Virus record (IMG/VR): IMGVR_UViG_3300018080_005419
DNA: 64,000 nucleotides
Origin: a virus
Strand: one strand, 5' to 3'
In this document: piece after piece, positions 1 through 64,000 of the stretch
How the letters are laid out: each line of letters starts with the position of its first letter
Position numbering within the stretch: position 1 is the first letter of the stretch
Translations under genes and position numbers: made by a program
Notes under the pieces: generated by a model
The model's database searches: none
The model's input: the letters and a program-made list of their open reading frames with translations, nothing else
Told to the model about the DNA's origin: nothing

Positions 1-855
1 TTCTGTAATTGTTCCACTATCAGAAAGAACACAAGCAGCATGTTTTTGTAAATAGATATAATCAAAAAATCCAAGAGGTTTAATAAAATTAATTCTGGAA
101 TCTGTTATACTAAATCCATTTTCATCTAAACGTTTTTGTGTTCTGGGATGTGTTGAAATAATAATTGGAAAATCGTGATGCTTTGCTAACTTTTCTATTG
201 TCGTTACTAGTTCATTCAATCGCAAAGGAGAATCGACATTTTCTTCTCGATGAATGCTGACAACAAAATAACTATTGTCTTTTAATTTTAATTTTTCTAA
301 TACACCTGATTCTGCTATTTTGTCTTTGTAGTGCTCCAGAACTTCAAACATAGGAGATCCAGTTTTCATTATAAATTGAGATTGGATTCCTTCAGATAAA
401 AGATGTCTTCTCGCATGTTCAGTATAGACAAGATTAATGTCGCTAATATGATCAACAATTCTTCGATTTATCTCTTCCGGAACGCACTCATCAAAACTTC
501 TATTTCCTGCTTCCATATGAAAAATGGGAACTTTACATCTTTTAGCAGAAATAGCAGAAAGGCAACTATTTGTATCCCCTAAAATCAAAAGAGCATCTGG
601 TTTTTCTTTTTTAAGAATTAGATAAGATTTCTCTATAATTTTACCTAAAGTTTCCCCCAAATTCGACCCAACAACTTCTAAAAAATGATCCGGCTTTCTA
701 ATCTTTAAATCTTTGAAGAATATTCCATTTAATTCCCAATCATAATTTTGCCCTGTATGAATTAAAACGTGATTAGCAGTTTGATCAAGTTCTGCTACTA
801 CACGAGATAGCTTTATTAATTCTGGACGAGTACCAACAATAGTGGCAATCTTCAT
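1..855 (-). CDS. wecB: UDP-N-acetylglucosamine 2-epimerase (WecB/FnlC-like), partial, runs off the window edge
   Basis: Manual translation from ATG at 855: MKIATIVGTRPELIKLSRVVAELDQTANHVLIHTGQNYD, later ILGDTNSC and HMEAGNRSFD, all typical of the family. Confidence 0.9.
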   Translation of the reverse strand, partial: MKIATIVGTRPELIKLSRVVAELDQTANHVLIHTGQNYDWELNGIFFKDLKIRKPDHFLEVVGSNLGETLGKIIEKSYLILKKEKPDALLILGDTNSCLSAISAKRCKVPIFHMEAGNRSFDECVPEEINRRIVDHISDINLVYTEHARRHLLSEGIQSQFIMKTGSPMFEVLEHYKDKIAESGVLEKLKLKDNSYFVVSIHREENVDSPLRLNELVTTIEKLAKHHDFPIIISTHPRTQKRLDENGFSITDSRINFIKPLGFFDYIYLQKHAACVLSDSGTITE

Positions 856-869
856 TTTATTTTATACCT

Positions 870-1922
870 TTATCTGAGCAATTCATCTTGATTCGCATCT
901 TCAACCATAAGCCGATATTTTCTTAATAATTCGCAAGTACCAGTTAAATCTAAAGGATTATCCGCCGAACTATACTCTTTTGTTAAAGCTGTATTCTTCT
1001 CATTATTAAACAACTCAGGTAACATAGGGCCAATAACATAATAATCTCCACGCGCAATAGTACGGCTTATTTCTTCTTCGGATACCATAATTTCATGTTG
1101 TTTTTCTCCGGGTCTAGTCCCAATAACTTTTATTTCTATTTGCCTATTATCAATTAATGTTTTTGCTATATTCTGCATTGTAGCTGAAGATATACGCGGA
1201 ATATAAGTTTCTCCAGCCTTCGCAGTTTGTATCGCACTAAATACTGTATCAACAGCCTTATTAAGAGGTAAGAGAAATCTTGTCATTTTTCCGTTTGTAA
1301 TTGTAACAGGACCGCCACTTAAAATTTGATCATGAAATAGAGGAATTACAGATCCTCTAGATGCGAGAACATTACCATATCTAACACATACAAAACGAGT
1401 CTTTTTGCTTAAAATATTGGCAGATATAAACAATCTTTCTTGTATGGCTTTTGACATTCCCATAACATTTACAGGCTTACAGGCTTTATCTGTACTAACA
1501 CCAACAACAACCTCACTATGATAATCACTTTCTTCTATTGCACGAATTAGATTGTAGACTCCCTTACAATTAGTTAAAACTGCTTGATATGGAAAATATT
1601 CACATGTAGGAACTTGTTTAAGAGCCGCCGCATTAACAATAATATCTGCATCTCTAACTGCCGAAACAATATCAGGATAATTGCGAACATCTCCAATTCT
1701 AAACTCTAAAGCATTTTTAAAATTATTAAAAATTGTTTCGTCAGTTGTAATCCTTCTATTTAAATATTCAACCCTCATCTTATGTTGTTTTGCTTCGTCT
1801 CTCGAAAATACAATAACTTTCTTGGGTGTTCCTTGCTCACCTGTTAATACACGTTTAACAAAGGTTTTCCCTAAAGATCCTGTTCCTCCAGTAATCAATA
1901 TTGTTTTATCTTCAAAAATCAT
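870..1922 (-). CDS. UDP-GlcNAc 4,6-dehydratase/epimerase (FnlA/CapE-like, polysaccharide biosynthesis protein 2 family)
   Basis: TGGTGSLG, FSRDEAKQ, AAALKQVPTCE, STDKACKPVNVMG and RYGNVLASRGSVIP motifs. Confidence 0.9.
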   Translation of the reverse strand: MIFEDKTILITGGTGSLGKTFVKRVLTGEQGTPKKVIVFSRDEAKQHKMRVEYLNRRITTDETIFNNFKNALEFRIGDVRNYPDIVSAVRDADIIVNAAALKQVPTCEYFPYQAVLTNCKGVYNLIRAIEESDYHSEVVVGVSTDKACKPVNVMGMSKAIQERLFISANILSKKTRFVCVRYGNVLASRGSVIPLFHDQILSGGPVTITNGKMTRFLLPLNKAVDTVFSAIQTAKAGETYIPRISSATMQNIAKTLIDNRQIEIKVIGTRPGEKQHEIMVSEEEISRTIARGDYYVIGPMLPELFNNEKNTALTKEYSSADNPLDLTGTCELLRKYRLMVEDANQDELLR

Positions 1923-1930
1923 AATTTCCC

Positions 1931-2794
1931 CTAATTTGAAAGTTTATTTGCTAATTCTGAAATCATTTCGTTCCATGATGGGATATTGTAGTTACTTTGC
2001 TTTTTAAATAGGTCACAATTCAAACTTCGATCACAATAAAAATCTTGGTCTGGTACAATTTCAATATTTAGATTCATTGCTTCTTTTATTTGAGAAAGCA
2101 GATCATATTTAGAAATTAGTTTACTTGAGATATGAATTAATCCTTTTAGATTCTCTTCGTTTTGAATAATATGTTTTATAATTCTTGACAATTCATATGT
2201 AGTAAATCCAGAAAAAATAGCATTCTTGAATCCTTTAACTGTTTTTTCTTGTTGACTTAAAAACCATTCCAACAAGCCTTTTTTACGACAAAGTTCTGGC
2301 CCAATAATAGATGTTCTAATTGTAAGATTCGGCTCTCCTATTTCTCCAATATATTTAGACTTGCCATAGATATCTTTAGCATCTGATATATCTGATTCTA
2401 AATAGTTACCTTTTTTTCCTGAAAAAACACAATCTGTACTTAAATGAATCAATCTAAATTTGTACTTTTGAGATAATAAAGACAACTGATGAGGAAAAAG
2501 ACCATTTACTTTAATATTTATAATTGGATCAGATCCTTCTTCTCTTTGCTTAATAATCCCAACACAATTAACTACAACATTTGGGCAAAAATTTTTAAAT
2601 ATTTGCTCAAGTTTATTATCATTTATATCAACATTGTCAAATGCATTGTAAAATTTAAAAATACCATTATATTTTGGGTCTGACAAACCTTTATGGAGAG
2701 TTGCCTTTACATTAATATTATGATCTTCTTCTAAACATAAAAATAATTGATGTCCTAACATTCCTCCGCCGCCAACAACTAAAACTTTGTCCAT
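1931..2794 (-). CDS. RmlD-like NDP-4-keto-6-deoxy-sugar reductase
   Basis: GGGGMLG, HLSTDCVFSG and YGKSK motifs; sits between wecB/fnlA-type genes. Confidence 0.85.
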   Translation of the reverse strand: MDKVLVVGGGGMLGHQLFLCLEEDHNINVKATLHKGLSDPKYNGIFKFYNAFDNVDINDNKLEQIFKNFCPNVVVNCVGIIKQREEGSDPIINIKVNGLFPHQLSLLSQKYKFRLIHLSTDCVFSGKKGNYLESDISDAKDIYGKSKYIGEIGEPNLTIRTSIIGPELCRKKGLLEWFLSQQEKTVKGFKNAIFSGFTTYELSRIIKHIIQNEENLKGLIHISSKLISKYDLLSQIKEAMNLNIEIVPDQDFYCDRSLNCDLFKKQSNYNIPSWNEMISELANKLSN

Positions 2795-3044
2795 TTTATT
2801 TTCCTTATCTACAATTAAACAAACAAATTCTGATTTTATTGTATCCGTTTAAAATTAGTTCTAATTGTCAAAATGCAGAAATTTAAGATCTTTCTTTTAA
2901 TCTTAATATTGCGACTTGTAAGCCAATTAAGTCGTTTTATATTAATCACTTATAAAAAAAATAGAAAAACTTCATAAAAGTTTAAAATTTTTCAGTATGA
3001 TTTTGTCTATAAGATCAGAAAATATTGCTAAAAAGGAGAAGATA

Positions 3045-3806
3045 ATGAAAAGAAACGCATTTACACTTGTCGAATTATTAGTTGCACTTTCGATTATTAC
3101 CCTTATGATGGCTTTTTTGCTACCTGCACTACATTCAGTAATTGAAGAAGCATACCAGATCCAATGCATTAATAATCAAAAACAACTAGCATTGGGAGTT
3201 TTATCTTTTGCTGATGATATGCGAGGTCAAATCCCAGGCAATACAGCAGATAGTACTCAAAATGAACCAATGAAACGAGATTGGCTACGTGGGGCATATT
3301 ATTACGGAAGCGATCCTACATCTGAGGGAATGCTAGCTGCTCCACATGAAGGAACTATCTTTCCATATATAGAAAACGGAGAAGTATATCTCTGTCCAAA
3401 AGTTCAAAAAGGTGCTATTTTTGAAAAGGATTGTGGAAATGGCATGTTTGATTACAGTATGTTCCTTGCCTTTTCAGGAGCATATATTCGAAATATGCCC
3501 AAAGAAATGAGATATAATTTGGGCGGTGCTTATATTGAGAACTTACATGTTCCTTTATTTATAGAAGAAAACGTCAATAACAAATTAAACCAATCTGTAG
3601 AAGGCGGCTTTGCATGGCAAGATTCTATTTCGCCTCGTCATAGAGAAAACTCCACTATAAGCAAAATTGATGGGTCTGCTAGAATACAAAAAATGAATCT
3701 TATCAAAAACATGAAGGTTCAAAATATTCAAATGCATACTCTTGACGGTCGCTGGTTAACTGTTAATCAAAGAGGAGTCAAATTTGGAGATTGGAATAGT
3801 AGATAG
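3045..3806 (+). CDS. Prepilin-type N-terminal cleavage/methylation protein with C-terminal H-X9-DG motif (PVC-type pseudopilin)
   Basis: Start reassigned to ATG 3045 after AAGGAG. MKRNAFTLVELLVALSII is a type IV pilin N-terminus, followed by CINNQKQLALG; the C-terminal HRENSTISKIDG fits H-X9-DG. Confidence 0.85.
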   Translation: MKRNAFTLVELLVALSIITLMMAFLLPALHSVIEEAYQIQCINNQKQLALGVLSFADDMRGQIPGNTADSTQNEPMKRDWLRGAYYYGSDPTSEGMLAAPHEGTIFPYIENGEVYLCPKVQKGAIFEKDCGNGMFDYSMFLAFSGAYIRNMPKEMRYNLGGAYIENLHVPLFIEENVNNKLNQSVEGGFAWQDSISPRHRENSTISKIDGSARIQKMNLIKNMKVQNIQMHTLDGRWLTVNQRGVKFGDWNSR

Positions 3807-3856
3807 ATTATAAATGCATTTAATCGTCAATAATTTTTAAAGGGCGTTGATCATTT

Positions 3857-4630
3857 CTATAATGTCCCTACTCTTCTATAATTAAATATCTCATGCGTAA
3901 TGTCCACATACTCTGGGTCATATTTATAACATACGTCGGAATTGTTTTTTGCATGACCGACTTTACTACAATGTCGAAGTTCTCGTTTTTTTAATTCATG
4001 ATGTGTTGAATAAGTCATTTTTTTACCAAAGGACGGTTTTAACCAATTCCACAAATTTACTTTTGATTGTTCATCTATATTTACGCTTACATTTTGCGGA
4101 TAGGGGGCACTTACTGTACCTTTACATGGCAAATCATGTACATGTATTGTGTTTCTTCGGAATGGTAATGCTAATGTGTTGAAAAACAAAGAACAATCAT
4201 GAAACCCACCAAAACGGTCAAACATGGGAAAAAAATAATCTAACAAACTATGATGTATTATTTTCAGATGATTATTAGTTTGTGTGTTATTAGAAATTAG
4301 CCCAGGAATTCTTTTTTCTGTATTCGTATTAAGTAGCGTCATTATAGCAGGATAGTATTCTTCTAAAAGTTTATCAATCTTCTCCTCAACTTCCTCTTGC
4401 TTTATATCGAATACGACATCATAGTCCATGAAAACATAATAATCAAACTCTTTCTGAATATGTTCTGACAAGTAATTACGATTATATGCCCAACTCGCTC
4501 CTTTATTAAAACTCATTGCATTTTTATCTTCACTTAAATATGTAACATACTGCACTTCACTTTTTTTGAAAATATTGTGGATATAATCAATCCGTTCATT
4601 TGGTGATATATATAAAACACATTTTTTCAT
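3857..4630 (-). CDS. Hypothetical protein, possible GT-A glycosyltransferase
   Basis: SWAYNRN...YYVFMDYDV resembles a GT-A DXD region; lies in the glycan cluster. Confidence 0.45.
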   Translation of the reverse strand: MKKCVLYISPNERIDYIHNIFKKSEVQYVTYLSEDKNAMSFNKGASWAYNRNYLSEHIQKEFDYYVFMDYDVVFDIKQEEVEEKIDKLLEEYYPAIMTLLNTNTEKRIPGLISNNTQTNNHLKIIHHSLLDYFFPMFDRFGGFHDCSLFFNTLALPFRRNTIHVHDLPCKGTVSAPYPQNVSVNIDEQSKVNLWNWLKPSFGKKMTYSTHHELKKRELRHCSKVGHAKNNSDVCYKYDPEYVDITHEIFNYRRVGTL

Positions 4631-5724
4631 ACGATTTCTTTCCTGCTTTTATCTAATGCTGATTTTACTACATGGTGCATATCATAATATTTATAGTCCG
4701 CTAGTCTTCCTCCAAAAATATATTTATTATTCGCTCTAGCTTCTTCCTTATATTTATTAAAAATAATAATATTTTGTTGATCTTCTAGTGGATAGTATGG
4801 GCACTTATTTCTATCCCACAATACAGGATATTCATAAGTTACTATAGTTTCCCCTTTCAAATCATTCTTTTCAAAATGTTTGTGCTCCACTGACTTCGTA
4901 TATTTGACATTATGCTGAGGATGAGACATAACCGCACACCCTTGATAATCATCAATGTTCATAATTTCAAATTTTATATCAATCGTCTTATACTCTAATT
5001 CGCCATATTTGTAATTAAAGAACTCATCAATTGGACCAGTATATACAATTTTACTGGACATAGTTTCCCACATACCCCTATCTTTCAAAAAATCTGTTTC
5101 TAAACGCACATCAATACCTTTGAGAATTTCTTCAAACATCTTTGTGTATCCACCTATCGGTATACCTTGATAAATATGATCATAATAATTCTCATTAAAG
5201 TTTGTTCTTATAGGAAGACGCTTGTATATAGAACTGGGCAATTCTCTCAAAGGTTTATTCCAATGTTTTTCTGTATAACCTCTATAAAATAATTCAGTAA
5301 TTTCCTTCCCCACATGCGAAAGCAACCAATCTTCTGCATTATCACATTCATCGTTCGGTTTACATACCTCTTTGAGTTTAGCTTTTGCTTTCTCTGGGGT
5401 ATTTACTCCCCATATTTTATTTAAAGTATTAAGGTTTATAGGAAGAGAATATATTTCCCCACTACAATTTGCCTTTACGCAATTTACAAAACTATTAAAT
5501 TCTATAAATTTATTGACATAATCCCATACTTTTAAATCACTAGTATGGAAAACGTGTGAGCCATACATATGAACATTCACACCTTTTATGTTCTTAGTGT
5601 AGCAATTGCCAGCGATATGGTTTCGCTTTTCTATCACAAGACACTTAAAACCACTATCCGTTAATTGTCTTGCAAATATAGAGCCAAACAATCCAGCACC
5701 AACAATAACATAATCATATTTCAT
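4627..5724 (-). CDS. glf: UDP-galactopyranose mutase
   Basis: VIVGAGLFG, IEKRNHIAGNCY, YGSHVFHT, YTGPID and GGRLADYKYYDMH motifs. Confidence 0.95.
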   Translation of the reverse strand: MKYDYVIVGAGLFGSIFARQLTDSGFKCLVIEKRNHIAGNCYTKNIKGVNVHMYGSHVFHTSDLKVWDYVNKFIEFNSFVNCVKANCSGEIYSLPINLNTLNKIWGVNTPEKAKAKLKEVCKPNDECDNAEDWLLSHVGKEITELFYRGYTEKHWNKPLRELPSSIYKRLPIRTNFNENYYDHIYQGIPIGGYTKMFEEILKGIDVRLETDFLKDRGMWETMSSKIVYTGPIDEFFNYKYGELEYKTIDIKFEIMNIDDYQGCAVMSHPQHNVKYTKSVEHKHFEKNDLKGETIVTYEYPVLWDRNKCPYYPLEDQQNIIIFNKYKEEARANNKYIFGGRLADYKYYDMHHVVKSALDKSRKEIV

Positions 5725-6610
5725 TATATTTACCATTATTTACATAATCCTCTAATGCATCCTCCCAATGTCGCATTATATTTTGCCCCAACATGTCTAA
5801 CTTTAAGTTTATCAATTGCTCAGATTTGGGTCTAGGTGAAAAATACTCCTTGATAAAATAATCAGAATCAACCTTGGTTAATTTGATATCAAGTCCTAAT
5901 AGTTCTATTAATTTTTTTGCTGTTTCGTATCTAGATGCTTTGCCTTTATTAACAGAATTATAAACACCATATGGTAACTTATTTTCTATTATATTATAAA
6001 TACTCCTAGCAAAATCCTTTGTGTATGTAGGTGTTCCTAATTTATCAACAACAACAAATATTTCCTTCTTCCCGGAATTTATTTGTTTTGTAATCTTGCT
6101 GATGAACTTCTTGTCTTTCTTTCCGCCACCAAACATCCACCCTGCTCGTATCACATAACACCGAGTCACTCTATTTACAATCGTATTTTCAGAATGTTGT
6201 TTACTATTTCCATATACACTTAACGGAAATGCCTGTTCGTATTCGGTAAAAACTTCTCTTTTGCCATCGAATATACCAGCAGTCGAAATAAACACATAAA
6301 TACACCCAAGCTCATTACATATATCACCCAAATATTCGGCAGAATTCGTATTTGTACTATAGGCTTCTTTTATGTGGTTCTCACAATATTCAAGGTCAGT
6401 CAAAGCAGCTAGATTTATCACAATAGTTGGGTTGAACGTGTTAATAGTTTTGTACAGAAAACTCAAATCATTTATATCACCATATTCAATCCATTCTTCA
6501 TTATCATCAATATCATAGCACAAAAGTTCGTTGTCTTTCTTGAATTCTTCATACACATACGAACCAAGCATCCCACCACATCCTATTATAAATATTCTTT
6601 CATTTTTCAT
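5714..6610 (-). CDS. RmlD-like (dTDP-4-dehydrorhamnose reductase family) protein
   Basis: GCGGMLG, NLAALTD, FISTAGIFDG, YGNSK and GTPTY motifs. Confidence 0.85.
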   Translation of the reverse strand: MKNERIFIIGCGGMLGSYVYEEFKKDNELLCYDIDDNEEWIEYGDINDLSFLYKTINTFNPTIVINLAALTDLEYCENHIKEAYSTNTNSAEYLGDICNELGCIYVFISTAGIFDGKREVFTEYEQAFPLSVYGNSKQHSENTIVNRVTRCYVIRAGWMFGGGKKDKKFISKITKQINSGKKEIFVVVDKLGTPTYTKDFARSIYNIIENKLPYGVYNSVNKGKASRYETAKKLIELLGLDIKLTKVDSDYFIKEYFSPRPKSEQLINLKLDMLGQNIMRHWEDALEDYVNNGKYNEI

Positions 6611-6611
6611 T

Positions 6612-7088
6612 CTAAGTTCCTTTGTCATTTTTTAAAATTATATTAACCATCTCCCTAAATGCACCATCTCCTCCGCATACCTGTAGTACTTCGCACACAG
6701 CCTTTACCTCTTCTACCGCATCTATTGGACAAAAGGAGTTCCCCGCCAGCGTTAAGATTTCTAAGTCTGGCAAATCATCACCTAAATAAACCACTTCAGA
6801 CCATTTAATATCATTATCTCGGATAATCTTCTTAACTACGTCGAGTTTTCCATTCGGATCAATCCCTTGAATAATGTAATCTAAATTTAACTTTTTATAT
6901 TTACTATTTAATATTTCCTTTGCTGAATCACAACTAATAATTCCAGTCTTTATTCCGCGTTTTTGCAAATCTATAAATCCAACACCATCTTTCATGTTAA
7001 ATGTTTTTGAACATACGCCATTGCTATCTATAGTCACTCTTCCATTAGTAAGACAACCATCACAATCTGTAAGAACTAACTTTATCAT
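6612..7088 (-). CDS. KdsC-like HAD phosphatase (ulosonate-phosphate phosphatase family)
   Basis: DCDGCLT HAD motif I, FNMKDG, YLGDDLPD and GGDGAFRE. Confidence 0.85.
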   Translation of the reverse strand: MIKLVLTDCDGCLTNGRVTIDSNGVCSKTFNMKDGVGFIDLQKRGIKTGIISCDSAKEILNSKYKKLNLDYIIQGIDPNGKLDVVKKIIRDNDIKWSEVVYLGDDLPDLEILTLAGNSFCPIDAVEEVKAVCEVLQVCGGDGAFREMVNIILKNDKGT

Positions 7089-7768
7089 AATTTTCTCAAA
7101 TCAACGAAACTTCCGGAATCATAATTATCAATGTCATCTATAAATGTTATTATTTTTTTTGCTATTTCTTCAGGAGACTCTATCATGTTTTCGTCCTTCT
7201 TCTTTTTAAAATCAACAACACTTGGAACAATATTCTCATCAGTGTTATAAACTTCTTTTTGCATATCTGTATCTATTAGACCAGGAGATATAGATATAAA
7301 ATGCGTGTCTTTATTTTCACAAGCATAAATTTGAATCAACATCTTCAAACTTGCTTTTGATAAAGCATAATTTCCCCACCCATATCGACATTTGTTTGCG
7401 GCTCCAGAAGATATGCAAACAACATTTTTTATTTTTACTCTTTTTAGTAATTCGTCTAATATTATTTTTTGAGAAAAAAGATTAATATCTAATATATTTT
7501 TTAAACTATCAACCTTAACATTCTTTTGTGGATTTAATCCTCCTAAGATCCCAGCATTTAAATATAATATGTCTATATCTTTATCGAAATTAAATAAACA
7601 TTCTTCTAATTTTTTATGATCTTGCATATCAACTTTAAAGTGAACATCTATTTTGTTTGTCGGCTCTGTACGACTAAGACCAAAGATTGTATCATTGTTC
7701 TTAACATAATAATTTGCCACAGCCTTTCCTAAACCTCTACTGCAACCAGTAATAAATATATTCATCAC
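7085..7768 (-). CDS. SDR family oxidoreductase
   Basis: TGCSRGLG, NAG, ISSGAA, YALSK and PGLIDTDMQ motifs. Confidence 0.85.
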   Translation of the reverse strand: MMNIFITGCSRGLGKAVANYYVKNNDTIFGLSRTEPTNKIDVHFKVDMQDHKKLEECLFNFDKDIDILYLNAGILGGLNPQKNVKVDSLKNILDINLFSQKIILDELLKRVKIKNVVCISSGAANKCRYGWGNYALSKASLKMLIQIYACENKDTHFISISPGLIDTDMQKEVYNTDENIVPSVVDFKKKKDENMIESPEEIAKKIITFIDDIDNYDSGSFVDLRKL

Positions 7769-8721
7769 TTTCTCCTTTCAAAATCGTTTAATAATTCTTT
7801 AGTATAAACATCTTTAAAAAAGACATCTAAACTCCTACAAAAATCAATAAATTCTTCTAATGGTAAATTCATTTTTTGTGCTTGGCTAGCATATGCTTCG
7901 CATATTCCAAAGACACCAGTAGTATAAAAATAAGGCGAAAAATCCTTCTTTAAAATAGCATAATATTTGTTTATAAATTTAACTAGTTCTAAGCGGTTAT
8001 TGTCATCATTAAGTACATGCTCAAGTTTTAAATTTCCGGCTCCTTTACCTATTCCGTGAATTGTTACATCAGTTATGTCAACACCTTTTCCTTGTAATTC
8101 TAAGAAATTAGAATACTCCTTTCCTGTATGATTATGGAAATGGAATCCTATCTTTTTATTCGTAGATTTCAATTCATCAACTACATCTTTAAACAAAATA
8201 TCGAAACATTCTCTTAAATTTAAATTTCCATGAGTATCTGCGAAATAAACATAATCAAGATCACTCTTTCCAACTAAATAACATTTTTCTTTAATCTCTT
8301 TAGTATTATAATTAGATATATTAAAAAGATTTATTGATACTTTGAGACCAGTGGTTTCTTTTAATTTTTCCCCAAAATTTAAAGCTTTTTCTACATCTTG
8401 TTTTCTGGAACACATTCTTATTATTCTAATTATATCTTGATCTTTAGTGGGATATTCTTTTAGATCTTTTGTGCAATAATGATAATCTATCATAATAGAT
8501 ACGTTTCGGTCTTTTCGACCATCCACAACTTCTTTAACTGTATCCATATTTAGATTAAAAAAGGGAGTAGTATATTTGTTTGTTTGTTTCCAATATCCTA
8601 ATTCAATAATATCAATTCCTATTTTTTGCATTAATGCGTAATATTCTTTTGCCATATTTATAGGCCAGTCAAAAGAAACAGAATGACCCCCATCTCTTAG
8701 TGTACAATCAAGAATTTTCAT
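7765..8721 (-). CDS. DRE-TIM (HMGL-like) aldolase, 4-hydroxy-2-oxovalerate aldolase-like
   Basis: LDCTLRDGG, YFADTHG, GFHFHNH and GIGKGAGN motifs. Confidence 0.8.
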   Translation of the reverse strand: MKILDCTLRDGGHSVSFDWPINMAKEYYALMQKIGIDIIELGYWKQTNKYTTPFFNLNMDTVKEVVDGRKDRNVSIMIDYHYCTKDLKEYPTKDQDIIRIIRMCSRKQDVEKALNFGEKLKETTGLKVSINLFNISNYNTKEIKEKCYLVGKSDLDYVYFADTHGNLNLRECFDILFKDVVDELKSTNKKIGFHFHNHTGKEYSNFLELQGKGVDITDVTIHGIGKGAGNLKLEHVLNDDNNRLELVKFINKYYAILKKDFSPYFYTTGVFGICEAYASQAQKMNLPLEEFIDFCRSLDVFFKDVYTKELLNDFERRK

Positions 8722-9374
8722 TTTTGTCCTTTTACTTTGTTTAATAAAAACAGTTTTGCCAGCGCGTAGTCCTGTTCATAATCTATTTCCAAACTCTCAG
8801 GAAAGGATAATTTAAAAAAGAATGGATTGACACCTATTCTATTTTTTTGCTCCATAAATGTTTTTTTTGTAAATATAAAAAAAGCGCCATTCTGAAATAT
8901 AATAGGATCTAAATCTTGAGTTCTTTTTACCATATTATAACCAAAATTTATAGGTTTAATCTCTTTATCCGACTTTAAATAAGCAAATTCTTTATGTATG
9001 GTGCAAGATAATACAGAATCATATTCTCCAATTAATCTAGAAGCTTCTAAGATGGTTTCTAGTTTTAAAAACGGAGATGTTACATGAGGAGTAACTATAA
9101 TCTCATTCTCATCTTGCACATGCTCGTTCAAAAAATCTTCTATCATACTTAAAACCGGACTACTAGGTCTTTCTTTTTCCCATAAAATATGCTTTTCTTT
9201 TCGCTCTATAATTATAAATTTACCTTCAACTCTTTTGCTATCAGTATTAACGTATGTTTTATTATCAGGCAATCTATCAAGCAAATGTTTATATAAGAAT
9301 TTTTCTCCAAGCATACGAAAATTTTTATCAGGGACTCTTTCCGATTGATCTTTAATTATTACGAAAAACTTCAT
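8718..9374 (-). CDS. CMP-ulosonic acid synthetase (NeuA-like cytidylyltransferase)
   Basis: SERVPDKNFR, HVTSPF, RTQDL, QNGAFFIF and EIDYEQD motifs. Confidence 0.85.
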   Translation of the reverse strand: MKFFVIIKDQSERVPDKNFRMLGEKFLYKHLLDRLPDNKTYVNTDSKRVEGKFIIIERKEKHILWEKERPSSPVLSMIEDFLNEHVQDENEIIVTPHVTSPFLKLETILEASRLIGEYDSVLSCTIHKEFAYLKSDKEIKPINFGYNMVKRTQDLDPIIFQNGAFFIFTKKTFMEQKNRIGVNPFFFKLSFPESLEIDYEQDYALAKLFLLNKVKGQK

Positions 9375-9409
9375 TTCAATTCCTTTTCTCTTTTAACAAT
9401 TGGTAAAAA

Positions 9410-9838
9410 TTACTTATATGTCATGATGATTTTTCTATCTCTTATCGGATCTAATTCTATAAAAAATATCGATTGCCATTTTCCTAACATTAATTTTCCA
9501 TCTTGTACAGGAATAGTTTCAGATGTATTAAAAAACAAAGATCTCATATGAGCATAAGCATTGATTCTTTCATCTATAGGAGCTTCTGGTCTTAAAGAAA
9601 CTAAATCATGTGCATACCTTCTATTATTGGGTTTATGCTTTGGAAAAGTTTTATCTAAAAACCATCTAATGTCTACATGATGAAGAATTTCGTTTTCCAA
9701 AACTCTTAACGAACATGTAGTGTGCGCTGTAAAAATATTTACTAGCCCATCTCCCTTCTGATCAACAACAAAATCTTCAACTTTTTTTGTAATATTGGTG
9801 AAGAGTTTGTCTGTGCTTATTTCGATTATCTTTCTCAT
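9410..9838 (-). CDS. YjbQ/UPF0047 family protein
   Basis: HTTCSL...EN, NAYAHMRS and LGKWQSIFFIELD motifs. Confidence 0.8.
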   Translation of the reverse strand: MRKIIEISTDKLFTNITKKVEDFVVDQKGDGLVNIFTAHTTCSLRVLENEILHHVDIRWFLDKTFPKHKPNNRRYAHDLVSLRPEAPIDERINAYAHMRSLFFNTSETIPVQDGKLMLGKWQSIFFIELDPIRDRKIIMTYK

Positions 9839-9839
9839 A

Positions 9840-10526
9840 TTATTCCTCTTTATATAAATTCGCTTTTTTCAAATCAATAAATTCAAATAAGCCTTTTAAT
9901 ATTTGAGATTTATCATTGCAGTTAAAGACTTTAATTTTATTTTGATTTGACCATTCACTTAAATGTTTCCATGTTTTTAAATTTATATTTATGGTGGCGA
10001 TCCTCAATGGATTAAAATTTTCTGATTCTCCTTGATATCCATCCCATGCATATTGTCTTTTGGAATCTTTAATTATTCCCTTTGTAAATTCTTTTGGAGA
10101 CTTTCCATTATAATGCCCGTCAAATCCTATTAAATATATTTCTTCATAACTTTTATTTATAGCTATTTGAACACAATTAGCTGCTGTGTGACCTACATTT
10201 CGAAATGGTTTTTCTTTAGTGTAGTGCTCTAAAGTCATCTTTCTCCAAACACTAGAATCTACATAGGTTACTTTTGGGATATCTTTTAGTTCTTTGTTTA
10301 ATGTAAAATATTCTTCACAATCTCCACTCAAAAAAAAATCTTTATGTCCCTTATGATTATATTTAGTCATTTTATCATCAAAACAACCCCAATAAGTAGG
10401 ATACCACCCTAAATCTTTATAAAATTTATAAGCATTGTTCATACCAAAAGAATCTATCTTTAATCGTTTAAAATCTACCTCTTTTAAAGATGGACCATTT
10501 CCCATTATTAGAATTCTTTTAGTCAT
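9840..10526 (-). CDS. Cst/GT42-like or DUF115-type ulosonate transferase-like protein
   Basis: N-terminus ILIMGNGPSLKEVD resembles the Campylobacter Cst N-terminus; also YLIGFD. Confidence 0.55.
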   Translation of the reverse strand: MTKRILIMGNGPSLKEVDFKRLKIDSFGMNNAYKFYKDLGWYPTYWGCFDDKMTKYNHKGHKDFFLSGDCEEYFTLNKELKDIPKVTYVDSSVWRKMTLEHYTKEKPFRNVGHTAANCVQIAINKSYEEIYLIGFDGHYNGKSPKEFTKGIIKDSKRQYAWDGYQGESENFNPLRIATININLKTWKHLSEWSNQNKIKVFNCNDKSQILKGLFEFIDLKKANLYKEE

Positions 10527-10544
10527 TTATTTCTCCTATTTTAA

Positions 10545-11399
10545 TTAGTTTTCTAAAATATAGTTACATAAATTACAGAATAAATTCTTATAATTTCCAT
10601 ACGAATTTTTATTTATTTCATTATTATGTTTCTGACAAATTGGATGTCCTGCATACCAATGATAGCCTATTGTTTCCTCAGGAAGAGTTTCGGGATCAAT
10701 ATCATGAGAAAATGCATATGTTATTTGTGTAGAATTATACGGATAAACTAAATTCATAGGTATATTATAAAACTTCAAATTTGGATACTTCCTGATTGCT
10801 TCTTCTAGTACTTTTGCAGGTCCTACTTTATACAAATTATAAATATTTAAAACTCCTGCTGACTGATAATTTTTACTATGAAATGATTTAATATTATTTT
10901 TAAAAATATCTCCATAAAAATCATTATTGCCAGCAGAGAACAAAAATCCAATAGACAAATGGCATGTTTGACAAATTCCAGTATCATAATTATTATCATT
11001 AATCTGTTTTAACCAATCACTTAAAGAACGATGATACAATATATCCATATCCGAATAAATTCCACCCTCTTTAGCTAACATGTGAAATTTAAACATATTG
11101 CTTAATTGCGAAGGGGTAATTATTTTATAAAAATCTGAGGACAAAATTTCCTGTGGTATCTCCCATTCCTTTATTTCAACATTCAATTTTTTAATTTCAT
11201 CAATATAATTTTTTTGTTTGTATTTAAAGAAATCCTGCTCATTGTGGTTATTCCATGTTTTTTCTGTATTTAATTGTGTATTGTAATATAAAGTTATTTT
11301 AAAGTCCGGATTGTATTTCGCAAAAGAAAATAACGTCATATATCTCATCCATGACATTTTTTCATTACCCCAATAAAAGAATATTCTCTTAGGAATCAT
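10545..11399 (-). CDS. GT32-like DXD glycosyltransferase
   Basis: IPKRIFFYW and GGIYSDMDI motifs. Confidence 0.75.
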   Translation of the reverse strand: MIPKRIFFYWGNEKMSWMRYMTLFSFAKYNPDFKITLYYNTQLNTEKTWNNHNEQDFFKYKQKNYIDEIKKLNVEIKEWEIPQEILSSDFYKIITPSQLSNMFKFHMLAKEGGIYSDMDILYHRSLSDWLKQINDNNYDTGICQTCHLSIGFLFSAGNNDFYGDIFKNNIKSFHSKNYQSAGVLNIYNLYKVGPAKVLEEAIRKYPNLKFYNIPMNLVYPYNSTQITYAFSHDIDPETLPEETIGYHWYAGHPICQKHNNEINKNSYGNYKNLFCNLCNYILEN

Positions 11400-12135
11400 A
11401 TATTTGTTTCCCCCATTTACGAATTAAAATTTCCCTATTGATTGATACTCTTTTTTGCATTTCATGTTTGGGTAAAGAAAATCGTTCATGTTGTTGATGA
11501 CATACCACTAAAGGAACCAATCTACTAGGAATATTATTCGACTTAATTTTGTTGGCAAAATCTCTGTCTTCTGAGGCAATTCCATTAATAAATTCCTCGC
11601 TGAATCCTCCAATTTTTTCAAATAGATCTTTATGCAATACCGAACAAAAATGAAATAACCTTCTATTCCAACGTGGATGAACATACCAATTCTTTGTAGG
11701 ATTTATAGTGTATTTCATATCCTCAAAGGTCTCAAAATCATTTACATTTATTACCGATTTGCAAAAACAAATATAGTATTGATCAGGATTCTCTTCTAGG
11801 AGATCATCAAAACCTTTTAAAACATTTGCCTCATGTAAAACCTCTGGGTTCGTCAAAATCAAAAACATTCCCTGACAATGAGATGCTCCAACATTAAACA
11901 TTCCTGCAGGATTATAACAATTTTCTCTGGTGTATGATATTAGTTTGATATTAGCGTGACCCTCTATCACCTTCCATAAATCTTCGTGTTTTTTTTGATC
12001 CTTTATGTTTTTCATATCTTCTATAATGATAATTTCATAGTCGTTTCGATCAGCATAAAAATGATGAAAAGTTGTAAGAGTATTTTTTAATTGTTGCGAA
12101 CGATTATAGTAAGGCATCAACATTGAATATTTCAT
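11389..12135 (-). CDS. GT2 family glycosyltransferase
   Basis: MLMPYYNR, FNVGA and IGGFSEEF...EDRDF motifs. Confidence 0.8.
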   Translation of the reverse strand: MKYSMLMPYYNRSQQLKNTLTTFHHFYADRNDYEIIIIEDMKNIKDQKKHEDLWKVIEGHANIKLISYTRENCYNPAGMFNVGASHCQGMFLILTNPEVLHEANVLKGFDDLLEENPDQYYICFCKSVINVNDFETFEDMKYTINPTKNWYVHPRWNRRLFHFCSVLHKDLFEKIGGFSEEFINGIASEDRDFANKIKSNNIPSRLVPLVVCHQQHERFSLPKHEMQKRVSINREILIRKWGKQIYDS

Positions 12136-12956
12136 TTTTTGCGACTAGCTCCAACCCAAGGAAATTCAACCAATGGGATTTCTTCAATGCCAAGAAAACC
12201 GCATAGCTTTTTCCATTTATCTATATTGCTTAATTTGGAGTCTGTAATATCAATTTGAAGAAGTTGATCTTGCTTATCATCAAAAAAACGCCCAATTTGT
12301 ATTTGATGCTTTATGTATCCATTTGAAAAAGATTCTTCATTAAAAGGGAACACATTATTCAAAAAAACTTCACCATAAGCAAACTGATCAACAAGATGAC
12401 AATGGCTTATATGTTTCTTTTTAAAGAATAATCTACATGATCTTAACCACAAATCTAAATCACGAATAGTCCATATAAATTTTGCTTTAGGGAATTTTTT
12501 ATAGATTCTTTCAATAAAACTGGGAACCCAAATCGGAGTGTCATCATAAAAATGATACCTACTATATGTATCAACATCTAAAGATAAGGGAGAATGTTTA
12601 ACACTAAATCCCAATAAAAAAATAGCCTTACAAAGAGAGGTAGTGCCGGTTCTTGGAAGTCCTACATTGAATATTTTCAGTTTTCTGTCATCTTTAGATT
12701 TTAAAAAACCCTCAAGCAACCAACCAAAATTGGATTTGCCATAGAACGTATCAAGCTCGTTATTAAACACAAGTGTATCAATTGAACGATTTCCTAATCG
12801 ATATTGAATTTCTACACTACCATCTTCTAAAATCTTATATTGATTATTTTCAATACTCCAAGCATCACAAAGACCATCCTCCTTAAAAAACAAAATAGTC
12901 TCGGAAGCATGATCTAGATTTCTTAAAACAAATTTTTGACCGATCAGCTTTTTCAT
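12132..12956 (-). CDS. Sulfotransferase with an extra N-terminal ~85-aa domain
   Basis: IFNVGLPRTGTTSL is a PAPS-binding loop, followed by KFIWTIRD and W..LCGFLG; the N-terminal domain is shared with the next gene. Confidence 0.75.
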   Translation of the reverse strand: MKKLIGQKFVLRNLDHASETILFFKEDGLCDAWSIENNQYKILEDGSVEIQYRLGNRSIDTLVFNNELDTFYGKSNFGWLLEGFLKSKDDRKLKIFNVGLPRTGTTSLCKAIFLLGFSVKHSPLSLDVDTYSRYHFYDDTPIWVPSFIERIYKKFPKAKFIWTIRDLDLWLRSCRLFFKKKHISHCHLVDQFAYGEVFLNNVFPFNEESFSNGYIKHQIQIGRFFDDKQDQLLQIDITDSKLSNIDKWKKLCGFLGIEEIPLVEFPWVGASRKK

Positions 12957-15340
12957 CAGATTTCCAATCTAAAAGCTGGTCTGTTATCGCTATGACCCAA
13001 ATAATCAAAATGTTTAATGCCGAATTTAGAAAAAATATTTGAATAAAATTCAATGGTGTCTATTTTAGGGTTGGCATGTCCTTCAAAGAATATTGCTTTC
13101 TTAGTGTGTTCTATAATAAATTTAAAATTGTTTTCTGGATCTGACAATTCCTTTGTCCGATATATGGCTAAATACATTGCATAGTCCCATTCATTAACAA
13201 CTTCTATAATATTGTTTTTGTATGATTCACGATTAAAGTCAAACTGCCGAAACTGAATATCAAAACCTAAAATTTGATTAATTTTTTGAGCTACATTTAA
13301 AGCTTCAATTTGATATTCAAAACCATATATATACTTTGCACCTCTAAAGGCAGCTTCAAAACAAGATTGCCCTATATTACATCCAAAATCTACAACGGTA
13401 CTGTCAGCTAATTCATCAAAATTGTAAACTTCACGAAAGCGTTCTCTTTGTTTTCTTTGCCCTTTTAATCCGACTTCTCTAATTTCATGATATTTAGGGA
13501 ACCATGAGGCTTTACTATTAAGATCTGTTAATATTTGAGTATCCTCTTTGCTAATAAAATTATTTAATGAATCTCTATGAATTAACACATAACAATCAAT
13601 AGCAGTTTTTCCAGCCTCTAAATAAGACATTGTTCTATTACTACCATCTAAAAATAAAAGATTGTCTGCATCAATTTCTGCTCCGTTTTCAATATAAACA
13701 GACGGATGAGTTAAAATAATAGGAGGAAAAACAACCCCATCATTAACCAGCGCAGAATAATCTTTAAATCGTTCTTTTTTCCACTTGTTCCATCTATTTA
13801 TTGCCTCCTCATCCCTAAAAGAAATCTGAAGTGGTGCAGATATAATACATAGATCGCCAAGATTGATTTCACAATTAGTTGTCTTTCCATAAGTTTTTTG
13901 AAGGGAAATTCTCAACAGACTTTTATAATCGTGTTTAGGACCAAAATCATAGTTTTTTAAAACTGACCGAGCACATATAATATTACTAGATAAAGTCAAA
14001 TCTATGCTGGTATCTATAAATGATTCTACAGCAAATTTATGATGTAAAGAAAAGATATTCCCTTTTGGGGTTTTCTGAATAATACGTCCTTCAATAGGCC
14101 AACCAAAATTAGATTCACCTTTGAATAATGTGTGATCCTCATTAAAACGAACAATATCAATCGCCTTATTTCCAGCAGAATATTTAATCTTAACCGAATT
14201 ATTTCCTATAAATTCATAATGATTGTTACTTAAATTCCAAGCTGAACAAATTCCATTTTCTAAAAATGTTATTTCAGTACCAGAATTATGTTGTAGATTT
14301 TCCATTTCATAAGTTTGTCCAATAATCTCAATTATTTCTTTAGACTCTTCACACGGTTCTTCAATTTCCCCTTTTAATAAATGACCTTCTGAAGTAACAC
14401 CACTAACAGATTTCCAATCAGATGAAAATTCTAAATAATCATAAGCATAACTTCCTTCAGAATTATAAATTATGCAGGAATGATTTGAAAGAATATTGTA
14501 TTCGTTGACGATGTGCCATTGAGAACATTTTTTCTGATCGATAAAAAATAATTCTGTAGTTGAATTATGATTTTCATTCCTTACTGTATACTTTTTATTT
14601 AAAACTTTTTCCACAAAGAAACGCTCATCACACTTAGGATCTTTGACGCACTTCTCTTTTAAGAACTTGTTGTACTTTTTTAATTCTCTTAGATAACTAG
14701 CGCTATTATTTGCTGTTTGATAATAATGCTCATATTCTTTATCTAAATTATCAGGATCAATCATCCAATCAGCATGTATAAATAAATATGGCTCTTTTGT
14801 GCGAATATGGTTTCCATCAGCATTCCAGACATTTCTATGCCTTACTAGACAAAATGTTGTATCTATTGGATAATATAGACCTCTACCGCAACTTGTTTCT
14901 CCTCTGATTAAATGTTTTTCCCATAGCAACACTCTTTTCTTTAAAGGATAACAATCAGGAAGATCTAAATTTAACCCAACACCTACCTTTTCAACTTTTG
15001 GATAGTCATTTAAAATTGAAAATAGATAAGGAATTAAATCGTTAGGACAATCGCATGTAGGATATAAATCCGGATCAGAAATAATAAATGGTTCTCTGCC
15101 AGAAAAACAATTAGAACAAAAATATCTTAAAGCATTATGTCCCATATTTTTATTTAAATAATGAACTGTAACTTTTTCTTTATATTTATCATATAGATCC
15201 AAAGTAGGTTGATAATCCGACTTATTATCAACAATATGAATGCAATCAACTCCCTGCGCCTCGAATAAAAGCCAATCAAGAAGTCTTTTAAGCGGATCGC
15301 AACGATTGAAGTTATTAATAACAACTTCCGTCTTTACCAT
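12956..15340 (-). CDS. Multidomain protein: GT2-like, two ~80-aa repeats, ParB/Srx-like segment, class I SAM methyltransferase
   Basis: VDNKSDY/ISDPD (GT-A), FPPIIL...LDGSNR (ParB/Srx-like) and VVDFGCNIG (SAM motif I). Confidence 0.65.
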   Translation of the reverse strand: MVKTEVVINNFNRCDPLKRLLDWLLFEAQGVDCIHIVDNKSDYQPTLDLYDKYKEKVTVHYLNKNMGHNALRYFCSNCFSGREPFIISDPDLYPTCDCPNDLIPYLFSILNDYPKVEKVGVGLNLDLPDCYPLKKRVLLWEKHLIRGETSCGRGLYYPIDTTFCLVRHRNVWNADGNHIRTKEPYLFIHADWMIDPDNLDKEYEHYYQTANNSASYLRELKKYNKFLKEKCVKDPKCDERFFVEKVLNKKYTVRNENHNSTTELFFIDQKKCSQWHIVNEYNILSNHSCIIYNSEGSYAYDYLEFSSDWKSVSGVTSEGHLLKGEIEEPCEESKEIIEIIGQTYEMENLQHNSGTEITFLENGICSAWNLSNNHYEFIGNNSVKIKYSAGNKAIDIVRFNEDHTLFKGESNFGWPIEGRIIQKTPKGNIFSLHHKFAVESFIDTSIDLTLSSNIICARSVLKNYDFGPKHDYKSLLRISLQKTYGKTTNCEINLGDLCIISAPLQISFRDEEAINRWNKWKKERFKDYSALVNDGVVFPPIILTHPSVYIENGAEIDADNLLFLDGSNRTMSYLEAGKTAIDCYVLIHRDSLNNFISKEDTQILTDLNSKASWFPKYHEIREVGLKGQRKQRERFREVYNFDELADSTVVDFGCNIGQSCFEAAFRGAKYIYGFEYQIEALNVAQKINQILGFDIQFRQFDFNRESYKNNIIEVVNEWDYAMYLAIYRTKELSDPENNFKFIIEHTKKAIFFEGHANPKIDTIEFYSNIFSKFGIKHFDYLGHSDNRPAFRLEI

Positions 15341-18300
15341 TTAAATAGATTCCCAATCCCAATCGTTCAATTTTAGTCCGCGTCTATGAGAAGCCAATCC
15401 GGGAAGAGCAGAATATAATTTAGATTTATTGTTAGACCACATATCACACCACATTTGATGATCTGTTAATGGATTTTGAGCATCCACAAATAAATGAGAA
15501 TTTAAAGATAAGGATTGTCCGGTCGCCACAAAAGTAAGACAAGTAGAAATGCACGTTCTCCAATGATGATCTTGTTCCCATATAATTTCATTTTGATATA
15601 TATTATTGATAAATTGATATTCTGATTTTATATTAGATTCTATATATCTATCAGGATGATCATAAAGAGTGACAAAATCAGATGGATGATCTTTAATAAA
15701 AAGATAGGATTTTTCAAATGCATCTGGACGATAAAGATAATCATCCTCACAAAAGAAAACAACAGTGTCTTTACTAGCTAATTCTTTAGCAATTTCCATT
15801 GAATCTAAATAAAAAGTATAATAATTCCTATTTTTACATAATTTTCCAGATACTAGTTTCTTTTCACATTTGGATGAATGAGTCTCAATAATAGAAAAAA
15901 AGTCTCCAAATTTTTGATTAAGCATATCTATAATAATTTGAGGGCTGTCGTCAACTATTAAATGAGACGAAAATGTAAGATTAAATTTTTGCACAAAAGG
16001 CAAAAATAAATTGTTAAAATTTTCAAGAAATGAAAACTTTTCATGATCTATACTAGTAGAGTGAAAACGATAAAGAACCAATACATCAGGAGATAAATTT
16101 GGTTCATTTTCAATTATATTAAGAGTTTTGTCATTCTGTTCTGGCAACACTTTTCGAACAACTAGTTCAATAGAATATTCACCAGAACTATGGTCTTTAG
16201 GCCCATTAAAAACAAATTCATCATCACATACTTTAATATATTCAATTACGTAATTCGATTTTATAGTATTTTCAAAAAGAAGTTTTAACCCAACAGTATC
16301 CGGCAATTCGTCGTTTAACGGCAAAAAAAATCTTTTATGATCTCTATTCCATTGAGAAGGAAGATTTTTCTTCTTTTCATATAAATCTCGATGAGGAACT
16401 GATACAATTAAATATCCTCCAGGTTTTAAAATTCGCCACCAATTTTGAATAGCTATTTTAGCACTATTCATGTGTTCAAGACAATGAGACGAATAAACAA
16501 AATCGTATAAGTCGTCCTTTACCCCATTCATATATTGCGCATCACCATCTTTAATATCCCACGTATCTACATTCTCTGTTATTGGATCTTTTCCACATCC
16601 AATATCGATACCCTTCCCTTTGCAAAATTTTTCGAAGAAACCATTTATTTCTCTGCGGATTTGTGCTTTATGAGTCTCACCTCTGTGCATAATTTTATGA
16701 TGCTCTTTAATTGATTTACTAGATGACAAAGGTTCTGCAGATTTTTCGCAAATATCTATGTTTTTTCCTAATACAATAAGGCCATGGCTGTGCTTATGTT
16801 TTTCAATAATTTTCCATTCATTATGCTTAGATGTAAAGTCTGAAATAGCTTGTTGTAAGCCTGGGTTTTTTCCATCATCGCCAACTATACCAAATGTCTC
16901 TGTATCATGAATTAGAATATACTTTGAAACTTTTGAATGGTGTCTTTCTAGTTCTTTGCCGACCCTATCGTAATTATGCCAAGTGTCCAAATGCAATAAA
17001 TCAACTTCAGAAATTTCAGCCTCAAGACTGTCCTTCGTTCTAAAAATAAATTCAGTGTCTTTTAATCCTTCTCTTAATTCATGAAGTAGAGATATATTAT
17101 TTGTATTATAACATTCAAAATATTTAGGATTTGAATTAGCTAGACAAAGAGTAGTGACATAATTACCATCTCTAAATTCTGCTATCCTATCGCATTGAGC
17201 AGCATATTTTTCATAAACATCAAGAAGACCTTTTACATCTGAATGGCTTTTCTTCGTCTGCGCATATAAAGACTCGACAGTTTCTCCTTTTAAAACCTGA
17301 CTGTCAAAATATCCTTTGGGATCATGACTCCAAAATCGATCTATTTTTTCTAGTTTTCCGCCATCTCTTTCCAAACAAAAAGACATTACCGAATCATCTT
17401 TATAATGAATGACACTAGGAGGCAATCCATTATAATATTTATCCCATACAGCCATCGGAGCACTCATAAAATTACCTTGTATGAACTGATAAACTCTAGG
17501 TTTTTCGTTAATTCCGATTTCCTTAAGCTCACCAAAAAAATCATTATGTTTATCAAAATTCCCAGCTATAAATTTGTCTTTAAGTGATTTTTGTAATTGC
17601 AGGTATCGAACATGATTATAAATACCTTCTATATCAATTTTAACATCTTGACCGCATCGCATCATAAAACATTCATTGCCGTATCTTTTCTTAAAATATT
17701 GAATGGCTCGTTTTGTTGGTCGCACAATGCCGGTAGGATTTCCCTCAGGCCTCAAATCAATCATTGGCACGTCAGAAAAATCAATATTCGCATCACATTT
17801 ATCTACTGTAAAAACAACATCAATATCTAACTTGGTCAAATCCTTAAATAATTGTCTTCTCTCTAAAAACATTTTTCTGTGTTGCGCTGTTTCTATATAT
17901 AAAGGAATATGAAGACAAGTCTTTTTCATTTCAAAACTTGACGCTATACGATCACTATTTGCGTTTAAAAAATGATGAGCTTCTTCTATAATAGACTGTT
18001 CATTTTCCCAACCGTCATGTAAAAACAACAAATTATCGTTATTTTGCTGCTTCATAAAAGGAACAAAATCAGTACTCCAATCCTTCTTTCTAAAAATAAG
18101 CATTGGACAACCGCACATGGCAGCAATATGAGAAGTTCCTGTATCTGTGCTGATAAACAATCTACAGTTTTTCAACATTGTCACTAATGCATCTAATGGA
18201 CGTTCGTACTCCCAATTTCTTACAGCAACTTCAGGAAAATCAAATGTAGTATCGGGATGTCCAACAATCCCTACTTTATATTCTTTCAGGCTATCAATGA

Positions 18301-18844
18301 TTTTTTGCCATTTATCTCTAGGATAGTTTCTTTGTGAATCTCGGCCTCTATTTCTTGGACCTATTACAACATCTACATCGATTTCTTCGCAAAACGGATC
18401 TAAAGGAATTGGCATAAATTGAACAAAACGGTAAGAAATTTCATGCCCAACTTCAATCAATTGATGGTGGGGATATCTTTTATGAAAATCTTGCTTTAAT
18501 TTCTTATATTTTGCATCACCTTGGGGAATGTTCGCGCCAAGTCTTTTTTCATCCTTTTGAAAATCATCCCAATCATAAATAAATTCATCAGCAGAAGGGA
18601 AAAATATCTCTTCTCCGTGACGACAGCAAACTATTTTTTTGGGACATTTAAAATAATGAACGAATCTAATAAAGGTGTTAATAAAAAAGCCAAATTCTCC
18701 CATAAAAGGAAGAAAGACACAAGGCTGATTTGATCCTCTTTTAATTTGTTCTAATACAGGAATACCAGTATTTATCTTAGCTAGATCTTGCCAATCTTTA
18801 GCATAACCCACATTTAAATGTTCTAATTTCTTTAAGTCTAGCAT
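15341..18844 (-). CDS. 1167-aa multidomain glycan-modifying protein (GT9-like, GT-like, two methyltransferase domains, C-terminal GT-A-like)
   Basis: FISTDTGTSHIAA (GT9), LLHLDTWH...ILIHDT (Methyltransf_24-like), GIDIGCG...YSSHCLEH...LKPGG (Methyltransf_11-like) and FFCEDDY. Confidence 0.7.
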   Translation of the reverse strand: MLDLKKLEHLNVGYAKDWQDLAKINTGIPVLEQIKRGSNQPCVFLPFMGEFGFFINTFIRFVHYFKCPKKIVCCRHGEEIFFPSADEFIYDWDDFQKDEKRLGANIPQGDAKYKKLKQDFHKRYPHHQLIEVGHEISYRFVQFMPIPLDPFCEEIDVDVVIGPRNRGRDSQRNYPRDKWQKIIDSLKEYKVGIVGHPDTTFDFPEVAVRNWEYERPLDALVTMLKNCRLFISTDTGTSHIAAMCGCPMLIFRKKDWSTDFVPFMKQQNNDNLLFLHDGWENEQSIIEEAHHFLNANSDRIASSFEMKKTCLHIPLYIETAQHRKMFLERRQLFKDLTKLDIDVVFTVDKCDANIDFSDVPMIDLRPEGNPTGIVRPTKRAIQYFKKRYGNECFMMRCGQDVKIDIEGIYNHVRYLQLQKSLKDKFIAGNFDKHNDFFGELKEIGINEKPRVYQFIQGNFMSAPMAVWDKYYNGLPPSVIHYKDDSVMSFCLERDGGKLEKIDRFWSHDPKGYFDSQVLKGETVESLYAQTKKSHSDVKGLLDVYEKYAAQCDRIAEFRDGNYVTTLCLANSNPKYFECYNTNNISLLHELREGLKDTEFIFRTKDSLEAEISEVDLLHLDTWHNYDRVGKELERHHSKVSKYILIHDTETFGIVGDDGKNPGLQQAISDFTSKHNEWKIIEKHKHSHGLIVLGKNIDICEKSAEPLSSSKSIKEHHKIMHRGETHKAQIRREINGFFEKFCKGKGIDIGCGKDPITENVDTWDIKDGDAQYMNGVKDDLYDFVYSSHCLEHMNSAKIAIQNWWRILKPGGYLIVSVPHRDLYEKKKNLPSQWNRDHKRFFLPLNDELPDTVGLKLLFENTIKSNYVIEYIKVCDDEFVFNGPKDHSSGEYSIELVVRKVLPEQNDKTLNIIENEPNLSPDVLVLYRFHSTSIDHEKFSFLENFNNLFLPFVQKFNLTFSSHLIVDDSPQIIIDMLNQKFGDFFSIIETHSSKCEKKLVSGKLCKNRNYYTFYLDSMEIAKELASKDTVVFFCEDDYLYRPDAFEKSYLFIKDHPSDFVTLYDHPDRYIESNIKSEYQFINNIYQNEIIWEQDHHWRTCISTCLTFVATGQSLSLNSHLFVDAQNPLTDHQMWCDMWSNNKSKLYSALPGLASHRRGLKLNDWDWESI

Positions 18845-18861
18845 TCATCTCTATCCTGTTT

Positions 18862-19641
18862 CTATGATGCCAAGACACCCTTACTACGCATCGCATGAAC
18901 AATTGCTGGTTGAACAGGTACAGGTTTATTGGTAAAATAATCTACAAAATTCCATGGCTCATCAACAGGAAGTCTATTGTTAAAGTGACCTGTCCAATCA
19001 GAAGCCCAAATATCAGAAAAATTGTAAATCTGATGGGCCTCTGCATCAGCACAAAGCATATGAGTAGCATAAGCTAATGGTGCTTCTTCAGTAAATGTAT
19101 GGCCTCTATCTTTACAATAAGTCCAGAAAAAACGCATTAAGCTACAAATCGTATTAATCGCTTCTTTTTGAACAATCCACAAACCAGCATTAACATTATA
19201 AACATTCATACTAATAACACCACATTCTCTCATTAATTCTTCATATCGAGGAATCCAACAACCCCACCAATCAAAACGCACATTTTCTGGATTATATGTT
19301 TTACTTTCTAAAAAACTATGAATTGGAGAACCCTGCATCATTATTAAAGGATCATAAGGTAATTCTCGAACAAAATATGTATCAGCATCCATAAAAATAA
19401 AGTAATCGTAGTCAAGTTTTGCGACCTCTCTTTGTAAAAATTCTACTTTAAATAAATAATGTTTTTTATCAAATGAATTAGTATCTACATGATGAATAAC
19501 AGCACCCTCAATATCGTCTCTGTCTGTCCATAAGTGAATATCACCTTCAATATTATGTTCTTTCATGCTTTTAACGGTAGATCTTAACATCTTACCATGA
19601 TGACCGTCGCCTACACTCCACCAGCAATAGTTACCAAACAT
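18862..19641 (-). CDS. Putative nucleotide-diphospho-sugar transferase
   Basis: Start reassigned after GGAGGAG; FIFMDADTY DXD motif and VNAG. Confidence 0.55.
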   Translation of the reverse strand: MFGNYCWWSVGDGHHGKMLRSTVKSMKEHNIEGDIHLWTDRDDIEGAVIHHVDTNSFDKKHYLFKVEFLQREVAKLDYDYFIFMDADTYFVRELPYDPLIMMQGSPIHSFLESKTYNPENVRFDWWGCWIPRYEELMRECGVISMNVYNVNAGLWIVQKEAINTICSLMRFFWTYCKDRGHTFTEEAPLAYATHMLCADAEAHQIYNFSDIWASDWTGHFNNRLPVDEPWNFVDYFTNKPVPVQPAIVHAMRSKGVLAS

Positions 19642-20713
19642 TGAACACTCTCCTCCATATTTCCTCGTGCTTTTTAGAATCACAAATAACAGATCCAGCA
19701 TAAGCACTTGCTTGTTTTCCTATTGTGTTTCTTAATCCTGGATTTCTTTGAAGTTCTTGGCAAACGCTTCTATAATCTTCAAAGGTTTCACACATAAATC
19801 CCGTCTTACCTTGCAAAATAAACTCAGCAAAATTATGTCCAGTAGGCACAACAGGAACACAACCAGTTAACATGGCTTCAACTGTTGTCCTGCCCCATGA
19901 TTCTCTAAATGTATGTCCTAATTTATAAACAAACAAATCTAAAGAGTAGAGAAAATCAGTGACTTTTTCTTGTTCTTGTGCTAAAAACTCCCATTCAGAA
20001 CCAAAGGAATGCCATTTATATATTGAATGTAATTTACTATCCCAAGCCATCACTCTATATTTCACATTCTTTAATCCTAGACTTTCGTAAAAAACAGGAA
20101 AGTCTAAACTATATTTTTCTTTGTCTGCTCTTGATAATCTTCCTATAGCAAATTGAGAATTATTTCTTTGTTTATATGGATAACGAGTAGGATCAATGTA
20201 ATTATCTACAACATAATTTTCTATTCCTGGCCTAGCATCATTATATGAATTTTCTAGGACTTCTCTGTTGAATTTGGAACTATACAGGACAGCATCAATA
20301 TATCCACTCTTAATACAACTCAATTCTCCAGGAAAATTCCACATCATTTCATTTCCCCAGAGAACTTTAAGACCTTTTTCTTTTGCAATTCGACAAAGAG
20401 TGATCCCGCTTGTAAAAGAACCGTTACTTAAAGCAAGAGCAAACCCATCTAGCTTATCTCCCAATTTGTTAAACTCATCTCTAGATATACAATTAATTCC
20501 CATAGCTGTATATTGATCGTACCATTCTTTCTGGTTCAATTGCATATCTTGATTAGGAATAACTGTAATATCCATAAAACTATTCACAAGTCTCAAAGTA
20601 TTGTCAAGTTTGGTATCAGCACCTCCATAATGTGAGGGCCAACCAAAAACATATAGCTTATTGGTGCTAGGTTGTGAATAGGCAGGAACCATCTCAATTA
20701 CATTATCAGGCAT
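19631..20713 (-). CDS. GT4-like (GT-B) glycosyltransferase
   Basis: AIGRLSR and ESWGRTTVEAMLTGCVPV (EX7E motif). Confidence 0.8.
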   Translation of the reverse strand: MPDNVIEMVPAYSQPSTNKLYVFGWPSHYGGADTKLDNTLRLVNSFMDITVIPNQDMQLNQKEWYDQYTAMGINCISRDEFNKLGDKLDGFALALSNGSFTSGITLCRIAKEKGLKVLWGNEMMWNFPGELSCIKSGYIDAVLYSSKFNREVLENSYNDARPGIENYVVDNYIDPTRYPYKQRNNSQFAIGRLSRADKEKYSLDFPVFYESLGLKNVKYRVMAWDSKLHSIYKWHSFGSEWEFLAQEQEKVTDFLYSLDLFVYKLGHTFRESWGRTTVEAMLTGCVPVVPTGHNFAEFILQGKTGFMCETFEDYRSVCQELQRNPGLRNTIGKQASAYAGSVICDSKKHEEIWRRVFNVW

Positions 20714-20778
20714 AGCGCAAATTCTCCCCTAAAGGCAAAATGTTAAATCTATTATATCCAAAGAAACTACAAATATAT

Positions 20779-20811
20779 AAAAAAATCCTCCTCCTATTAA
20801 AAGAAAGAGGA
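20779..20811 (-). terminator. Probable intrinsic terminator
   Basis: Minus strand TCCTC...GAGGA stem followed by a T7 tract, downstream of the 20838-21608 gene. Confidence 0.5.
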
Positions 20812-20837
20812 CAATTAAATATTAAAGACAAGATTTC

Positions 20838-21608
20838 CTACTCATCTTCTTGTTTAAGCGATTCCCAACATCTTTCTACTTCATCTCTTAACAATGGAGG
20901 ATGATAGACCGATTTTAATTTTGAGATGTCCATTACACAATTAACCAAGTATAATTTTTGGCTATCTATTAGTTCTTTCCCAGACATAGGCTCACCTTTT
21001 AATCCTAACCATTTTGCTAATAATGCTACAGAAGCATGACCATCGCAACAAACATTGTAAATACCATATTTGTTTGCTGTCAATAATGCTTTAGTTGCTT
21101 CAACAATAATATCAACGCTAGTATAAGAATTTTCCTCAACTACATATTTATTAAAATTAGATAGTTTACAGAGGAGGTTGTTTTTATCTTCATAGTCAGC
21201 AAAAAGAAGTCTCGGTCTAAGGATAAGATCTAACTCGCTACAGAACTTTTCGCCAGCCCATTTAGTCACAGTATAGTTACAATGTGCGGCTATAAATGAC
21301 TGTTCATCATGCAAATCTTCTTCGCCATCATAAAGACAGCCAGTTGATATATGTACAAACTTTTTATTTGTCTCTTTGCAAAACGAACTTAATGCTTTAG
21401 GAATGATTGCATTACTATATAAGGCAGGTTCAAAATTCTTTTCGCACCATCTTGTATTGCTTTTTGCTATGCAGTTAATAATCACATCATAATTTATAAG
21501 TTCGGCAATATTTTCTTCTATTACAAATTCTTTTCCTCTTACTTCAAATCCGGCTTTTTCAAATGCTTTACCTAAAAAGCCTCGTCCTAATACAACAATC
21601 TTTTTCAT
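20838..21608 (-). CDS. RmlD-like NAD-dependent sugar epimerase/reductase
   Basis: GRGFLG, HISTGCLY and YTVTK motifs. Confidence 0.7.
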   Translation of the reverse strand: MKKIVVLGRGFLGKAFEKAGFEVRGKEFVIEENIAELINYDVIINCIAKSNTRWCEKNFEPALYSNAIIPKALSSFCKETNKKFVHISTGCLYDGEEDLHDEQSFIAAHCNYTVTKWAGEKFCSELDLILRPRLLFADYEDKNNLLCKLSNFNKYVVEENSYTSVDIIVEATKALLTANKYGIYNVCCDGHASVALLAKWLGLKGEPMSGKELIDSQKLYLVNCVMDISKLKSVYHPPLLRDEVERCWESLKQEDE

Positions 21609-21662
21609 CTTTTCTCCTGGTTGTATATGCCCACATCACGGTGAACATCGTTCTATATACCC

Positions 21663-22331
21663 TCACAAATTTTTCGGTTCCATTCTTTCAAGTGCAATCT
21701 CGATAGGTGTACAGCCACTTCTGGCAAACCCTATCTTTCCCTTTTTTGGATATTTGCTAACTGTACAAACGCCAATTACTTTACCGTATTGATCTAAAAC
21801 AGGACCACCACTCATTCCTACTTCAATTTCTGCTGTAGTCCAAATAACATCAAGCTTTTTAGTGACATCATCTTGATCATCTATTACTCTACCGCAGACA
21901 AGACCAGTTTTTTCAACATAATTTCCATTTTTATCATATCCGCAAAATGTAACCGGAAATCCTTCTCTTCCTCTTTCATTTTCAAGCGTTCCATAAGGAA
22001 ATTCCATAGAAGAAGGCTCAAGATAATGCTCGGTTTGAGTTGTATCCATTACATAAACATCTTTATATTGTTCGTTCCATGTTATACCATACTTTTTATC
22101 TTCTGAAACTACCGCATGCCTAGCAACAACATAGAAAACTTTCTTTTTATACTTTAAATAAAAACCAGTAGACATATAACCTTTATCGTTTCTAAATCTA
22201 CTTATTGAATCTTGACGTTGGATTGTACTATTTTCGATAATTAAAGCATCATCTATAATTTTTTCTTTTATTTTTTCTGTACACCCAAGAAGGAATACAG
22301 TCGATAAAACCAAAACTAATATTTTTTTCAT
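21663..22331 (-). CDS. Trypsin-like serine protease, lipoprotein
   Basis: Lipobox FLLGC; VARHA (catalytic His); GMSGGPV (catalytic Ser). Confidence 0.75.
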   Translation of the reverse strand: MKKILVLVLSTVFLLGCTEKIKEKIIDDALIIENSTIQRQDSISRFRNDKGYMSTGFYLKYKKKVFYVVARHAVVSEDKKYGITWNEQYKDVYVMDTTQTEHYLEPSSMEFPYGTLENERGREGFPVTFCGYDKNGNYVEKTGLVCGRVIDDQDDVTKKLDVIWTTAEIEVGMSGGPVLDQYGKVIGVCTVSKYPKKGKIGFARSGCTPIEIALERMEPKNL

Positions 22332-22602
22332 TTCTTTTCCTCCTATCGACTGTTTACTCTTGCTTTGCTATCCAATATACTAAAATCATTAAAGATAATT
22401 TCCAGTCTAATTGAAATGACCAAATCAATATTGCAGAAAATAAAAATACACGACAAATAGATAACAAATCTGACATAAATCCAAACATATAAAGCCCCTT
22501 TACATTATACTTAAATATAAAACTAAAAACTGTTATATTATTTTATATATTTAATTCTGGTATGCTTTTATTTATAAGAAATGCAAATAAGGGGCCAAAA
22601 AT

Positions 22603-22947
22603 TTAATTTTTTATTTTATTTTTAATTGCCTGAAAAAGTTCCTCTTTTGTGAATGGTTTTTTTAAAAAGTCTTCTTCTTTTGTTTTTTTATATTTATCAT
22701 ATCCAGACATGAAAAGGACTGGAACATCAAATCCAAATGCCTTAGCTAATTCAATTCCTTCAGGTCCACTCCATTTTGGCATCATTATGTCGCAAATGAC
22801 TAAATCATATTCATTATCGTGTCCTGACAATAAATGATATGCTCCTTGACCATCGCTTATACAATCAACCTCATAGTCATTGATTAACATTTCCATCAAC
22901 ATAAATCTGATATGCCTACAATCGTCAACAATCAGTATCTTTTTCAT
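22603..22947 (-). CDS. Single-domain response regulator (CheY-like receiver)
   Basis: KILIVDD, DLVICDIMMP, LFMSG and FLKKPF motifs; start reassigned to MKKILIVDD. Confidence 0.9.
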   Translation of the reverse strand: MKKILIVDDCRHIRFMLMEMLINDYEVDCISDGQGAYHLLSGHDNEYDLVICDIMMPKWSGPEGIELAKAFGFDVPVLFMSGYDKYKKTKEEDFLKKPFTKEELFQAIKNKIKN

Positions 22948-23179
22948 CAGGAAGTCTACCCATTTTAGGTTCAAACACAGCACATTCCCAAATTGGAGCT
23001 ATAATATGATGACCTTCACAAACTTCTTTCCAATATCTAAAAAGGGCGCAGTTTCTACCATTTGGATCATAGTTCTTACATTCATAACAAATATGACTCT
23101 CTTTATATTTATCCTTTAAATCTATCCTAACCCAAGTACTCATCCCTTTATGCTCAGATTTAGCATATTTTGAGTCCAT
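22925..23179 (-). CDS. Small Cys-rich hypothetical protein
   Basis: ORF with a CYEC...C...C...C pattern. Confidence 0.5.
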   Translation of the reverse strand: MDSKYAKSEHKGMSTWVRIDLKDKYKESHICYECKNYDPNGRNCALFRYWKEVCEGHHIIAPIWECAVFEPKMGRLPDEKDTDC

Positions 23180-23202
23180 CGAGGTCGTCCCATAGTTGTA
23201 TT

Positions 23203-23715
23203 TTATTCTTTATCATTTCTATGTTTGAAATGATAAAGTTCTTGTTTATATTCTGATGTTGCTTCTGCTATTTTTGCTTTCTTTCTAAGCAAATGTTCGT
23301 ACATTGCATAATCAACTTGCTTAGGATATTTTTTACTCATCCATTTTTCATAAGCAATCCACTTTTTTGCTACTTCTTTTGTCATTTCAAATTTGCCAGC
23401 ATATTTCCCATACATAGCCACACCAATATTTTCATATATTTGGATACGCCTGTTCTTTTCCACATAATCCCAATATCCCAATCCAGACATTTTAAGCTCG
23501 GGAGAAGGACCCCACAACTTATTCCATCCCCTTCGCATATACACTCGATTTGGAATACCATCTTTGCCCTTAACTAAAACAACATCATTAGACTGTGTTG
23601 TCCGATTATAAGAATAAAGACCAACCGCTTCTATCCCATACCAAGTACCAGTTACTTGAGACGAAGAACAGCCAGTCAATACTAAACACATAAAAATTAA
23701 CATAAGCTTTTTCAT
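23203..23715 (-). CDS. Hypothetical lipoprotein
   Basis: MKKLMLIFMCLVLTGC lipobox. Confidence 0.6.
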   Translation of the reverse strand: MKKLMLIFMCLVLTGCSSSQVTGTWYGIEAVGLYSYNRTTQSNDVVLVKGKDGIPNRVYMRRGWNKLWGPSPELKMSGLGYWDYVEKNRRIQIYENIGVAMYGKYAGKFEMTKEVAKKWIAYEKWMSKKYPKQVDYAMYEHLLRKKAKIAEATSEYKQELYHFKHRNDKE

Positions 23716-23771
23716 TTTATTCTCCTTTTCTTTTTGTTAAAGACTTCTATTGATTGCGAAAATTATTTAAT

Positions 23772-24467
23772 TTATTTGCAATTTTCAATTTTGCTATAAA
23801 TAATATCCAATTGTCCCTCCATCACTTTATCTAATTTATATATCGCCTTTTTAACTCTTTCATCTTTGACTCTATTTTCTATAAAATTATATGTCCTAAT
23901 CTTTTCCGCTCTTCCAGATTTTCCAATTTGTTTTTGACGATTAGATTTTCGACTATTCTTTTCAGTATCTATTTGTTTTTCTTGTACTCTTGCTTTTAAT
24001 AATTCCAAAGCCTTTATTTTATTTAAACTTTGTGATCTTCCCCTAGTACAAACCGCTATTGTTTTAGTTGGTAAATGCTTAACTCTGACTCCTGTATCTG
24101 ATGTATTCCTATGTTGTCCTCCTGGACCTTGACCTCGGATAAAATCAACTTCAACATCATTCATATTAAAATTTTCTTGAGTTTTATTAATAGGAAGGAC
24201 AGCAACGGTAATTGTAGATGTATGCCGACGACCTTTTGATTCAGTAGGTGGTACTCTTTGAAGACGATGAATGCCAGACTCGTATTTCACAAGTCTTTCA
24301 ATATCGCCATCAATTTCGCAAATTATTTCAGAATCAGATACATCAAGGAGGGAGAGTTTGATTTGTTCTTGTTTGCAATACTTATCATACATCCTTAACA
24401 TTTCAAGGATAAATTGTTTTGCATCATCTCCACCAACACCTGCGCGAATTTCAAGAATAGCTCTCAT
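23772..24467 (-). CDS. RF1-type peptide chain release factor lacking domain 1
   Basis: EIRAGVGG, ESGIHRLQRVPPTE (PxT, RF1 specificity), HTSTITVAVLP, GPGGQ and EKIRTYNF; 231 aa, against about 360 aa for a full RF1. Confidence 0.85.
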   Translation of the reverse strand: MRAILEIRAGVGGDDAKQFILEMLRMYDKYCKQEQIKLSLLDVSDSEIICEIDGDIERLVKYESGIHRLQRVPPTESKGRRHTSTITVAVLPINKTQENFNMNDVEVDFIRGQGPGGQHRNTSDTGVRVKHLPTKTIAVCTRGRSQSLNKIKALELLKARVQEKQIDTEKNSRKSNRQKQIGKSGRAEKIRTYNFIENRVKDERVKKAIYKLDKVMEGQLDIIYSKIENCK

Positions 24468-24570
24468 TTGAGAATCTCCTTTCGAAAGACAATATTTCAC
24501 TACGACAAAACTAAATTTAGATAGTTTTGCTAATAGCAGTCAGTCATCGAAAGGAGAAATTTAGCCACTT

Positions 24571-25053
24571 TCAAGATCCTTCTTTTTTCTTAAGTTTTCT
24601 GGCACCTTCAACTAATGTTTCTTCTAATGCTACATCTATTCCCAATTTTAATTTTATCTTTCCTGGCACATTATCATTTTGTATTGCAAAATCTCTAAAT
24701 GTACTCCTATCAGAAATCAAGCATTCTTCTGGATCATAATCTAATACTCTTAAAATTTTATCTATATATTCTTTGTATGCTTCTACTTTTTCCTGACAAG
24801 CCATCTTTATATCTTCTATTTTTGGTGTTTCCCAGAAGAATCCATATTCGCCATGTTCAACAACTATTTCATGACACATATTAACGGGAATGCCTAAAAT
24901 TTCTCCTAAACCTCGAAACTTGCATAACAAAGAGGACTCATCCCACGGTCCTTCTTCCCATGACTTTCTAGGACGTTCTTTATAGATATATGCTATATTT
25001 CCCGTAGGAGTCTTTTCATTTCTAATCCAAATTTTTATTTTTTCTTTTTCCAT
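24571..25053 (-). CDS. Hypothetical protein
   Basis: 160-aa ORF in the main gene orientation; no recognised motif. Confidence 0.55.
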   Translation of the reverse strand: MEKEKIKIWIRNEKTPTGNIAYIYKERPRKSWEEGPWDESSLLCKFRGLGEILGIPVNMCHEIVVEHGEYGFFWETPKIEDIKMACQEKVEAYKEYIDKILRVLDYDPEECLISDRSTFRDFAIQNDNVPGKIKLKLGIDVALEETLVEGARKLKKKEGS

Positions 25054-25073
25054 TTTGTTTCTCTTTTAAATTT

Positions 25074-25360
25074 TGGAGCCACCGGAGGGAATCGAACCCC
25101 CAACCTGCGGTTTCTCCCATTTTCGACTTTCATCGACATCAAAAAGATGCTTATGGGATGGACTTTCCCTTCACCATATCATTTTACTGACTTAGGTGGG
25201 CCGTGTCAAGTCTCTACACTCGCATTTCTGCTAGCTCGGGATTGCCATCAGCATTATCTGTTAAGGTTTCCCCGATTTAGCGGCCTCCACCATATATATT
25301 TCTATATATGGGTGCAATTTTACTTACAAAACCGCTGCTCTACCGTTGAGCTACAGTGGC
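25074..25360 (-). tRNA. trnT: tRNA-Thr(UGU) split by a group I intron between positions 36 and 37
   Basis: Exon 1 25360-25326 (GCCACTG...GCGGT TTTGT) and exon 2 25113-25074 (AAACCGC...GGTTCGATTCC...CGGTGGC T CCA) join into a complete cloverleaf. Confidence 0.92.
25114..25325 (-). ncRNA. 212-nt group I self-splicing intron, no ORF
   Basis: 5' exon ends in U and the intron ends in G. P (AAATCGGGGAAAC), Q (AATCCCGAGC), R (GTAGAGACTTGA), S (AAGGGAAAGTCC), P3 GGCCG/CGGCC, a P2 with GAAA tetraloop and P1 TGT/GCA with U.G at the splice site are all present. Confidence 0.9.
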
Positions 25361-25442
25361 GTTTTCCCCTTTATTTTACGAGAAGTTTTACAAAAGAAAG
25401 CCCACTACTTTAGTTGTGGGATGAATTTTGTCTACTTTCCTC

Positions 25443-25471
25443 TTGACAACGATCATAATTCCTCTTATAGT
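25443..25471 (+). promoter_or_regulatory. sigma70-type promoter inside the IS-derived element
   Basis: TTGACA-N17-TATAGT, followed by the boxA-like GTTCTTTGAAAAC. Confidence 0.75.
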
Positions 25472-25654
25472 AACACATAAGTTCTTTGAAAACCTGGGTA
25501 TATGGTTGCCTACAATTAAAGCCTTTGTAGGTGTAAAACCCTAAAACGGGTACAAAGTGAGTTTATATAAGATAAACTTAAAAGAATTCATGACGGGTAA
25601 AATCGCAGCTTTCTTTCTAAATTTAAACATTCTTATATACCTCAAAAACCAAAT

Positions 25655-25767
25655 TTTATGCAGAAGGGGCATCTTCTGTTGGTTTAGATACTGTAAGACT
25701 ATTCCTTCGGATAGCTAGTATCGCTTAAGCCAGAATCCCACGATCTTTAGTCGTGGGAGTATGTCAA
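25655..25767 (+). ncRNA. Probable TnpB omega-RNA scaffold remnant
   Basis: Hairpin-rich right end (CAGAAG/CTTCTG; ...GTAAGAC...; terminal CCCACGA/TCGTGGG...TCAA) overlapping the tnpB C-terminal codons, as in known IS605 elements. The 5' boundary is approximate. Confidence 0.6.
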
Positions 25768-25859
25768 GAAGTCTGATTACAAAGCCACATAATAAGCGCG
25801 TAACCAATAGTGGCCATTAACAAAAGAGTGACAAACAAAAATCCAATTGCTTTTTTCAT
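25764..25859 (-). CDS. 31-aa membrane peptide whose stop codon is supplied by the IS end
   Basis: MKKAIGFLFVTLLLMATIGYALIMWLCNQTS*, with GGAG upstream. Confidence 0.5.
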   Translation of the reverse strand: MKKAIGFLFVTLLLMATIGYALIMWLCNQTS

Positions 25860-26044
25860 TTTATATAACTCCTAGAAATCAAATATAAATATCAACATTC
25901 TCGCCTAATCCCTTTTCTTTTGTTCCTTCTATCTTATATTTTCCAACTGGTTTATCTTTCACAATATCACCAAATTTTTGATTTTGGGAATACTTATATA
26001 AATGAAATTTCCTAACTATTGAGTTTGATTGAATGTTCATTATT

Positions 26045-26392
26045 TTATTTTGCCATTAATGATCGAATTTCCCAGGTACGAACATAAGCCTCAGCACATC
26101 TCCTTGCCAAAGTTGGATCTACATTCCTTTTATAAAGATATAAGAATACTGCTGCTGCTCTTCTTGCTTTTCTTTCTAAATTAGGAGAAGCAAAGTCTGT
26201 AAATCGAATATGTTTATCTTCCCATATCATCATCCAGTGGTTGTTCATTTCTCCATTTTTAATTATATCAAATTTAACTTCTACATCTTCTTCTTGTAAA
26301 AATTGTTCTATTAATCTTTCATCAAATTTATCATCCATACAATCCTTGGCAAATTGAAAATCATCGCTTTTACCAAAAAAACGTTTCGTCAA
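26045..26392 (-). CDS. Hypothetical protein
   Basis: 115-aa ORF in the main orientation. Confidence 0.5.
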   Translation of the reverse strand: MTKRFFGKSDDFQFAKDCMDDKFDERLIEQFLQEEDVEVKFDIIKNGEMNNHWMMIWEDKHIRFTDFASPNLERKARRAAAVFLYLYKRNVDPTLARRCAEAYVRTWEIRSLMAK

Positions 26393-26426
26393 TCTAATTA
26401 ATGCTACAAAAAATTCTTTAATTATT

Positions 26427-26864
26427 TTAGTTTCCCCTTAACTGTAATTTGCACATCCAATATTTAACGAAACTTTCAGTGACCGAATCCATACCTGTTG
26501 TTGCAAAATTATTTATTCGTGGAACCAAAACCAATTGAATTCCTAATTGCTTGCACGTCTCAGATTCTATACAAGATTCTCCATATTCTTCACCGTTACA
26601 ATGTATATCCGGGTGTATTCTCTTTAAAAAATCGATTGGTGTTGACTCATTAAATATAAAAACCTCATCAATAAACCCTAGCGACATCAATGCTTTCTTT
26701 CTTGTTTCTTCATCGTAAAATGGATCTCTTTTATTCTCTTTTATATAAGAATCACTATTAATACCAACCTTTAAAACATCACCCTGAGCGCGACAAAACC
26801 CAAGGAAAAATAAATGACCTGGATGAATACCGTCAAAACAACCATTACAAGTCACAATAATCAT
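26427..26864 (-). CDS. HIGH-motif cytidylyl/adenylyltransferase (TagD/RfaE-like)
   Basis: NGCFDGIHPGH, VGINSDS, VDEVFIF and NGEEY motifs. Confidence 0.85.
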   Translation of the reverse strand: MIIVTCNGCFDGIHPGHLFFLGFCRAQGDVLKVGINSDSYIKENKRDPFYDEETRKKALMSLGFIDEVFIFNESTPIDFLKRIHPDIHCNGEEYGESCIESETCKQLGIQLVLVPRINNFATTGMDSVTESFVKYWMCKLQLRGN

Positions 26865-26878
26865 TTTAAATTCTCATT

Positions 26879-27319
26879 TTATACACTGGAACTACTTGAA
26901 CTACTAACAACGAAATAGTTTGCCAATGTCAACTTTGCAGTCATTTCATTTGTATGAGTTTGTGAATTTATTGTTGTTACTTCAAATTTAGCATCAATAA
27001 CGGAAACAGGTACAATAGGAACACTTGGCAATGTAGTCGAATCATGAACATAATGCACAATATCTGTATCTGTAGCACCATTTAAAGCACTCATAAAATT
27101 CGTATAATTTATATTTGTCTCTCCTGTTCCCAATGCAAAAAATACAAAATAAGTACTAGTTGTATCTCCTGCTGTCGTACTAAGAATTTGTTTGTAAGAT
27201 CCATAATCCTGAACAGATAAAATTGATCCTGTGCCATAATCATAAACAATCTCAAAATTTGCAGGACTTATGGTTTCTCCTACATCCATAATATCTTTAA
27301 GTTCTGCTACCGTAAGCAT
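26879..27319 (-). CDS. Thr/Ser-rich hypothetical protein, first gene after the Thr attenuator
   Basis: 146 aa with 21 Thr and a poly-Ser tail; AAGGAG upstream. Confidence 0.65.
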   Translation of the reverse strand: MLTVAELKDIMDVGETISPANFEIVYDYGTGSILSVQDYGSYKQILSTTAGDTTSTYFVFFALGTGETNINYTNFMSALNGATDTDIVHYVHDSTTLPSVPIVPVSVIDAKFEVTTINSQTHTNEMTAKLTLANYFVVSSSSSSSV

Positions 27320-27396
27320 GAGCCAATCTCCTTTTACGTTTTAAATACTTGCTTATATTATATCTTGATAAATAGAAGATTACTCAAAATTCCAAT

Positions 27397-27425
27397 AAAA
27401 AACCACCGAGTTTCAGCCCGGTGGT
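27397..27425 (-). terminator. Attenuator terminator (3:4 hairpin)
   Basis: ACCACCGGG-CTGAAA-CTCGGTGGT followed by a T tract. Confidence 0.85.
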
Positions 27426-27447
27426 GAAGTCCGTAAGTCTAATGCTA

Positions 27448-27522
27448 TCACCACCTAAGCTCATTTTTATTGAGCTTTGTCGTTGTAGTTCTTATGGTTG
27501 TGGTGATTACGCTAAAGTTCAT
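27448..27522 (-). CDS. Thr-rich attenuator leader peptide MNFSVITTTIRTTTTKLNKNELRW
   Basis: 7 Thr codons (ACC ACA ACC, ACT ACA ACG ACA); the stop codon lies in segment 2 of mutually exclusive 1:2, 2:3 and 3:4 hairpins. Confidence 0.85.
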   Translation of the reverse strand: MNFSVITTTIRTTTTKLNKNELRW

Positions 27523-27567
27523 GTTTTCTCACAATTCTTATCACTTTCTAAAAACAGACTAAAAATC

Positions 27568-27596
27568 AATATAAATCATAAAACAAACAAAGTCAA
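27568..27596 (-). promoter_or_regulatory. sigma70-type promoter of the Thr leader
   Basis: TTGACT-N17-TATATT. Confidence 0.7.
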
Positions 27597-27610
27597 GTTC
27601 TTTTTAATTA

Positions 27611-27799
27611 TTAAACATCCATATACTCCTTTAACAAACGAAAAACTCTGTATGTATTATATCCAACTATCGTAGCCTTTTGATGTATTTCTTTAGCCTT
27701 CTCTTTAAAACCATGTGCTGCTAATATGCTAGCTGCTTTAACAATCATAGCATATCCGTCTATATCTTTTTCTGGATCTAGTTTCATCTTGGGTTTCAT
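27611..27799 (-). CDS. Small hypothetical protein
   Basis: Start reassigned to MKPKMKLDPEK. Confidence 0.45.
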   Translation of the reverse strand: MKPKMKLDPEKDIDGYAMIVKAASILAAHGFKEKAKEIHQKATIVGYNTYRVFRLLKEYMDV

Positions 27800-27968
27800 C
27801 GTATTACCTAATTTAAATAACTCTGGCAACCAAATTGCAAGTATACTATTGAAATAACGCAAATCAAGTGGCAAATTGTAAACTAATGATAATAATCACC
27901 CCATAGTATATCAATAATCACTTAAAACAATAAACAAAATATTTCTCTTTCTATTTTGGGGTAAAGGG

Positions 27969-29237
27969 GTGACAACAATGTATAAACAACGGGGTTCTGC
28001 TCTAATAATAACAATGATTATGTTTATGATAGCAACAGGAATAATAACAGCATTATATATAGTAGTTTTGACAGCAAGTAAAAACAGTCAAATTCAATCT
28101 CAGTATTTAGAAGCATTAGAAAAATCACAAATAGGATTAAACATAACATTTAGAAAAATTAAAATGACACCACTGAAATACAATAGTAGTTATGAATTAA
28201 TGTGTTTTGTAGAGCAGGACCCCGACACAATAGGAAATATAAAAACAATTGATAATAGCAATGTGGGCTATAAAGTACAAGTTCGCTCAGCATATCTAGC
28301 ACATACATTAGGAGCAGTTGAAGAAACATATTTAAAAGAAATACAATATGAAGTTAGAAATGATCCTATCAATCCAATTTTTGACTATTATGAAATCAGG
28401 GCAAAATCGAAAGGAGTTGGAGAACATGACTTTCAAAGAGGCGTTATCTGCTTTGCTGAAATCCGCAAATCTGATGCAGCCATCCCCAGTGCGCTTTATA
28501 TTGATAATGACCCTAATCCTGTTTGGAATGGGGCTTCTTGGCGTGTTAGCGGTAAAGATCATTCAATGGCTCCGACAAGTGGAGGTGGAGGAATCATGGA
28601 AGAAGATGATTACCTCGTCTTCTCCGATAAGCATAAGCCAGCAGTTGGATACGATGGAGAATATTCTGCTTTGGGATTTACCTCATCAGAAGAAGATCAA
28701 ATCTCTACCTTTAACGAAAGTGGAACAGAAGTCACAGGAGAACAGGCATTTGTCAATACAAATATCGACCTACGAAAACTCGCCTGTAAATTCATCGGAG
28801 GAGAACCAACAGACCCATTAAAACCAGATTATAGCAGAGTTGACAATACTACTATGTCTTCATCTGGTCTTGGAGATATTGATGATTTTAGAGTTACATA
28901 TATTGGTGGAGATGCTGGAACTGTTGCCGGAAAAATAACAGGAGGTGGAGTTTTAGTAATCGATGGAAGTGTTAGTATTGTAGGACAATTAACGTGGTAT
29001 GGATTGGTTATTGTTTTGGGCGATATGAATATGAGCGGTGGAGGGGCAGGAATTCACGTTTTTGGATCTATTATGGTTGAATCAGAATCGGTAGTTTCGG
29101 GACAAGCAGATATTTGGTATAGCGAAGAAGCATTGCAAAAATTAATGAAAGATTGTGAACCTATTATGATGGTCGATGTGATTCCTATGGCTTATCAATT
29201 AATAGAAAAAGGTGATGATAAGATGGAAGATTTATAG
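27969..29237 (+). CDS. PilX-like minor pilin/pseudopilin
   Basis: KQRGSALIITMIMFMIA is a PilX-type N-terminus; Gly-rich beta-rich C-terminus (GGGVLVIDGSVSIVGQLTWYGLVIV). Confidence 0.7.
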   Translation: MTTMYKQRGSALIITMIMFMIATGIITALYIVVLTASKNSQIQSQYLEALEKSQIGLNITFRKIKMTPLKYNSSYELMCFVEQDPDTIGNIKTIDNSNVGYKVQVRSAYLAHTLGAVEETYLKEIQYEVRNDPINPIFDYYEIRAKSKGVGEHDFQRGVICFAEIRKSDAAIPSALYIDNDPNPVWNGASWRVSGKDHSMAPTSGGGGIMEEDDYLVFSDKHKPAVGYDGEYSALGFTSSEEDQISTFNESGTEVTGEQAFVNTNIDLRKLACKFIGGEPTDPLKPDYSRVDNTTMSSSGLGDIDDFRVTYIGGDAGTVAGKITGGGVLVIDGSVSIVGQLTWYGLVIVLGDMNMSGGGAGIHVFGSIMVESESVVSGQADIWYSEEALQKLMKDCEPIMMVDVIPMAYQLIEKGDDKMEDL

Positions 29238-29243
29238 ATTTTG

Positions 29244-29320
29244 TGGTGGGCGACATAGGACTCGAACCTATAACTTCTTGCGTGTAAAGCAAGTACGCTA
29301 GCCAATTGCGTCAGTCGCCC
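29244..29320 (-). tRNA. trnV: tRNA-Val(UAC)
   Basis: Cloverleaf with CTTGC-TT TAC AC-GCAAG; CCA encoded. Confidence 0.95.
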
Positions 29321-29346
29321 ATATAATATAAAAGAGCAAACAATAT

Positions 29347-29375
29347 ATTCTATCGTCTGCTATTTTAAAAGTCAA
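29347..29375 (-). promoter_or_regulatory. sigma70-type promoter directly upstream of tRNA-Val(UAC)
   Basis: TTGACT-N17-TAGAAT. Confidence 0.7.
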
Positions 29376-29383
29376 ATTATATT

Positions 29384-31237
29384 TTAATTTTCTCTTAACA
29401 ATTCGATAAATGTAGTCTTATCTAGTGCTTCAGGAGACAGATCAACAAAGTCTTTTTCAGGCTTTTCATGAACTACAATTGCTTCAGCTTTTTTAAGAAC
29501 ATCATTAAGTTCCAGAGAATTGATCAAACTAGAAACAAAGTATTGTCTCATTCTCTCAGCATTAACATTGAAAGAAAAACTTATAGCGTTTCCAAGAATA
29601 ACATTAGCAAAATAAACTCTATTTTCGTCCTCTACATTAGTTACAAGTCCTAATACATTCTGTCTTTGTTCTATAAGAATGTTAGTAGAAGCAATAATGT
29701 TATTCGGATCGACCATGTAATTATTGCCAAACCTCTTTATCTGTTCTTGAGCAACGATAATTTTAGTAGGAACAGGACTATTTTCATCATGATTATAATA
29801 ATTCAATGCTAAGATTTTCGACGTTACTTTCCCCTTTTTAACATAGAATAATTCACTTGCCCCTTTTGGCTTTGGAGCATCAGTTACATCACCAGAAAAT
29901 AGAATCTCGCAATCAGAAGATCTATAACTTCCATCCCAACCAATTTTTCCACCAGCATCAGATATAGACAAATCCAGATCTATTCTTCTATCTGTATTTG
30001 TCCAATGAACTCCAACAATCAGATCTTCAGGTACAGACACATAAGTACCTGTTGGAAGACTGCCGGTAAATTGTTTTTCTGTTGCTGGCATTGCATAATG
30101 AACCATTTTAGGAATATAAATCGTCTTACCTTCAACATTCTTTTTAATATTTTCCGCAATAGAAGAAACAACTGCATCTAAAGCCTCATTGGTTGCAGAA
30201 GTCTCGGTCCATGCAAAATCAGCAGACCATCCACGACCATTGCGAACACGGTATACAATTGCCTCAGGTGAATTCAATCTAAAATTAAGAGCATATGCTA
30301 AACGCACCTTTCTGAAAATAGAAGCATTGCTAAGCTTTTTATTTAAGGTCTTCATATCAAGATCTTTATTCTTAATATGAGAAGTCACACTGTTTAAATA
30401 ATCCTCAGGCATTGGTTTGTGCATCTTGTTAGCTTGTTTTCTCAGACGATTAAAGAAGGTCTTATTGCGACTAATAGACTTCAAAGCCAAGAAAATGGGT
30501 TTAAATCTAAAGAAAATAGACGCTAAATCTTCGGGAGCATTTTTCAATAACTCATCCAAGAATTTTCCATTTGAAATCTTGATTTTGTTAATTAATTCGT
30601 TGTTTTTAATCAAAAGAGAAGTATCTGTCAATTTGCTGATAACATAACGAAGATATTCAACAGGATCAGAAGGACAAATACCATAGAAGTCATAGAGACG
30701 AGCCTTTAATTCTCTATTTTTAATCTTTTCAACAAAGGCACTATCAAACTTGCTCTGTTCAACAATTGTCATAATATCGTTGAGAGATTCTTCTGATAAA
30801 GCAATCCCACAACCCAACTTCACAATTGCCTCAAGAACTTCCTCAGAGGTCATAGCTTTTACTACAACAAGAGGAATTCTTTCAGCTTCTGGAAATTCTA
30901 GAACTTCACGGGGAATGTATACGGAATCCTCGCTATATATACCCATTGCTTCAAATCCATAGGTAGTAATATAGTGAAGAATTTGCTGCATAACCAATTG
31001 GAGTTCTGAAGATTCTTTAACAATCTTCCAAGACTTATGAAAGGCAGCATTGGCCTTTTCACCAGAAATGCCGACTACTGTTTCTATCAAATCTAAAAGT
31101 TCAGTATCAGGGCGAATTGCTGGTTGAAGAATATAACCATTCTTGATAGTGCGTTCAAGAATGTCATCAGAGATTTTCTTCTTTCTTTTGTTCTCCACCA
31201 ATACAGCATTAAATAGTTTCAGCAATTCGGTCTTCAT
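29384..31237 (-). CDS. 617-aa protein with a C-terminal TerD-like domain
   Basis: GVHW...IDLDLS...IGWDG...ILFSGDVTDAP...GASE resembles TerD-type segments; N-terminal AAFHKSW. Confidence 0.55.
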   Translation of the reverse strand: MKTELLKLFNAVLVENKRKKKISDDILERTIKNGYILQPAIRPDTELLDLIETVVGISGEKANAAFHKSWKIVKESSELQLVMQQILHYITTYGFEAMGIYSEDSVYIPREVLEFPEAERIPLVVVKAMTSEEVLEAIVKLGCGIALSEESLNDIMTIVEQSKFDSAFVEKIKNRELKARLYDFYGICPSDPVEYLRYVISKLTDTSLLIKNNELINKIKISNGKFLDELLKNAPEDLASIFFRFKPIFLALKSISRNKTFFNRLRKQANKMHKPMPEDYLNSVTSHIKNKDLDMKTLNKKLSNASIFRKVRLAYALNFRLNSPEAIVYRVRNGRGWSADFAWTETSATNEALDAVVSSIAENIKKNVEGKTIYIPKMVHYAMPATEKQFTGSLPTGTYVSVPEDLIVGVHWTNTDRRIDLDLSISDAGGKIGWDGSYRSSDCEILFSGDVTDAPKPKGASELFYVKKGKVTSKILALNYYNHDENSPVPTKIIVAQEQIKRFGNNYMVDPNNIIASTNILIEQRQNVLGLVTNVEDENRVYFANVILGNAISFSFNVNAERMRQYFVSSLINSLELNDVLKKAEAIVVHEKPEKDFVDLSPEALDKTTFIELLREN

Positions 31238-31252
31238 ACTTTTCTCCTAAAA

Positions 31253-31449
31253 ATGGGCGAGAGGTATTCTGGCGATTTGGAATCGAATTTAAGGAACCTC
31301 ATTTGCCCATCAAATATAAAGAAGGCGAGGAGTAATTCTTTCTCCAATAGAAAATATTAAGGAACTCCCTTTGCCTTCAAAAATTAATAAAAAGGGGCGA
31401 GAGGTAATCGATTTACAGTCGTTTGAAAAAAGGAACCTCTTGTGCCCCT
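31253..31449 (-). repeat. Three tandem copies of a ~57-nt structured RNA motif
   Basis: Units 31253-31310, 31321-31378 and 31393-31449, with covarying outer and inner stems and conserved GGCGA and AGGA (plus-strand reading). Confidence 0.8.
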
Positions 31450-31702
31450 AATCATACATTTTAGTATACAGAAAATAGCATTACTTTTCTGGCGCTTAAT
31501 TAAATTGTTTTTTGACTCTACTTGAAACACCGACCAAAGCATTTTCAAGCGTATGGGATATTATACGCTCTTTGTAATTAATGCAAGTATTTTTCCTAAT
31601 TTTTGTTTTTTAGACGAATTAAATTATTAAATTGAGCAAATTTCGACCTATTGCATTTAATATACAACTATTGAAATATAAAATACTTATAAATTAAATA
31701 TA

Positions 31703-31828
31703 TCACTTATCATCATACGTAACAGGAGGTGGTGGAATTATTTTATTTTCTCCAGGATAAGGACCACCATTTCTTGCACAACCAGATAAAATAACCAACA
31801 TGCCAATAATCAAAATAGCTTTTTTCAT
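31703..31828 (-). CDS. 41-aa lipoprotein (not in the ORF track)
   Basis: MKKAILIIGMLVILSGCARNGGPYPGENKIIPPPPVTYDDK; lipobox LSGC; AAGGAG upstream. Confidence 0.6.
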   Translation of the reverse strand: MKKAILIIGMLVILSGCARNGGPYPGENKIIPPPPVTYDDK

Positions 31829-31841
31829 TGTTCTATTCTCC

Positions 31842-32309
31842 TTAGAAATTTACAAACCATGCGCTCTCAATTTCTTCTGGTGTCAAAGTAATAATTCCTG
31901 GTCTCCCACGAGCAACAAGCTGGGGTTCTACAAAAATAACTTCTCTGTTATCTCTATCTCCTACAATTGCGACATTAATAGCATGACCACCTCCCCCACC
32001 ACCTTCTGCTCTAGCTTTTGCCATATAATAAACTACACCAAAAGAAAGTCCCTGAGCCGTTGATTGCTTTGTATTATAGTGAGCCCATTGCATATCAACA
32101 AACATAAGCCAAGCAAAATTATCACAATCATTATTTGGCTCCCATTTATCGAGATTTTGATCCTTTAATTTTCGAGCCCACCACTTTGGAAAATCGTTTT
32201 GAATATAATCTCTACTAGGAACTCCATAGTCTTTATCGCATATGTGTAAAGAAGCTCTATACATTCCAACATCATTAATTAAAGTACCCAATTCTCTTGC
32301 GCTGATCAT
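31842..32309 (-). CDS. Papain/transglutaminase-fold protein (MOA C-terminal-like)
   Basis: NDCDNFA (Cys), GHAIN (His) and FVEPQ motifs. Confidence 0.55.
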   Translation of the reverse strand: MISARELGTLINDVGMYRASLHICDKDYGVPSRDYIQNDFPKWWARKLKDQNLDKWEPNNDCDNFAWLMFVDMQWAHYNTKQSTAQGLSFGVVYYMAKARAEGGGGGGHAINVAIVGDRDNREVIFVEPQLVARGRPGIITLTPEEIESAWFVNF

Positions 32310-32416
32310 ACTAATCCTCCTTTTTAAAACAATACTTCAACACAACTAAATACAAATAATGCAAAACAAATAAAACGATTCCAGGAGACAAAACATATGG
32401 AAACCAACTTTTGTAA

Positions 32417-32608
32417 TCAATCACTTCTATCAACCTTCTTGTAACAATTCGTACATAAAATTTGATGAGATATTAAATATTCTCCATTTCCACAGTCAAC
32501 TTTCCTAACTACCAAAGCACCATCATAAGGTGGCTCTGGAACGCACTTACAAAGCATACAACGACTGCTTTTCATAGCCAATTCTATTTCATTATTTGTG
32601 AGGAACAA
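32417..32608 (-). CDS. Small Zn-finger-like protein
   Basis: CMLC...CTNC. Confidence 0.45.
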   Translation of the reverse strand: MFLTNNEIELAMKSSRCMLCKCVPEPPYDGALVVRKVDCGNGEYLISHQILCTNCYKKVDRSD

Positions 32609-33164
32609 TTTCTACTCTCCCCGATCCATTACATAAAACACAAATATAGGAATTCGGAGGCACACTTCTATCGTGTCCATCTTTCCCGCTACCATTACAC
32701 CAAGGACATTTAATTACAATATCTTCCGTATCTATAGTTGTATCTTTTAATTCTAAAGCATCGGCAATATCAGAAATTAAACGCATCCAATTTTTATGAT
32801 CTTCTCGTAATGTCTCTATGTCATCAGTTTTGCATTCTATTTCTTTTTCTTCTTCCAATTCTTTTTGTACTTTGACTTGCTCTACTCCAAAACATTTTTT
32901 TAGTACTGAATAAAACCACTCTTTATCTTCTTCTGTCAATTCTTCAGATTCATCATAACCAGCATCAAGTCTAATTCCTGAATGTATAAAATTACGCTTA
33001 TATCCCCAAATTTGTAATCCTATAATTTTTCCACTATTATCAAATGGATGAGTAACAGTTAAAATAGGATTAACCCATTCGGAAAAACCACCTTCCTCTT
33101 CCCATTTAACTTCAAGTATATCTCCTAGCTCGTTATACCATACAATTGGCTTAAACTTTTCCAT
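32592..33164 (-). CDS. Hypothetical protein with a DnaJ-type zinc finger
   Basis: CPWCNGSG...CVLCNGSG. Confidence 0.6.
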   Translation of the reverse strand: MEKFKPIVWYNELGDILEVKWEEEGGFSEWVNPILTVTHPFDNSGKIIGLQIWGYKRNFIHSGIRLDAGYDESEELTEEDKEWFYSVLKKCFGVEQVKVQKELEEEKEIECKTDDIETLREDHKNWMRLISDIADALELKDTTIDTEDIVIKCPWCNGSGKDGHDRSVPPNSYICVLCNGSGRVEIVPHK

Positions 33165-33208
33165 TGCTAATATTCTTCTTTTAAAATAATAGGCTCTGGC
33201 GGATTTTT

Positions 33209-33655
33209 CTACTCTGAAAGTTCCTGAACTAATTCATTTGCTCTAGTCAATCCATTTGATAATTCGTTTATGATTATCTTTAATTGTTCAGCATCAGAAA
33301 GTCCATAACATCTTTTTGAAATATCATTATTATCTGGGATGCATTGAAGAGGATTATCTGCTCGATCAGCTTTATTTGCCTCCCACATTGCACTCCAATT
33401 ACTTAAAATATTTAGGAATACTTGATCTCCAACTTCAACATCGGCAGCAATTCCAACATCAGAACCATAATCATATTGAGTAATTAATCCGTTATCATGC
33501 TCTAAACGAATGATGATATACTTAGTATCAGAACAATTCGTGCAACCTTGATTTTCATCATTACAAGCACATTCTTTCAATTTTCCTTTTGCAACTACTA
33601 CACCTTCATGCTTCTGTTCTGTGACACGTTTCATTGCTTCTTTGATTCCTGCCAT
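33209..33655 (-). CDS. Hypothetical protein enclosed by 15-bp inverted repeats
   Basis: 148-aa ORF; repeats at 33189-33203 and 33680-33694. Confidence 0.6.
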   Translation of the reverse strand: MAGIKEAMKRVTEQKHEGVVVAKGKLKECACNDENQGCTNCSDTKYIIIRLEHDNGLITQYDYGSDVGIAADVEVGDQVFLNILSNWSAMWEANKADRADNPLQCIPDNNDISKRCYGLSDAEQLKIIINELSNGLTRANELVQELSE

Positions 33656-33715
33656 TGTTTTCTCCTTCTCCTGATAAGCTCCGCCAGAGCCTATATAAGG
33701 ATTTTTTTTGGCAAC

Positions 33716-33928
33716 TTATTTATTTACCGCACCATAATTTGGCAACGCTCCTTCTGGCATTTGCTGAACTCCAATTAACGCTCTTAAAATTGACTCTTTG
33801 TAGATTCTTTGTTTCATTGGATCCATCATAAGACTAGCAATATGTGTTCTTAGCTCTGGTTCTCCTAAAGTATTATCTCTAGTATTATATCCCATCTGTT
33901 TGCGATAATTACGCATCCATCTTCCCAT
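33716..33928 (-). CDS. Small hypothetical protein
   Basis: ORF in the main orientation; start uncertain. Confidence 0.45.
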   Translation of the reverse strand: MGRWMRNYRKQMGYNTRDNTLGEPELRTHIASLMMDPMKQRIYKESILRALIGVQQMPEGALPNYGAVNK

Positions 33929-33932
33929 TATT

Positions 33933-34679
33933 CTATTTTTCATTCAAAACTCCCCATTCTTTTCCTTTATTTCTAACAATAATTCCTTTTCTACTTAAAT
34001 ACAATTGACGATTATGTTCATGTAAAGGTCTGGTTCTTCCTGGTCTGCTGCTTCTTGAATGATATAAATGAACACATTGAGCATCTGTTTGAACATAATG
34101 ACAATTCAAATCCAATAACCTATCTACAAAATCCCGATCATCAAAAGCCATTCCTATAAAATCTTCGTCATATCCCCTAATTTTTTCATAATGTGATCGA
34201 TGCATGGAAAATAAAAATGGAAGTTTCACATTTAAATTTCCTAATTTATTATAGATTTCTATTAAATTATTACCACTAGATTCTAACGCATTTAAAAATA
34301 ATTTATTATCATCTTTTCCTTGAGGTATTCCCAAAGCCAATTTATCATCTAAAACCGGATCTATAAGTTTATTTAGTACATTTCCAATATGATAAATTTC
34401 TGCACAAGATAAAATAATAATATCACCAGAAGATCGCTTAAATCCTATGTTAAAAGCAAAACCAGGAACTCTCCATTTTTCTCCATCTAAATTTCTGTGA
34501 CCTGTAAATATATACTTACAACCATATTCTTTTGCAATTTGTTCTGTTTGATCATGAGTACCATCATTTATAACAATTACCTCAAGATCATGTTTTAATT
34601 TTTGTTTCTTTATTGTTGGAAGAGTGTGTTTGAGAAGATGATCCCTTTTAAATGTTGTAATGAGCAAACTAATTAACAT
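33933..34679 (-). CDS. GT2 family glycosyltransferase
   Basis: Start reassigned to MLISLLITTFKR (the ORF-track start runs through a tRNA); VINDGT, FNIG and GYDEDF...DDRDF motifs. Confidence 0.85.
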   Translation of the reverse strand: MLISLLITTFKRDHLLKHTLPTIKKQKLKHDLEVIVINDGTHDQTEQIAKEYGCKYIFTGHRNLDGEKWRVPGFAFNIGFKRSSGDIIILSCAEIYHIGNVLNKLIDPVLDDKLALGIPQGKDDNKLFLNALESSGNNLIEIYNKLGNLNVKLPFLFSMHRSHYEKIRGYDEDFIGMAFDDRDFVDRLLDLNCHYVQTDAQCVHLYHSRSSRPGRTRPLHEHNRQLYLSRKGIIVRNKGKEWGVLNEK

Positions 34680-34708
34680 AATTTTAAATCTTTCTGACGA
34701 ACTATTTT

Positions 34709-34794
34709 TGGTAGCCAAGGTGGGATTCGAACCCACATGGGATTTCTCCCACTTGTTCTTGAGACAAGCGCGTATCCCGTTCCGCCACTTGGCC
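34709..34794 (-). tRNA. trnL: tRNA-Leu(CAA)
   Basis: CTTGT-CT CAA GA-ACAAG; long variable arm; CCA encoded. Confidence 0.95.
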
Positions 34795-34804
34795 TAAAAT
34801 CATT

Positions 34805-35317
34805 CTAAGTCATAATCCATCTTTGCCATGTCTTATGTGTACGAAGATCAATAGCAGTAATAATCATAACATCACGCTGAGGAATAAATGGACGACAACG
34901 AAGCTTCATACCAGCTTCCTCAGGTGTTCTGTTATCCTTTGCACAATTGCACTTTCTACACGCAGCTACAACATTTCCCCACTTATGCTTTCCTCCACGA
35001 CTAGTAGGAAAAACATGATCTATTGTACCGCTCTTAGAAGTCAAACGAGTACCACAATATTGACATTCGAAACTATCACGACGAAGCACATTTTCCTTGC
35101 TAATCGAAATACTTTTAAAAGGCACACGAACATAAGTTATTAGAATCAAAACAGTAGGAAGCTTAAAAACAGCGCCACCTACCAATTTGATATCATGGTA
35201 TTCATCGTGTCCAGATGGCTTTTTAGCTTTACCATTAACCATCTGCATTACAGCTTCTTTCCAGGTAATAACATCGTGTACTTCATAACTTGCATTCAGC
35301 AATAACACACGCTTCAT
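34805..35317 (-). CDS. HNH endonuclease (McrA-like), between two tRNA genes
   Basis: VLRRDSFECQYCG...TIDHVFPTSRGG...NVVAACRKCN. Confidence 0.9.
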   Translation of the reverse strand: MKRVLLLNASYEVHDVITWKEAVMQMVNGKAKKPSGHDEYHDIKLVGGAVFKLPTVLILITYVRVPFKSISISKENVLRRDSFECQYCGTRLTSKSGTIDHVFPTSRGGKHKWGNVVAACRKCNCAKDNRTPEEAGMKLRCRPFIPQRDVMIITAIDLRTHKTWQRWIMT

Positions 35318-35387
35318 TTTATCATCCTCCGTTCATATTTCTCCTTTATAATTTAGCGTATTTATTTAATTTTTTCAAGTATTAAAT

Positions 35388-35461
35388 TGGCAGGAGCGGA
35401 GAGAATCGAACTCCCAGCTAAAGGTTTGGAGCCTTTCATGTTGCCATTACACCACGCTCCT
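35388..35461 (-). tRNA. trnW: tRNA-Trp(CCA)
   Basis: AAAGG-CT CCA AA-CCTTT; CCA encoded. Confidence 0.93.
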
Positions 35462-35488
35462 TTTTATATTTTAATTCCTTTGCTTTTG

Positions 35489-36280
35489 TTAATCTACGTG
35501 CTTCTTTTTGGCAATAATCTCATCTAAAATTTTTAAATCGCTTAAATATGCTTTATCGAAATAAGGTAATAACTCACCCCAAGAATCTGTTTTAGATAAC
35601 ACCAAATACGCATTTGCTCTTGCCTTATTTACGCCCCAATGCATAGCAGAATTGCCAGGACGACGATTGGGACTTAAATGAATACCATGTACAGGTCTTT
35701 CTCTATTGGGCGTAATTTTTCCGAAATAATACGTTACGATTCTACATATAAGTTCTTCGTCACTCATTTTGCCATATTGTCGAAAATATTCTTGCCCAAT
35801 CCATTCAATATCAATTTTATCAAAATATCTCTTTGTGTCTACGCAATGCAATCCTGTCATTCTTCCTGTGCGCCTGAGCATATTACTATAAGGAAGACGA
35901 GTTTCTTTCATAATACGACGATGAATATCTCCAAGCGATTCTTTTGTATCTCTTAAAATTAGAATATCAATATCTCCAATATAAGTTAACGGTTGTCTTG
36001 TTTTTGGAGCAACCACCCATCGCAAAGAATTAAAAATCGGGCTAACTTTTGATTGCGGCCTTAAAAATTTTGCAGGAATTTGACGTAATGCCCATCTACT
36101 ACCAAAATGATTCCTTGCAATTGAAATTAAAGGTTTGTGAGTCTTTTCAAATTGAATCTTATCATCTAAATAAATTTCCATTGTCGATTGTTTATATGTC
36201 TCTAAAGCAGCAGCAATATAAGGAATAACAAATCGATAATATTTCTGATTTGATACTGTTAAAAAGTGAACATTGTTCAA
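35489..36280 (-). CDS. Hypothetical protein, possible glycosyltransferase
   Basis: YIGDIDIL DXD-like motif and SDEELI. Confidence 0.45.
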   Translation of the reverse strand: MNNVHFLTVSNQKYYRFVIPYIAAALETYKQSTMEIYLDDKIQFEKTHKPLISIARNHFGSRWALRQIPAKFLRPQSKVSPIFNSLRWVVAPKTRQPLTYIGDIDILILRDTKESLGDIHRRIMKETRLPYSNMLRRTGRMTGLHCVDTKRYFDKIDIEWIGQEYFRQYGKMSDEELICRIVTYYFGKITPNRERPVHGIHLSPNRRPGNSAMHWGVNKARANAYLVLSKTDSWGELLPYFDKAYLSDLKILDEIIAKKKHVD

Positions 36281-36292
36281 TTTAACATCCTT

Positions 36293-36976
36293 TCAGATTT
36301 TTTGATAGCCTAGCTTTTCAAATACAACATCAGATATGTTATCATTTACAATTTGTATTTGTGTTGAAGTTAAATCAAATGTTTGCATGTTTAAATATTT
36401 TTTTCTTTGTTCTTCAGTAAACACATTTGATTGACCGACTTTTTTCACATTACGCCAACTTGTTGTTGCCTTATTTAATCCGAAATTTCTTTCTATTTTT
36501 TGTAATGCTCCCTTGAATCCATTTATTTTGATTAGATGCTCATATTGAATTCTAATTATTAAAGGAAGTTCTCTCTTTGGAGATATAAACCAATTTAGAA
36601 AGAATTCATTATATAGGCGACACAAATTTTGCAAACTAAAATTTGAAACTTCACCGAGAACATTTTTTGACGTTATAATTTCATCACCAGTTAATCCATT
36701 AATATTACAAATTTCAAATTCTAAATGTCTTCCTCCCATATCTACACAATTTCTTTGTATACTTTCAATCCATGAATACGGATTTTTACTAATCAAAATA
36801 TGGAAAAAATTGTCTTCGAAGTTGAAAATATTAGGATTCACAGAGTGCTTCCAAAAATATCCTCTTTTGACATGATTCTTTATTGTTACATTTTTAAAAT
36901 TAACTCTTAAAAGTTGTTCTAAATATTCTGTTCCACTTCGTTGCAGCCCTATCACAATTCCGGAAAATTCATTCAT
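36293..36976 (-). CDS. Sulfotransferase-like protein (paralog of 63117-63824)
   Basis: GLQRSGTEYL, FWKH, KNPYSWIESI and IQYEHL motifs. Confidence 0.65.
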   Translation of the reverse strand: MNEFSGIVIGLQRSGTEYLEQLLRVNFKNVTIKNHVKRGYFWKHSVNPNIFNFEDNFFHILISKNPYSWIESIQRNCVDMGGRHLEFEICNINGLTGDEIITSKNVLGEVSNFSLQNLCRLYNEFFLNWFISPKRELPLIIRIQYEHLIKINGFKGALQKIERNFGLNKATTSWRNVKKVGQSNVFTEEQRKKYLNMQTFDLTSTQIQIVNDNISDVVFEKLGYQKI

Positions 36977-37094
36977 TTTATCTCTCTAAAATTCAAATCA
37001 AACGACTTACCATTATAATACTTTCTTAGCTATAAAAACCAATTTATCTAAAAATTATAAATAACATCCTATACACCACGATCCTTTCTATATT

Positions 37095-37310
37095 TTAACA
37101 AGAATTAACTACTTTGTTAGCCAACGCATTAAGAGCAGCACTGAGACAAATACTTGGATCACCGCCCCAAAAAGAAAATAATTGTTCATCTGTCACTACA
37201 ACTCCACATCCTTTACATTTATTAACTGAATCTGCCGATGGAATTTTTGAAGTTACACATTTGTATATGTATAATTCTGGGTTATATTCCCATCGATGTG
37301 AAATGTACAT
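37095..37310 (-). CDS. Small hypothetical protein
   Basis: 71-aa ORF with CKGC. Confidence 0.45.
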   Translation of the reverse strand: MYISHRWEYNPELYIYKCVTSKIPSADSVNKCKGCGVVVTDEQLFSFWGGDPSICLSAALNALANKVVNSC

Positions 37311-37329
37311 ATTAGTCCTTCCTCTAAAT

Positions 37330-37357
37330 GCGCTCTCCCAAATTGAGCTATACCCAG
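37330..37357 (-). pseudogene. 5' tRNA fragment (acceptor 5' strand plus D-arm), C1 suggests Pro
   Basis: CTGGGTA TA GCTC AATTTGGGA GAGC G; no anticodon arm, T-arm or CCA found downstream. Confidence 0.55.
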
Positions 37358-37364
37358 TTAAATT

Positions 37365-37583
37365 TTAGGGATAAATAATATTTCCCTGTTCTTCTTGCTT
37401 TTTAACATCTCTCCACGAATACCAAATACTGCTATATTTCCAAGAAGCCTCAACAGTATAATTTCCCCCACATTTAAGTTTCTTATAATACACATCTTTT
37501 TCTGCTTTTTTATATCCTTCTTCAAATGCTTCTTTTATTAATTCAGAAGCAAATTTAGCATATTGCGGCCCTCTTGCTCCCAT
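37365..37583 (-). CDS. Small hypothetical protein
   Basis: Start reassigned to MGARGPQY after AAGGAG. Confidence 0.5.
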   Translation of the reverse strand: MGARGPQYAKFASELIKEAFEEGYKKAEKDVYYKKLKCGGNYTVEASWKYSSIWYSWRDVKKQEEQGNIIYP

Positions 37584-37602
37584 AATCAACTCCTTTAAAT
37601 TT

Positions 37603-37725
37603 TGGCGGAGAGGACAGGAATTGAACCTGCACATCCGGATCCTATAAGATTTAAAAGGAACCATTTTTGCCGGAAAGCGAATGGTAGATCAATTCCGGCG
37701 CTCTAACCATTTAAGCTACCTCTCC
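37603..37725 (-). pseudogene. tRNA-like gene with a 54-nt insert replacing the anticodon loop
   Basis: Intact acceptor GGAGAGG/CCTCTCC, G73-CCA, D-arm, T-arm and anticodon stem CCGGA/TCCGG; no assignable anticodon. Confidence 0.7.
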
Positions 37726-37792
37726 AAAAAAACCATTTCGAATCCTTTTATTTTATTATATCTTTGATGTTCATTGAAATTATCATTAAATT

Positions 37793-37872
37793 TGGCGGGA
37801 TGTACGGGAATTGAACCCGCGATTCCTTAGCCTTGACAGGGCTACGTGCAGAAACCACTACACCAACATCCC
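37793..37872 (-). tRNA. trnD: tRNA-Asp(GUC)
   Basis: TAGCC-CT GTC AA-GGCTA; G73; CCA encoded. Confidence 0.92.
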
Positions 37873-37880
37873 ATATTTTT

Positions 37881-37970
37881 TGGTGAGGATGGAGAGATTT
37901 GAACTCTCATGGCCTTTTTGCGACCACCACATTCTGAGTGTGGCCCGTATACCAATTCTAGCACATCCCC
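37881..37970 (-). tRNA. trnL: tRNA-Leu(CAG)
   Basis: CCACA-CT CAG AA-TGTGG; long variable arm; CCA encoded. Confidence 0.93.
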
Positions 37971-37972
37971 AA

Positions 37973-38209
37973 TTAGACGTTCAGCAAATGTAACATTGCT
38001 GAAAACGTCTTTAATAGATCTTCTTTGCGAACATGAGGACCACGAAAAACTTTGCCCTCTGAAACAATTGAAAGACGAATAGCTTCTTCTCCATCATAAT
38101 CAACTACTTTTGTAGCTCTTAAATAAGGAGCAACTTCAATATACTCCTGATTACTTCCGTCACGATAAACCTTTGTTTCTTCAGAAATTGCATAACCTAA
38201 TAAATCCAT
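37973..38209 (-). CDS. Small hypothetical protein with an RBS-occluding hairpin
   Basis: 78-aa ORF; hairpin at 38210-38258. Confidence 0.55.
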   Translation of the reverse strand: MDLLGYAISEETKVYRDGSNQEYIEVAPYLRATKVVDYDGEEAIRLSIVSEGKVFRGPHVRKEDLLKTFSAMLHLLNV

Positions 38210-38298
38210 ATCGTTCTCCTTTGTAACCAGGACAATTCCCGGTTATGACAAGAACGATTATGCGAAGAAAAAACCTCCATAAAAACAAGAAAAATTTT

Positions 38299-38384
38299 TG
38301 GTGCGGTAGAGAGGATTCGAACCTCTATAGGATTTCTCCCACATGGCCCTCAACCATGCGCGTATCCCTTTCCGCCACTGCCGC
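38299..38384 (-). tRNA. trnL: tRNA-Leu(GAG)
   Basis: CATGG-TT GAG GG-CCATG; long variable arm; one acceptor mismatch; CCA encoded. Confidence 0.9.
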
Positions 38385-38394
38385 ACAATCAACA

Positions 38395-38727
38395 TTATAC
38401 TACCATTACAAATAATCTGGCCATTTCCCAACCTCTATCTGTAGGCTCAAATCTGGCAATAGGCGAATAATAATTTTTATTCTCTGCAAAATGAGGATCT
38501 AAATGTCCCTGATCCAAAATATCTCTGATGGTTATATTTTCATAAACAAGAATTTTTCTTCCTTCATAATTTATACATCTCGGATATCTCACAATCATAA
38601 CAAGATAAGACCCAATGTGTTCGTATTTTTCAATTTCAAAATCTCGCGGATCAGGATTTGGCAATTCTTTTTGAGTTACGCTTGGAGCATCATATGTGCT
38701 CCTTGAGCCTATTAAACAAACTCCCAT
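38395..38727 (-). CDS. Hypothetical protein
   Basis: Start reassigned to MGVCLIGS after AAGGAG; contains LPNPDP and LDPHF. Confidence 0.65.
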   Translation of the reverse strand: MGVCLIGSRSTYDAPSVTQKELPNPDPRDFEIEKYEHIGSYLVMIVRYPRCINYEGRKILVYENITIRDILDQGHLDPHFAENKNYYSPIARFEPTDRGWEMARLFVMVV

Positions 38728-38745
38728 AATTCTCTCCTTAAAAAT

Positions 38746-38831
38746 TGGTGCTCTCGACAGGATTCGAACCTGTATAGGATTTCTCCCGCCAGTTCCTAAG
38801 ACTGGTGCGTATTCCTTTCCGCCACGAGAGC
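38746..38831 (-). tRNA. trnL: tRNA-Leu(UAG)
   Basis: CCAGT-CT TAG GA-ACTGG; long variable arm; CCA encoded. Confidence 0.95.
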
Positions 38832-38838
38832 ATTTTAG

Positions 38839-38915
38839 TGGTGGGCAGGGGCGGATTTGGACCGCCGACCTCCACATTTTCAGTGTGGCACTCTACCGGA
38901 CTGAGTTACCTGCCC
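38839..38915 (-). tRNA. trnF: tRNA-Phe(GAA)
   Basis: CCACA-CT GAA AA-TGTGG; the T-loop reads TCCAAAT; CCA encoded. Confidence 0.9.
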
Positions 38916-38921
38916 TTATTT

Positions 38922-39014
38922 TGGTCTGCAGGGAGGGAGTTGAACCCCCAATGTTTACCCGAAGGGACCAGTTTTACAAACTGGCACGACACAACCGATA
39001 GTCGTCTCCTGCAG
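38922..39014 (-). tRNA. trnY: tRNA-Tyr(GUA) with C1:G72
   Basis: CCAGT-TT GTA AA-ACTGG; long variable arm; acceptor CTGCAGG/CCTGCAG, A73, CCA; 5-bp D-stem. Confidence 0.88.
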
Positions 39015-39018
39015 AAAT

Positions 39019-39095
39019 TGGTGGACCGGACAAGACTTGAACTTGCAGCCTACTCCTAGCCAAGGAGTCGCTCTCCCAATTAGAGCTACCGGCCC
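39019..39095 (-). tRNA. trnA: tRNA-Ala(GGC)
   Basis: ACTCC-TT GGC TA-GGAGT; G3:U70; CCA encoded. Confidence 0.93.
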
Positions 39096-39137
39096 AAAAT
39101 AAATACGCTAAATTGTCAAAGAGCCACATTTAAATCT

Positions 39138-39214
39138 TGGTGTACCCGACAGGAATCGAACCTGCAACATCCTCCATGCAAAAGAGGTACTCTCCCAGAT
39201 TGAGTTACGGGCAC
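39138..39214 (-). tRNA. trnA: tRNA-Ala(UGC)
   Basis: CCTCT-TT TGC AT-GGAGG; G3:U70; CCA encoded. Confidence 0.9.
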
Positions 39215-39225
39215 ATTTTATATTT

Positions 39226-39314
39226 TGGTCGGTGGAGGAGGATTTGAACCTCCGATCTCCTTGCGGCCTCTTCCTTATCAGGGAAGCGCTCTGACCAGAC
39301 TGAGCTACCCACCG
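39226..39314 (-). tRNA. trnI: tRNA-Ile(GAU) with an expanded variable arm and C1:G72
   Basis: CTTCC-CT GAT AA-GGAAG; 16-nt variable region AGGCCGCAAGGAGATC; CCA encoded. Confidence 0.87.
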
Positions 39315-39336
39315 ATTATCGCTCCTTAATTCCAAC

Positions 39337-39364
39337 AAAAAAAGCCAACCGTTTTTCGGCTGGC
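39337..39364 (-). terminator. Attenuator terminator upstream of the tRNA array
   Basis: GCCAGCCG-AAAAA-CGGTTGGC followed by T7. Confidence 0.9.
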
Positions 39365-39393
39365 GTTCGAGGGTTTTCTGTTTTTGCGTTTCT

Positions 39394-39489
39394 TTAGTTT
39401 ACAGAACCTCCTCGTTCGCCAGCTAGCCACAGGGCTGCTGCCATAATATCGGCAAAGGGCAAATAAAGTCGGTTCTCTTTATGATTCAC
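39394..39489 (-). CDS. 31-aa attenuator leader peptide MNHKENRLYLPFADIMAAALWLAGERGGSVN
   Basis: GTG start after GGAG; the 3' third overlaps the antiterminator 5' strand; codons 8-23 match the downstream tRNAs. Confidence 0.8.
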   Translation of the reverse strand: MNHKENRLYLPFADIMAAALWLAGERGGSVN

Positions 39490-39521
39490 GGTTCTTTCTC
39501 CAAATAAAAGTATCAAAGCTA

Positions 39522-39550
39522 TTTCTACCACTTATAGACAACAAAGTCAA
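39522..39550 (-). promoter_or_regulatory. sigma70-type promoter of the tRNA-array leader
   Basis: TTGACT-N17-TAGAAA with an upstream TG; shares TTGACTTTGTT with the Thr-leader promoter. Confidence 0.6.
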
Positions 39551-39558
39551 GGAAAATT

Positions 39559-39747
39559 TTAAATATTTTCTCTTTTTTCTCTATAAAATATTTCACCGCA
39601 GTCATAACACCATACAATATCAATGTATTTCCAAAGCAAAAAACCCTTAAATTTAAACCCAACTCCATGATAACAAGGTTTATGCAACTTACATATACAA
39701 TGGGCCCAACATTTAATATAAGCTAAAAATCTTCTAACCGATATCAT
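39559..39747 (-). CDS. Small hypothetical protein
   Basis: 62-aa ORF with CYDCG. Confidence 0.45.
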   Translation of the reverse strand: MISVRRFLAYIKCWAHCICKLHKPCYHGVGFKFKGFLLWKYIDIVWCYDCGEIFYREKRENI

Positions 39748-40229
39748 TCTTCTTTACCCAATTTATTTCTATCCTCTTCTAATACATATTTATCTATTTG
39801 CGTATTTCCCCAGACTTTTACTTGATCAATAATTGCAGTTTTATCGTCAGTATTCATTTTCTTAATTGTCTTAAAGTCTATCTCTCCAAAATCACCCCTC
39901 ATAATCCAAGAGACATTTTTACCGTCTTCTGAAAAACCATAAATAATTGGCTCAGTTGCTTTTATTGGCTTATTAGATGACCATACTGCCTCTTTAGCAA
40001 TTACTACAAATTCTATAGTGCCCTGAGGAGTAAAACTTTGAATTGCTATACCCTTCATATTCGTCTCAATTGGCTTCGGGGGCGATTCTTTTTTCTTTTT
40101 TGTATCTGGTTCTTCTGCTTTTATTTTTTCGCAAATAAAATCATAATTGGTAAATCCTATAATGACAGCAACAATAAAAATAAATCCTAGAGTAACCGAT
40201 CTAAAGGTAAATAGTTCATACCATTTCAT
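39744..40229 (-). CDS. Membrane-anchored protein, LptC-like beta-jellyroll candidate
   Basis: Single N-terminal TM helix followed by a beta-rich pattern (IAKEA...EPIIYGF...WIMRGDFG). Confidence 0.35.
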   Translation of the reverse strand: MKWYELFTFRSVTLGFIFIVAVIIGFTNYDFICEKIKAEEPDTKKKKESPPKPIETNMKGIAIQSFTPQGTIEFVVIAKEAVWSSNKPIKATEPIIYGFSEDGKNVSWIMRGDFGEIDFKTIKKMNTDDKTAIIDQVKVWGNTQIDKYVLEEDRNKLGKEE

Positions 40230-40267
40230 TGTTTTTTCCTTTTTGTTAATTTTGCTTGTTCAGCATA

Positions 40268-41074
40268 TCATTTCCCATTTAAAGCCAAAGATAACTGTAA
40301 ATACTCAGCCGTTAATCTTGCAATAGGAGTATAAACTATTTCTGTGGGCGTTCCTTCATATTTTATTAACGGATCTCTTCTCCAAATCCAAGCAGTAGGT
40401 TTTGCAAAATTTAAAGGTACAACTTTTTTGCATTTTGTCCTTTTAATGTTTTCGAGTTTATTCATTGCAGGATATTTATCTATTTTGCAATGCTTTTTTC
40501 CGATGTATGAAAAATATGCGTTATGCTCATACATCCATCTCATCGACCAAGAAGGTTTAGATCCTTTAGCCAAATATGCAGTGAACATAGTATTAATATG
40601 TTGTCTCAGAGAAGAAATATATTTAACAGCAAATCCAAATGCCCAACCTAATTTTGTTAAATATAAAGCTGATTCCCATTTCTTTTTTAAATAATCTGGA
40701 ACTTTTAATTTAGAACCATTATCGATAGCAAATTTTAAACCGAGAGGGCCAGCGCTAGATTGAGGTTTTTCTATATACCACAATCCCTTAATATTGACGG
40801 ACTCTTTCCATTCATCATCTACTTTAATGGGAGCAAATGTTCTGGCGTCTCTTCCTACATCGATAATTGTTTGTACATATCTTTCTGCAAGTTCGGCTAA
40901 TTCTATATCTCCTATCTTATAACAGGAAGCAATAAGAGGGGTATTCCAGGCCATTCCATCTATATATTCGTTGTATTTATAAGGCTTTAGACAATAGAAA
41001 TAGCCATTATCTCGATTATAAGCATCCAATACTTCTTGTCTGACTGTTTTTAACTGATCTGATATTTCTAACAC
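40268..41074 (-). CDS. Hypothetical protein
   Basis: 268-aa ORF; no recognised motif. Confidence 0.6.
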   Translation of the reverse strand: MLEISDQLKTVRQEVLDAYNRDNGYFYCLKPYKYNEYIDGMAWNTPLIASCYKIGDIELAELAERYVQTIIDVGRDARTFAPIKVDDEWKESVNIKGLWYIEKPQSSAGPLGLKFAIDNGSKLKVPDYLKKKWESALYLTKLGWAFGFAVKYISSLRQHINTMFTAYLAKGSKPSWSMRWMYEHNAYFSYIGKKHCKIDKYPAMNKLENIKRTKCKKVVPLNFAKPTAWIWRRDPLIKYEGTPTEIVYTPIARLTAEYLQLSLALNGK

Positions 41075-41094
41075 TTACTCTCCTCTAAAAACAA

Positions 41095-41149
41095 ACCTAT
41101 CCTTTGCAGTTCTCTACTATCCATTGGTTTCTTTTCATCTTCAGTCCTT
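41095..41149 (-). repeat. Pentamer-periodic array D, (NN-GNA)n
   Basis: AAGGA CTGAA GATGA AAAGA AACCA ATGGA TAGTA GAGAA CTGCA AAGGA TAGGT; TATAAT at 41168-41163 just upstream. Confidence 0.65.
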
Positions 41150-41196
41150 TAATACAAATTCTATTATATCTGTATGAATTGACAAAACGAAAAAAA

Positions 41197-41604
41197 TTAA
41201 TGACTTTGTGGAATCAATTGTATTTGCTGCTCTCTCTGTATAGCTCTCGTTTTGATTCCTTTGTCAAGATTTTCGTCAAGACGTTTCTGGTGTTCTTTTC
41301 GGAGGGCATCAATTGGGAAGGGATTGATTACCTTTTCTTCTTTTTCTAATGCTTTAAGTTTGACTTTCGTTGCTTCTAATTCTGCTTTAAGGTCTGCAAT
41401 TTCTTTATTATAATTTTCTCTCATGCTGCCAAAACTATCAACAAGAGTTTCTGTAGCTTTTCTCATTCCCTTCATTTCGTTTCTAACATCGGTTCCTAAA
41501 TCCCACAGTAATTGGCAAAGCAGGACAACAGAACCAACAGCCAAAGAAACAACAAACGGCTTAACGAACCAATCCAATATTGATTTATCCTTCTTCTCTG
41601 TCAT
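41197..41604 (-). CDS. Membrane-anchored coiled-coil protein
   Basis: N-terminal TM segment, then heptad-like helices. Confidence 0.55.
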   Translation of the reverse strand: MTEKKDKSILDWFVKPFVVSLAVGSVVLLCQLLWDLGTDVRNEMKGMRKATETLVDSFGSMRENYNKEIADLKAELEATKVKLKALEKEEKVINPFPIDALRKEHQKRLDENLDKGIKTRAIQREQQIQLIPQSH

Positions 41605-41866
41605 TTTCTTCTTCCTCTATTTCTGGCATATTCTTTATTCTCTGTTCTGCTTGATCTAGTAATGCCAATCTGCTAGCTAAAACCAATCTAATTTTTTTCG
41701 CTCTTTCCATATTCTTATTAACCATATCGCAAACGCATGCAGGAATTCCATCTTCCAATTGCACCTTTACATTTTTCTCTAAATCTTTTAATTCCTGAAT
41801 ATCCCCTTCTATAGCATCTTGGAGCTTTTTAATAGCATCTAAAACTTTTTCTTTAGGAACAGACAT
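41585..41866 (-). CDS. Hypothetical coiled-coil protein
   Basis: 93-aa ORF. Confidence 0.5.
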   Translation of the reverse strand: MSVPKEKVLDAIKKLQDAIEGDIQELKDLEKNVKVQLEDGIPACVCDMVNKNMERAKKIRLVLASRLALLDQAEQRIKNMPEIEEEENDREEG

Positions 41867-41877
41867 TATAAACTTCT

Positions 41878-42633
41878 TTATTTTAATGCCGACTTATTAA
41901 AAACATAAATAGAAGGAGGCTCGTTTTTTCCTTCATCTAATTTTACAGCTTTTAATTTTTTAGTTTTTGCTTCTGATATTGCTTCATCTATTGCATCTGG
42001 ATCGCCTGCATAAGGAAGATCATCAGCAATATATACATCTTCTAATTTTATACGCCTTACCTTCACTTCTTCAATCCTTCCAGTTTGTGTAAATTGAGCA
42101 GCCCATTCTTTATCTGTTGACCAATAGTTCCCATCTTTATTCCCTGTATATTCTCCTCTATATATTTCTATTTCTTTTGCTATTTTTACTCTCTTTTTGG
42201 TATAATCTGCTAAAAACTGAAGAGCTATATTGTCTGAAGCAAATTTTATTTCTTCTACTAGTTTTATTGATTTTGGATTATATATTACAACTCCTCCAAA
42301 ACTACCCTCGTCTCTTAGCCCGTCAATCTTATTTTTACGCATAATTTGATCAAAATCGTCTCTATGCATTAACCTCTCAAACTTATTATCTCTCCAAAGT
42401 GCAAAGTCTTCTGGTTTATCTAAATCTAAAATTCTAGCATTTGGATCTAATTTAAATTTGAGAACGACACCTTCATCTTCGGCAAAATCAGCATAGTTGC
42501 TTTGAGCCAATTCAGGATTTGTTGCTGTATAGAATCCTTTGCCAAAATACCCCTTGGTGCTTTTATCTATATCTACGCCTTTTTGTACAATATCTTTGGC
42601 GCTTTGTATGTCTGTGCCGTGATATAAATACAT
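41878..42633 (-). CDS. ADP-ribosyltransferase-fold protein (two ART-like domains)
   Basis: YLYHGT...FGKGFYTA (PARP-like) and a second domain IYRGE...YWSTDKEWAAQF. Confidence 0.6.
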   Translation of the reverse strand: MYLYHGTDIQSAKDIVQKGVDIDKSTKGYFGKGFYTATNPELAQSNYADFAEDEGVVLKFKLDPNARILDLDKPEDFALWRDNKFERLMHRDDFDQIMRKNKIDGLRDEGSFGGVVIYNPKSIKLVEEIKFASDNIALQFLADYTKKRVKIAKEIEIYRGEYTGNKDGNYWSTDKEWAAQFTQTGRIEEVKVRRIKLEDVYIADDLPYAGDPDAIDEAISEAKTKKLKAVKLDEGKNEPPSIYVFNKSALK

Positions 42634-42704
42634 ATTATTCTAACTCCTTTTATATATAAGAAGTTTTATTCAAATTTAATGGAAAGTGTTTAAGAGATGG
42701 GGAA

Positions 42705-43835
42705 CTACAACGAAACTTTTGCCTTTTTTACTGCTAAAGGCAATCTTCTTATTAATTCTTCAACTTCTCTATAATCCGAATATTTAGATAGACTTATACG
42801 AATAGTGCTATGTGCATCTAATGTGCTTAATCCGATTTCACTTAAAACATGACTTGCTACTGTTTGTCCTTCATTGCAAGCAGAACCAGAAGAACAACAA
42901 ATGCCGTATTTATTTAATTCATTTACAAGCATTTTTGATTCTGTTTCTGGGAATGTTATATTTAAAATTCCTGGAACTGTTTCTTCTATTTGGGAACCAT
43001 TTCTTTTTGCTCCTAAATTCATACTCTCAATCTTTTCCCACAATAGCATTTCCAATCTTTTTACAGTAATAAAATTATCAGGATTAATTAGTCTAGCTGC
43101 TTCACCCAATCCTGCAATACCCGGAACATTATGAGTACCTGCTCTTAAAGAATTTTCTTGATGACCACCTGACATAAATGGGAATAAATCAAAACCATCC
43201 CTAACATATAATGCTCCAATACCTTTAGGTCCATGAAATTTATGCGCCGAAAGAGATAACATATCAACACCAGAATTTACTGCATCTACATATATTTTAC
43301 CAACAGCTTGAACTGCATCTGTATGAAAGGCTATATTATATTTTTTACAAATTTGAACTATTTCATATATTGGTTGGATTGTCCCTATTTCATTATTAGC
43401 ATACATAATAGAAACTAAAGATGGTTTATATGTTTCTATTTGTTTTTCTAAAAAATCAAGATTTACATTGCCGTATTTGTTTATTGGAACATATTCGTAC
43501 TTTACACCAAATGTTTTCTTGAAATTTTGCAAAGTTTCTAAAATGGCATGATGTTCAATTGGAGATGTTATAACCACTTTTCTTTCTGATTGCGCTAACT
43601 GAGAATAAATAGCCCAATTGTTACTTTCTGTACCACCAGAGGTAAATATTATATTTTCTGGTTTGCACATTAACAATTTAGCAACATGAGATCTGGCTTC
43701 TTCAACTAGATCTTTTGCTTGTTTGCCAATTTCATGAGACGAAGAAGGATTGCCGTATAACTCAAATGCTTCGTTGATTTTTTTGACAACTTCTTCAGAT
43801 GGTTTGGTTGTAGCTGCATTATCGAAATATATCAT
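42705..43835 (-). CDS. iscS: Cysteine desulfurase (IscS/NifS)
   Basis: YFDNAATT, FTSGGTESNN, HTDAVQA, SAHKFHGPKG (PLP lysine) and SSGSAC (catalytic Cys). Confidence 0.95.
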   Translation of the reverse strand: MIYFDNAATTKPSEEVVKKINEAFELYGNPSSSHEIGKQAKDLVEEARSHVAKLLMCKPENIIFTSGGTESNNWAIYSQLAQSERKVVITSPIEHHAILETLQNFKKTFGVKYEYVPINKYGNVNLDFLEKQIETYKPSLVSIMYANNEIGTIQPIYEIVQICKKYNIAFHTDAVQAVGKIYVDAVNSGVDMLSLSAHKFHGPKGIGALYVRDGFDLFPFMSGGHQENSLRAGTHNVPGIAGLGEAARLINPDNFITVKRLEMLLWEKIESMNLGAKRNGSQIEETVPGILNITFPETESKMLVNELNKYGICCSSGSACNEGQTVASHVLSEIGLSTLDAHSTIRISLSKYSDYREVEELIRRLPLAVKKAKVSL

Positions 43836-44095
43836 TTATCTTTATCTTTTTTATTTTGTTCTTTTTCTGCTTGTTCTACTGCGCTTCTCAAGAAAATTGT
43901 AGTTTCACTAGATCCGGTTTTAAAACCACAATCAACTGTTAACCCATCTTTACTTATGCCTTTATGATTCGAACAGTGCTTGCAAAAACTCATAGAAACA
44001 CAGCCATGACCACAACTTGCACCAATTAAAGGGCAAATAACTTTAATTTCTGCTTTATTGCAGCAGTCTCGACAAAAGGACGATGAACTATCCAT
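43832..44095 (-). CDS. Small Cys-rich protein
   Basis: Multiple CxxC motifs. Confidence 0.45.
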   Translation of the reverse strand: MDSSSSFCRDCCNKAEIKVICPLIGASCGHGCVSMSFCKHCSNHKGISKDGLTVDCGFKTGSSETTIFLRSAVEQAEKEQNKKDKDK

Positions 44096-44128
44096 GACTT
44101 TCTCCGTAGCATAGTCAATTCAACATTT

Positions 44129-44320
44129 TTATATTTGTTCATCGTTGTTTTCTTCTTTTTTAAAATATATCATTCCGCAATCTTGGCAAAACTTCCAAGA
44201 AAACTTATGATCATCCATACAAAACTCATGGATGTCTAAAATAGAACTATCTTCTTTTTGTGACTTGCTGCTTTCCTTTTCTTTAGGAAGCCTATCACAA
44301 ACACAATTTTCGTTTTCCAC
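44129..44320 (-). CDS. Small hypothetical protein
   Basis: 63-aa ORF with CQDCG. Confidence 0.4.
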   Translation of the reverse strand: MENENCVCDRLPKEKESSKSQKEDSSILDIHEFCMDDHKFSWKFCQDCGMIYFKKEENNDEQI

Positions 44321-44342
44321 TTATTATATCTTAACCTCTGCT

Positions 44343-44666
44343 TTATAAAATTGCCAATAAAAGTGCTGATGCTATTTTAATCGCTGTTTCCCTTGCTGTT
44401 TTATCTCTTTGATATTGATTGTCTACTGATTGTCTTGCTTCTTCTAATACTTGTGAAGATAACACATCTCTTTCATCCTCTGTCATTTTACTCCACATCT
44501 TTTGATCCAATTCTACCCATTTTCCCTCTACTGAATACGATAAAAAATCTTCATATGCCGTTTTTCCTTCGCGTATAATGACAGGAAGAAACGGTTTAAT
44601 TGTTAAAAGTAGCATTTGAATTTGAGGATGAGATTCAAGAGCACCAATAATCGTATCAATATTCAT
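44343..44666 (-). CDS. Hypothetical protein
   Basis: 107-aa ORF with a hydrophobic C-terminus. Confidence 0.5.
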   Translation of the reverse strand: MNIDTIIGALESHPQIQMLLLTIKPFLPVIIREGKTAYEDFLSYSVEGKWVELDQKMWSKMTEDERDVLSSQVLEEARQSVDNQYQRDKTARETAIKIASALLLAIL

Positions 44667-44679
44667 TTCTTATATCCTC

Positions 44680-44967
44680 TTATCTTGTGGCCTTCTTTCC
44701 TTGTGTATAATTATCTAAATTTTCTAAATGTGGTTTAATTCTATTTAGCGTTCTTTTTGCTTTTTCGATCACTTCTTTTCTTCTATTTGTTAGCGTTTTA
44801 GATTTGTCTTTCTCTATTTGTTCTATTTCCATAAGACAAGTAGTGACATCAACTTTTATTAAGGATGTTTCTCTTTTAATTGCTCCTGGGATAAACCAAT
44901 GACATCCACTAAATGTTACTACAGAAAGTGTCAATAAAATTATTATTAGAATTTTGTTTTTCATCAA
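44680..44967 (-). CDS. Lipoprotein
   Basis: Lipobox FSGC after a hydrophobic stretch. Confidence 0.55.
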   Translation of the reverse strand: MMKNKILIIILLTLSVVTFSGCHWFIPGAIKRETSLIKVDVTTCLMEIEQIEKDKSKTLTNRRKEVIEKAKRTLNRIKPHLENLDNYTQGKKATR

Positions 44968-45013
44968 TTCTTCCTTTTAGCGTCTTCGCTTTCTCATCTT
45001 GTTAAAACCCGAA

Positions 45014-45099
45014 TGGAGGAAGCAGTAGGACTTGAACCTTACATCTCAGCAAAGAGTTTTAGTCTCTTCCCTGTATTTTCCCAATTAAACTATACTTCC
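45014..45099 (-). tRNA. Atypical tRNA-like gene with a 10-bp anticodon stem, identity unassigned
   Basis: Acceptor GGAAGTA/TGCTTCC, U73-CCA, D-arm and T-loop TTCAAGT; anticodon arm CAGGGAAGAG-ACTAAAA-CTCTTTGCTG lacks U33. Confidence 0.6.
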
Positions 45100-45139
45100 T
45101 CCCTTTATATATAAGAAGAAGTATTAAAATTATTTCACT

Positions 45140-45436
45140 TTATTTTTCGTTTTCTTGTTTTTTAGGTGTCTCATCCCATATTGGTCCTTCATAATTTTTT
45201 AAATTTTTCACATAGGGACAATCATTTGGAAGGGCACGTATCTGTATTGCTTGTTCGACTGTCAAACATTGTGGCTTTTTCTTAAACCTATTTTTATATA
45301 CGATACATAAATTCGTTTCTTCATCTAAATATTCACAATGTTGTTTTGTGAATAAATGAATACCACATACTATAGTTTTAATATAGCAGCATTTACCACA
45401 TTTTCTACATAATTTAGGATTGTGCTTTTGCTTCAT
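45140..45436 (-). CDS. YkgJ/YcgN-like cysteine-cluster protein
   Basis: CRKCGKCC...CEYLD...CIVYKNR...LPNDCPY. Confidence 0.75.
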   Translation of the reverse strand: MKQKHNPKLCRKCGKCCYIKTIVCGIHLFTKQHCEYLDEETNLCIVYKNRFKKKPQCLTVEQAIQIRALPNDCPYVKNLKNYEGPIWDETPKKQENEK

Positions 45437-45655
45437 TTTCTCTTATTTTTAACTTCTTATGCATATTCTTCCATCTTGTTTTTCTTAATAACCTCCCTAT
45501 GTAGAAATATTTGATTGCATGTTTTACATTTATACCACACATACAAAACACTTCCTTCCTGCTGTCTTTGATATTCCTCTAAATTTTCAAAATCGTGACA
45601 ACAATCTTTATTAAACATATCCACATTCATTTAAAAATTTCACTTTCTAAAAAAT

Positions 45656-45711
45656 ACCACTACGATGCTATACATTACATTCAATTCTAGTTACGCTCGG
45701 TTACGTTTCTA
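45656..45711 (-). repeat. Pentamer-periodic array A, directly after the RAMP-like operon
   Basis: TAGAA ACGTA ACCGA GCGTA ACTAGA ATTGA ATGTA ATGTA TAGCA TCGTA GTGGT (one 6-nt unit). Confidence 0.65.
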
Positions 45712-45714
45712 GAG

Positions 45715-46224
45715 TCACTTTCTCTTAAGAGTAATCAATCCTGGCGTTTTCCTTGCTGTTGCTTCTAACCTAAATTCAGCCTTAGTTCTCAAAACAGCCT
45801 GAAGAACTTTGCTCTGAAACATAACCGTTCTATTGTGTTCTTCTCTTGTTTCTTCTTCTAGTTCATTAGCAGCTACATGCATATTTTTCTCATGTGTCCT
45901 GGCTAAACCTGCAACATGACAATTAAATCTTTTTCGATTATATTCAGATGCTTCTTCGTGTGTTAAAATTTTAATTTGACCTTCTCGAATACAAATAGTT
46001 GCATACATATCTCGCGCTTTAAGTTCAGCATCTAACAATTGCATAAAACGAATTTGTTTAAACTTAAAGTCTTCGTCTTCTTCTTTAACACCGTAATATT
46101 CTTCAATAACAGAATTAGGGATAATCTGGCCAAAATCACAAGAACTAAAATCCATAGGCCATTTTTCATGACCAGTTACATCAACAACACCATCTCTTTG
46201 CTTAATAGAAGGGGGTGGGGCCAT
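45715..46224 (-). CDS. Hypothetical partner of the RAMP-like gene
   Basis: 169-aa ORF between the RAMP-like gene and array A. Confidence 0.65.
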   Translation of the reverse strand: MAPPPSIKQRDGVVDVTGHEKWPMDFSSCDFGQIIPNSVIEEYYGVKEEDEDFKFKQIRFMQLLDAELKARDMYATICIREGQIKILTHEEASEYNRKRFNCHVAGLARTHEKNMHVAANELEEETREEHNRTVMFQSKVLQAVLRTKAEFRLEATARKTPGLITLKRK

Positions 46225-46256
46225 GTTTTTTCTCCTTTATTATGTTAATTCCTTTA

Positions 46257-46853
46257 TTATGTTAATTCCTTTGCCTCTTCCAATTCAAATCTTCCATACT
46301 TTGGTCGCCAATCACTAAGACCAATAATACGACCAGCAGTAGAAACAAAACCTGCAATTTGTTCACCATCCAAAATATCAGGAAGATAATGAACAGTAAA
46401 ATTGATACTCCACTCCCTAAAAATAGGTCTTGTTCTCATTACTCTCGACCTATTTACAACTGCTGGAACTCTTGAAACAAAAGGATTGTTAGGAAACTTT
46501 TTAAATCCCCAAAGCCCCTCAGCATTCTTAGGACCTTCATACTCAATAGTACAATTATCATGCACAAAAAGACCAGCCTTTGCCGATGGACCCTGTTTTG
46601 ATTTCTTGGCTGCCGCAATCAACATAGCCTCAACATTTTCACTAGGCCAACACGGTCTGCCTTTATCATCCAAATATAACCCTGAATGCCATTCAATTCT
46701 TGCCAATTCCATATGATCATCATCTGTCTTATTCTTTTTAGACGAGATTTTCTTCATGTCTTTGGCAAATGGATTAAGAGGATCAGCAGTTTGACCATTG
46801 CACATAATGGTCGGTACAACACCTTTGATTCTAAATTGCATTGACTTATACAT
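46257..46853 (-). CDS. Stand-alone RAMP/Cas7-like protein
   Basis: Start MYKSMQFRIKGVVPTIM; WPSENVEAMLIAAAK, RVMRTRPIF and the C-terminal Gly-rich loop GRIIGLSDWRPKYGRFEL. Confidence 0.65.
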   Translation of the reverse strand: MYKSMQFRIKGVVPTIMCNGQTADPLNPFAKDMKKISSKKNKTDDDHMELARIEWHSGLYLDDKGRPCWPSENVEAMLIAAAKKSKQGPSAKAGLFVHDNCTIEYEGPKNAEGLWGFKKFPNNPFVSRVPAVVNRSRVMRTRPIFREWSINFTVHYLPDILDGEQIAGFVSTAGRIIGLSDWRPKYGRFELEEAKELT

Positions 46854-46955
46854 TCTTCTTCTCCTTTTCTTTCCTAAAATAGGCAAACACAAAAACAACT
46901 GACTATATCATTATAGTCATGTCGGAAAAGAAAAAGAGGTAAAAACTGAAAATAT

Positions 46956-47183
46956 TTAGGAGGAAAGTTGCTGATCTAACCAAATTCTTAGAAAATCTCT
47001 ATCTTTGTAATCTGGATCTACGAGTTTGAAATTGATTCCCATCTTTGTCAAAATATTATTCATACAATACTTATGGAAACTCTCATATGCCATGTCGAAA
47101 TTCTTGTCATTAAAATCCATCAAAATTAACTCATCCTTTTTAGTAGGATGTTTAAGCATATCGAAATAGTCTATTGTTTTCAT
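46956..47183 (-). CDS. Small hypothetical protein
   Basis: 75-aa ORF. Confidence 0.45.
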   Translation of the reverse strand: MKTIDYFDMLKHPTKKDELILMDFNDKNFDMAYESFHKYCMNNILTKMGINFKLVDPDYKDRDFLRIWLDQQLSS

Positions 47184-47192
47184 TTTAAATTC

Positions 47193-47663
47193 TTATTGCA
47201 CTAATGCCAAACAAAATTGTTCTTTCTTTTGTAGAAGTCCAGAAGCTATTGTTTTAATTGGATATAAATGTTTTTCTTCCGTATAAGAAGCGTCATCAAC
47301 AAAGATTACATTAGGATTGAAATTGCCAATAGATTGAGTTGAATTGGCACTACGAGAATTAATAAAACGTTTGGAAATAGACACTGATGGGTTCAATTTT
47401 CCTATAACATTGTCAATTACGTCTTGTTGTCTCATACAAATAACAAATTTATTGTTATATTTATTTAATGCCAAATCCAATATTGCAGAGGTCATTCCGC
47501 ACCTTCTTGTTCCTGCAATTTTAACAGTCCCATATTCCCTTAAAAAATGCATCGGTTCCATTCTGTCTTTATTTTTAATGCAGTTTTCTTCCAACTGCAT
47601 TAATAAACAAGCTTCGATCATATTTTCTAACGATTGTCTCGATCTTTCCCAAATTTCTTTCAC
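47193..47663 (-). CDS. Degenerate P-loop-like hypothetical protein
   Basis: GTG start after AAGGAG; GTRRCGMTS and IFVDDAS resemble Walker A/B-like elements. Confidence 0.45.
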   Translation of the reverse strand: MKEIWERSRQSLENMIEACLLMQLEENCIKNKDRMEPMHFLREYGTVKIAGTRRCGMTSAILDLALNKYNNKFVICMRQQDVIDNVIGKLNPSVSISKRFINSRSANSTQSIGNFNPNVIFVDDASYTEEKHLYPIKTIASGLLQKKEQFCLALVQ

Positions 47664-47680
47664 TATATCTCCTTTTGGAA

Positions 47681-47768
47681 TGGCGGAGAGTGAGGGATTC
47701 GAACCCCCGGTACATTGCTGTACACAGGTTTTCAAAACCTGCGCCTTCGACCACTCGGCCAACTCTCC
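47681..47768 (-). tRNA. trnS: tRNA-Ser(UGA)
   Basis: CAGGT-TT TGA AA-ACCTG; long variable arm; G73; CCA encoded. Confidence 0.95.
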
Positions 47769-47976
47769 ACTTCTTATTACTTTTGGTCCGGATATACGCA
47801 AATTCTATGTATCTCACCACAAGCTTTGCATCTATATTCTAACACTTCGCTACCTGTTGGTTTAACCAATTGATTATTTTCGCTCTCTTCAAAATAGCCA
47901 TTAAAATAAAACTGATTACATTCACACTTTTGACACTTAAACATATTATCCATTTAACTTTCCTTTCTCTGAGAAG

Positions 47977-48195
47977 TTAATCTTCAAGGGGACAATCTTT
48001 AAGAATTTTCTTCATCAATTTTATTTCATCAACATCAATACCCAAAGCACTTGAAATTCTTTGAGCTTTATCTTTTATTTTTTTAGGAGCATACAAACAA
48101 GCAGCTACTCCATCCAAAGAAGATTGAATTTCTTTTATATCTTCTTTAATTTGATTTAGTTTATTTTTGATCTCATGTTGCTGTTCTTTGTTCAT
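47977..48195 (-). CDS. Small coiled-coil protein
   Basis: 72-aa ORF. Confidence 0.45.
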
Positions 48196-48413
48196 TTTTC
48201 TCTTCTTAATATTCTTCCTCTGGTCAAATCATAAGGCGTAATCTCAAGATCTACTTTATCACCAGGAATGACCCTAATAAAGTTTTTTCTCATTTTTCCA
48301 CAAAGATGAGCAAGAACAATATAATCTTGATCATCTATCTTTACCTTAAACATAGCATTTGGTAAAGCTTCAATTACTTTTCCTGTTACTTGAATTCCCT
48401 CTTCTTTTGCCAT
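48192..48413 (-). CDS. infA: Translation initiation factor IF-1
   Basis: [24 protein letters not shown]...[19 protein letters not shown]...PYDLTRGRI. Confidence 0.95.
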
Positions 48414-48439
48414 TATGCTCCACTTCCTAATTTTAAATT

Positions 48440-48514
48440 TGGTTACCCCGCTAGGACTTGAACCTAGAAAAATAGACCCAAAATCTATTGTGTTGCCAAT
48501 TACACCACGGGGTA
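48440..48514 (-). tRNA. trnQ: tRNA-Gln(UUG)
   Basis: ATAGA-TT TTG GG-TCTAT; U1:A72; CCA encoded. Confidence 0.92.
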
Positions 48515-48530
48515 ACATCCTTTCATAAAT

Positions 48531-48569
48531 AAAAAGAGCCTCAACTTCCAATTTAGCTAAGGCTCTTTT
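48531..48569 (-). terminator. Probable terminator after hsp20
   Basis: AAAAGAGCC...GGCTCTTTTT inverted repeat. Confidence 0.5.
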
Positions 48570-48594
48570 AAAAGACAAATTTTAGAATCTATAT

Positions 48595-49023
48595 TTAGCT
48601 AATAGAGATTCTCCTTGTCTTATTGGCCTCAGATTTTGGAAGCTTGATCAACAGAATACCATCTTTTAACTCTGCTTCAGCCTTATCAACATCTACATCT
48701 GGTAAAGAGAGCGAGCGAGAGTAAGATGAGCAAAACTGTTCATCAACAATAATCTTTTCTTTTTCTTTCCTTTCTTTTTCTTTCTTCTTTGCTTTCAGAG
48801 TTAGCATACCCTGTTCATACGAAATGTCCACTGATTTTTTATCAATTCCTGGCATTTCGGCACTAATTTCATATCCATCCTCATTCTCTACTATTTTAAC
48901 GGGTGGCGCTACTTCATTAAACAAAAAACCGGGCCATTTTTTTAAACCTTTCTCAAATAAATTGTCAAAATCATTCCAAACAGTTGACGGACTACTATTT
49001 CTTCTTTGCATTAAACCGTACAT
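48595..49023 (-). CDS. Small heat shock protein Hsp20
   Basis: AEMPG...ISYEQGMLTL...YSRSLSLP...AELKDGILLIKLPK alpha-crystallin motifs. Confidence 0.9.
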   Translation of the reverse strand: MYGLMQRRNSSPSTVWNDFDNLFEKGLKKWPGFLFNEVAPPVKIVENEDGYEISAEMPGIDKKSVDISYEQGMLTLKAKKKEKERKEKEKIIVDEQFCSSYSRSLSLPDVDVDKAEAELKDGILLIKLPKSEANKTRRISIS

Positions 49024-49129
49024 GATTTTCCTCCTTTATCAAAACTTAAACAAAACGCTTATATCTATGACAATATTCGTGCCAAAATAAAAGTGTTGAT
49101 ATATAAGGATTTACAAAAACAGGAGGGTT

Positions 49130-50035
49130 CTAAACCATGTCATTTTGACCTAATTCTTTTTCGGTATCTTTTCTTAACTCTGACAAAATGCTATTAAAAT
49201 AAGAGAATAAATAAAAGAAAATAAGACTGATTCCGATAAAGGCTATTCCACAATCAAAAATTAAGAACATCAATGAAAAAAGCACAAACAGAATTCTCAA
49301 TATGTTAATAAAGAAAATTGCTTTATCCCATTTTTCTAGTTCTGATTTTAAAAATAAATTTAGTTCTTTTTTGTTAGATAAAGCATGAAAACTACCGTTC
49401 TTGTCCATTACACTGCTTTTCTCGCCCTTGCTATCCATTATTTTTGGTTTACATCATCTACGACTTCTTTAACTAATTCTTCCGGCGTTTTCTTTAGATC
49501 TTCTTCTGTTAAACCAAAGCTTATCCATTCATTATTCAAAAGAAAACTAAATACCAACTTATCTTTCAAATCTCCATAGACTCCATATGTTATATTTGCT
49601 TTGGCATTCCTTTTATTTGGGAAATTCTTATCGATTTCTTGCAGTATACTTCTTGTCCAATCTAATCCAGGTTTTATTTCTGACATTTTAATCCCCCAAC
49701 TTATAGATTTGGTTAATTTCCATTTGATCTATATTGCCAAGTGTTTTAAACAAAGGATCATTTATAATTTCATCAATATTTCGAATTGCAGAAACAACTT
49801 TTCCTTGGTCATAATATGGATAGCCATTTTCATATTGAGAATTTGTTGCGTCGAAAATCTCACCATTGACAATATTCCAGAAATGGTGCGTTTCTCCTTC
49901 TTTTAGTCCAGGTCCCATCATCAAAGGAACACCAAAGATCAGAGAAATAGTCCCAGAATAGAAAAAACAATGGTCTATCGGATGTTTTACGTTTTCTTCT
50001 GCCCATTCTACAACTTCTTCTAGAACAGTCACCAT
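49130..50035 (-). CDS. Three small hypothetical ORFs (49130-49438 membrane, 49438-49686, 49688-50035)
   Basis: Abutting ORFs in the main orientation. Confidence 0.5.
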
Positions 50036-50046
50036 TTTGTTTCCTC

Positions 50047-50373
50047 TTATTCAATACGGCGAACATTGGAAATTGGTATTGGCTTGAAAACTGAAAATTG
50101 CCAACATATCATTCCCGGAGGAGGATCAAATCCGTAATTATCATAAATTTCACCATCCTCATCTTTAACTCCTATGCCTCTTGGTTCATATTCTACTTCT
50201 AATAAAACAGGACCATAACCATCAGAAGGCATACATTCTTTAGGAGAGAAATAAGTATAGCGATAACCTCCTATTTTGATTTTATTACCAGGATGACCGT
50301 GTACTCCCCACAATACCCCTTCTTCTTGTATTTCTTTCCATACTTTTTCTGTTGTACGATGATAAAATTTCAT
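50047..50373 (-). CDS. Small ART-fold-like protein
   Basis: FYHRT...IQEEG...YTYFSP...VLLEV pattern. Confidence 0.4.
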   Translation of the reverse strand: MKFYHRTTEKVWKEIQEEGVLWGVHGHPGNKIKIGGYRYTYFSPKECMPSDGYGPVLLEVEYEPRGIGVKDEDGEIYDNYGFDPPPGMICWQFSVFKPIPISNVRRIE

Positions 50374-50415
50374 AGTTTAAAAATTTGCAGGAACTCGAAC
50401 AAGAAAATTACTTGC

Positions 50416-50655
50416 TTAGCTCAATTGTTTCATTAACTCACTGATCTTTGTCACAGCCTCATCAGCCAAAATGTTGCATGTATTATCTTTGACTGTTTTG
50501 AGAACTGAGACACATACTTCAATGTTTCTTCTTACGATTTCTTGTTCTGTTGCTCTTTTGTCTCTTTCAATTGTGGATTTTCTATCTTCAACATCTAACT
50601 CCAACAATTGAAGTTCTAAAAGTTCCGTTTTTTCTTTTATCTCAGACTGTTTCAT
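50416..50655 (-). CDS. Small coiled-coil protein
   Basis: Start reassigned to MKQSEIKEK; the longer track ORF runs through tRNA-Pro. Confidence 0.5.
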   Translation of the reverse strand: MKQSEIKEKTELLELQLLELDVEDRKSTIERDKRATEQEIVRRNIEVCVSVLKTVKDNTCNILADEAVTKISELMKQLS

Positions 50656-50735
50656 TTTCTTTCTCCTCTTGCACTGAACCCCCAATGCAATTCGTGGTAA
50701 AAACAAAAAGAAAGTCCGAGTTCCTGCATAAAATT

Positions 50736-50814
50736 TGGTCAGGGTGAAGGGATTTGAACCCCCGAATCCTCTTGCTCCCAAAGCAAGCGCTCTACCAAAC
50801 TGAGCTACACCCTG
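50736..50814 (-). tRNA. trnP: tRNA-Pro(UGG)
   Basis: CTTGC-TT TGG GA-GCAAG; C1:G72, A73; CCA encoded. Confidence 0.95.
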
Positions 50815-51461
50815 ATTTTCTTCCATTCCTTTTCTATAATATCCATCCAAGCTTGCAATTTGGCTCTTAAATAGGTATCTCCAACTCGAACAGTTAAGAG
50901 TCCATACTTAGAAGTCCAGTTTCTTCCACTTAAATTACCACTATTTGATTTTCGTATAGTGTTAATGTCACATTCCTTGATCTTTAAAAGTTTTGCCCAA
51001 TATTTCTTTAATTCTTCCTCATCTTGATCAATATGCATTTGTAGTCTAAATAATATCTTTCTGTTTTTATTTTTCAGTTCTTTTATCCATTTATAAGCAA
51101 TACTCACTATAACAGGATTAGAATTCGCTATAGCAACAGCATTTCTATTCTTTCTATAACCTTCTGTTATATATAAAATTATAAAATCTCTAAATGTTGG
51201 TTTAAAGAATAATTCATTAGCTAGTTCTAGTCCTTGTTGATACGCTTCCTCTCGCAATTTTTTGTACTTTTTATGAGAAATTTTCCCGGCAGCTATCGCC
51301 GCTTTACTTCTTTTCTTTGTCCACTTTAATGGCTTAGTATCCCTAATCCAATAATACACAGTTCCCTTCTTCATACATAGACGTTCGCATATATCGTCTA
51401 ATGACATTCCCTTTTCGCGAAGCTTAATTGCCTTTTCTCTTAGATGGTCATACTTTTTCAT
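50805..51461 (-). CDS. HTH plus LAGLIDADG-like endonuclease, tRNA-adjacent
   Basis: N-terminal HTH (GMSLDDICERL...KGTVYYW), then LYITEG...AIANSNP...YG; paralog of 60456-61121. Confidence 0.6.
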   Translation of the reverse strand: MKKYDHLREKAIKLREKGMSLDDICERLCMKKGTVYYWIRDTKPLKWTKKRSKAAIAAGKISHKKYKKLREEAYQQGLELANELFFKPTFRDFIILYITEGYRKNRNAVAIANSNPVIVSIAYKWIKELKNKNRKILFRLQMHIDQDEEELKKYWAKLLKIKECDINTIRKSNSGNLSGRNWTSKYGLLTVRVGDTYLRAKLQAWMDIIEKEWKKIRV

Positions 51462-51511
51462 TTTATACCTCCGGTCTAATAAAAGAATCTATATAGACCG
51501 GAGGTATAAAA
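51461..51511 (-). promoter_or_regulatory. 18-bp perfect hairpin occluding the RBS
   Basis: TTTTATACCTCCGGTCTA / TAGACCGGAGGTATAAAA covers GGAGG and the A of the start codon. Confidence 0.8.
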
Positions 51512-51524
51512 GAATTATAAATAA

Positions 51525-51584
51525 CCCCATCCAGTACATTCTTCTACGTTTCTTTACCCTGCTCTGCCCTCCTATACAATCCTC
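51525..51584 (-). repeat. Pentamer-periodic array B, (NN-GNA)n
   Basis: GAGGA TTGTA TAGGA GGGCA GAGCA GGGTA AAGAA ACGTA GAAGA ATGTA CTGGA TGGGG; A ends 11/11 units and G is at position 3 in 10/11. Confidence 0.8.
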
Positions 51585-51587
51585 TTA

Positions 51588-52568
51588 TTAATAACTAGAA
51601 GATCCAGGCACAGCACCGTAACGCTTCACAACTTTCCTAACAGCCTCTTTATTACAATCAGTTACTGGAATCTTACGCCAAACATCAACAGCAGGCGTTA
51701 CAACAATTTGCTTTTCTACCACCTTATATTTAGCCGGTACATCAATACGACGAGTGTTAGCTGGAGCAATTTTTACCATCTTTTTAATAGTTTTAGTCAC
51801 AGCTGGAACATCAACATATTCTACTTTTTGAGGAGTAACAATTGATTTGTTTAAAAGCACTCTAGATTGAACCGGAATCTTTTTTATTCTGGCTTCTTCG
51901 ATAAGTTTCTTAACAGTAATTGTCTTTGTAACAGCTTGAATCTTAATCTTTTCAATAGAACCAGGAGTTACAAGCACTTTCTTTGTATATTTTGCTTCCT
52001 TAGCTTTTGCATTTAGCTTGATATAACATTCTCCTTTTGTTTCTCCATCTTTAACAACACTTGAAGCAGGACAGTCAAATGAATCTACTTCTGATCTGGC
52101 AGGAGCAACAATATATTTTTCTTCTGTCTCTTTAAATACAGGCTCTTTAACAACAAGCTTTTCATATGCAGGAACAACAACAACTTCTTCTTGAACTGTC
52201 TTGTATTTAGCAGGAATAAATTTATATTCAAATGTTTCACGTACCTCAAAATCTCTAGATGCGCTCATTTCTACTTCCGAAACTACCGGCTTTTTATATG
52301 CTGGAACTAATACAATTGTTTCTTCTTTCCATTTATATTTTGCTGGGACATTTTGCATATAGAAAGTTGCCTCTTTTACTTTTACTCTATCTTTAACTGT
52401 TTCCATTACAGCAGGCTTTGTTACCAAACACCAAACATATCCTTCTTCTGGAGTCGGGGGTTTTGCGCCTTCCTTAAATGGAATCTCTGTTACTTCTGCA
52501 GCATTAGCAAAAACTGTAATAACAAATGCAAATAAAATACCACAAATAACTCTTGCTACCTTCATCAC
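51588..52568 (-). CDS. Secreted protein with V..PA.Y repeats
   Basis: Signal peptide; repeated VPAYK/VPAKY/EKVLV-like units. Confidence 0.6.
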   Translation of the reverse strand: MMKVARVICGILFAFVITVFANAAEVTEIPFKEGAKPPTPEEGYVWCLVTKPAVMETVKDRVKVKEATFYMQNVPAKYKWKEETIVLVPAYKKPVVSEVEMSASRDFEVRETFEYKFIPAKYKTVQEEVVVVPAYEKLVVKEPVFKETEEKYIVAPARSEVDSFDCPASSVVKDGETKGECYIKLNAKAKEAKYTKKVLVTPGSIEKIKIQAVTKTITVKKLIEEARIKKIPVQSRVLLNKSIVTPQKVEYVDVPAVTKTIKKMVKIAPANTRRIDVPAKYKVVEKQIVVTPAVDVWRKIPVTDCNKEAVRKVVKRYGAVPGSSSY

Positions 52569-52787
52569 TTTCTCCTTGAAACAAAAAATTAAACGTTTTG
52601 TTTATCCTCTAAAATTGTAATCCTGTATATTTCCTTGCACTTAAAACACTTATAGCCCAAGGTTGAAACTACAAATTGATTATTGCTATCCTTTTCTTCT
52701 TCTACGTATCCTATCCAAAAGAAATGCTCAGAGCCACACATTTCACATTTTAAACTCTTCATTAAACCTCTCTTTCTAAAAATTTAA

Positions 52788-52837
52788 ACCGTTCGTCTAC
52801 GTTTCTCTACAATCGAGTGCTATACTCTACTATCTTG
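52788..52837 (-). repeat. Pentamer-periodic array C, (NN-GNA)n
   Basis: CAAGA TAGTA GAGTA TAGCA CTCGA TTGTA GAGAA ACGTA GACGA ACGGT, overlapping the stop codon of 52830-53555. Confidence 0.7.
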
Positions 52838-53555
52838 CTCCTTTTTTAAAATCCCTATTTTGCATATTCTGTTCCCATTCTTCGATCCCTATCATTTCAT
52901 GTCTCAACAGTCTTCCTACTTCATGATTAGGATAAAAGTCCAACATTTCCTCGCAACAATACTCAAGTAACACTAAAAGATCAATTCTAAATTTATCGTC
53001 TTTTGTGTCGCCATTCCAAAAACTTTGCCTTATATGAAACTCTAATAGCTCTTTTCTTTTGTCGTTGTACTTCTCTTCTAGTTCAGTTGTTGCATTTTCA
53101 CCGTTTATTTGCCAATCTAATATTTTTGTTATTTCTCTTTCTGGAAATTGACTCTTTAATAGGTTAAGACAAAATATCAAAGATTTCTTAATTCTTTTGA
53201 CAGCTAGTGTTTCCGTCAGGTCATAATCTTCCCACTCAAACATCTCTCCAATTTCATCGTCTAAATCGGCCTCAAATATATCTAAAGCTTCCCAGGCAAA
53301 ATCATGCGTATCATTATCAACCCAAATATATTTTTCAGCCTCAATAGACTCAGCAAAACCCTCAATGCCGAAATTGTCCATAATTGTATAACCAGCAATA
53401 CACGGATCACCTCTCCAATCTTCCTCTCTTACATTCCATCCATTCTTGGGCAAAATTTCCAATATTTGCTTAATTTGCCACGGAGTAAGATGCTTCTTTT
53501 TAACTGTAAAAGAAGCAGAACTAGAATTACTGACAAATCCAAGTCTAATTTTCAT
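52830..53555 (-). CDS. Hypothetical protein with N-terminal GFVSNSSS motif
   Basis: MKIRLGFVSNSSSASF, a motif I recognise from uncharacterised phage proteins. Confidence 0.6.
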   Translation of the reverse strand: MKIRLGFVSNSSSASFTVKKKHLTPWQIKQILEILPKNGWNVREEDWRGDPCIAGYTIMDNFGIEGFAESIEAEKYIWVDNDTHDFAWEALDIFEADLDDEIGEMFEWEDYDLTETLAVKRIKKSLIFCLNLLKSQFPEREITKILDWQINGENATTELEEKYNDKRKELLEFHIRQSFWNGDTKDDKFRIDLLVLLEYCCEEMLDFYPNHEVGRLLRHEMIGIEEWEQNMQNRDFKKGAR

Positions 53556-54754
53556 ATTGTTCTCTTTTTAATATTTTCCAAAATCGGATCAAACCAATAA
53601 TCTAGATCTAATGAATTAACAGGAATCTCTCTATTAACAAGGGCAGCCAATAATTTTTCATGATTCCCTTTATGTGCTTTTAAAAATCCATCTCCTATAG
53701 CTTCAACTGGAACCTTGCATAACGCGGCCTCCAATAAAACTGTTGAATTAATTCCATATACTAATTTTGCTCCTAATATATGTTCTATACTAGATCCTTC
53801 TGTTACAATGTCAAATCTACTAGTATACTCTTTATCATCATATGGATGTCTTTTAATTATTACTTTTTCACCTTTAAATTTTTCTTCTACATGTTCAATA
53901 AATAACTGCATATCTTTATAAGGAGAATGATGTCTTATGTTCGTGTCTCTTGGTAATTGAAGAGGAATAAATATGTAATCCTTTTCTTCTCGTTTTCTAT
54001 CCTTTAAAAATATTTTTCTTCTTTCTTCTAATTTTTGAATATGATCATCTGTAATCCATGAAAGATCATCATTTATCAACTCAGATCCAGCATTAATACC
54101 ATTCGAATCAATAGTAAAATAATTCTTTTGAGGAAAATATCCTACTTCTGTTATATAATATGGAATTCCATTGTTTTCACACATTTCTTTAATTGGCGTA
54201 TAATAATCATCAACAGCATTCCAAATAATCACACAATCTGAATTTTTCGCTTTATCTCTCAAATCAATTGCAGAACAAAAATCCCTATTGTATATTACCC
54301 TATACCCCTTCTTTCTTAAATAAACAATTAAATTAGAAAGCCATAACTTTGTGTGATCCGGCCACCAATCTCCTATAAAAATTTCTGGCGAATCTGGAAA
54401 CAATTTTGGCAACCGAGATACCTCAAAAAAAGTTTTAATATCAATTTTTTCTTCAGTAAATCTTCTATTAAAAATAAGCTGTTCTTTAAAGAAATTTGAA
54501 AATTTTGTGTCAAATAACAATTCATCGCAATGTTTCAAAGACTCATCATAAAAACCTAAATAGTATGAGCTAATAGACAATTCGAATTTAATCAAATTAA
54601 GAGTGTCTTCTGTTGCACCATTTTCGATTGCTTTTTTAGCATAAGCATAGCTTTCACCATATTCTTTATTTCTTCTACATAAATTAGCTAACTCATAGAG
54701 AGTTTGCATTTCTTGGTTTTCTTTATAATTATTAAGAAGCTCTCTTTTATTCAT
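53552..54754 (-). CDS. TPR plus KpsS/KpsC-like capsule-synthesis domain protein
   Basis: TPR-like N-terminus; FIPLQLPRD, IIKRHP and INSTVLLEA motifs. Confidence 0.65.
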   Translation of the reverse strand: MNKRELLNNYKENQEMQTLYELANLCRRNKEYGESYAYAKKAIENGATEDTLNLIKFELSISSYYLGFYDESLKHCDELLFDTKFSNFFKEQLIFNRRFTEEKIDIKTFFEVSRLPKLFPDSPEIFIGDWWPDHTKLWLSNLIVYLRKKGYRVIYNRDFCSAIDLRDKAKNSDCVIIWNAVDDYYTPIKEMCENNGIPYYITEVGYFPQKNYFTIDSNGINAGSELINDDLSWITDDHIQKLEERRKIFLKDRKREEKDYIFIPLQLPRDTNIRHHSPYKDMQLFIEHVEEKFKGEKVIIKRHPYDDKEYTSRFDIVTEGSSIEHILGAKLVYGINSTVLLEAALCKVPVEAIGDGFLKAHKGNHEKLLAALVNREIPVNSLDLDYWFDPILENIKKRTI

Positions 54755-54759
54755 AGCGT

Positions 54760-57576
54760 CTATATTTCCGTTTTCCCACCCATCCAAAGATGACAAAATA
54801 GAGGATTACTTAATCCATCAAAAAGTTCTTTTCTTTTTTCTTCAGAGAAATTGTTTTCAGAAAGTATTTTATAATACAAAGCACATTTTTGTCTATCATT
54901 AACTGGGTAAAAATCATTAATCTTACTAATTGTAATTTTATCTGGATTCTTTTTATATATAGTTGTTGTCATAGTAGGACCAAAAGTAGTTCTTTTAATG
55001 TCATCATTTTGAGAATGCTGCATTATATAATTATGAGCTTCTCTTAAAAACCAACTATCTTTAGCAACACCGATACATCCATTTGCAATTACTTTTGATT
55101 CTTCATGATGATGTTGCCTTGTCAAAAAACATCCTGTATCACACAATGAAGGATAATTCTGATAAATATTACCAATTGATTGTAGCGGAATATAGTCACA
55201 ATCAAAATACCAACCGCCATATTTTTTAAGAGCAGATATTCTTAACAAATCGGATTTAGTCGCAAAATCTGAAACTCTCTCATAAATTTCTCTATAATCA
55301 GGATCTAATATTTTTTCGCCATGAATTTTTATTTTATAATCAAGATTTAGTTTTTTGAATTGATCAATAAGTTCTTCTGCCCACTTGGGTATTCCACTAC
55401 CGACCCAAATAAAATTCAATACTTTGGGAATGTGAAAACTTTGTGTTCTGCGAGTTAAAATATTTGAAACAATTGCTTTTTCTTGCGATCCCGTATGTTT
55501 TTTATCAACGAAACCCTTCTCAAAATATTTATAACCAAAATAATGATGGTCTTGACCGGCATCAAAGAAACTAAATCCAAATAAATTTTCTCTGGGTATA
55601 TATCCCAATTCTCGATACATCCAATACAGTAAAATCAGGCCGGTACTTGGATTGTAATGAATACGCCATAAATTTTCCATATATTTTTCAGGAATATAGT
55701 GCAACTTATCTTTATATTCTTCTAGCCTTTCCTTGTTCTTTTGATAAGTTAAATAAATAGGAGTATCTGGACTTTTTTCCAATGTGCGTTCAGAAGCACA
55801 AACATAAACGTTTTTAAAATCAAAATCTCTATGTTCAATGTTCAAAAACATACTAGATGCCCAATGTGTAACTTTAGTTCCGTAATCTTTAGACCATTCA
55901 TCATCTATATGAAAATTGTTCATTCTTAAAACATTATCAAAGGCATCAATTTTTCCTCCATTACCCGTATCTTTTTCGGCTGGTCCATTCGCAACAATTG
56001 CCATATTTTTGGGAAAAACCAGTTCTCTTTTGGTCTGAACAACAAATGCAACCCAATTTGTAAAAATCTCTTCTTGTAAAATTGAACCATTTTCTTTTAA
56101 TATGTTTTTTAATATATCAAACTTTTGATTATTAGCATGAGAATCTTCAATAGAAAAACTTATTATTAATGTATTTGCAATTTTTAACAATGCAGAAATA
56201 TACAGTTTGACTTTTTCTTGAGGAATCGAAAAAACATCTATTGCATTATAACAAAAGGCTAAATTATACAATCCTTCTTCTAAAATTTCATCAGACTCCA
56301 AATCATAAAGCTTTTCAATTCTACAATATTCAACAAATTCATCAAGACTGCTCAAATTGGTTGGCTCTGAATTCACATCAACAATTGATCGATGATAAAA
56401 CGCAACATTAACTTCTTTTGCCCATTTATACAACCTTTTAACATTTGTTCCTACTTCCGGTGTCTTTTCTTTAACTTCTGGATCATTTTTCTTAACTTCT
56501 GGTGTCTTTTCTTCCTTGTATTCTCCTCCAAATATATGTTTATAATTCTCTTTATATCGTTCAACGTTTGGGTATAACTTGATAAGCATCTCCATAAAAT
56601 TCTTGCTTTGTTCTTTAAATCCAGCATAGTATCCGCTAACAGAAAGCATATCCAAAGGTATTTTTAAATGATCATCTTTGTTGCATAAATAATGATTACA
56701 TTTATTATCTCTTCTGAAGAATGATTTAAGAGCAGCAAAATAACAAAAAACCCAGTCTTTAATATTATAATAATATCTACTTAATGCAGTCCAAGACTCT
56801 GGAGAATCTTCATATCCACATCCTAGTATTAAGTGTTTTTCTGCGTTTTTGTTGTCTCCCTTGGCAAAATAACAATCTCCAAGATAACGATAAACTGCAC
56901 CTAATTCAAACCACACAGGATTAGAAATAGTTAAAAATCTATTTCCTTCTATAATAGCCTCGTCATATTTTTTAGCCCAAACTAACTCTCGCATATACCA
57001 AAAAGAGCGCTGAGAGTTCTGAGGAAATTCTTCTACTGTAATTTTTAATAGATCAAGATAGGGGCGCGATTTTGTACCATCTTGATTATGTATTAAAAAC
57101 AATTCTGGCACATATTTCTTGTTTTCAGTATCAGAAAAAATCGGCTCTATTTCTTCATGTACTGCATATTTCCAAATAAAATCTTTTTTACTATGAATTT
57201 TTGATCTAAGAAAAACAACAGTAGGAGAACCTTGATATCTATATTCTAATCTGTTTACCCCATCTATCCAATACTTCTTAACAATATTTATCCATTGATC
57301 TATAGGCTTCATAACCTCGTCTAAATCGGCACTCACACATATATCATAATCTTCAGGAATTTCATTCAGCACTCTATTTCTGGCCTCATCAAAACGCCAA
57401 AAGTCTAAGTGTACATCAATTACTTTAACATTATCATATTTAGAAAATAATTCTTTAGTATTATCTTCGCTTCCAGTATCTCCTATTAATACTAAATCAG
57501 CATGTTTAGCCCATACCATAAATTTTTCAACATTTTTAGATTCATTCTTGACTATAGCATAAACACAAACTTTCAT
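54760..57576 (-). CDS. Multidomain GT2-TPR, GT29-like, GT32-like protein
   Basis: VYAIVKNE/DTGSED/ADLDE (GT2), AIVANGP...IDAFDNVLRMN (sialylmotif-L-like) and IPKVLNFIW...SDLLR...GGWYFDCD (GT32). Confidence 0.75.
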   Translation of the reverse strand: MKVCVYAIVKNESKNVEKFMVWAKHADLVLIGDTGSEDNTKELFSKYDNVKVIDVHLDFWRFDEARNRVLNEIPEDYDICVSADLDEVMKPIDQWINIVKKYWIDGVNRLEYRYQGSPTVVFLRSKIHSKKDFIWKYAVHEEIEPIFSDTENKKYVPELFLIHNQDGTKSRPYLDLLKITVEEFPQNSQRSFWYMRELVWAKKYDEAIIEGNRFLTISNPVWFELGAVYRYLGDCYFAKGDNKNAEKHLILGCGYEDSPESWTALSRYYYNIKDWVFCYFAALKSFFRRDNKCNHYLCNKDDHLKIPLDMLSVSGYYAGFKEQSKNFMEMLIKLYPNVERYKENYKHIFGGEYKEEKTPEVKKNDPEVKEKTPEVGTNVKRLYKWAKEVNVAFYHRSIVDVNSEPTNLSSLDEFVEYCRIEKLYDLESDEILEEGLYNLAFCYNAIDVFSIPQEKVKLYISALLKIANTLIISFSIEDSHANNQKFDILKNILKENGSILQEEIFTNWVAFVVQTKRELVFPKNMAIVANGPAEKDTGNGGKIDAFDNVLRMNNFHIDDEWSKDYGTKVTHWASSMFLNIEHRDFDFKNVYVCASERTLEKSPDTPIYLTYQKNKERLEEYKDKLHYIPEKYMENLWRIHYNPSTGLILLYWMYRELGYIPRENLFGFSFFDAGQDHHYFGYKYFEKGFVDKKHTGSQEKAIVSNILTRRTQSFHIPKVLNFIWVGSGIPKWAEELIDQFKKLNLDYKIKIHGEKILDPDYREIYERVSDFATKSDLLRISALKKYGGWYFDCDYIPLQSIGNIYQNYPSLCDTGCFLTRQHHHEESKVIANGCIGVAKDSWFLREAHNYIMQHSQNDDIKRTTFGPTMTTTIYKKNPDKITISKINDFYPVNDRQKCALYYKILSENNFSEEKRKELFDGLSNPLFCHLWMGGKTEI

Positions 57577-58670
57577 TTTTTCTCCTCTTTTAACTTTTCA
57601 ACAGAAAACTCTCTATTTCTAATTGTTGCAGATCTAATATCTTCAGGTAAATTTTCCATCTTTAAAATTTCATTACATAATAAAAGAGATTCCTGAAATT
57701 TACCTATATAATACGCAGCAATAGATTTCTCAAATTTTAAACCATATGTATAAACCCATCGATGAATAAACAAAATGTCATTATCAGGATGTGGAATGCT
57801 TTCTCCTAACAAAGAAAATCTATAAGCCAATTGATACTTTTTCTTAGCCCGATAATGTAATGCCAAATAATAAAGTGGTTCTGCTCTTGAAGACCTACAT
57901 TGAAACGAATCTAATAATAAATAAACGGCTTTTTCATCTTGATTTAGATTTAAAGCTGCTAATCCGGATTGCATTATAGAATAAAAAACCTCCTGTTCCC
58001 ATCCTCCGCTATTTGCTCTCTTTTCATACCAAATAAATGCATTTTCATAATCTTTAATGTCTCGATATGACTGAGCTAAATAAAACATATATCTAGTATT
58101 ATCAGGTTCATCTTTAAGACCTTGCGTTAAAAGTTCTATATCTCTCTTAAATTTATCTGCCTTTGATCCTCCATCCATATGATCCTTTATTTGAATTGTA
58201 TTTATTATCTCTGTTGTTTTTCTTTGTTCGCTATTTATAACCTCATGAGTCACACCTACATAGTGCCAATCTAAACCATTTTTTAACAAGTACTCACATA
58301 CATATTCCACATCATGATCGAAACGAATATGATATGAATCTTTCTCTAAATCCCTTTTGTTGAATTTATCTAAAAAAACATATTCTTCATCAGCATCACA
58401 AACTAAAATATAATCGGATTTCCCACGACAAAACTCAAGGGCTTCATTTCTATTATGCCCAAAATTAACCCAAGGCCTTTCAATCAATTCCCCCTTAATC
58501 CCCTTCATTTCTTCTTTAATAATATCCTGAGTTCCATCAATTGAGCCAGTATCTACAATAATCCAATAATCAATTTGAGATTTGAGAGGCGCTAAACATC
58601 TTCGTATAATTTTAGATTCATTTTTAACAATCATACAAAGACAAATTGTTTTCTTTCTTTTGTATGCCAT
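57573..58670 (-). CDS. GT2-TPR glycosyltransferase
   Basis: CLCMIVKNE, VDTGSID, NFGHNRN, DADE and YVGVTHE, then TPR repeats. Confidence 0.85.
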   Translation of the reverse strand: MAYKRKKTICLCMIVKNESKIIRRCLAPLKSQIDYWIIVDTGSIDGTQDIIKEEMKGIKGELIERPWVNFGHNRNEALEFCRGKSDYILVCDADEEYVFLDKFNKRDLEKDSYHIRFDHDVEYVCEYLLKNGLDWHYVGVTHEVINSEQRKTTEIINTIQIKDHMDGGSKADKFKRDIELLTQGLKDEPDNTRYMFYLAQSYRDIKDYENAFIWYEKRANSGGWEQEVFYSIMQSGLAALNLNQDEKAVYLLLDSFQCRSSRAEPLYYLALHYRAKKKYQLAYRFSLLGESIPHPDNDILFIHRWVYTYGLKFEKSIAAYYIGKFQESLLLCNEILKMENLPEDIRSATIRNREFSVEKLKEEKK

Positions 58671-58672
58671 AT

Positions 58673-59257
58673 TTATTCCTTAACTGTTGACCGAATTAAG
58701 AAACGCCACTTATCTTGCATTAACTTAATTTCATGAATATCTAATAAATCTTCATATCTTGTTATAATCGATTGTTCATTTTCGAAAAATCTTACATGAC
58801 CTGGATCATCAAATTTAGGAAGGGAAAATATCAATGGTTTGTTCGGCTTCATTCTTTTTATAACTTCTTGATCAAACTCCACATGTTCAAAAAATTCTAT
58901 AGACACATAAAATAAATTATCATTTTCATCTATAAATTTATTGAAGTCGTAATTAGATAAATCAACCTTTACAAATGAAAATCTATCGTCTAATGATTTC
59001 TTGGTGGACATATCTATAGCAATTCCTGAAAAATCATAGCCAATATATTTTATAGGATATCCGGTAGTATGAGCAATTACTTCCGCTAAATGTCCAGGAC
59101 CACAACCTAAATCGATAATTTTTGTAGCACCTTGTTTGATTAAAGTATCTGCTACCTCTTTCCAAATAGGATACCAACGCAATGCTGATGCCTCTTGCTC
59201 ATAATGACTTCCTAAATAAATACCATCATAATAAGCTGCATCTTGTTGGCGTCCCAT
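58673..59257 (-). CDS. Class I SAM-dependent methyltransferase
   Basis: IIDLGCGPG, GYDFS and EFFEHV motifs. Confidence 0.8.
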   Translation of the reverse strand: MGRQQDAAYYDGIYLGSHYEQEASALRWYPIWKEVADTLIKQGATKIIDLGCGPGHLAEVIAHTTGYPIKYIGYDFSGIAIDMSTKKSLDDRFSFVKVDLSNYDFNKFIDENDNLFYVSIEFFEHVEFDQEVIKRMKPNKPLIFSLPKFDDPGHVRFFENEQSIITRYEDLLDIHEIKLMQDKWRFLIRSTVKE

Positions 59258-59271
59258 ATTTCCCTTTCTTT

Positions 59272-59348
59272 TGGTGATCGCGGACAGATTCGAACTGTCG
59301 GTCTCTAGAATGTCGGTCTAGTGCTTTAGCCAACTAAGCTACGCGATC
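59272..59348 (-). tRNA. trnV: tRNA-Val(GAC), non-canonical C33
   Basis: CTAGA-CC GAC AT-TCTAG; CCA encoded. Confidence 0.85.
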
Positions 59349-59752
59349 TAAACAAAATTATCCTTAAGCCAATCTATAACACTACTTAAAGTTCCAAATC
59401 GAGGTTCTGGGATTTCACTTAATTTGCACCATCTTAATTCAGTACATTTCGCTGGTTCAAGAATTTCTGCTTCTCCACTGTCATATTCTGCAGCAAAGAA
59501 TAGATTGACATAATGCTTTTGTTCTTTTTCAAATATGGCATTGCGAAAAGTTAAGGGTAGGATGTTTTTGATATGAATTCCTACTTCTTCTAATATTTCT
59601 CTTTTACATGTTTCTTCTAAGTCTTCTCCAGCTTCTACATGACCACCGGGAAGAGCCCATGTATCAGCACCATGAGACCCTTGTCTTTTCATTACCAAAA
59701 ACTTTCCATCTTTCTTAATAAATACTGCTACTCCTACTTTTGGTCCTTCCAT
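59348..59752 (-). CDS. NUDIX hydrolase (MutT/NUDT15-like)
   Basis: Nudix box GGHVEAGEDLEETCKREILEEVG; also EPAKC. Confidence 0.9.
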   Translation of the reverse strand: MEGPKVGVAVFIKKDGKFLVMKRQGSHGADTWALPGGHVEAGEDLEETCKREILEEVGIHIKNILPLTFRNAIFEKEQKHYVNLFFAAEYDSGEAEILEPAKCTELRWCKLSEIPEPRFGTLSSVIDWLKDNFV

Positions 59753-59773
59753 CTTTTCCTTACTTTTTCTTTT

Positions 59774-60229
59774 TTATAATACGCTAATTCTACTCGGTTT
59801 AATATCAGACAATGTTGCTGCTGTCTGAGTTAAATCAATAGCTGCTTTTGCAACAGGAGAATTTGGATTTAAAAAGTCATCTATGTGAATATCTTCTGTC
59901 TCTGGATGTATAAATTGAACTAATGAATCCGGTTCTTGCCCTTCTTCCCACCATATTCCATCATTATCTTCATCAATGTTCGCTGCATGATCAACCAAAG
60001 AAGGAAGATCAGCTACTAAATCTAAACCATCAACATTTATCTGCAAAAGAAGATCACCATCAGTTTCAAAGCGTTCAGGATCTAATGACAAATAAATAGG
60101 TCTTTTCCCATAATATTTATCTGCCCAACTTCCTGCCTCTGTTAGACCATTTAAGGTATGCATTCCTTTCAGGCCTTCCTTTTGGATTCCTTTTAGATTC
60201 TTTACTTTGGTTCGATGATACATAAACAT
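59774..60229 (-). CDS. ART-fold-like protein
   Basis: MYHRT...IQKEGL...IYLS...LLQIN pattern. Confidence 0.45.
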   Translation of the reverse strand: MFMYHRTKVKNLKGIQKEGLKGMHTLNGLTEAGSWADKYYGKRPIYLSLDPERFETDGDLLLQINVDGLDLVADLPSLVDHAANIDEDNDGIWWEEGQEPDSLVQFIHPETEDIHIDDFLNPNSPVAKAAIDLTQTAATLSDIKPSRISVL

Positions 60230-60235
60230 AGCGAA

Positions 60236-60430
60236 TTACCGCCCTTCTGAAATACATATAGTACAAGTCCATTTGTCATCGTCACCTAAAAAACCACCTG
60301 AAACTATACGACCACACGCCTGACATCTAAAATGGCGATCTATCGCATAATACCAAAACGAAACAGGATTCAAAAGACAAATAAAAGTTCGAAAGTATTT
60401 CATCTTATTCCTTACAATCAGCCAATTCAT
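60236..60430 (-). CDS. Small Zn-finger-like protein
   Basis: CQACG...CTIC. Confidence 0.4.
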   Translation of the reverse strand: MNWLIVRNKMKYFRTFICLLNPVSFWYYAIDRHFRCQACGRIVSGGFLGDDDKWTCTICISEGR

Positions 60431-60455
60431 CTTTGGATTTGGAATTAATATTATT

Positions 60456-61121
60456 TTAAATCAACCAATCTGAATTATCAAAACCACCATAAGCTTGTAT
60501 TGATCCATAAATTCTTTGAATCACTTCTGTATTATATACCATCATTTTGCAAGTTCCATACTCCAATAGGCCATTTCTTTTTCGTTTTGTATATCTTGGC
60601 CTTTTATCAACAATGGTCTTTCTTAGACAACTGTCGGGTAATCCTAAATTATTTATCCAATATTGCTCTATTTTCTCAACCTTATGAAGATCAGAGTAAC
60701 AATTAATTGCAATACTTATTTTGTCATCTGTAATATGATAACTATTTCTTAGAAACGCCAAAAACAATTTCAACATATGGACGCTTGAATTCGAAAAAGA
60801 AACGCAATTCCTATTATTTTTTCTCCATCCTTCGGCCCAATAAAGCATACATCCAACAACATGTAAGAAATTATTGCAATCAGCCTCTAATTTTCCTTGT
60901 TTTTGAAGCTTTTCTCTTTCTTTCTTGCTAATTTGTTTTCGTTTTTCGCCATTTCTACTCTGATAAGAAAGAGCTTCCAATTGTTTTTTTGTCAGCTTAA
61001 TATCTCTTACCCATAAACTAACAGAGCTTTTGGATACATTTAGCTTTTTTGCGATTTTTCCAATAGAGATGCCCTCTTTTTGTCTTAGTCGTCTAGCCTC
61101 TTCTCTCTCTTTAGGTTTCAT
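60456..61121 (-). CDS. HTH plus LAGLIDADG-like endonuclease, tRNA-adjacent
   Basis: GISIGKIAKKLNVSKSSVSLW (HTH), then LYWAEG...SFSNS...YGTC. Confidence 0.65.
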   Translation of the reverse strand: MKPKEREEARRLRQKEGISIGKIAKKLNVSKSSVSLWVRDIKLTKKQLEALSYQSRNGEKRKQISKKEREKLQKQGKLEADCNNFLHVVGCMLYWAEGWRKNNRNCVSFSNSSVHMLKLFLAFLRNSYHITDDKISIAINCYSDLHKVEKIEQYWINNLGLPDSCLRKTIVDKRPRYTKRKRNGLLEYGTCKMMVYNTEVIQRIYGSIQAYGGFDNSDWLI

Positions 61122-61122
61122 C

Positions 61123-61177
61123 TTTGAACCCCTTAAAATAGAACCATAAAAAACAATGTTCTAAAATAGGGTTCAAA
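61123..61177 (-). promoter_or_regulatory. Hairpin occluding the RBS of the 60456-61121 endonuclease
   Basis: TTTGAACCC/GGGTTCAAA and TAGAAC/GTTCTA stems ending 2 nt before the ATG. Confidence 0.65.
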
Positions 61178-61195
61178 TATAAAGAAAAATTAAAT

Positions 61196-61269
61196 TGGAG
61201 CGCCCACGGGGATTCAAACCCCGACCACAACCTTGGAAGGGTTGTACGCTATCATTACGCTATGGGCGC
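61196..61269 (-). tRNA. trnG: tRNA-Gly(UCC)
   Basis: CAACC-CT TCC AA-GGTTG; U73; CCA encoded. Confidence 0.92.
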
Positions 61270-61499
61270 TCATTTTCATTCACTTTAAATGCTGGTTTTT
61301 CTACATATGAACGTTCATGCCATCGTAATTCTTTATCATCATTAATCAGTTTTTTAAGAGCCCTTTTATCTCTAATCATCTTCTCTAAAGAAGTCAAAGG
61401 ATCTAACACATATCCTGCAGCACCACACCAATCACAAAGAGACTGATCTGAAGTTGACTCCCATTCATGATGACAATCCATACAGTGCATTAGAGGCAT
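61260..61499 (-). CDS. Zn-ribbon protein
   Basis: CMDCHHEW...CDWCG. Confidence 0.55.
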   Translation of the reverse strand: MPLMHCMDCHHEWESTSDQSLCDWCGAAGYVLDPLTSLEKMIRDKRALKKLINDDKELRWHERSYVEKPAFKVNENERP

Positions 61500-61525
61500 C
61501 AGTCAACTCCTTAATTCTTAAAATG

Positions 61526-61586
61526 GGCGATTTTCTTTAATTTATAAAAGGCGCTGTTGACAAAATCGCCAAAACGATCAGCGCCT
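61526..61586 (-). ncRNA. Predicted H-type pseudoknot immediately 3' of tRNA-Ala
   Basis: S1 AGGCGCTG/CAGCGCCT (8 bp) interleaved with S2 GGCGATTTT/AAAATCGCC (9 bp). Confidence 0.6.
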
Positions 61587-61592
61587 AAATTT

Positions 61593-61667
61593 TGGTGGAG
61601 GTGGACGGATTCGAACCGACGACTTCAACCTTGCAAAGGTTGCACTCTCCCACTGAGTTACACCCCC
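61593..61667 (-). tRNA. trnA: tRNA-Ala(UGC)
   Basis: CAACC-TT TGC AA-GGTTG; G3:U70; CCA encoded. Confidence 0.95.
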
Positions 61668-62156
61668 ACTTTTTCTTTTAATTTATCGAAATCTTCCTCA
61701 GCCCACGCAAGATGAGCATAAGACATATCCAACATTGTCAACAATTCCTGAACTCGCAAATAATAAAGCTCCAAAATTTCTTCTTGTGTTTTATCTTCCT
61801 GGAACAATAATTCATCACGCCGGTCAATAATATCATGTAATCCAAGCGAATGAGTGCTTATTTCAAAAGGATTTGCAGGAATATCAATCTTCTGCGTCAT
61901 AAGGATCCAATTCTTCTTCGTATCCATCTTCAGGATGCAACGAATCTTCTTTTTCTATTATATCTTCTTCGTCGCCAATACTAGTTGAATAAACATAAGA
62001 AACTTTTACTTCAACAGGCTTTCCACAGTTTTCACATCTTACAGTATCCATCATAGACTCAGAATAAGAAAAATCAAAGTTTTCCACATCCATTTCTTCT
62101 TCACACCAAGGACATATAGGATAAGGAGTGTTTTCTAAGCTTTTATTTTCGACCAT
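61658..62156 (-). CDS. Two small ORFs (61658-61900 hypothetical; 61884-62156 Zn-ribbon)
   Basis: The second ORF has CPWC...CENCG. Confidence 0.5.
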
Positions 62157-62209
62157 ACTTCAGCCCTCACTTTCTAGAAAAAACAATCTCTAGAAAGTCC
62201 AATAATATT

Positions 62210-62243
62210 AAAAAAAATGGAGAAGAAATAAATCTTCTCCATT
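62210..62243 (-). terminator. Intrinsic terminator after the STAS gene
   Basis: AATGGAGAAG/CTTCTCCATT stem plus a T tract. Confidence 0.65.
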
Positions 62244-62268
62244 AAAAATCATATCAAAGAATATAATT

Positions 62269-62583
62269 TTAATGATCTAAAACTAAATCTTCTCGAACAG
62301 CCATATGCAATTTCTCACCACCCAACATACGAATTGTCTCCTTTAGTCTTTTGGTACAATGTATAGTTAATTTCTTTCCTTTAATTTTTGCTCCTGTTGC
62401 GGTCATCATTAAAATTCCAATATGCTGACTGCTTATCATTGATACTCTATCTGAAAAATAAATCTCAATATCTTCATGTTCTGATTCTATTAAATCTAAG
62501 CAATACTCTATTAATTCTTGTGTATCATTAAATAATTCGAATTGTACTGTTAATCGATTTTTTTCAAATTCGAACGCTTCCAT
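62269..62583 (-). CDS. STAS-domain (anti-sigma-factor antagonist-like) protein
   Basis: IYFSDRVSMISSQHIGILM...GKKLTI...TIRMLG. Confidence 0.6.
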   Translation of the reverse strand: MEAFEFEKNRLTVQFELFNDTQELIEYCLDLIESEHEDIEIYFSDRVSMISSQHIGILMMTATGAKIKGKKLTIHCTKRLKETIRMLGGEKLHMAVREDLVLDH

Positions 62584-62749
62584 GAGACATCCTCCTTCAA
62601 AATAGGAAAATTATATTTATACTTGTCTCATGTTCTTCGTTCTTTTAGGTTTATTCCTCCATTATATTGATAGTATTTTAAGTTGAGGTTTGGGTGATTG
62701 GTATGCTCTAGGTGTCGTTCTTCTATTAATAAGAAAAATTATTCAATTT

Positions 62750-63145
62750 TTATGAATTTTCTATTTCTGCAATCGGTTCTGAACCCAAATGTAACATCGG
62801 TCCATCATGCCAAACAGAATATTTATCATGGTTATTTTCAACGGCAATATGTTTCTGTATCACTTTTTGCAGATCATATCCTATTTTAACATTGTCACAA
62901 ACATGAGGAGAGCTAATGCCAAAATTCGCACCAGCAGCAAAATCAAATATTTTTTCTTTCATTTTATCTGTAAATTCTCTTTTTAAATCATAAGATCTTT
63001 GCTCTTTCATCTGCTCAGGAAAAAGAAACTCAAGCTTTTCTAGAACAATACCTAACTGTCCTATACCCACACGAATAAAAAGATCTATAGCATCTTCGAT
63101 AATGTGCAATTGTTTCTCAGTCAGCGTCAAATTTACTTTCTTCAT
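62750..63145 (-). CDS. Hypothetical protein
   Basis: Start reassigned to MKKVNL after AAGGAG. Confidence 0.55.
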   Translation of the reverse strand: MKKVNLTLTEKQLHIIEDAIDLFIRVGIGQLGIVLEKLEFLFPEQMKEQRSYDLKREFTDKMKEKIFDFAAGANFGISSPHVCDNVKIGYDLQKVIQKHIAVENNHDKYSVWHDGPMLHLGSEPIAEIENS

Positions 63146-63824
63146 TTTTGACTCCTTTTTGAACTCTAGTATACTTAAGTCTTTCAAATATTATATCTGG
63201 GATATTCTCATTTATAATTTCTATTTGCCCAGAAGATAAATCAAAATTGTTCATATCTAAATATTGTTCTCTATTGTCCTCTGAAAATAAATCAGATTGT
63301 GGAACTTTTTTGACATCTTCTATATTGCTACTTTTTCTAGTAACATTAAATGTTTTTTCAATATTAATTAATGGCACCTCTAGCCCATTTTTTACAATAA
63401 GATTTTCGTATTGGACATCTATTATCACAGGCAAATCAATAGGAGGATATATCAACCAATTCTTAAAAAAGACAGAATATAATAAACACAATTTTTTTAA
63501 ATTAAGACGGCATCTATTTTCCGAATGTATAATCTCTGAATTTTTTAATCCGCTAACATTTTGAATTCCATATTCTTTATGTCTATGCCACATATCTACA
63601 CATTTACGTTTAATACTCTCTATCCAAGAATAAGGATTTTTATAAATTAACATATGGCATATATCTGAACGAAAAGTTAAATTAGTAGGATCAGGTGTAT
63701 GTTTCCAAAAATAGCCTCTTATTGGGTGATTTCTAATTGTAACACCATAATTTACCTTTAAAATATTCTCTAAATATTCCGTACCGCTTCTCTGCAAACC
63801 TATCACAATACATGATTTATTCAT
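63117..63824 (-). CDS. Sulfotransferase-like protein (paralog of 36293-36976)
   Basis: Start MNKSCIVIGLQRSGTEYL; FWKH, KNPYSWIESI and VQYENL motifs. Confidence 0.65.
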   Translation of the reverse strand: MNKSCIVIGLQRSGTEYLENILKVNYGVTIRNHPIRGYFWKHTPDPTNLTFRSDICHMLIYKNPYSWIESIKRKCVDMWHRHKEYGIQNVSGLKNSEIIHSENRCRLNLKKLCLLYSVFFKNWLIYPPIDLPVIIDVQYENLIVKNGLEVPLINIEKTFNVTRKSSNIEDVKKVPQSDLFSEDNREQYLDMNNFDLSSGQIEIINENIPDIIFERLKYTRVQKGVKNEESKFDAD

Positions 63825-64000
63825 CGCTTTTTTCTTTATCTTCTCCCAAATCAATTTTCTTTCCTGATCTATAAGATGTATAAGCAGAATCCATACAATC
63901 AAACATATTTCTAATTCCAACACCAGAACTAGCCTCAAAACCTCTCGTCATATTAGCATCAAATCCTAAACTTCGACTCTCTTCAAACGCACTCTCATCA
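63817..64000 (-). CDS. Partial CDS entering from the window edge
   Basis: Open frame DESAFEESRSLGFDANMTRGFEASSGVGIRNM...KSDE*. Confidence 0.45.
   Translation of the reverse strand, partial: DESAFEESRSLGFDANMTRGFEASSGVGIRNMFDCMDSAYTSYRSGKKIDLGEDKEKSDE

Follow-up and report, generated by a model that had tools for sequence, protein, structure and literature searches.

A candidate leader-peptide attenuator with codons for many tRNAs in front of a phage tRNA gene array

Leader locus and tRNA genes

The DNA analysed here (the window) is a 64-kb stretch, probably from an uncultured giant phage. The original prediction named 11 intact tRNAs downstream of a short open reading frame (ORF), and all 11 were confirmed exactly by ARAGORN and Rfam; they lie on the minus strand from 39314 to 34709. 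The leader features and tRNA genes are listed below in the order of transcription.

39522-39550 (-), sigma-70-like promoter, read from the sequence: -35 TTGACT at 39550-39545, 17-nt spacer, -10 TAGAAA at 39527-39522
39498-39501 (-), Shine-Dalgarno GGAG, the GTG start being 8 nt further on
39394-39489 (-), leader ORF of 31 codons: GTG at 39489, TAA at 39396-39394
39421-39468 (-), leader codons 8-23, the proposed codon index
39359-39423 (-), antiterminator hairpin in the minimum-free-energy and centroid folds: outer helix 39423-39417 : 39365-39359, plus two inner helices
39337-39364 (-), intrinsic terminator: 8-bp stem with 6 G-C pairs, 5-nt loop, T7
38746-39314 (-), proximal tRNA block: Ile-GAU, Ala-UGC, Ala-GGC, Tyr-GUA, Phe-GAA, Leu-UAG
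38299-38384 (-), tRNA-Leu(GAG), after a 110-aa phage-family gene (38730-38395, phrog_13501)
37793-37970 (-), tRNA-Leu(CAG) and tRNA-Asp(GUC)
35388-35461 (-), distal tRNA-Trp(CCA), with several protein genes before it
34709-34794 (-), distal tRNA-Leu(CAA), after an HNH endonuclease gene (35317-34805)
29244-29320 (-), tRNA-Val(UAC)

Thus a promoter and a short ORF, the latter preceded by a ribosome binding site, lie directly upstream of the tRNA genes, an intrinsic terminator separates the ORF from them, and the 3' strand of the antiterminator (39365-39359) is the terminator 5' arm, as in leader-peptide attenuators. The leader stop codon sits in the antiterminator apical loop. The start codon GTG was counted against an attenuator reading, and an alternative in-frame GTG at 39531, which would lengthen the ORF, overlaps the -10 box. 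Downstream lie tRNA genes and small phage genes in place of the biosynthesis or synthetase genes of this class. Only five strong terminators, this one included, occur on the minus strand in 64 kb, and the two most G-C-rich stems among these five are the two with a promoter and a short ORF upstream. No Rfam leader family (Thr_leader, His_leader, Leu_leader, Trp_leader and others) was matched at gathering score across the 64-kb window, and the T-box covariance model gave no match at gathering score in the window nor at E up to 10 in 39250-39650.

The array end at 34709 was a choice of the original prediction, and the next strong terminator on the minus strand is reached only at 27424. Because 39337 to 27424 is free of strong minus-strand terminators, tRNA-Val(UAC) is a possible 12th member of the leader-controlled unit; the codon it reads, GTA, is leader codon 30, which lies outside the modelled sensing span. 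Rfam also detected an additional tRNA body with an insert of ~50 nt in the anticodon loop at 37725-37606. The gene for tRNA-Ile(GAU) begins 29 nt past the terminator stem, a gap too short for a sigma-70 promoter, and a sigma-70 scan revealed no promoter for the 11 tRNAs other than that of the leader. Promoter-like matches occur just 5' of Leu-GAG and Leu-CAA, the frequency of such matches in the region being not above chance. The Trp and Leu-CAA tRNAs are 4 kb away with protein genes between, and these distal tRNAs may have promoters of their own.

A second putative attenuator was found on the same strand of the window:

27397-27596 (-), promoter TTGACT-17-TATATT, 24-codon leader (27522-27448), antiterminator and terminator
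25074-25360 (-), tRNA-Thr(UGU) gene interrupted by a group I intron, the halves read from the sequence

The promoters of the two leaders share an identical -35 box and the next 5 bases. Seven of the 24 codons in this second leader encode Thr, and tRNA-Thr(UGU) is located about 2 kb downstream. The Rfam hit to Intron_gpI at this tRNA (30.6 bits, E 6e-6) is below the gathering score.

Codon content of the leader here and in related phages

The original prediction regarded leader codons 8-23 as a near one-to-one index of the downstream anticodons, so that a single ORF would act as an OR-gate sensing the loss of any of about 11 isoacceptors. The codons themselves were read correctly: 14 of the 16 can be decoded by the 11 tRNAs under standard wobble, each of the tRNAs finds a cognate codon among them, no two of the four Leu codons are alike, TTA is absent, and codons 2-7 match no tRNA of the array. 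As in known leader-peptide attenuators, the ORF thus has an excess of codons linked to the function it would regulate (11/11 species). With the codon usage of the 62 long ORFs in the window as the chance model, the probability of covering all 11 species was 5.7e-7 for the 16 codons; it rose to 7e-6 when codons 2-21 were considered and to 2.6e-4 for the entire ORF. The probability of at least 14 of 16 codons being read was ~3e-6. In the real genes of the window, none of 15,105 windows of 16 codons reached 14 codons read or 11 species, and among 14,237 windows of 30 codons 11 species were never reached and 10 species were reached in 31. The overlap is therefore far above chance for this genome's codon usage, which was the test proposed with the original prediction.

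When the peptide was fixed and synonymous codons were redrawn, P was 0.017 here and 0.15 and 0.20 in two related phages (L004 and L035). The signal therefore lies mostly in amino-acid composition, and an index running isoacceptor by isoacceptor was not borne out, the codon-level signal beyond composition being weak. Each leader codon occurs only once or twice. In line with the accompanying caveat about RNA structure, codons 17-24 are helix-constrained, codons 21-23 by helix 2.

Both relatives keep the promoter, the ORF (with an ambiguous start in each), the antiterminator and the terminator, and their tRNAs start 33-40 nt later. The antiterminator helices are analogous to those of the window but made of different sequence, and in both the stop codon falls within the strand of this helix. 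The flanking 268-aa gene, compared for L004, is 69% identical to its counterpart in the window. The leader peptide is 38% identical. The L004 leader covers 14/15 tRNA species of its own array (P 2.5e-3) and the L035 leader 13/14 (P about 1e-2); the two phages are related to each other and are not two independent replicates. These leaders carry ATA, TTA, AGY and CAT, which are read by their own arrays and not by that of this phage; they lack TGG, and their arrays lack tRNA-Trp. Where the three arrays differ in tRNA species, the leader has the matching codon in 17 of 19 cases with the tRNA and in 8 of 17 without it (Fisher P 0.008), for example TGG, ATA, TTA and AGY. The expectation that leader codons would track tRNA content across relatives thus held. 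Between L004 and L035, radical amino-acid changes remain in the set served by the arrays, in 16 of 22 codons under strict reading (P 0.005) and 19 of 22 when U34 is allowed to read all four codons (P 2e-4), about 45% being expected. Codons 13 and 14 are swapped between these two leaders, and the Ala codons increase from 3 to 6 in L035, where tRNA-Ala comes right after the leader. Cross-coverage of leaders with foreign arrays is high because the arrays have most species in common.

Predicted switch and alternative explanations

The switch was modelled by folding the transcript up to the 3' terminator arm with the ribosome footprint masked. The antiterminator had a probability of 0.9-1.0 for stalls at codons 1-20 and of 0 for codons 22/23-30, and the same dependence on stall position was obtained for L004, L035 and the Thr leader; in silico, ribosome position thus decides which helix forms. 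A stall at codons 22-23 (CTA, GCT), perhaps also at codon 21 (TGG), masks the antiterminator 5' arm and would terminate transcription; in this model codons 22-23 are probably outside the sensing span, while codons 2-7 fall inside it though unmatched by array tRNAs. In these respects, too, the index as originally worded is not supported. Without a ribosome, and before the 3' terminator arm is made, the antiterminator probability was 0.98 for the tRNA leader and intermediate (0.39) for the Thr leader. A 1:2 pairing that would make termination the default without translation can be drawn, yet the antiterminator prevails at this 0.98. Therefore, an untranslated leader would give read-through, unlike trpL. 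In the full transcript at equilibrium, the terminators of L004 and L035 always win, and the switch must therefore be kinetic.

From the observed sequence features, codon statistics, conserved layout and co-variation in relatives, we infer that the ORF is translated and that the switch would work as follows. Transcription would start near 39520, and a ribosome would translate the 31-codon leader. During brisk translation, the ribosome on codons 21-30 would cover the antiterminator 5' strand (39423-39417) while the polymerase makes the terminator, so that the terminator forms and the tRNA genes stay silent. If the ribosome were delayed earlier in the ORF, the antiterminator (39423-39359) would form first and sequester the terminator 5' arm, and the polymerase would read into the tRNA genes. 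Nearly all amino acids of the leader, and in part its exact codons, are those that the downstream tRNAs serve; slow decoding at any matched codon would therefore increase production of the entire block and act as OR-type feedback on the supply of tRNA. Which codons count and what triggers the switch physiologically we likewise infer: supply might be low early in infection, at codons poorly served by the host, or after tRNA removal by host or defence nucleases. On balance we favour, with reasonable though not high confidence, a ribosome-mediated leader-peptide attenuator fronting a phage tRNA operon, with read-through when its own codons are decoded slowly. The OR-gate reading is supported in its attenuator layout and in the tracking of tRNAs by leader codons in two diverged relatives, with the Thr leader as further support, and is not supported as worded at the level of single isoacceptors.

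A considerably less probable explanation is that a real translation-coupled attenuator senses overall translation speed or ribosome availability and the match between amino acids and tRNAs is a by-product, leader and array both being biased towards hydrophobic and abundant residues or by the constraints of the RNA helices. The dominance of the amino-acid level in the signal, the high cross-coverage of foreign arrays, the helix constraint on codons 17-24 and a modelled sensing span that takes in the whole ORF to codon 20, unmatched codons 2-7 included, all fit this explanation. Against it, no window of the phage's real genes has equal coverage, hydrophobic stretches included; codon presence follows tRNA presence among relatives; radical substitutions stay within the array's set; and the same genome holds the plainly codon-specific Thr leader. 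It is unlikely that the ORF is an ordinary small gene for a hydrophobic peptide followed by its own terminator, with the tRNAs transcribed from phage-specific promoters invisible to the sigma-70 scan and a match arising from coincidence and shared composition. Huge phages often have their own polymerases and promoters, residues 8-24 resemble a membrane helix, the L035 ORF was annotated as a 59-aa gene by a pipeline, and a plain terminator (48565-48536) also precedes tRNA-Gln in the window. Against this, the terminator 5' arm in all three phages, despite differing sequences, also takes part in an alternative helix that is stronger or forms earlier, and in L004 and L035 the stop codon lies within the strand of that helix; the poor conservation of the peptide, with its radical changes and swapped codon pair, and the spacing of only 29-40 nt from terminator to first tRNA also speak against it. 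An artefact of selection is very improbable. Codons 8-23 and the boundary at 34709 were indeed chosen after the match was seen, and the 12th and the interrupted tRNA were omitted, but the ORF was singled out by position and not by codons, the match stays significant over the whole ORF, and the prediction then held in relatives unseen when it was made; the replication in L004 and L035 has already largely refuted this reading.

Comparison with known systems

Multivalent leader-peptide attenuators are known in enterobacteria, where the ilvGMEDA leader responds to Ile, Val and Leu, and thrL to Thr and Ile. Like them, the phage leader has a promoter, a short ORF, an antiterminator and a terminator that exclude each other, and putative regulatory codons for two or more amino acids; in those operons read-through depends on where the ribosome stalls, and the same is proposed here. 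It differs in residing in a phage, in regulating tRNA genes and not biosynthetic enzymes, and in representing 7 amino acids and 11 isoacceptors compared with 2-3 amino acids. Most of its codons are single, whereas classical leaders have codon runs, and its modelled default without a ribosome is read-through. In the pheST operon of E. coli, the pheM leader attenuates an aminoacyl-tRNA synthetase gene via Phe codons, and is similar in controlling a component of the translation machinery through the cognate codon; pheM concerns a synthetase and one amino acid and senses charging, whereas the phage leader is proposed to sense the amount of tRNA itself. T-box riboswitches also couple tRNA status to terminator read-through before translation-related genes, but they bind uncharged tRNA directly and have no ORF, whereas the phage leader would sense tRNA via the ribosome.

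The novelty is that the regulated genes are tRNAs rather than amino-acid biosynthesis or synthetase genes, and no published case of such attenuation control for tRNA genes was found in the literature. Phage tRNAs are now viewed as a means of countering both codon-usage mismatch and host defences that cleave tRNAs; to our knowledge, next to nothing is established about how phages control the timing and amount of these tRNAs. If the model is true, a leader that reads the codons of its own operon senses decoding capacity in a self-calibrating way; it would be the first example of tRNA genes under attenuation control and would surpass every known leader in multivalency. A tentative extension, which we hold to be somewhat less likely than not to be correct, is that phage tRNA operons are regulated by feedback at codon resolution. 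On this view the leader would be a checklist of every encoded isoacceptor, and a phage would notice when any one tRNA ran short or was lost, as after attack by an anticodon nuclease of the host, and would respond by transcribing a replacement set; such control would have arisen repeatedly in unrelated large phages. The leader could supply a sequence rule for recognizing co-regulated phage tRNAs and a compact synthetic sensor of tRNA availability.

The model is directly testable with reporter fusions and by infection of Caulobacter with phiCbK, a cultured phage in which the same layout of promoter, short ORF, terminator and tRNA block was seen; this likeness counts in favour of the model. Terminators upstream of its tRNA blocks are annotated in GenBank. 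Unlike the phage studied here, phiCbK has 66% G+C and a cultured host, and its leader shows no sequence similarity to the present one. Of its three blocks, 1 and 3 do not reach significance when taken singly; gp083, a 45-aa ORF, covers 9/9 species of its block, with 21 of 44 codons read compared with 21% by usage (P 1e-4).

Codon match between the leader and the tRNA array

The following elements were located on the minus strand ahead of the 11 tRNA genes of the array.

From 39550 downwards, minus strand: promoter, TTGACT, 17 nt, TAGAAA (from sequence)
Between this promoter and the GTG, minus strand: GGAG (from sequence)
39489-39394, minus strand: leader ORF of 31 codons, from GTG at 39489 to TAA at 39394 (from sequence)
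39423-39359, minus strand: antiterminator, a long hairpin (from folding)
39364-39337, minus strand: terminator, 6 G-C pairs followed by T7 (from sequence)

The distance from the terminator stem to the start of tRNA-Ile is 29 nt. All 11 tRNAs named in the original prediction were present, with ARAGORN and Rfam in agreement, and its reading of leader codons 8-23 was correct: 14 of the 16 codons are decoded by these tRNAs, each tRNA has at least one codon, and the four Leu codons are all different, with TTA absent. Using the codon usage of the 62 long ORFs of the window as the chance model, the probability that all 11 species are covered was 5.7e-7 over the 16 codons; it was 7e-6 when codons 2-21 were taken, and 2.6e-4 with the ORF at full length. 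Among the real genes of the window, none of 15,105 windows of 16 codons had 14 read codons or 11 species, and none of 14,237 windows of 30 codons covered 11 species. Since no real-gene window equals the leader, the match is not explained by the hydrophobic stretches of ordinary proteins. When only synonymous codons were redrawn and the peptide was kept fixed, P was 0.017, with the rare CTG as its main driver. The match between leader and array is genuine; it lies mostly at the amino-acid level and only modestly at the isoacceptor level, so the strict resolution of one codon per isoacceptor was not upheld. A decayed tRNA within the leader, suggested by the tRNA-like appearance of 39430-39395, was supported by neither Rfam nor ARAGORN.

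Diverged leaders and their arrays

The window comes from a 280-kb metagenomic contig of a sediment sample and is probably part of a huge phage. Its G+C content is 32%, and its genes lie almost exclusively on the minus strand. Besides 18 to 20 tRNA genes it encodes HNH endonucleases, numerous glycosyl- and methyltransferases, and members of phage-only gene families; no capsid or terminase gene was seen in the 64 kb. One array gene has relatives on IMG/VR viral contigs. Glycosyltransferase, methyltransferase, UDP-galactopyranose mutase and capsule-synthesis-like genes are densely packed in 1-22000 and 51000-58700, an amount unusual for a phage.

No close relative was found among GenBank phages, where the sole match was 47 nt of tRNA-Ile, and scans of IMG/VR with a motif from the leader, with the unusual tRNA-Ile pattern and with the flanking 268-aa protein gave no relative. 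A looser tRNA-Ile pattern and the 110-aa array gene retrieved from IMG/VR only unrelated phage arrays, none with a strong terminator just 5' of a tRNA, and the three short contigs that encode the nearest homologues of this gene showed no tRNA context. Contigs of three DNA runs gave just tRNA cross-matches and identical low-depth pieces, and contigs L001-L003 were uninformative because they are identical to the window across the 5 kb. Two diverged relatives were obtained: L004, a JGI contig found through the flanking 268-aa protein (69% identity), and L035, found through the pattern of the unusual long-armed tRNA-Ile. A leader-peptide profile run against the protein collection matched only the ORF of L035 itself.

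L004:635-754: leader ORF of L004
L035:5390-5274, minus strand: leader ORF of L035, start codon uncertain

In L035, the open leader frame reaches back to an ATG directly after the -10 box (5277-5453, minus strand; 59 aa, a gene call in public data), and a short N-terminal motif occurs twice in it. Each relative has a promoter and an ORF of 38 to 39 codons, then an antiterminator, and its strong terminator lies 33-40 nt 5' of the first tRNA; in both, the stop codon lies within the 5' strand of the antiterminator. This layout is kept across the window, L004 and L035 despite the sequence divergence: the leader DNA of the window is almost unalignable with that of the relatives, with hardly any conserved sequence, and the leader peptides (38% identity) have in common only a short N-terminal motif.

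Compared with the window, the L004 and L035 arrays additionally carry Ile-UAU, Leu-UAA, His, Val-UAC and several Ser tRNAs; Trp and Leu-CAG are absent from both, and Ala-UGC is present in L035 while L004 has no Ala tRNA. The leaders cover 14/15 of their own species in L004 (P 2.5e-3) and 13/14 in L035 (P about 1e-2). The co-variation between leader codons and tRNA content anticipated in the original prediction was found: among tRNA species varying between arrays, the codon was present in 17/19 cases with the tRNA versus 8/17 without it (Fisher P 0.008, the related L004 and L035 being non-independent trials). TGG occurs in the window leader only, and ATA, TTA and AGT/AGC are confined to the two leaders whose arrays carry the matching tRNAs. 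Six Ala codons were counted in the L035 leader, immediately followed by tRNA-Ala, versus three in L004. The two leaders differ by 9 synonymous and 15 non-synonymous codon changes, the latter often radical (Asp/Tyr, Phe/Ser, Leu/Ala), and codons 13 and 14 are swapped between them. The replaced codons are readable by their own array in 16/22 cases under strict decoding, or 19/22 if U34 reads all four, where about 45% is expected. A constraint on the peptide would account less well for this pattern of sequence change than one on codon content.

Several features of the arrays were noted in passing. A tRNA-Ile(GAU) with an extra variable-region hairpin of about 12 nt (window 39226-39314; L004 1171-1258; L035 3722-3809) is kept in the low-G+C relatives and in one unrelated high-G+C phage contig (L038 5559-5646). 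The tRNA-Tyr(GUA), with a C1:G72 first pair and a long-variable-arm body, is nearly identical in the window (38922-39014) and L035 (4126-4218). A complete tRNA body with an insert of about 50 nt in the anticodon loop (37606-37725, minus strand; Rfam 55 bits) is not called by ARAGORN, and a 5' tRNA fragment comprising only the acceptor and D arm (37330-37357, minus strand) runs into the start of a 71-aa ORF. HNH-type endonuclease genes are inserted amid the tRNA genes of the window (34805-35317) and of L035 (about 4260-5025, minus strand), the latter between tRNA-Ala and tRNA-Tyr with its own promoter-like site.

Modelled switch and transcript extent

Equilibrium folds of the full-length L004 and L035 transcripts gave no switch, the terminator winning every time; folding was therefore modelled on transcripts ending just before the terminator 3' arm, with the ribosome footprint masked codon by codon. 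In this model the window antiterminator had a probability of 0.98 without a ribosome and 0.9-1.0 with a stall at codons 1-20, an intermediate value at codon 21 and zero from codon 22/23 to codon 30. The L004 antiterminator stayed at 1.0 through codon 35-36 and was zero beyond, and L035 and the Thr leader, a second candidate attenuator in the window, behaved alike. Because at equilibrium the terminators of L004 and L035 prevail every time, the switch would have to act kinetically, in the manner of classical attenuators.

A ribosome abreast of the polymerase would occupy the antiterminator strand while the terminator is made, giving termination, and one held back at any earlier codon would allow read-through. 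This modelled outcome is an OR-type response, as put forward in the original prediction. The assignment of codons 8-23 as sensing codons would need correcting: codons 22-23 (perhaps also 21) probably have no sensing role, Leu-UAG would be sensed through CTG alone, and codons 2-7, unmatched by the array, fall within the modelled sensing span. Unlike trpL, an untranslated window RNA would be predicted to read through.

Trp and Leu-CAA, or Val-UAC at 29.3 kb, may belong to the leader transcript; no strong terminator lies between them and the leader terminator. Promoter-like matches precede Leu-GAG and Leu-CAA, at a frequency no higher here than expected by chance; huge phages may use promoters beyond recognition here. 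The array leader is supported as a putative codon-matched leader attenuator. Such an element would be a variation on known attenuation control, now placed ahead of tRNA genes; in full-text literature searches, no account turned up of tRNA genes, phage or bacterial, being controlled by leader-peptide attenuation.

The Thr leader and phage phiCbK

Five strong terminators are found on the minus strand of the window, and just two, those of the array leader and the Thr leader, have a short ORF upstream.

27596-27397, minus strand: Thr leader attenuator, with promoter, 24-codon leader containing seven Thr codons, antiterminator and terminator
25074-25360, minus strand: tRNA-Thr(UGU), its halves separated 3' of the anticodon by an intron of about 210 nt (group I, Rfam 30.6 bits, which is under the gathering score)

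The promoters of the two leaders have a common -35 region. No Thr biosynthesis genes lie 3' of the Thr leader; the split tRNA-Thr(UGU), missed by ARAGORN, is about 2 kb downstream. A release-factor-like protein (RF-1 domain PHROGs) is also encoded downstream of this attenuator (23772-24500, minus strand). The remaining three strong terminators are behind ordinary genes, one directly 5' of tRNA-Gln; that region (47650-49023, minus strand) comprises an HSP20 gene, a plain terminator without leader ORF, tRNA-Gln(UUG), an IF-1-like gene and tRNA-Ser(UGA).

In Caulobacter phage phiCbK, terminators 5' of three tRNA blocks are annotated in GenBank; the genome paper makes no mention of leaders or attenuation (PMC3556154). 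A short ORF precedes each of the three terminators (JX100813, 47000-53000), gp083 alone being annotated; the terminators are at 48120-48166, 49745-49769 and 51465-51502. The codon match was not significant for the Glu/Asp block, and the ORF ahead of the Phe/Val/Ile/Gln block matched 9/12 consecutive codons without overall significance. The 45-aa gp083, ahead of the Pro/Lys/Leu/Ser block, has codons for 9/9 species, and 21 of its 44 codons are read versus 21% from usage (P 1e-4).

Follow-up and report, generated by a model that had tools for sequence, protein, structure and literature searches.

A probable leader-peptide attenuator in front of a tRNA array of an uncultured giant phage

Leader-peptide attenuators couple the reading of particular codons to the expression of the genes that follow, and some of them are multivalent: the ilvGMEDA and ilvBN leaders contain codons for several amino acids, and a shortage of any one of the corresponding charged tRNAs leads to read-through. 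In the classical attenuators the terminator is favoured at equilibrium and the choice between the alternative structures is kinetic. Leader-peptide attenuation also acts on an aminoacyl-tRNA synthetase gene in the case of pheST with its pheM leader, and T-boxes, which control synthetase or amino-acid genes, bind uncharged tRNA directly, with no translation involved. Further described examples are the pheL attenuator (PMC3082878) and the leader-peptide attenuation of synthetase genes in the Bacillus hisS paralogs (PMC2965389), and in a broad survey of attenuators (PMC2965389) the only genes listed behind leader peptides are amino-acid and synthetase genes. A sequence-only reading of the phage DNA studied here had placed such an element before a tRNA array and knew of no precedent; our full-text literature searches likewise recovered no publication in which leader peptides or attenuators are connected with tRNA arrays or with phage tRNAs. 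Why phages carry tRNAs is a long-standing question, and an element of this kind would make it directly testable.

The window, that is, the whole stretch of DNA analysed, comprises 64,000 nucleotides of the IMG/VR record IMGVR_UViG_3300018080_005419 and is part of a 280-kb metagenomic contig. It has 32% G+C, carries almost every gene on the minus strand and contains 18–20 tRNA genes. The element occupies 39550-39337 of the minus strand, and all of the parts listed by the sequence-only reading (a promoter, a GGAG, a 31-codon ORF, a 1:2 hairpin, an antiterminator, a terminator with seven T residues and a tRNA-Ile) were recovered there without any coordinate having to be moved. The first of these, read directly from the DNA, comprises a -35 region, TTGACT (39550-39545), contained in a 12-mer (39551-39540) for which an exact-match search found only two occurrences in the 64 kb, one per leader (the second is described below), and an extended -10 made up of TG at 39530-39529, one base, and TAGAAA at 39527-39522 (spacer 17 nt). 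A consensus promoter scan did not list the TAGAAA site, in which the final base is A and the conserved T is missing; we accordingly describe it as a promoter-like site with an imperfect -10, and its function as a promoter is inferred. A Shine-Dalgarno motif, GGAG (39501-39498, read directly), lies 8 nt 5' of the GTG at 39489 that opens the leader ORF, which the ORF list gives as 31 codons plus TAA (39489-39394). The leader is conspicuously G+C-rich relative to the genome, and in its entirety folds more stably than shuffled versions (z -2.6).

Three structures can be drawn in this leader, and they differ considerably in their statistical standing. The 1:2 hairpin over codons 17-24 (39440-39420) is present as the earlier reading had it, with a predicted -9.9 kcal/mol, and is statistically unremarkable: its z is -1.6 and 15 of 200 shuffles fold equally well. 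It vies with the antiterminator for the bases at the start of the latter's 5' strand. The antiterminator is an 18-bp hairpin of three helices (39423-39359, -26.5 kcal/mol) with exceptional stability (z -5.97, matched by 0/200 shuffles). Its 5' strand corresponds to codons 23-30, within reach of a translating ribosome, and its apical loop contains the leader stop codon. The intrinsic terminator (39364-39337, -13.0 kcal/mol) consists of an 8-bp stem with 6 G-C pairs and a 5-nt loop (39364-39344, z -4.1), followed by T7 at 39343-39337. Six bases are common to the 3' strand of the antiterminator (39365-39359) and the 5' arm of the terminator (39364-39357), and the two structures are therefore mutually exclusive, as had been proposed. 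By its parts and folds, the trp/thr-type geometry recognized earlier is thus real. The gene for tRNA-Ile(GAU) begins at 39314, 22 nt past the T-run; since this gap is too short for a promoter, the array has to be transcribed through the terminator.

The earlier suggestion to fold the leader with and without a ribosome footprint was taken up. For each A-site codon in turn the footprint was masked and the RNA, ending with the terminator, was folded, a treatment that is at equilibrium and not kinetic. In the absence of a ribosome the terminator probability is about 0.02. Placing the A site at codons 7-8 or at codons 14-18 (Asp, Ile, Met, Ala, Ala) lowers it to about 0, codons 9-13 give 0.5-0.9, the 1:2 hairpin and the terminator prevailing there, and at codons 21-31 the value is at least 0.97. 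The 1:2 hairpin co-forms with the terminator in these folds. A ribosome held in mid-leader thus favours read-through and one that runs to the end favours termination, which is the trp-type logic, albeit as an equilibrium sketch. In the same model termination is the favoured outcome of a pause at codons 9-13 or 20-24, so that some of the matched codons cannot serve as positive sensors.

What the leader spells corresponds closely to what follows it. Its middle part uses Leu, Tyr, Phe, Ala, Asp, Ile and Trp, the amino acids of the downstream tRNAs; 14 of the 16 codons from 8 to 23 are cognate to the 11 intact downstream tRNAs, and every one of their anticodons (11/11) has a cognate codon in the leader. 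Such full coverage was attained by 0 of 300,000 random 31-codon ORFs drawn with the codon usage of the phage (P<3e-6), and the 14/16 count by a fraction of 7e-5 of random 31-codon ORFs. Real genes, sampled in 13,452 windows of sixteen codons, reached at most a coverage of 8 and a count of 13. Among 663 small ORFs from all six frames the leader is the sole top scorer at 11 (runner-up, 9), and in a separate small-ORF comparison only 1 of 983 others equalled it. This correspondence is chiefly one of amino acids. When the peptide is kept fixed and synonymous codons are redrawn, full coverage has P = 0.016-0.02, and the four Leu codons are all distinct, avoid TTA (the favourite of the genome) and fall one to each Leu tRNA; indexing at the level of isoacceptors is only suggestive. 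Isoacceptor-level tuning as a general rule was considered and not retained, synonymous resampling across lineages giving a Fisher P of 0.04 for coverage and no significance for the counts.

A more mundane account would have the leader as an ordinary small gene or small RNA, with a terminator that closes the upstream unit, the tRNAs being supplied by leaky read-through or unrecognised promoters and the codon match being a by-product of hydrophobicity. The middle of the peptide is indeed hydrophobic, the 1:2 hairpin is not unusual, and elsewhere in the window a strong minus-strand terminator (48565-48536), downstream of an HSP20-like gene and 21 nt before tRNA-Gln, has no leader ORF, from which it follows that some tRNAs of this phage are not leader-gated. 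This account has to contend with a codon match that exceeds that of every real-gene window, hydrophobic ones included, with the lack of room for a promoter before tRNA-Ile, and with the leaders of other phages considered below.

The block that an attenuator at this position would regulate extends over 39314-34709 of the minus strand and was delineated with tRNA finders and Rfam. It contains 12 tRNAs, in the order Ile-GAU, Ala-UGC, Ala-GGC, Tyr, Phe, Leu-UAG, Leu-GAG, Leu-CAG, Asp, a tRNA-like gene, Trp and Leu-CAA, with interspersed small protein genes for which no Pfam family was found. A terminator scan detected no further minus-strand terminator inside the block.

Several features of the block deserve mention in their own right. 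The tRNA-like gene (37725-37606, minus strand), missed by ARAGORN, scores 55 bits in Rfam as a full tRNA body, the anticodon loop being enlarged by a 51-nt insert, and its anticodon would be UGG, UAG or UGA depending on the point at which the insert is excised. Class I tRNAs at 39314-39226 (Ile, 89 nt), 39014-38922 and 37872-37793 (Asp, 80 nt), all on the minus strand, have 12-15 extra bases in the variable region, which is unusual for these tRNA identities; extra variable-region bases are likewise seen in another phage (L171) in an Asn tRNA (2164-2251, 88 nt) and a CAU tRNA (2335-2423, 88 nt). A 27-nt inverted repeat (35341-35367 and 39097-39123, 89% complementary, 3.7 kb apart) flanks the block from tRNA-Ala(GGC) to tRNA-Trp and, on a single transcript, would pair as a long-range stalk like that of rRNA operons. 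Finally, a 110-aa protein (38727-38395, minus strand) without a Pfam family is encoded in the tRNA arrays of many giant phages; it has 469 relatives in metagenome contigs, with invariant Asn-Tyr-Glu-Gly and Phe-Glu-Pro-Thr motifs, and its function is possibly tRNA-related.

A second element lies at 27597-27397 of the minus strand. It carries a -35 12-mer identical to that of the element at 39550, and TTGGAATT, which follows the T-run in both, has exactly two perfect matches in the 64 kb. Its 24-codon leader resembles thrL: 7 of 9 residues are Thr, which places it at the top of 1,042 small ORFs, and 0 of 14,817 long-ORF windows exceed 5 Thr in 9. The segments 1:2 (-15.0 kcal/mol), 2:3 (-11.6) and 3:4, the last being the terminator (-12.6) with T6, can all be assigned, each fold having a z below -3.4, and the stop codon falls within segment 2. 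At equilibrium the terminator prevails. Two kilobases downstream, with no intervening terminator, lies a gene for tRNA-Thr(UGU) (25360-25074, minus strand), which escaped both ARAGORN and Rfam and was found by direct reading; its anticodon is followed by an insertion of about 210 nt that splits the gene. This insertion is probably a group I intron, and a search of Rfam at E values up to 1 returned no intron match for it. On the strength of its codons and predicted folds we interpret this element as a putative paralogous Thr-codon attenuator heading an operon with tRNA-Thr(UGU). The same operon encodes a 242-aa protein (24500-23772, minus strand) with PCRF and RF-1 domains, in which the N-terminal portion of release factors is missing, and a response-regulator receiver domain that stands alone (22983-22603, minus strand).

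Conservation cannot be used in the ordinary way for the first element. Its leader occurs in four other assemblies with 100% identity, and searches of viral contigs with exact and gapped DNA patterns yielded no diverged homolog, so support from covariation is impossible; no relatives of the 268-aa and 161-aa upstream proteins were found either. We therefore turned to analogous loci, 160 of which were collected through an alignment of the relatives of the 110-aa protein and scanned for terminators preceded by a small ORF only. Leaders were found in L006, L029, L019, L063/L108, L110 and L161/L163/L165/L166, each mirroring its own array. The L029 leader uses Leu, Ser, Cys and Tyr before tRNAs for Cys, Tyr, Leu (five) and Ser; that of L063/L108 alternates Leu and Tyr before Tyr and five or six Leu tRNAs; that of L110 uses Val, Ala, Met and Pro before tRNAs for Pro, Val, Ala, Ala and Met; that of L161/L163/L165/L166 uses Asn, Gln, Tyr, Glu, Lys, Pro and Thr before tRNAs for Lys, Asn, Glu, Thr, Tyr, Pro and Gln; and that of L019 uses Lys, Arg, Ala, Gly, Thr, Ser, Leu, Phe, Val and Trp, exactly the set of its tRNAs. 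The leaders cover 13/14, 8/8, 11/11, 5/6, 4/4 and 6/6 of the distinct anticodons (combined P = 5e-10, or 2e-8 with the window excluded), and at most loci no other small ORF equals the leader. When eight leaders were set against eight arrays, the true pairing was the best of all 40,320 permutations by three scores. From these comparisons, about eight other phage lineages share the leader-array architecture.

Some of these leaders had been spotted by eye before a blind test was made. A cruder test, which asked whether tRNAs preceded by six or more T residues in a row tend to have a matching leader, was borderline (P = 0.06). Its structure-defined replacement required a terminator together with a small ORF (taken from its longest start) whose end lies 15-40 nt upstream, and at least 3 distinct anticodons downstream. 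These rules yielded 14 candidates, and for 10 of them the match to the array behind them reaches P<0.01 (0.14 expected). A prospective case points the same way: a leader rich in Ile, Asn, Gln and Met near the end of L108 was noted before the downstream DNA was fetched, and that DNA proved to encode Ile-GAU (two copies), Ile-UAU, Asn-GUU (two copies), CAU and Gln-UUG/CUG (three copies). Within a single leader family, L161 (8311-8373) and L163 (7124-7186) differ in that a leader Ala codon and an array tRNA-Ala(UGC) are present only in L161, the tracking of codon and tRNA for Gln and Asn being less clean in the same family.

In 11 of 11 leaders the stop codon lies 21-31 nt from the 5' arm of the terminator, within a search range of -12 to +80, and the overlap of antiterminator and terminator arms is present in most of the 11; every lineage retains the start codon, the Shine-Dalgarno, the open frame and the position of the stop. 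Homologs that retain the hairpins and drop the ORF, which the sequence-only reading had named as grounds for abandoning its proposal, were not seen, the analogous elements keeping ORF, antiterminator and terminator. The peptides themselves are not conserved between lineages as judged by BLAST of the window leader against all fetched loci, which returned only a 21-nt match in the terminator. The account in terms of an ordinary small gene is poorly served by this lack of peptide conservation, by the constant spacing from stop to terminator and by non-hydrophobic leaders, rich in Asn/Gln/Glu/Lys/Pro/Thr or in Lys/Arg/Gly/Thr/Ser, that match their arrays equally well, and we consider it quite improbable.

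Among the candidates examined for common descent, the L006 leader has an N-terminus superficially similar to that of the window leader; BLAST did not support homology, and the two are treated as analogous. When two other leaders were compared with GenBank phages by blastn, no cultured relatives were recovered and only tRNAs matched, and in the tRNA region of phage T5 no matched leaders were found, the small ORFs there being ordinary small proteins. As a separate observation, attenuators of unrelated phages have in common the 3' half of the terminator and a G-T-T-G-G (or a close variant) after the T-run, as seen at 39351-39328 and 27410-27388 of the window, at L171:267-287, and near 2371-2385 in L029 and 2931-2942 in L019. 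Descent of a common cassette and a functional post-terminator signal are both possible explanations.

That the RNA might act alone, without being translated, also has to be weighed. In an untranslated switch, T-box-like or protein-binding, the codon-like triplets would contact tRNAs directly; T-boxes are established sensors of uncharged tRNA by leader RNA, and the present leader is highly structured. Neither the T-box family (RF00230, at gathering score or E up to 1) nor any other Rfam family (E up to 1) matches the leader, a T-box with multiple specifiers is unknown to us, and an RNA-only device does not account for the start, Shine-Dalgarno, frame and stop position being kept in every lineage. 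We regard this possibility as very remote.

A translation-dependent switch of some other kind is harder to set aside, and we nevertheless judge it unlikely. It could report general translational capacity or timing, or it could govern precursor processing or stability rather than termination. The predicted read-through state of the untranslated leader would be in keeping with it, as would the match lying mostly at the amino-acid level and the fact that, with some ten different amino acids in the leader, nearly any translational stress would stall the ribosome. A generic sensor would have no need of a composition that tracks the array of each particular phage, nor of a Thr-only leader before an operon with tRNA-Thr, and a role outside termination sits ill with a strong terminator overlapping an alternative hairpin, an architecture conserved across lineages.

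We are left with a ribosome-dependent leader-peptide attenuator that gates the tRNA array by the speed at which cognate codons are read, an interpretation that we consider likely. Its foundations (the parts, the mutual exclusivity of the folds, the match of leader and array, and the recurrence in other phages) are direct observations, and the earlier proposal that the output is a tRNA array sensed through translation of the leader gains support from the 11/11 anticodons, the Thr paralog and the approximately eight other lineages, the function itself being inferred. Transcription would start near 39550 or enter from the upstream gene, and a ribosome would initiate at the GTG at 39489 and translate the 31-codon leader. 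If reading is fast, the ribosome would cover the long hairpin's 5' strand as it advances from about codon 20 to the stop codon in the loop, leaving the 3' strand free, so that the terminator would form and polymerase would halt at 39343-39337, 22 nt before tRNA-Ile. If the ribosome pauses early for want of a cognate charged tRNA, or if there is no translation, the long hairpin would form first and sequester the 5' arm of the terminator, and polymerase would read into the array. The expected outcome is a demand-driven and self-limiting synthesis of the phage's own tRNAs; this uncultured giant phage thus probably makes the tRNAs of the block only when those codons are read slowly. That the ORF is translated, which way the switch turns and what triggers it physiologically are inferences made in the absence of RNA 3'-end or read-through data. 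An anticodon nuclease or decay of host tRNAs is a plausible trigger, and remains speculation.

It is tempting to extrapolate further, to a picture in which phage tRNA arrays are run by widespread and as yet undescribed sensors of tRNA supply, which turn a block on only when the cognate charged pool falls, so that giant phages replace tRNAs lost to shut-off or defence, in some cases with the resolution of a single isoacceptor, as hinted in the window by four different Leu codons and four Leu tRNAs. We offer this only tentatively, and it may well prove wrong. If the attenuator reading itself holds, phage tRNA arrays would be regulated, demand-driven units in which decoding speed feeds back directly on tRNA synthesis, and leader-peptide attenuation, a device of amino-acid metabolism, would be seen to act on the tRNA pool as well. 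Many 'hypothetical' mini-ORFs of giant phages would become annotatable as regulators, natural and compact sensors of tRNA availability would be at hand, and one could predict from the letters of a genome which tRNAs a phage treats as limiting.

Set beside the known systems, the closest likeness is to the ilv leaders, which likewise combine a short translated leader for several amino acids with alternative antiterminator and terminator hairpins. They sample 3 amino acids and have a biosynthetic output, whereas the phage leader samples about 7-10 and has tRNAs as output; moreover, this leader when untranslated is predicted to be read through, unlike the ilv leaders and unlike the 'superattenuation' of trp. 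The second element shares the textbook layout of thrL, trpL, hisL and pheL, with its Thr run in segment 1, and departs from thrL in being followed by tRNA-Thr(UGU) and a release-factor-like protein instead of threonine biosynthesis genes. With the T-box (RF00230) the first element shares a terminator/antiterminator switch in a 5' leader that would report the state of specific tRNAs. In the attenuators of synthetase genes the same codon-specific stalling raises a translation component for the same amino acid; there the product charges the tRNA, whereas here it would be the tRNA itself, giving a direct loop between supply and demand. Of the defining features of leader-peptide attenuators, a leader ORF with a ribosome-binding site is met structurally (its translation being inferred only), as are a terminator between that ORF and the first regulated gene, an antiterminator that excludes the terminator and has its 5' strand within reach of the ribosome, and codons specific to the operon product, evident in the anticodon coverage, the Thr run and the recurrence. 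An output in biosynthesis or aminoacylation is not met, its place being taken by tRNAs and small proteins without a Pfam family. The structural criteria of the family are therefore satisfied, and the departure lies in the output, which is tRNA genes.

Follow-up and report, generated by a model that had tools for sequence, protein, structure and literature searches.

A probable VIPR system with a G-N-A/NN repeat unit in an AT-rich huge phage, with candidate guides to its own operon promoter and to FG-GAP repeat genes

VIPR systems combine Vipr, an ancestral RAMP protein, with vap genes and with vrRNAs of 9-16 GGY/NN units that act by one-base-skip targeting (10.64898/2026.04.26.720920). Their first description dates from 2026 and drew on NCBI data and cultured phages. 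The repeat is not uniform. Variants of the form NNNGG, YNNNG and NNNNG have been published (10.64898/2026.04.26.720920), and because such variants exist the lack of a GGY triplet does not exclude membership in the family. As far as the available text of a later preprint goes, entropy periodicity uncovered the further non-canonical units GAC/NN, CAC/NN, WGT/NN and TGH/NN, with a count of 21 clusters (10.64898/2026.10.21.760802). Natural guides can be as short as the six-unit SUSP1 vrRNA4, which has an 18-bp footprint (10.64898/2026.10.15.759431). In the Vipr protein of SUSP1, repeat and target are read by H17, D177, R138, W178, R179 and K33, and alanine at D177, R138 or K33 abolishes function (10.64898/2026.04.26.720927). 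VIPR itself, variant repeat units and solo vrRNAs are therefore known already.

We analyzed a locus in a 64-kb stretch of viral DNA, referred to below as the window. A preliminary description of this DNA, made without database searches, had proposed a candidate non-CRISPR RNA-guided module related to VIPR, and its account of VIPR as phage RAMP systems with alternating GGY/NN RNAs agrees with the published description (10.64898/2026.04.26.720920). The proposed kinship held, in that the locus is a divergent relative of VIPR; the idea of an undescribed module did not, as the locus belongs to the published VIPR family. Judged from its sequence, the phage of ~280 kb very probably carries a VIPR system, which consists of a vipr-vap operon together with five or more vrRNA-like guide arrays encoded on the strand of the operon.

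The window is AT-rich (GC = 32.5%) and derives from a contig of 280,011 bp belonging to an uncultured huge phage. It carries 18 tRNA genes according to ARAGORN and one more according to Rfam, and genes for a class-V aminotransferase, IF-1 and Hsp20 lie nearby. The operon and the array that follows it, which we call El1, comprise the following features:

46257..46853, minus strand: vipr gene, with its ATG at 46853, encoding the 198-aa Vipr protein (ancestral RAMP/Cas7-like; assigned by profile, fold and phrog_4652)
45715..46224, minus strand: vap-like accessory gene (the partner gene) of 169 aa, ending in TGA (assigned by synteny with vipr)
46233..46272, no strand assigned: 17-nt tandem duplication in 2.4 copies (Tandem Repeats Finder, 100% match)
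45654..45708, minus strand: El1, 10 pentamer units plus a terminal GGT unit (recognized by A phase, unit matrix and orthologous elements)
45659-45688, minus strand: guide core of El1, units 5-10, which matches the vipr promoter region
45644-45653, minus strand: U-run of El1, directly after the GGT unit

The vipr gene, the partner gene and El1 all lie on the minus strand. The gap between vipr and the partner gene is 32 nt, and the 17-nt duplication covers the vipr stop codon together with the ribosome-binding region of the partner gene. A longer vipr reading frame starting at a TTG at 46898 was considered and dropped because it had no backing from the homologs, all of which start at the same M-Y. 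The hallmark of type III CRISPR-Cas, a CRISPR array accompanied by Cas10, Cas5 and a small subunit, was absent from the vipr locus: there was no CRISPR-like repeat array anywhere in the 64-kb window, Pfam found no Cas family among the neighbouring ORFs that were scanned, and PADLOC held no model for the two operon proteins. The preliminary statement that the window has neither a CRISPR array nor another cas gene thus holds for the array across the window, and for cas genes within the range of these neighbouring ORFs (Pfam) and the two operon proteins (PADLOC).

Sequence and fold both identify the 198-aa protein as a genuine homolog of Vipr. A profile built from 40 homologs aligned over its full length with the SUSP1 Vipr protein in the PDB (36pp_D; residues 4-188 on 2-188, E 7.9e-48), and the single sequence sufficed to find the same entry (E 1.3e-23), with an identity of ~31% over the full length. 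It also matches phrog_4652, a PHROGs family with no function assigned there, while Pfam and PADLOC gave no family match for it. The family comprises 527 proteins at E <= 0.001, and the 31 listed proteins that are at least 54% identical to the window Vipr come from metagenome sources only. Structure prediction with AF2 gave a confident model (pLDDT 94) with which Foldseek returned 75 matches at E <= 0.001, led by Cmr4, Csm3 and type VII Cas7 (E 2e-6 to 3e-4, TM about 0.5, identity merely 8-13%). The model is a single-RRM RAMP fold with a glycine-rich loop (G-loop) near the C-terminus, and the motif of this loop is invariant across the family. We infer that the predicted hairpin at residues 126-145, which bears R142, corresponds to the thumb. 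The RAMP/Cas7-like nature of the protein and its Gly-rich end, noticed beforehand from the letters, were thereby confirmed, and the structure prediction and Foldseek search proposed at that stage recovered the expected fold.

Five of the six key residues of SUSP1 Vipr are kept in the 36pp_D alignment (D177->D181, R138->R142, K33->K34, W178->W182 and R179->R183). The sixth, H17, which reads G1 in SUSP1, is Cys18 in the window subclade. We considered this replacement as the reason for a lost reading of G1 and rejected it, since the window keeps G1 and a related locus, L010, keeps G2. One observation speaks against our overall reading: although the residue that reads G1 in SUSP1 has become Cys, it is G1 that the window arrays keep better.

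Homologs of the 169-aa partner, identified by tblastn, directly adjoin vipr in >25 loci, some of them with canonical GG arrays, which makes the partner a conserved accessory gene. The pairing with the RAMP gene that had been read from the window is thus a syntenic one. The AF2 model of the partner (pLDDT 84) combines a small alpha/beta, winged-helix-like domain with a long helical hairpin. Foldseek gave weak winged-helix matches (E > 0.3), VIA-align matches were dominated by the helical hairpin, and neither Pfam, PHROG, PADLOC nor PDB held a family or sequence match. When the partner family was compared by hhalign with the vap1-type protein gp095 of phage wV8, the probability was 9% and just an N-terminal motif was shared.

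El1 begins 3 nt past the TGA stop of the partner gene. An A recurs every 5 nt in 9/10 units, and a G stands two bases ahead of the A in 5/10; the first four units fit the pentamer poorly. With a unit matrix trained on other loci, El1 scored 13.1, against a shuffle maximum of 10.8 on average (sd 3.3), and Tandem Repeats Finder did not report it. Taken alone, the periodicity of El1 is modest. The position and the periodicity of a 5-nt tract at this place, as first described, were therefore recovered, and the regularity of its triplet proved weak here. El1 shares ~80% identity with the element that L015, a related locus, carries behind its partner gene, and it has homologs in L003, L004 and L006. 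Because of these homologs, of four cleaner arrays on the same strand and of the exclusive use of the vipr strand by the arrays in 14 close-clade loci, we consider El1 to be more than a chance pattern.

The four cleaner arrays, El2 to El5, were found with the unit matrix trained on other loci, and all of them outscore El1, which is the weakest and most degenerate of the five arrays of the window. They are listed here together with a short remnant:

51523..51587, minus strand: El2, the cleanest array, 12 units (A3 in 12/12, G1 in 10/12) plus a terminal GGG (matrix scan)
52786..52840, minus strand: El3, 10 units plus terminal GGT and U-run, overlapping the stop codon of ORF 52830-53555
49392..49436, minus strand: El4, 8 units plus terminal GGT and U-run, overlapping the mechanical start of ORF 49130-49438
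41093..41147, minus strand: El5, 10 units plus terminal GGT and U-run, intergenic, with a promoter-like site (41185-41158) just upstream
37062..37091, minus strand: short remnant resembling the 3' end of El2 (sequence inspection)

The beginning of El2 coincides with the stop codon of the ORF upstream, and a hairpin comes after the array. El2 holds a run of 8/8 'G.A..' units, the best of 200 shuffles reaching 6. When the 49 units of the five arrays were pooled, position 3 was A in 94% and position 1 was G in 73%; position 2 was mixed and positions 4-5 were near background composition. In all five arrays the last unit is GG(T/G) and a U-run comes next. All lie on the strand of vipr, and together they span at least 12 kb, with distances from vipr of up to 6 kb. 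The window thus holds five pentanucleotide arrays with a fixed triplet and a variable dinucleotide, and the GNA/NN unit proposed in place of GGY/NN from El1 emerges from the pooled units. Canonical arrays were not found: no 8-unit stretch of the window contains at least 5 YNNGG or at least 6 NNNGG units. Nor did we find a structured 3' tail, a feature described for the SUSP1 clade alone; the El1 region folded no better than its shuffles (z = -0.44, no stable fold predicted) and matched no Rfam family.

We then compared 160 fetched homolog loci, in which the close clade was defined by at least 55% identity and is AT-rich throughout. For calibration, phage wV8 has plain GGT/NN arrays flanking vipr-vap, as do most of the 160 loci. 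No close-clade locus has a GG array; these loci instead contain period-5 elements with an invariant A near vipr-vap, and the arrays in 14 close-clade loci are, without exception, on the vipr strand. The proposed survey of homolog loci for adjacent pentamer tracts therefore found them beside vipr-vap, with a triplet that is GGY, GGA or A-phased. A scan of IMG/VR with a DNA pattern for El1-like elements was less informative; it returned 63 loci, none with vipr nearby, which were set aside as chance matches.

The identity of residue 180 of Vipr follows the triplet. Among 158 loci, a Vipr with Ser180 occurs with GGA/NN arrays in 14 and without a GG array in 15 (the close clade), and with GGY in 0. 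Where position 180 is Gly, Cys, Met or Leu, GGY arrays occur in 120 loci and GGA in 0. The window Vipr has Ser180, and its SUSP1 counterpart is Gly176. This association, which is one at the level of clades and not a set of independent events, places the invariant A at position 3 of the triplet. It makes Ser180 a candidate specificity determinant for A versus a pyrimidine at this position (14/14 versus 0/120 loci, again at clade level).

Comparison of orthologous arrays gave a different picture at first sight. Positions 1-2 differ at 28/93 sites and positions 4-5 at 11/92, and the A never changes. The greater change at positions 1-2 is the reverse of what a hypervariable NN would show and fits only if targets are conserved and G1 and N2 are weakly read. 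These differences had first suggested an alternative frame consisting of an A-N-Y triplet and a GG-rich NN. We rejected this frame because of the Ser180/GGA association, because of the near-background composition of positions 4-5 and because target decoding succeeded only in the G-N-A frame. The original assignment, with a G-N-A triplet and NN as the two bases after the A, is thus in agreement with residue 180, unit composition and decoding. Going by these patterns, the triplet in this AT-rich clade is G-N-A, with a nearly invariant A, a frequent G and a free middle base, and it takes the place of GGY.

By homology with SUSP1 VIPR, Vipr protomers would polymerise on the array RNA, one per five nucleotides. 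Vipr would keep the triplet hidden and offer the two bases that follow it to double-stranded DNA, with every third target base skipped, and the bound complex would block transcription. Could the arrays instead be DNA or mRNA elements, such as 3'-UTRs or terminators, or binding sites for the winged-helix-like partner? That they abut gene 3' ends, end in U-runs and lack a structured tail like that of the SUSP1 vrRNAs would suit such a role. It would leave unaccounted for the strict 5-nt phase with one invariant base, one frequent base and two free positions, the link of arrays with vipr across >150 loci, and the non-random decoding by the one-base-skip rule described below. We regard a non-guide function as very improbable.

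For decoding we used the published one-base-skip rule, in which the NN dinucleotides pair and every third target base is skipped (NNx). Read in this way, units 5-10 of El1 have a single exact match (12/12) on both strands of the 64 kb (128 kb searched; 0.03 expected):

46898..46914, minus strand: predicted DNA target of El1, 17 bp, an exact NNx match 45-61 nt upstream of the vipr ATG

A TATAAT hexamer coincides with part of the site, and so does an inverted repeat of 8 bp (46900-46919). When random guides were tried on the 102-nt region upstream of vipr, 0/20000 reached 12/12 (empirical p below 1e-4). The match covers 6/10 units of El1, as the first four units do not match, and El2 to El5 have no self match in the window. 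A similar arrangement was seen in L003. There the 164 nt upstream of vipr contain two sites that are matched, with 13/14 and 12/14, by a different array of that locus, one adjacent to vap. The second site lies just 5' of TATAAT, the null gave 7/20000, and all three matches in the L003 locus fall within the vipr-upstream region. Altogether, of the close-clade loci with sequence upstream of vipr, about 7 in number, just 2 have a promoter match. These matches suggest that El1 may serve self-regulation of VIPR: since El1 probably lies on the operon transcript, it would guide Vipr to the operon promoter and thus exert negative feedback on vipr, vap and El1 alike.

One may ask whether El1 is rather a decayed, non-functional remnant next to El2-El5 as the working vrRNAs, its promoter match being due to chance. 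G1 in only 5/10 units, a score of 13.1 that is within reach of shuffles and the poor first four units are what such decay would leave behind. On the other hand, El1 is conserved in position and sequence in relatives, keeps the A phase in 9/10 units and shares the terminal GGT unit and the U-run, and its promoter match has a p below 1e-4 and is replicated in L003. Loss of function is therefore quite improbable in our view. Alternatively, El1 may be directed against related phages that compete with this one, with their vipr promoters as targets, or it may act as a decoy; its own promoter would then match as a side effect of common ancestry. There is precedent for this, as solo vrRNAs of SUSP1-family phages target the VIPR systems of relatives (10.64898/2026.10.15.759431), and the NN core of El1 is kept in L015 and L006, which are distinct phages. 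However, such SUSP1-family guides spare their own locus (10.64898/2026.10.15.759431, legend Supplementary Fig. 3A), whereas the phage's own site matches El1 in 12/12. In addition, El1 sits inside the operon that it would silence, and L003 reaches the same end by another array and another promoter sequence. A weapon between phages is thus an unlikely account of El1, and self-regulation is the reading we prefer.

Autogenous feedback, if it operates here, is not a general property of VIPR: canonical loci show little self-matching. Our survey of 138 canonical loci yielded 9 real versus 3 control matches, a weak signal, and published surveys, including the VIPR discovery paper, report no self-targeting at >=80% NN match (10.64898/2026.04.26.720920). 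We found no published case of a self-regulating guide for VIPR in the solo vrRNA preprint, where this was looked for (10.64898/2026.10.15.759431). The idea has a parallel outside VIPR.

In CRISPR systems, autoregulatory guides such as the long-form tracrRNA of S. pyogenes Cas9 and guides of the CreR type use a short or partial guide to direct the effector to its own promoter, resulting in feedback repression. These belong to another effector family, and the likeness lies in the guide to the own promoter.

For El2, a search with 10 of its units gave 12 exact matches in bacterial genomes, where about 1 would be expected for uniform sequence. All 12 are in frame and lie in the core of FG-GAP repeats in large surface proteins. 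The two units that had been left out of the search also match in 12/12 cases, amounting to 24/24 bases. With the full pattern and <=3 mismatches, five genomes contained 68 sites versus 0 for the reversed control, and sites inside genes were ~147-150 nt apart. FG-GAP repeats would thus offer El2 many binding sites per gene. These matches suggest that El2 is directed at genes encoding FG-GAP repeats, and they suggest the target class alone because the matching genomes are GC-rich MAGs and unlikely hosts. The cysteine desulfurase of the phage gave no pointer to a host either. El3 was not found in the five genomes with El2 matches, and exact target scans of IMG/VR gave no match for El1, El2 (9 units), El3 or El5. 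A target search in both unit frames over the collected sequences yielded nothing above shuffled-order controls. The gapped-match search with NN strings proposed at the outset thus led, on the computational side, from El1 to the phage's own vipr promoter and from El2 to FG-GAP repeats.

How does the locus compare with the systems described so far? With type II VIPR (SUSP1 and a Pseudomonas fulva prophage) it shares a homologous Vipr, a two-gene vipr-vap phage operon, arrays of 8-12 5-nt units on the gene strand near the operon, the key contact residues, and a one-base-skip decoding that gives sensible matches. It differs in its triplet, which is G-N-A and not GGY, in the Cys in place of H17, and in arrays that close in GG(T/G) and a U-run without a pseudoknot tail. 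Unlike those of type II, the arrays lie dispersed beside unrelated genes at distances of up to 6 kb from vipr, and one of them matches its own promoter. The partner may or may not be related to vap1 (hhalign probability 9%). The non-canonical VIPR units are close in kind, with a Vipr-like fold beside period-5 arrays whose fixed triplet is not GGY; in the available text, the named motifs do not include G-N-A, with its fixed positions 1 and 3, and the present clade may be one of the 21 clusters (10.64898/2026.10.21.760802). Solo vrRNAs resemble the window arrays in lying away from vipr, in a six-unit, 18-bp guide and in being aimed at repeated sequences (REP targets) and VIPR loci. In contrast, the solo vrRNAs leave their own locus untouched and come from satellites or phages that lack vipr, whereas the window arrays share a genome with vipr (10.64898/2026.10.15.759431). 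Finally, Cas7 proteins of types III and VII (Csm3, Cmr4) have the RRM/RAMP fold, the G-loop and the thumb hairpin in common with the window Vipr, but their step is 6 nt and not 5 nt, the identity is 8-13%, and no CRISPR array, Cas10 or other subunit is found near vipr. Measured against the VIPR literature to the extent of its available text, the new elements are the G-N-A unit, the placement of dispersed arrays after unrelated genes in a huge phage that itself carries vipr, the putative own-promoter guide and the candidate FG-GAP guide. Put together, they sketch a huge-phage form of VIPR with a relaxed G-N-A/NN code, in which arrays behind unrelated genes would supply one guide to the own promoter and one that tiles surface-protein genes at their FG-GAP repeats. 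We offer this composite only tentatively, and it may well fail to hold as a whole.

The locus extends VIPR to an AT-rich clade of huge uncultured phages and indicates that the repeat triplet may drift to G-N-A while the RNA-contact residues of Vipr stay in place. If the promoter match is functional, El1 would be the first self-regulating VIPR guide, and its compact feedback design would be useful for engineering VIPR repressors. The decoding of FG-GAP repeats would mean that, with a code that skips wobble positions, a single guide can track a protein motif through genes of divergent sequence. If true, a guide of this kind could, to name one example, reduce a receptor and keep out superinfecting phages.

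Several genes in the surroundings of vipr, all on the minus strand, gave domain matches:

42705-43835, minus strand, class-V aminotransferase/cysteine desulfurase (E 9e-80)
48192-48410, minus strand, translation initiation factor IF-1 (E 1e-22)
48595-49023, minus strand, Hsp20 chaperone (E 9e-21)
41878-42633, minus strand, 251-aa ORF with sub-threshold Pfam matches to ADP-ribosyltransferase-type domains

The matches of the 251-aa ORF are to DUF3990, PARP catalytic and exotoxin A catalytic domains (E 3e-5 to 6e-4), and this ORF may encode a phage ADP-ribosyltransferase. A cysteine desulfurase gene also lies near vipr in the relative behind locus L004, where both genes are found on one 14,044-bp contig.

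At the junction of vipr and its vap-like partner gene, a 17-nt sequence is repeated in tandem without mismatch (2.4 copies, 46233-46272); the repeat includes the stop codon of vipr as well as the partner's ribosome-binding region. The following features were found after El1, the guide array adjoining the partner gene:

45457-45630, minus strand, small Cys-rich ORF
45140-45436, minus strand, small Cys-rich ORF
45017-45099, minus strand, tRNA (Rfam, 39.9 bits, above gathering)

One of the two Cys-rich ORFs gave a weak match to a CxxCxxCC zinc/iron-chelating domain (E 0.002). The tRNA directly downstream of them was called by Rfam and is absent from the ARAGORN list. Another of the arrays, El4, makes up the first ~14 codons of a mechanically called 102-aa ORF (49130-49438, minus strand), and the start of this ORF, or the ORF itself, is therefore in doubt.

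Decoding the guide arrays of canonical GGY homolog loci onto their own sequence gave an exact six-unit self-match at most 300 nt upstream of vipr in three loci:

L141, ~2760, plus strand
L051 and L053, ~2700, minus strand

These loci may represent further cases of self-targeting, but one match of this kind also arose in the controls.

Residue 180 of the window Vipr occupies a position in the G-loop that corresponds, by alignment column, to Gly176 of the Escherichia phage SUSP1 protein. Across the alignment of 158 homolog loci, Ser in this column accompanies arrays whose third triplet base is A (GGA/NN, 14 loci), while Gly, Cys, Met or Leu are found with GGY arrays (120 loci). This pattern suggests residue 180 as a candidate determinant of repeat specificity, with the caveat that the association is clade-level.
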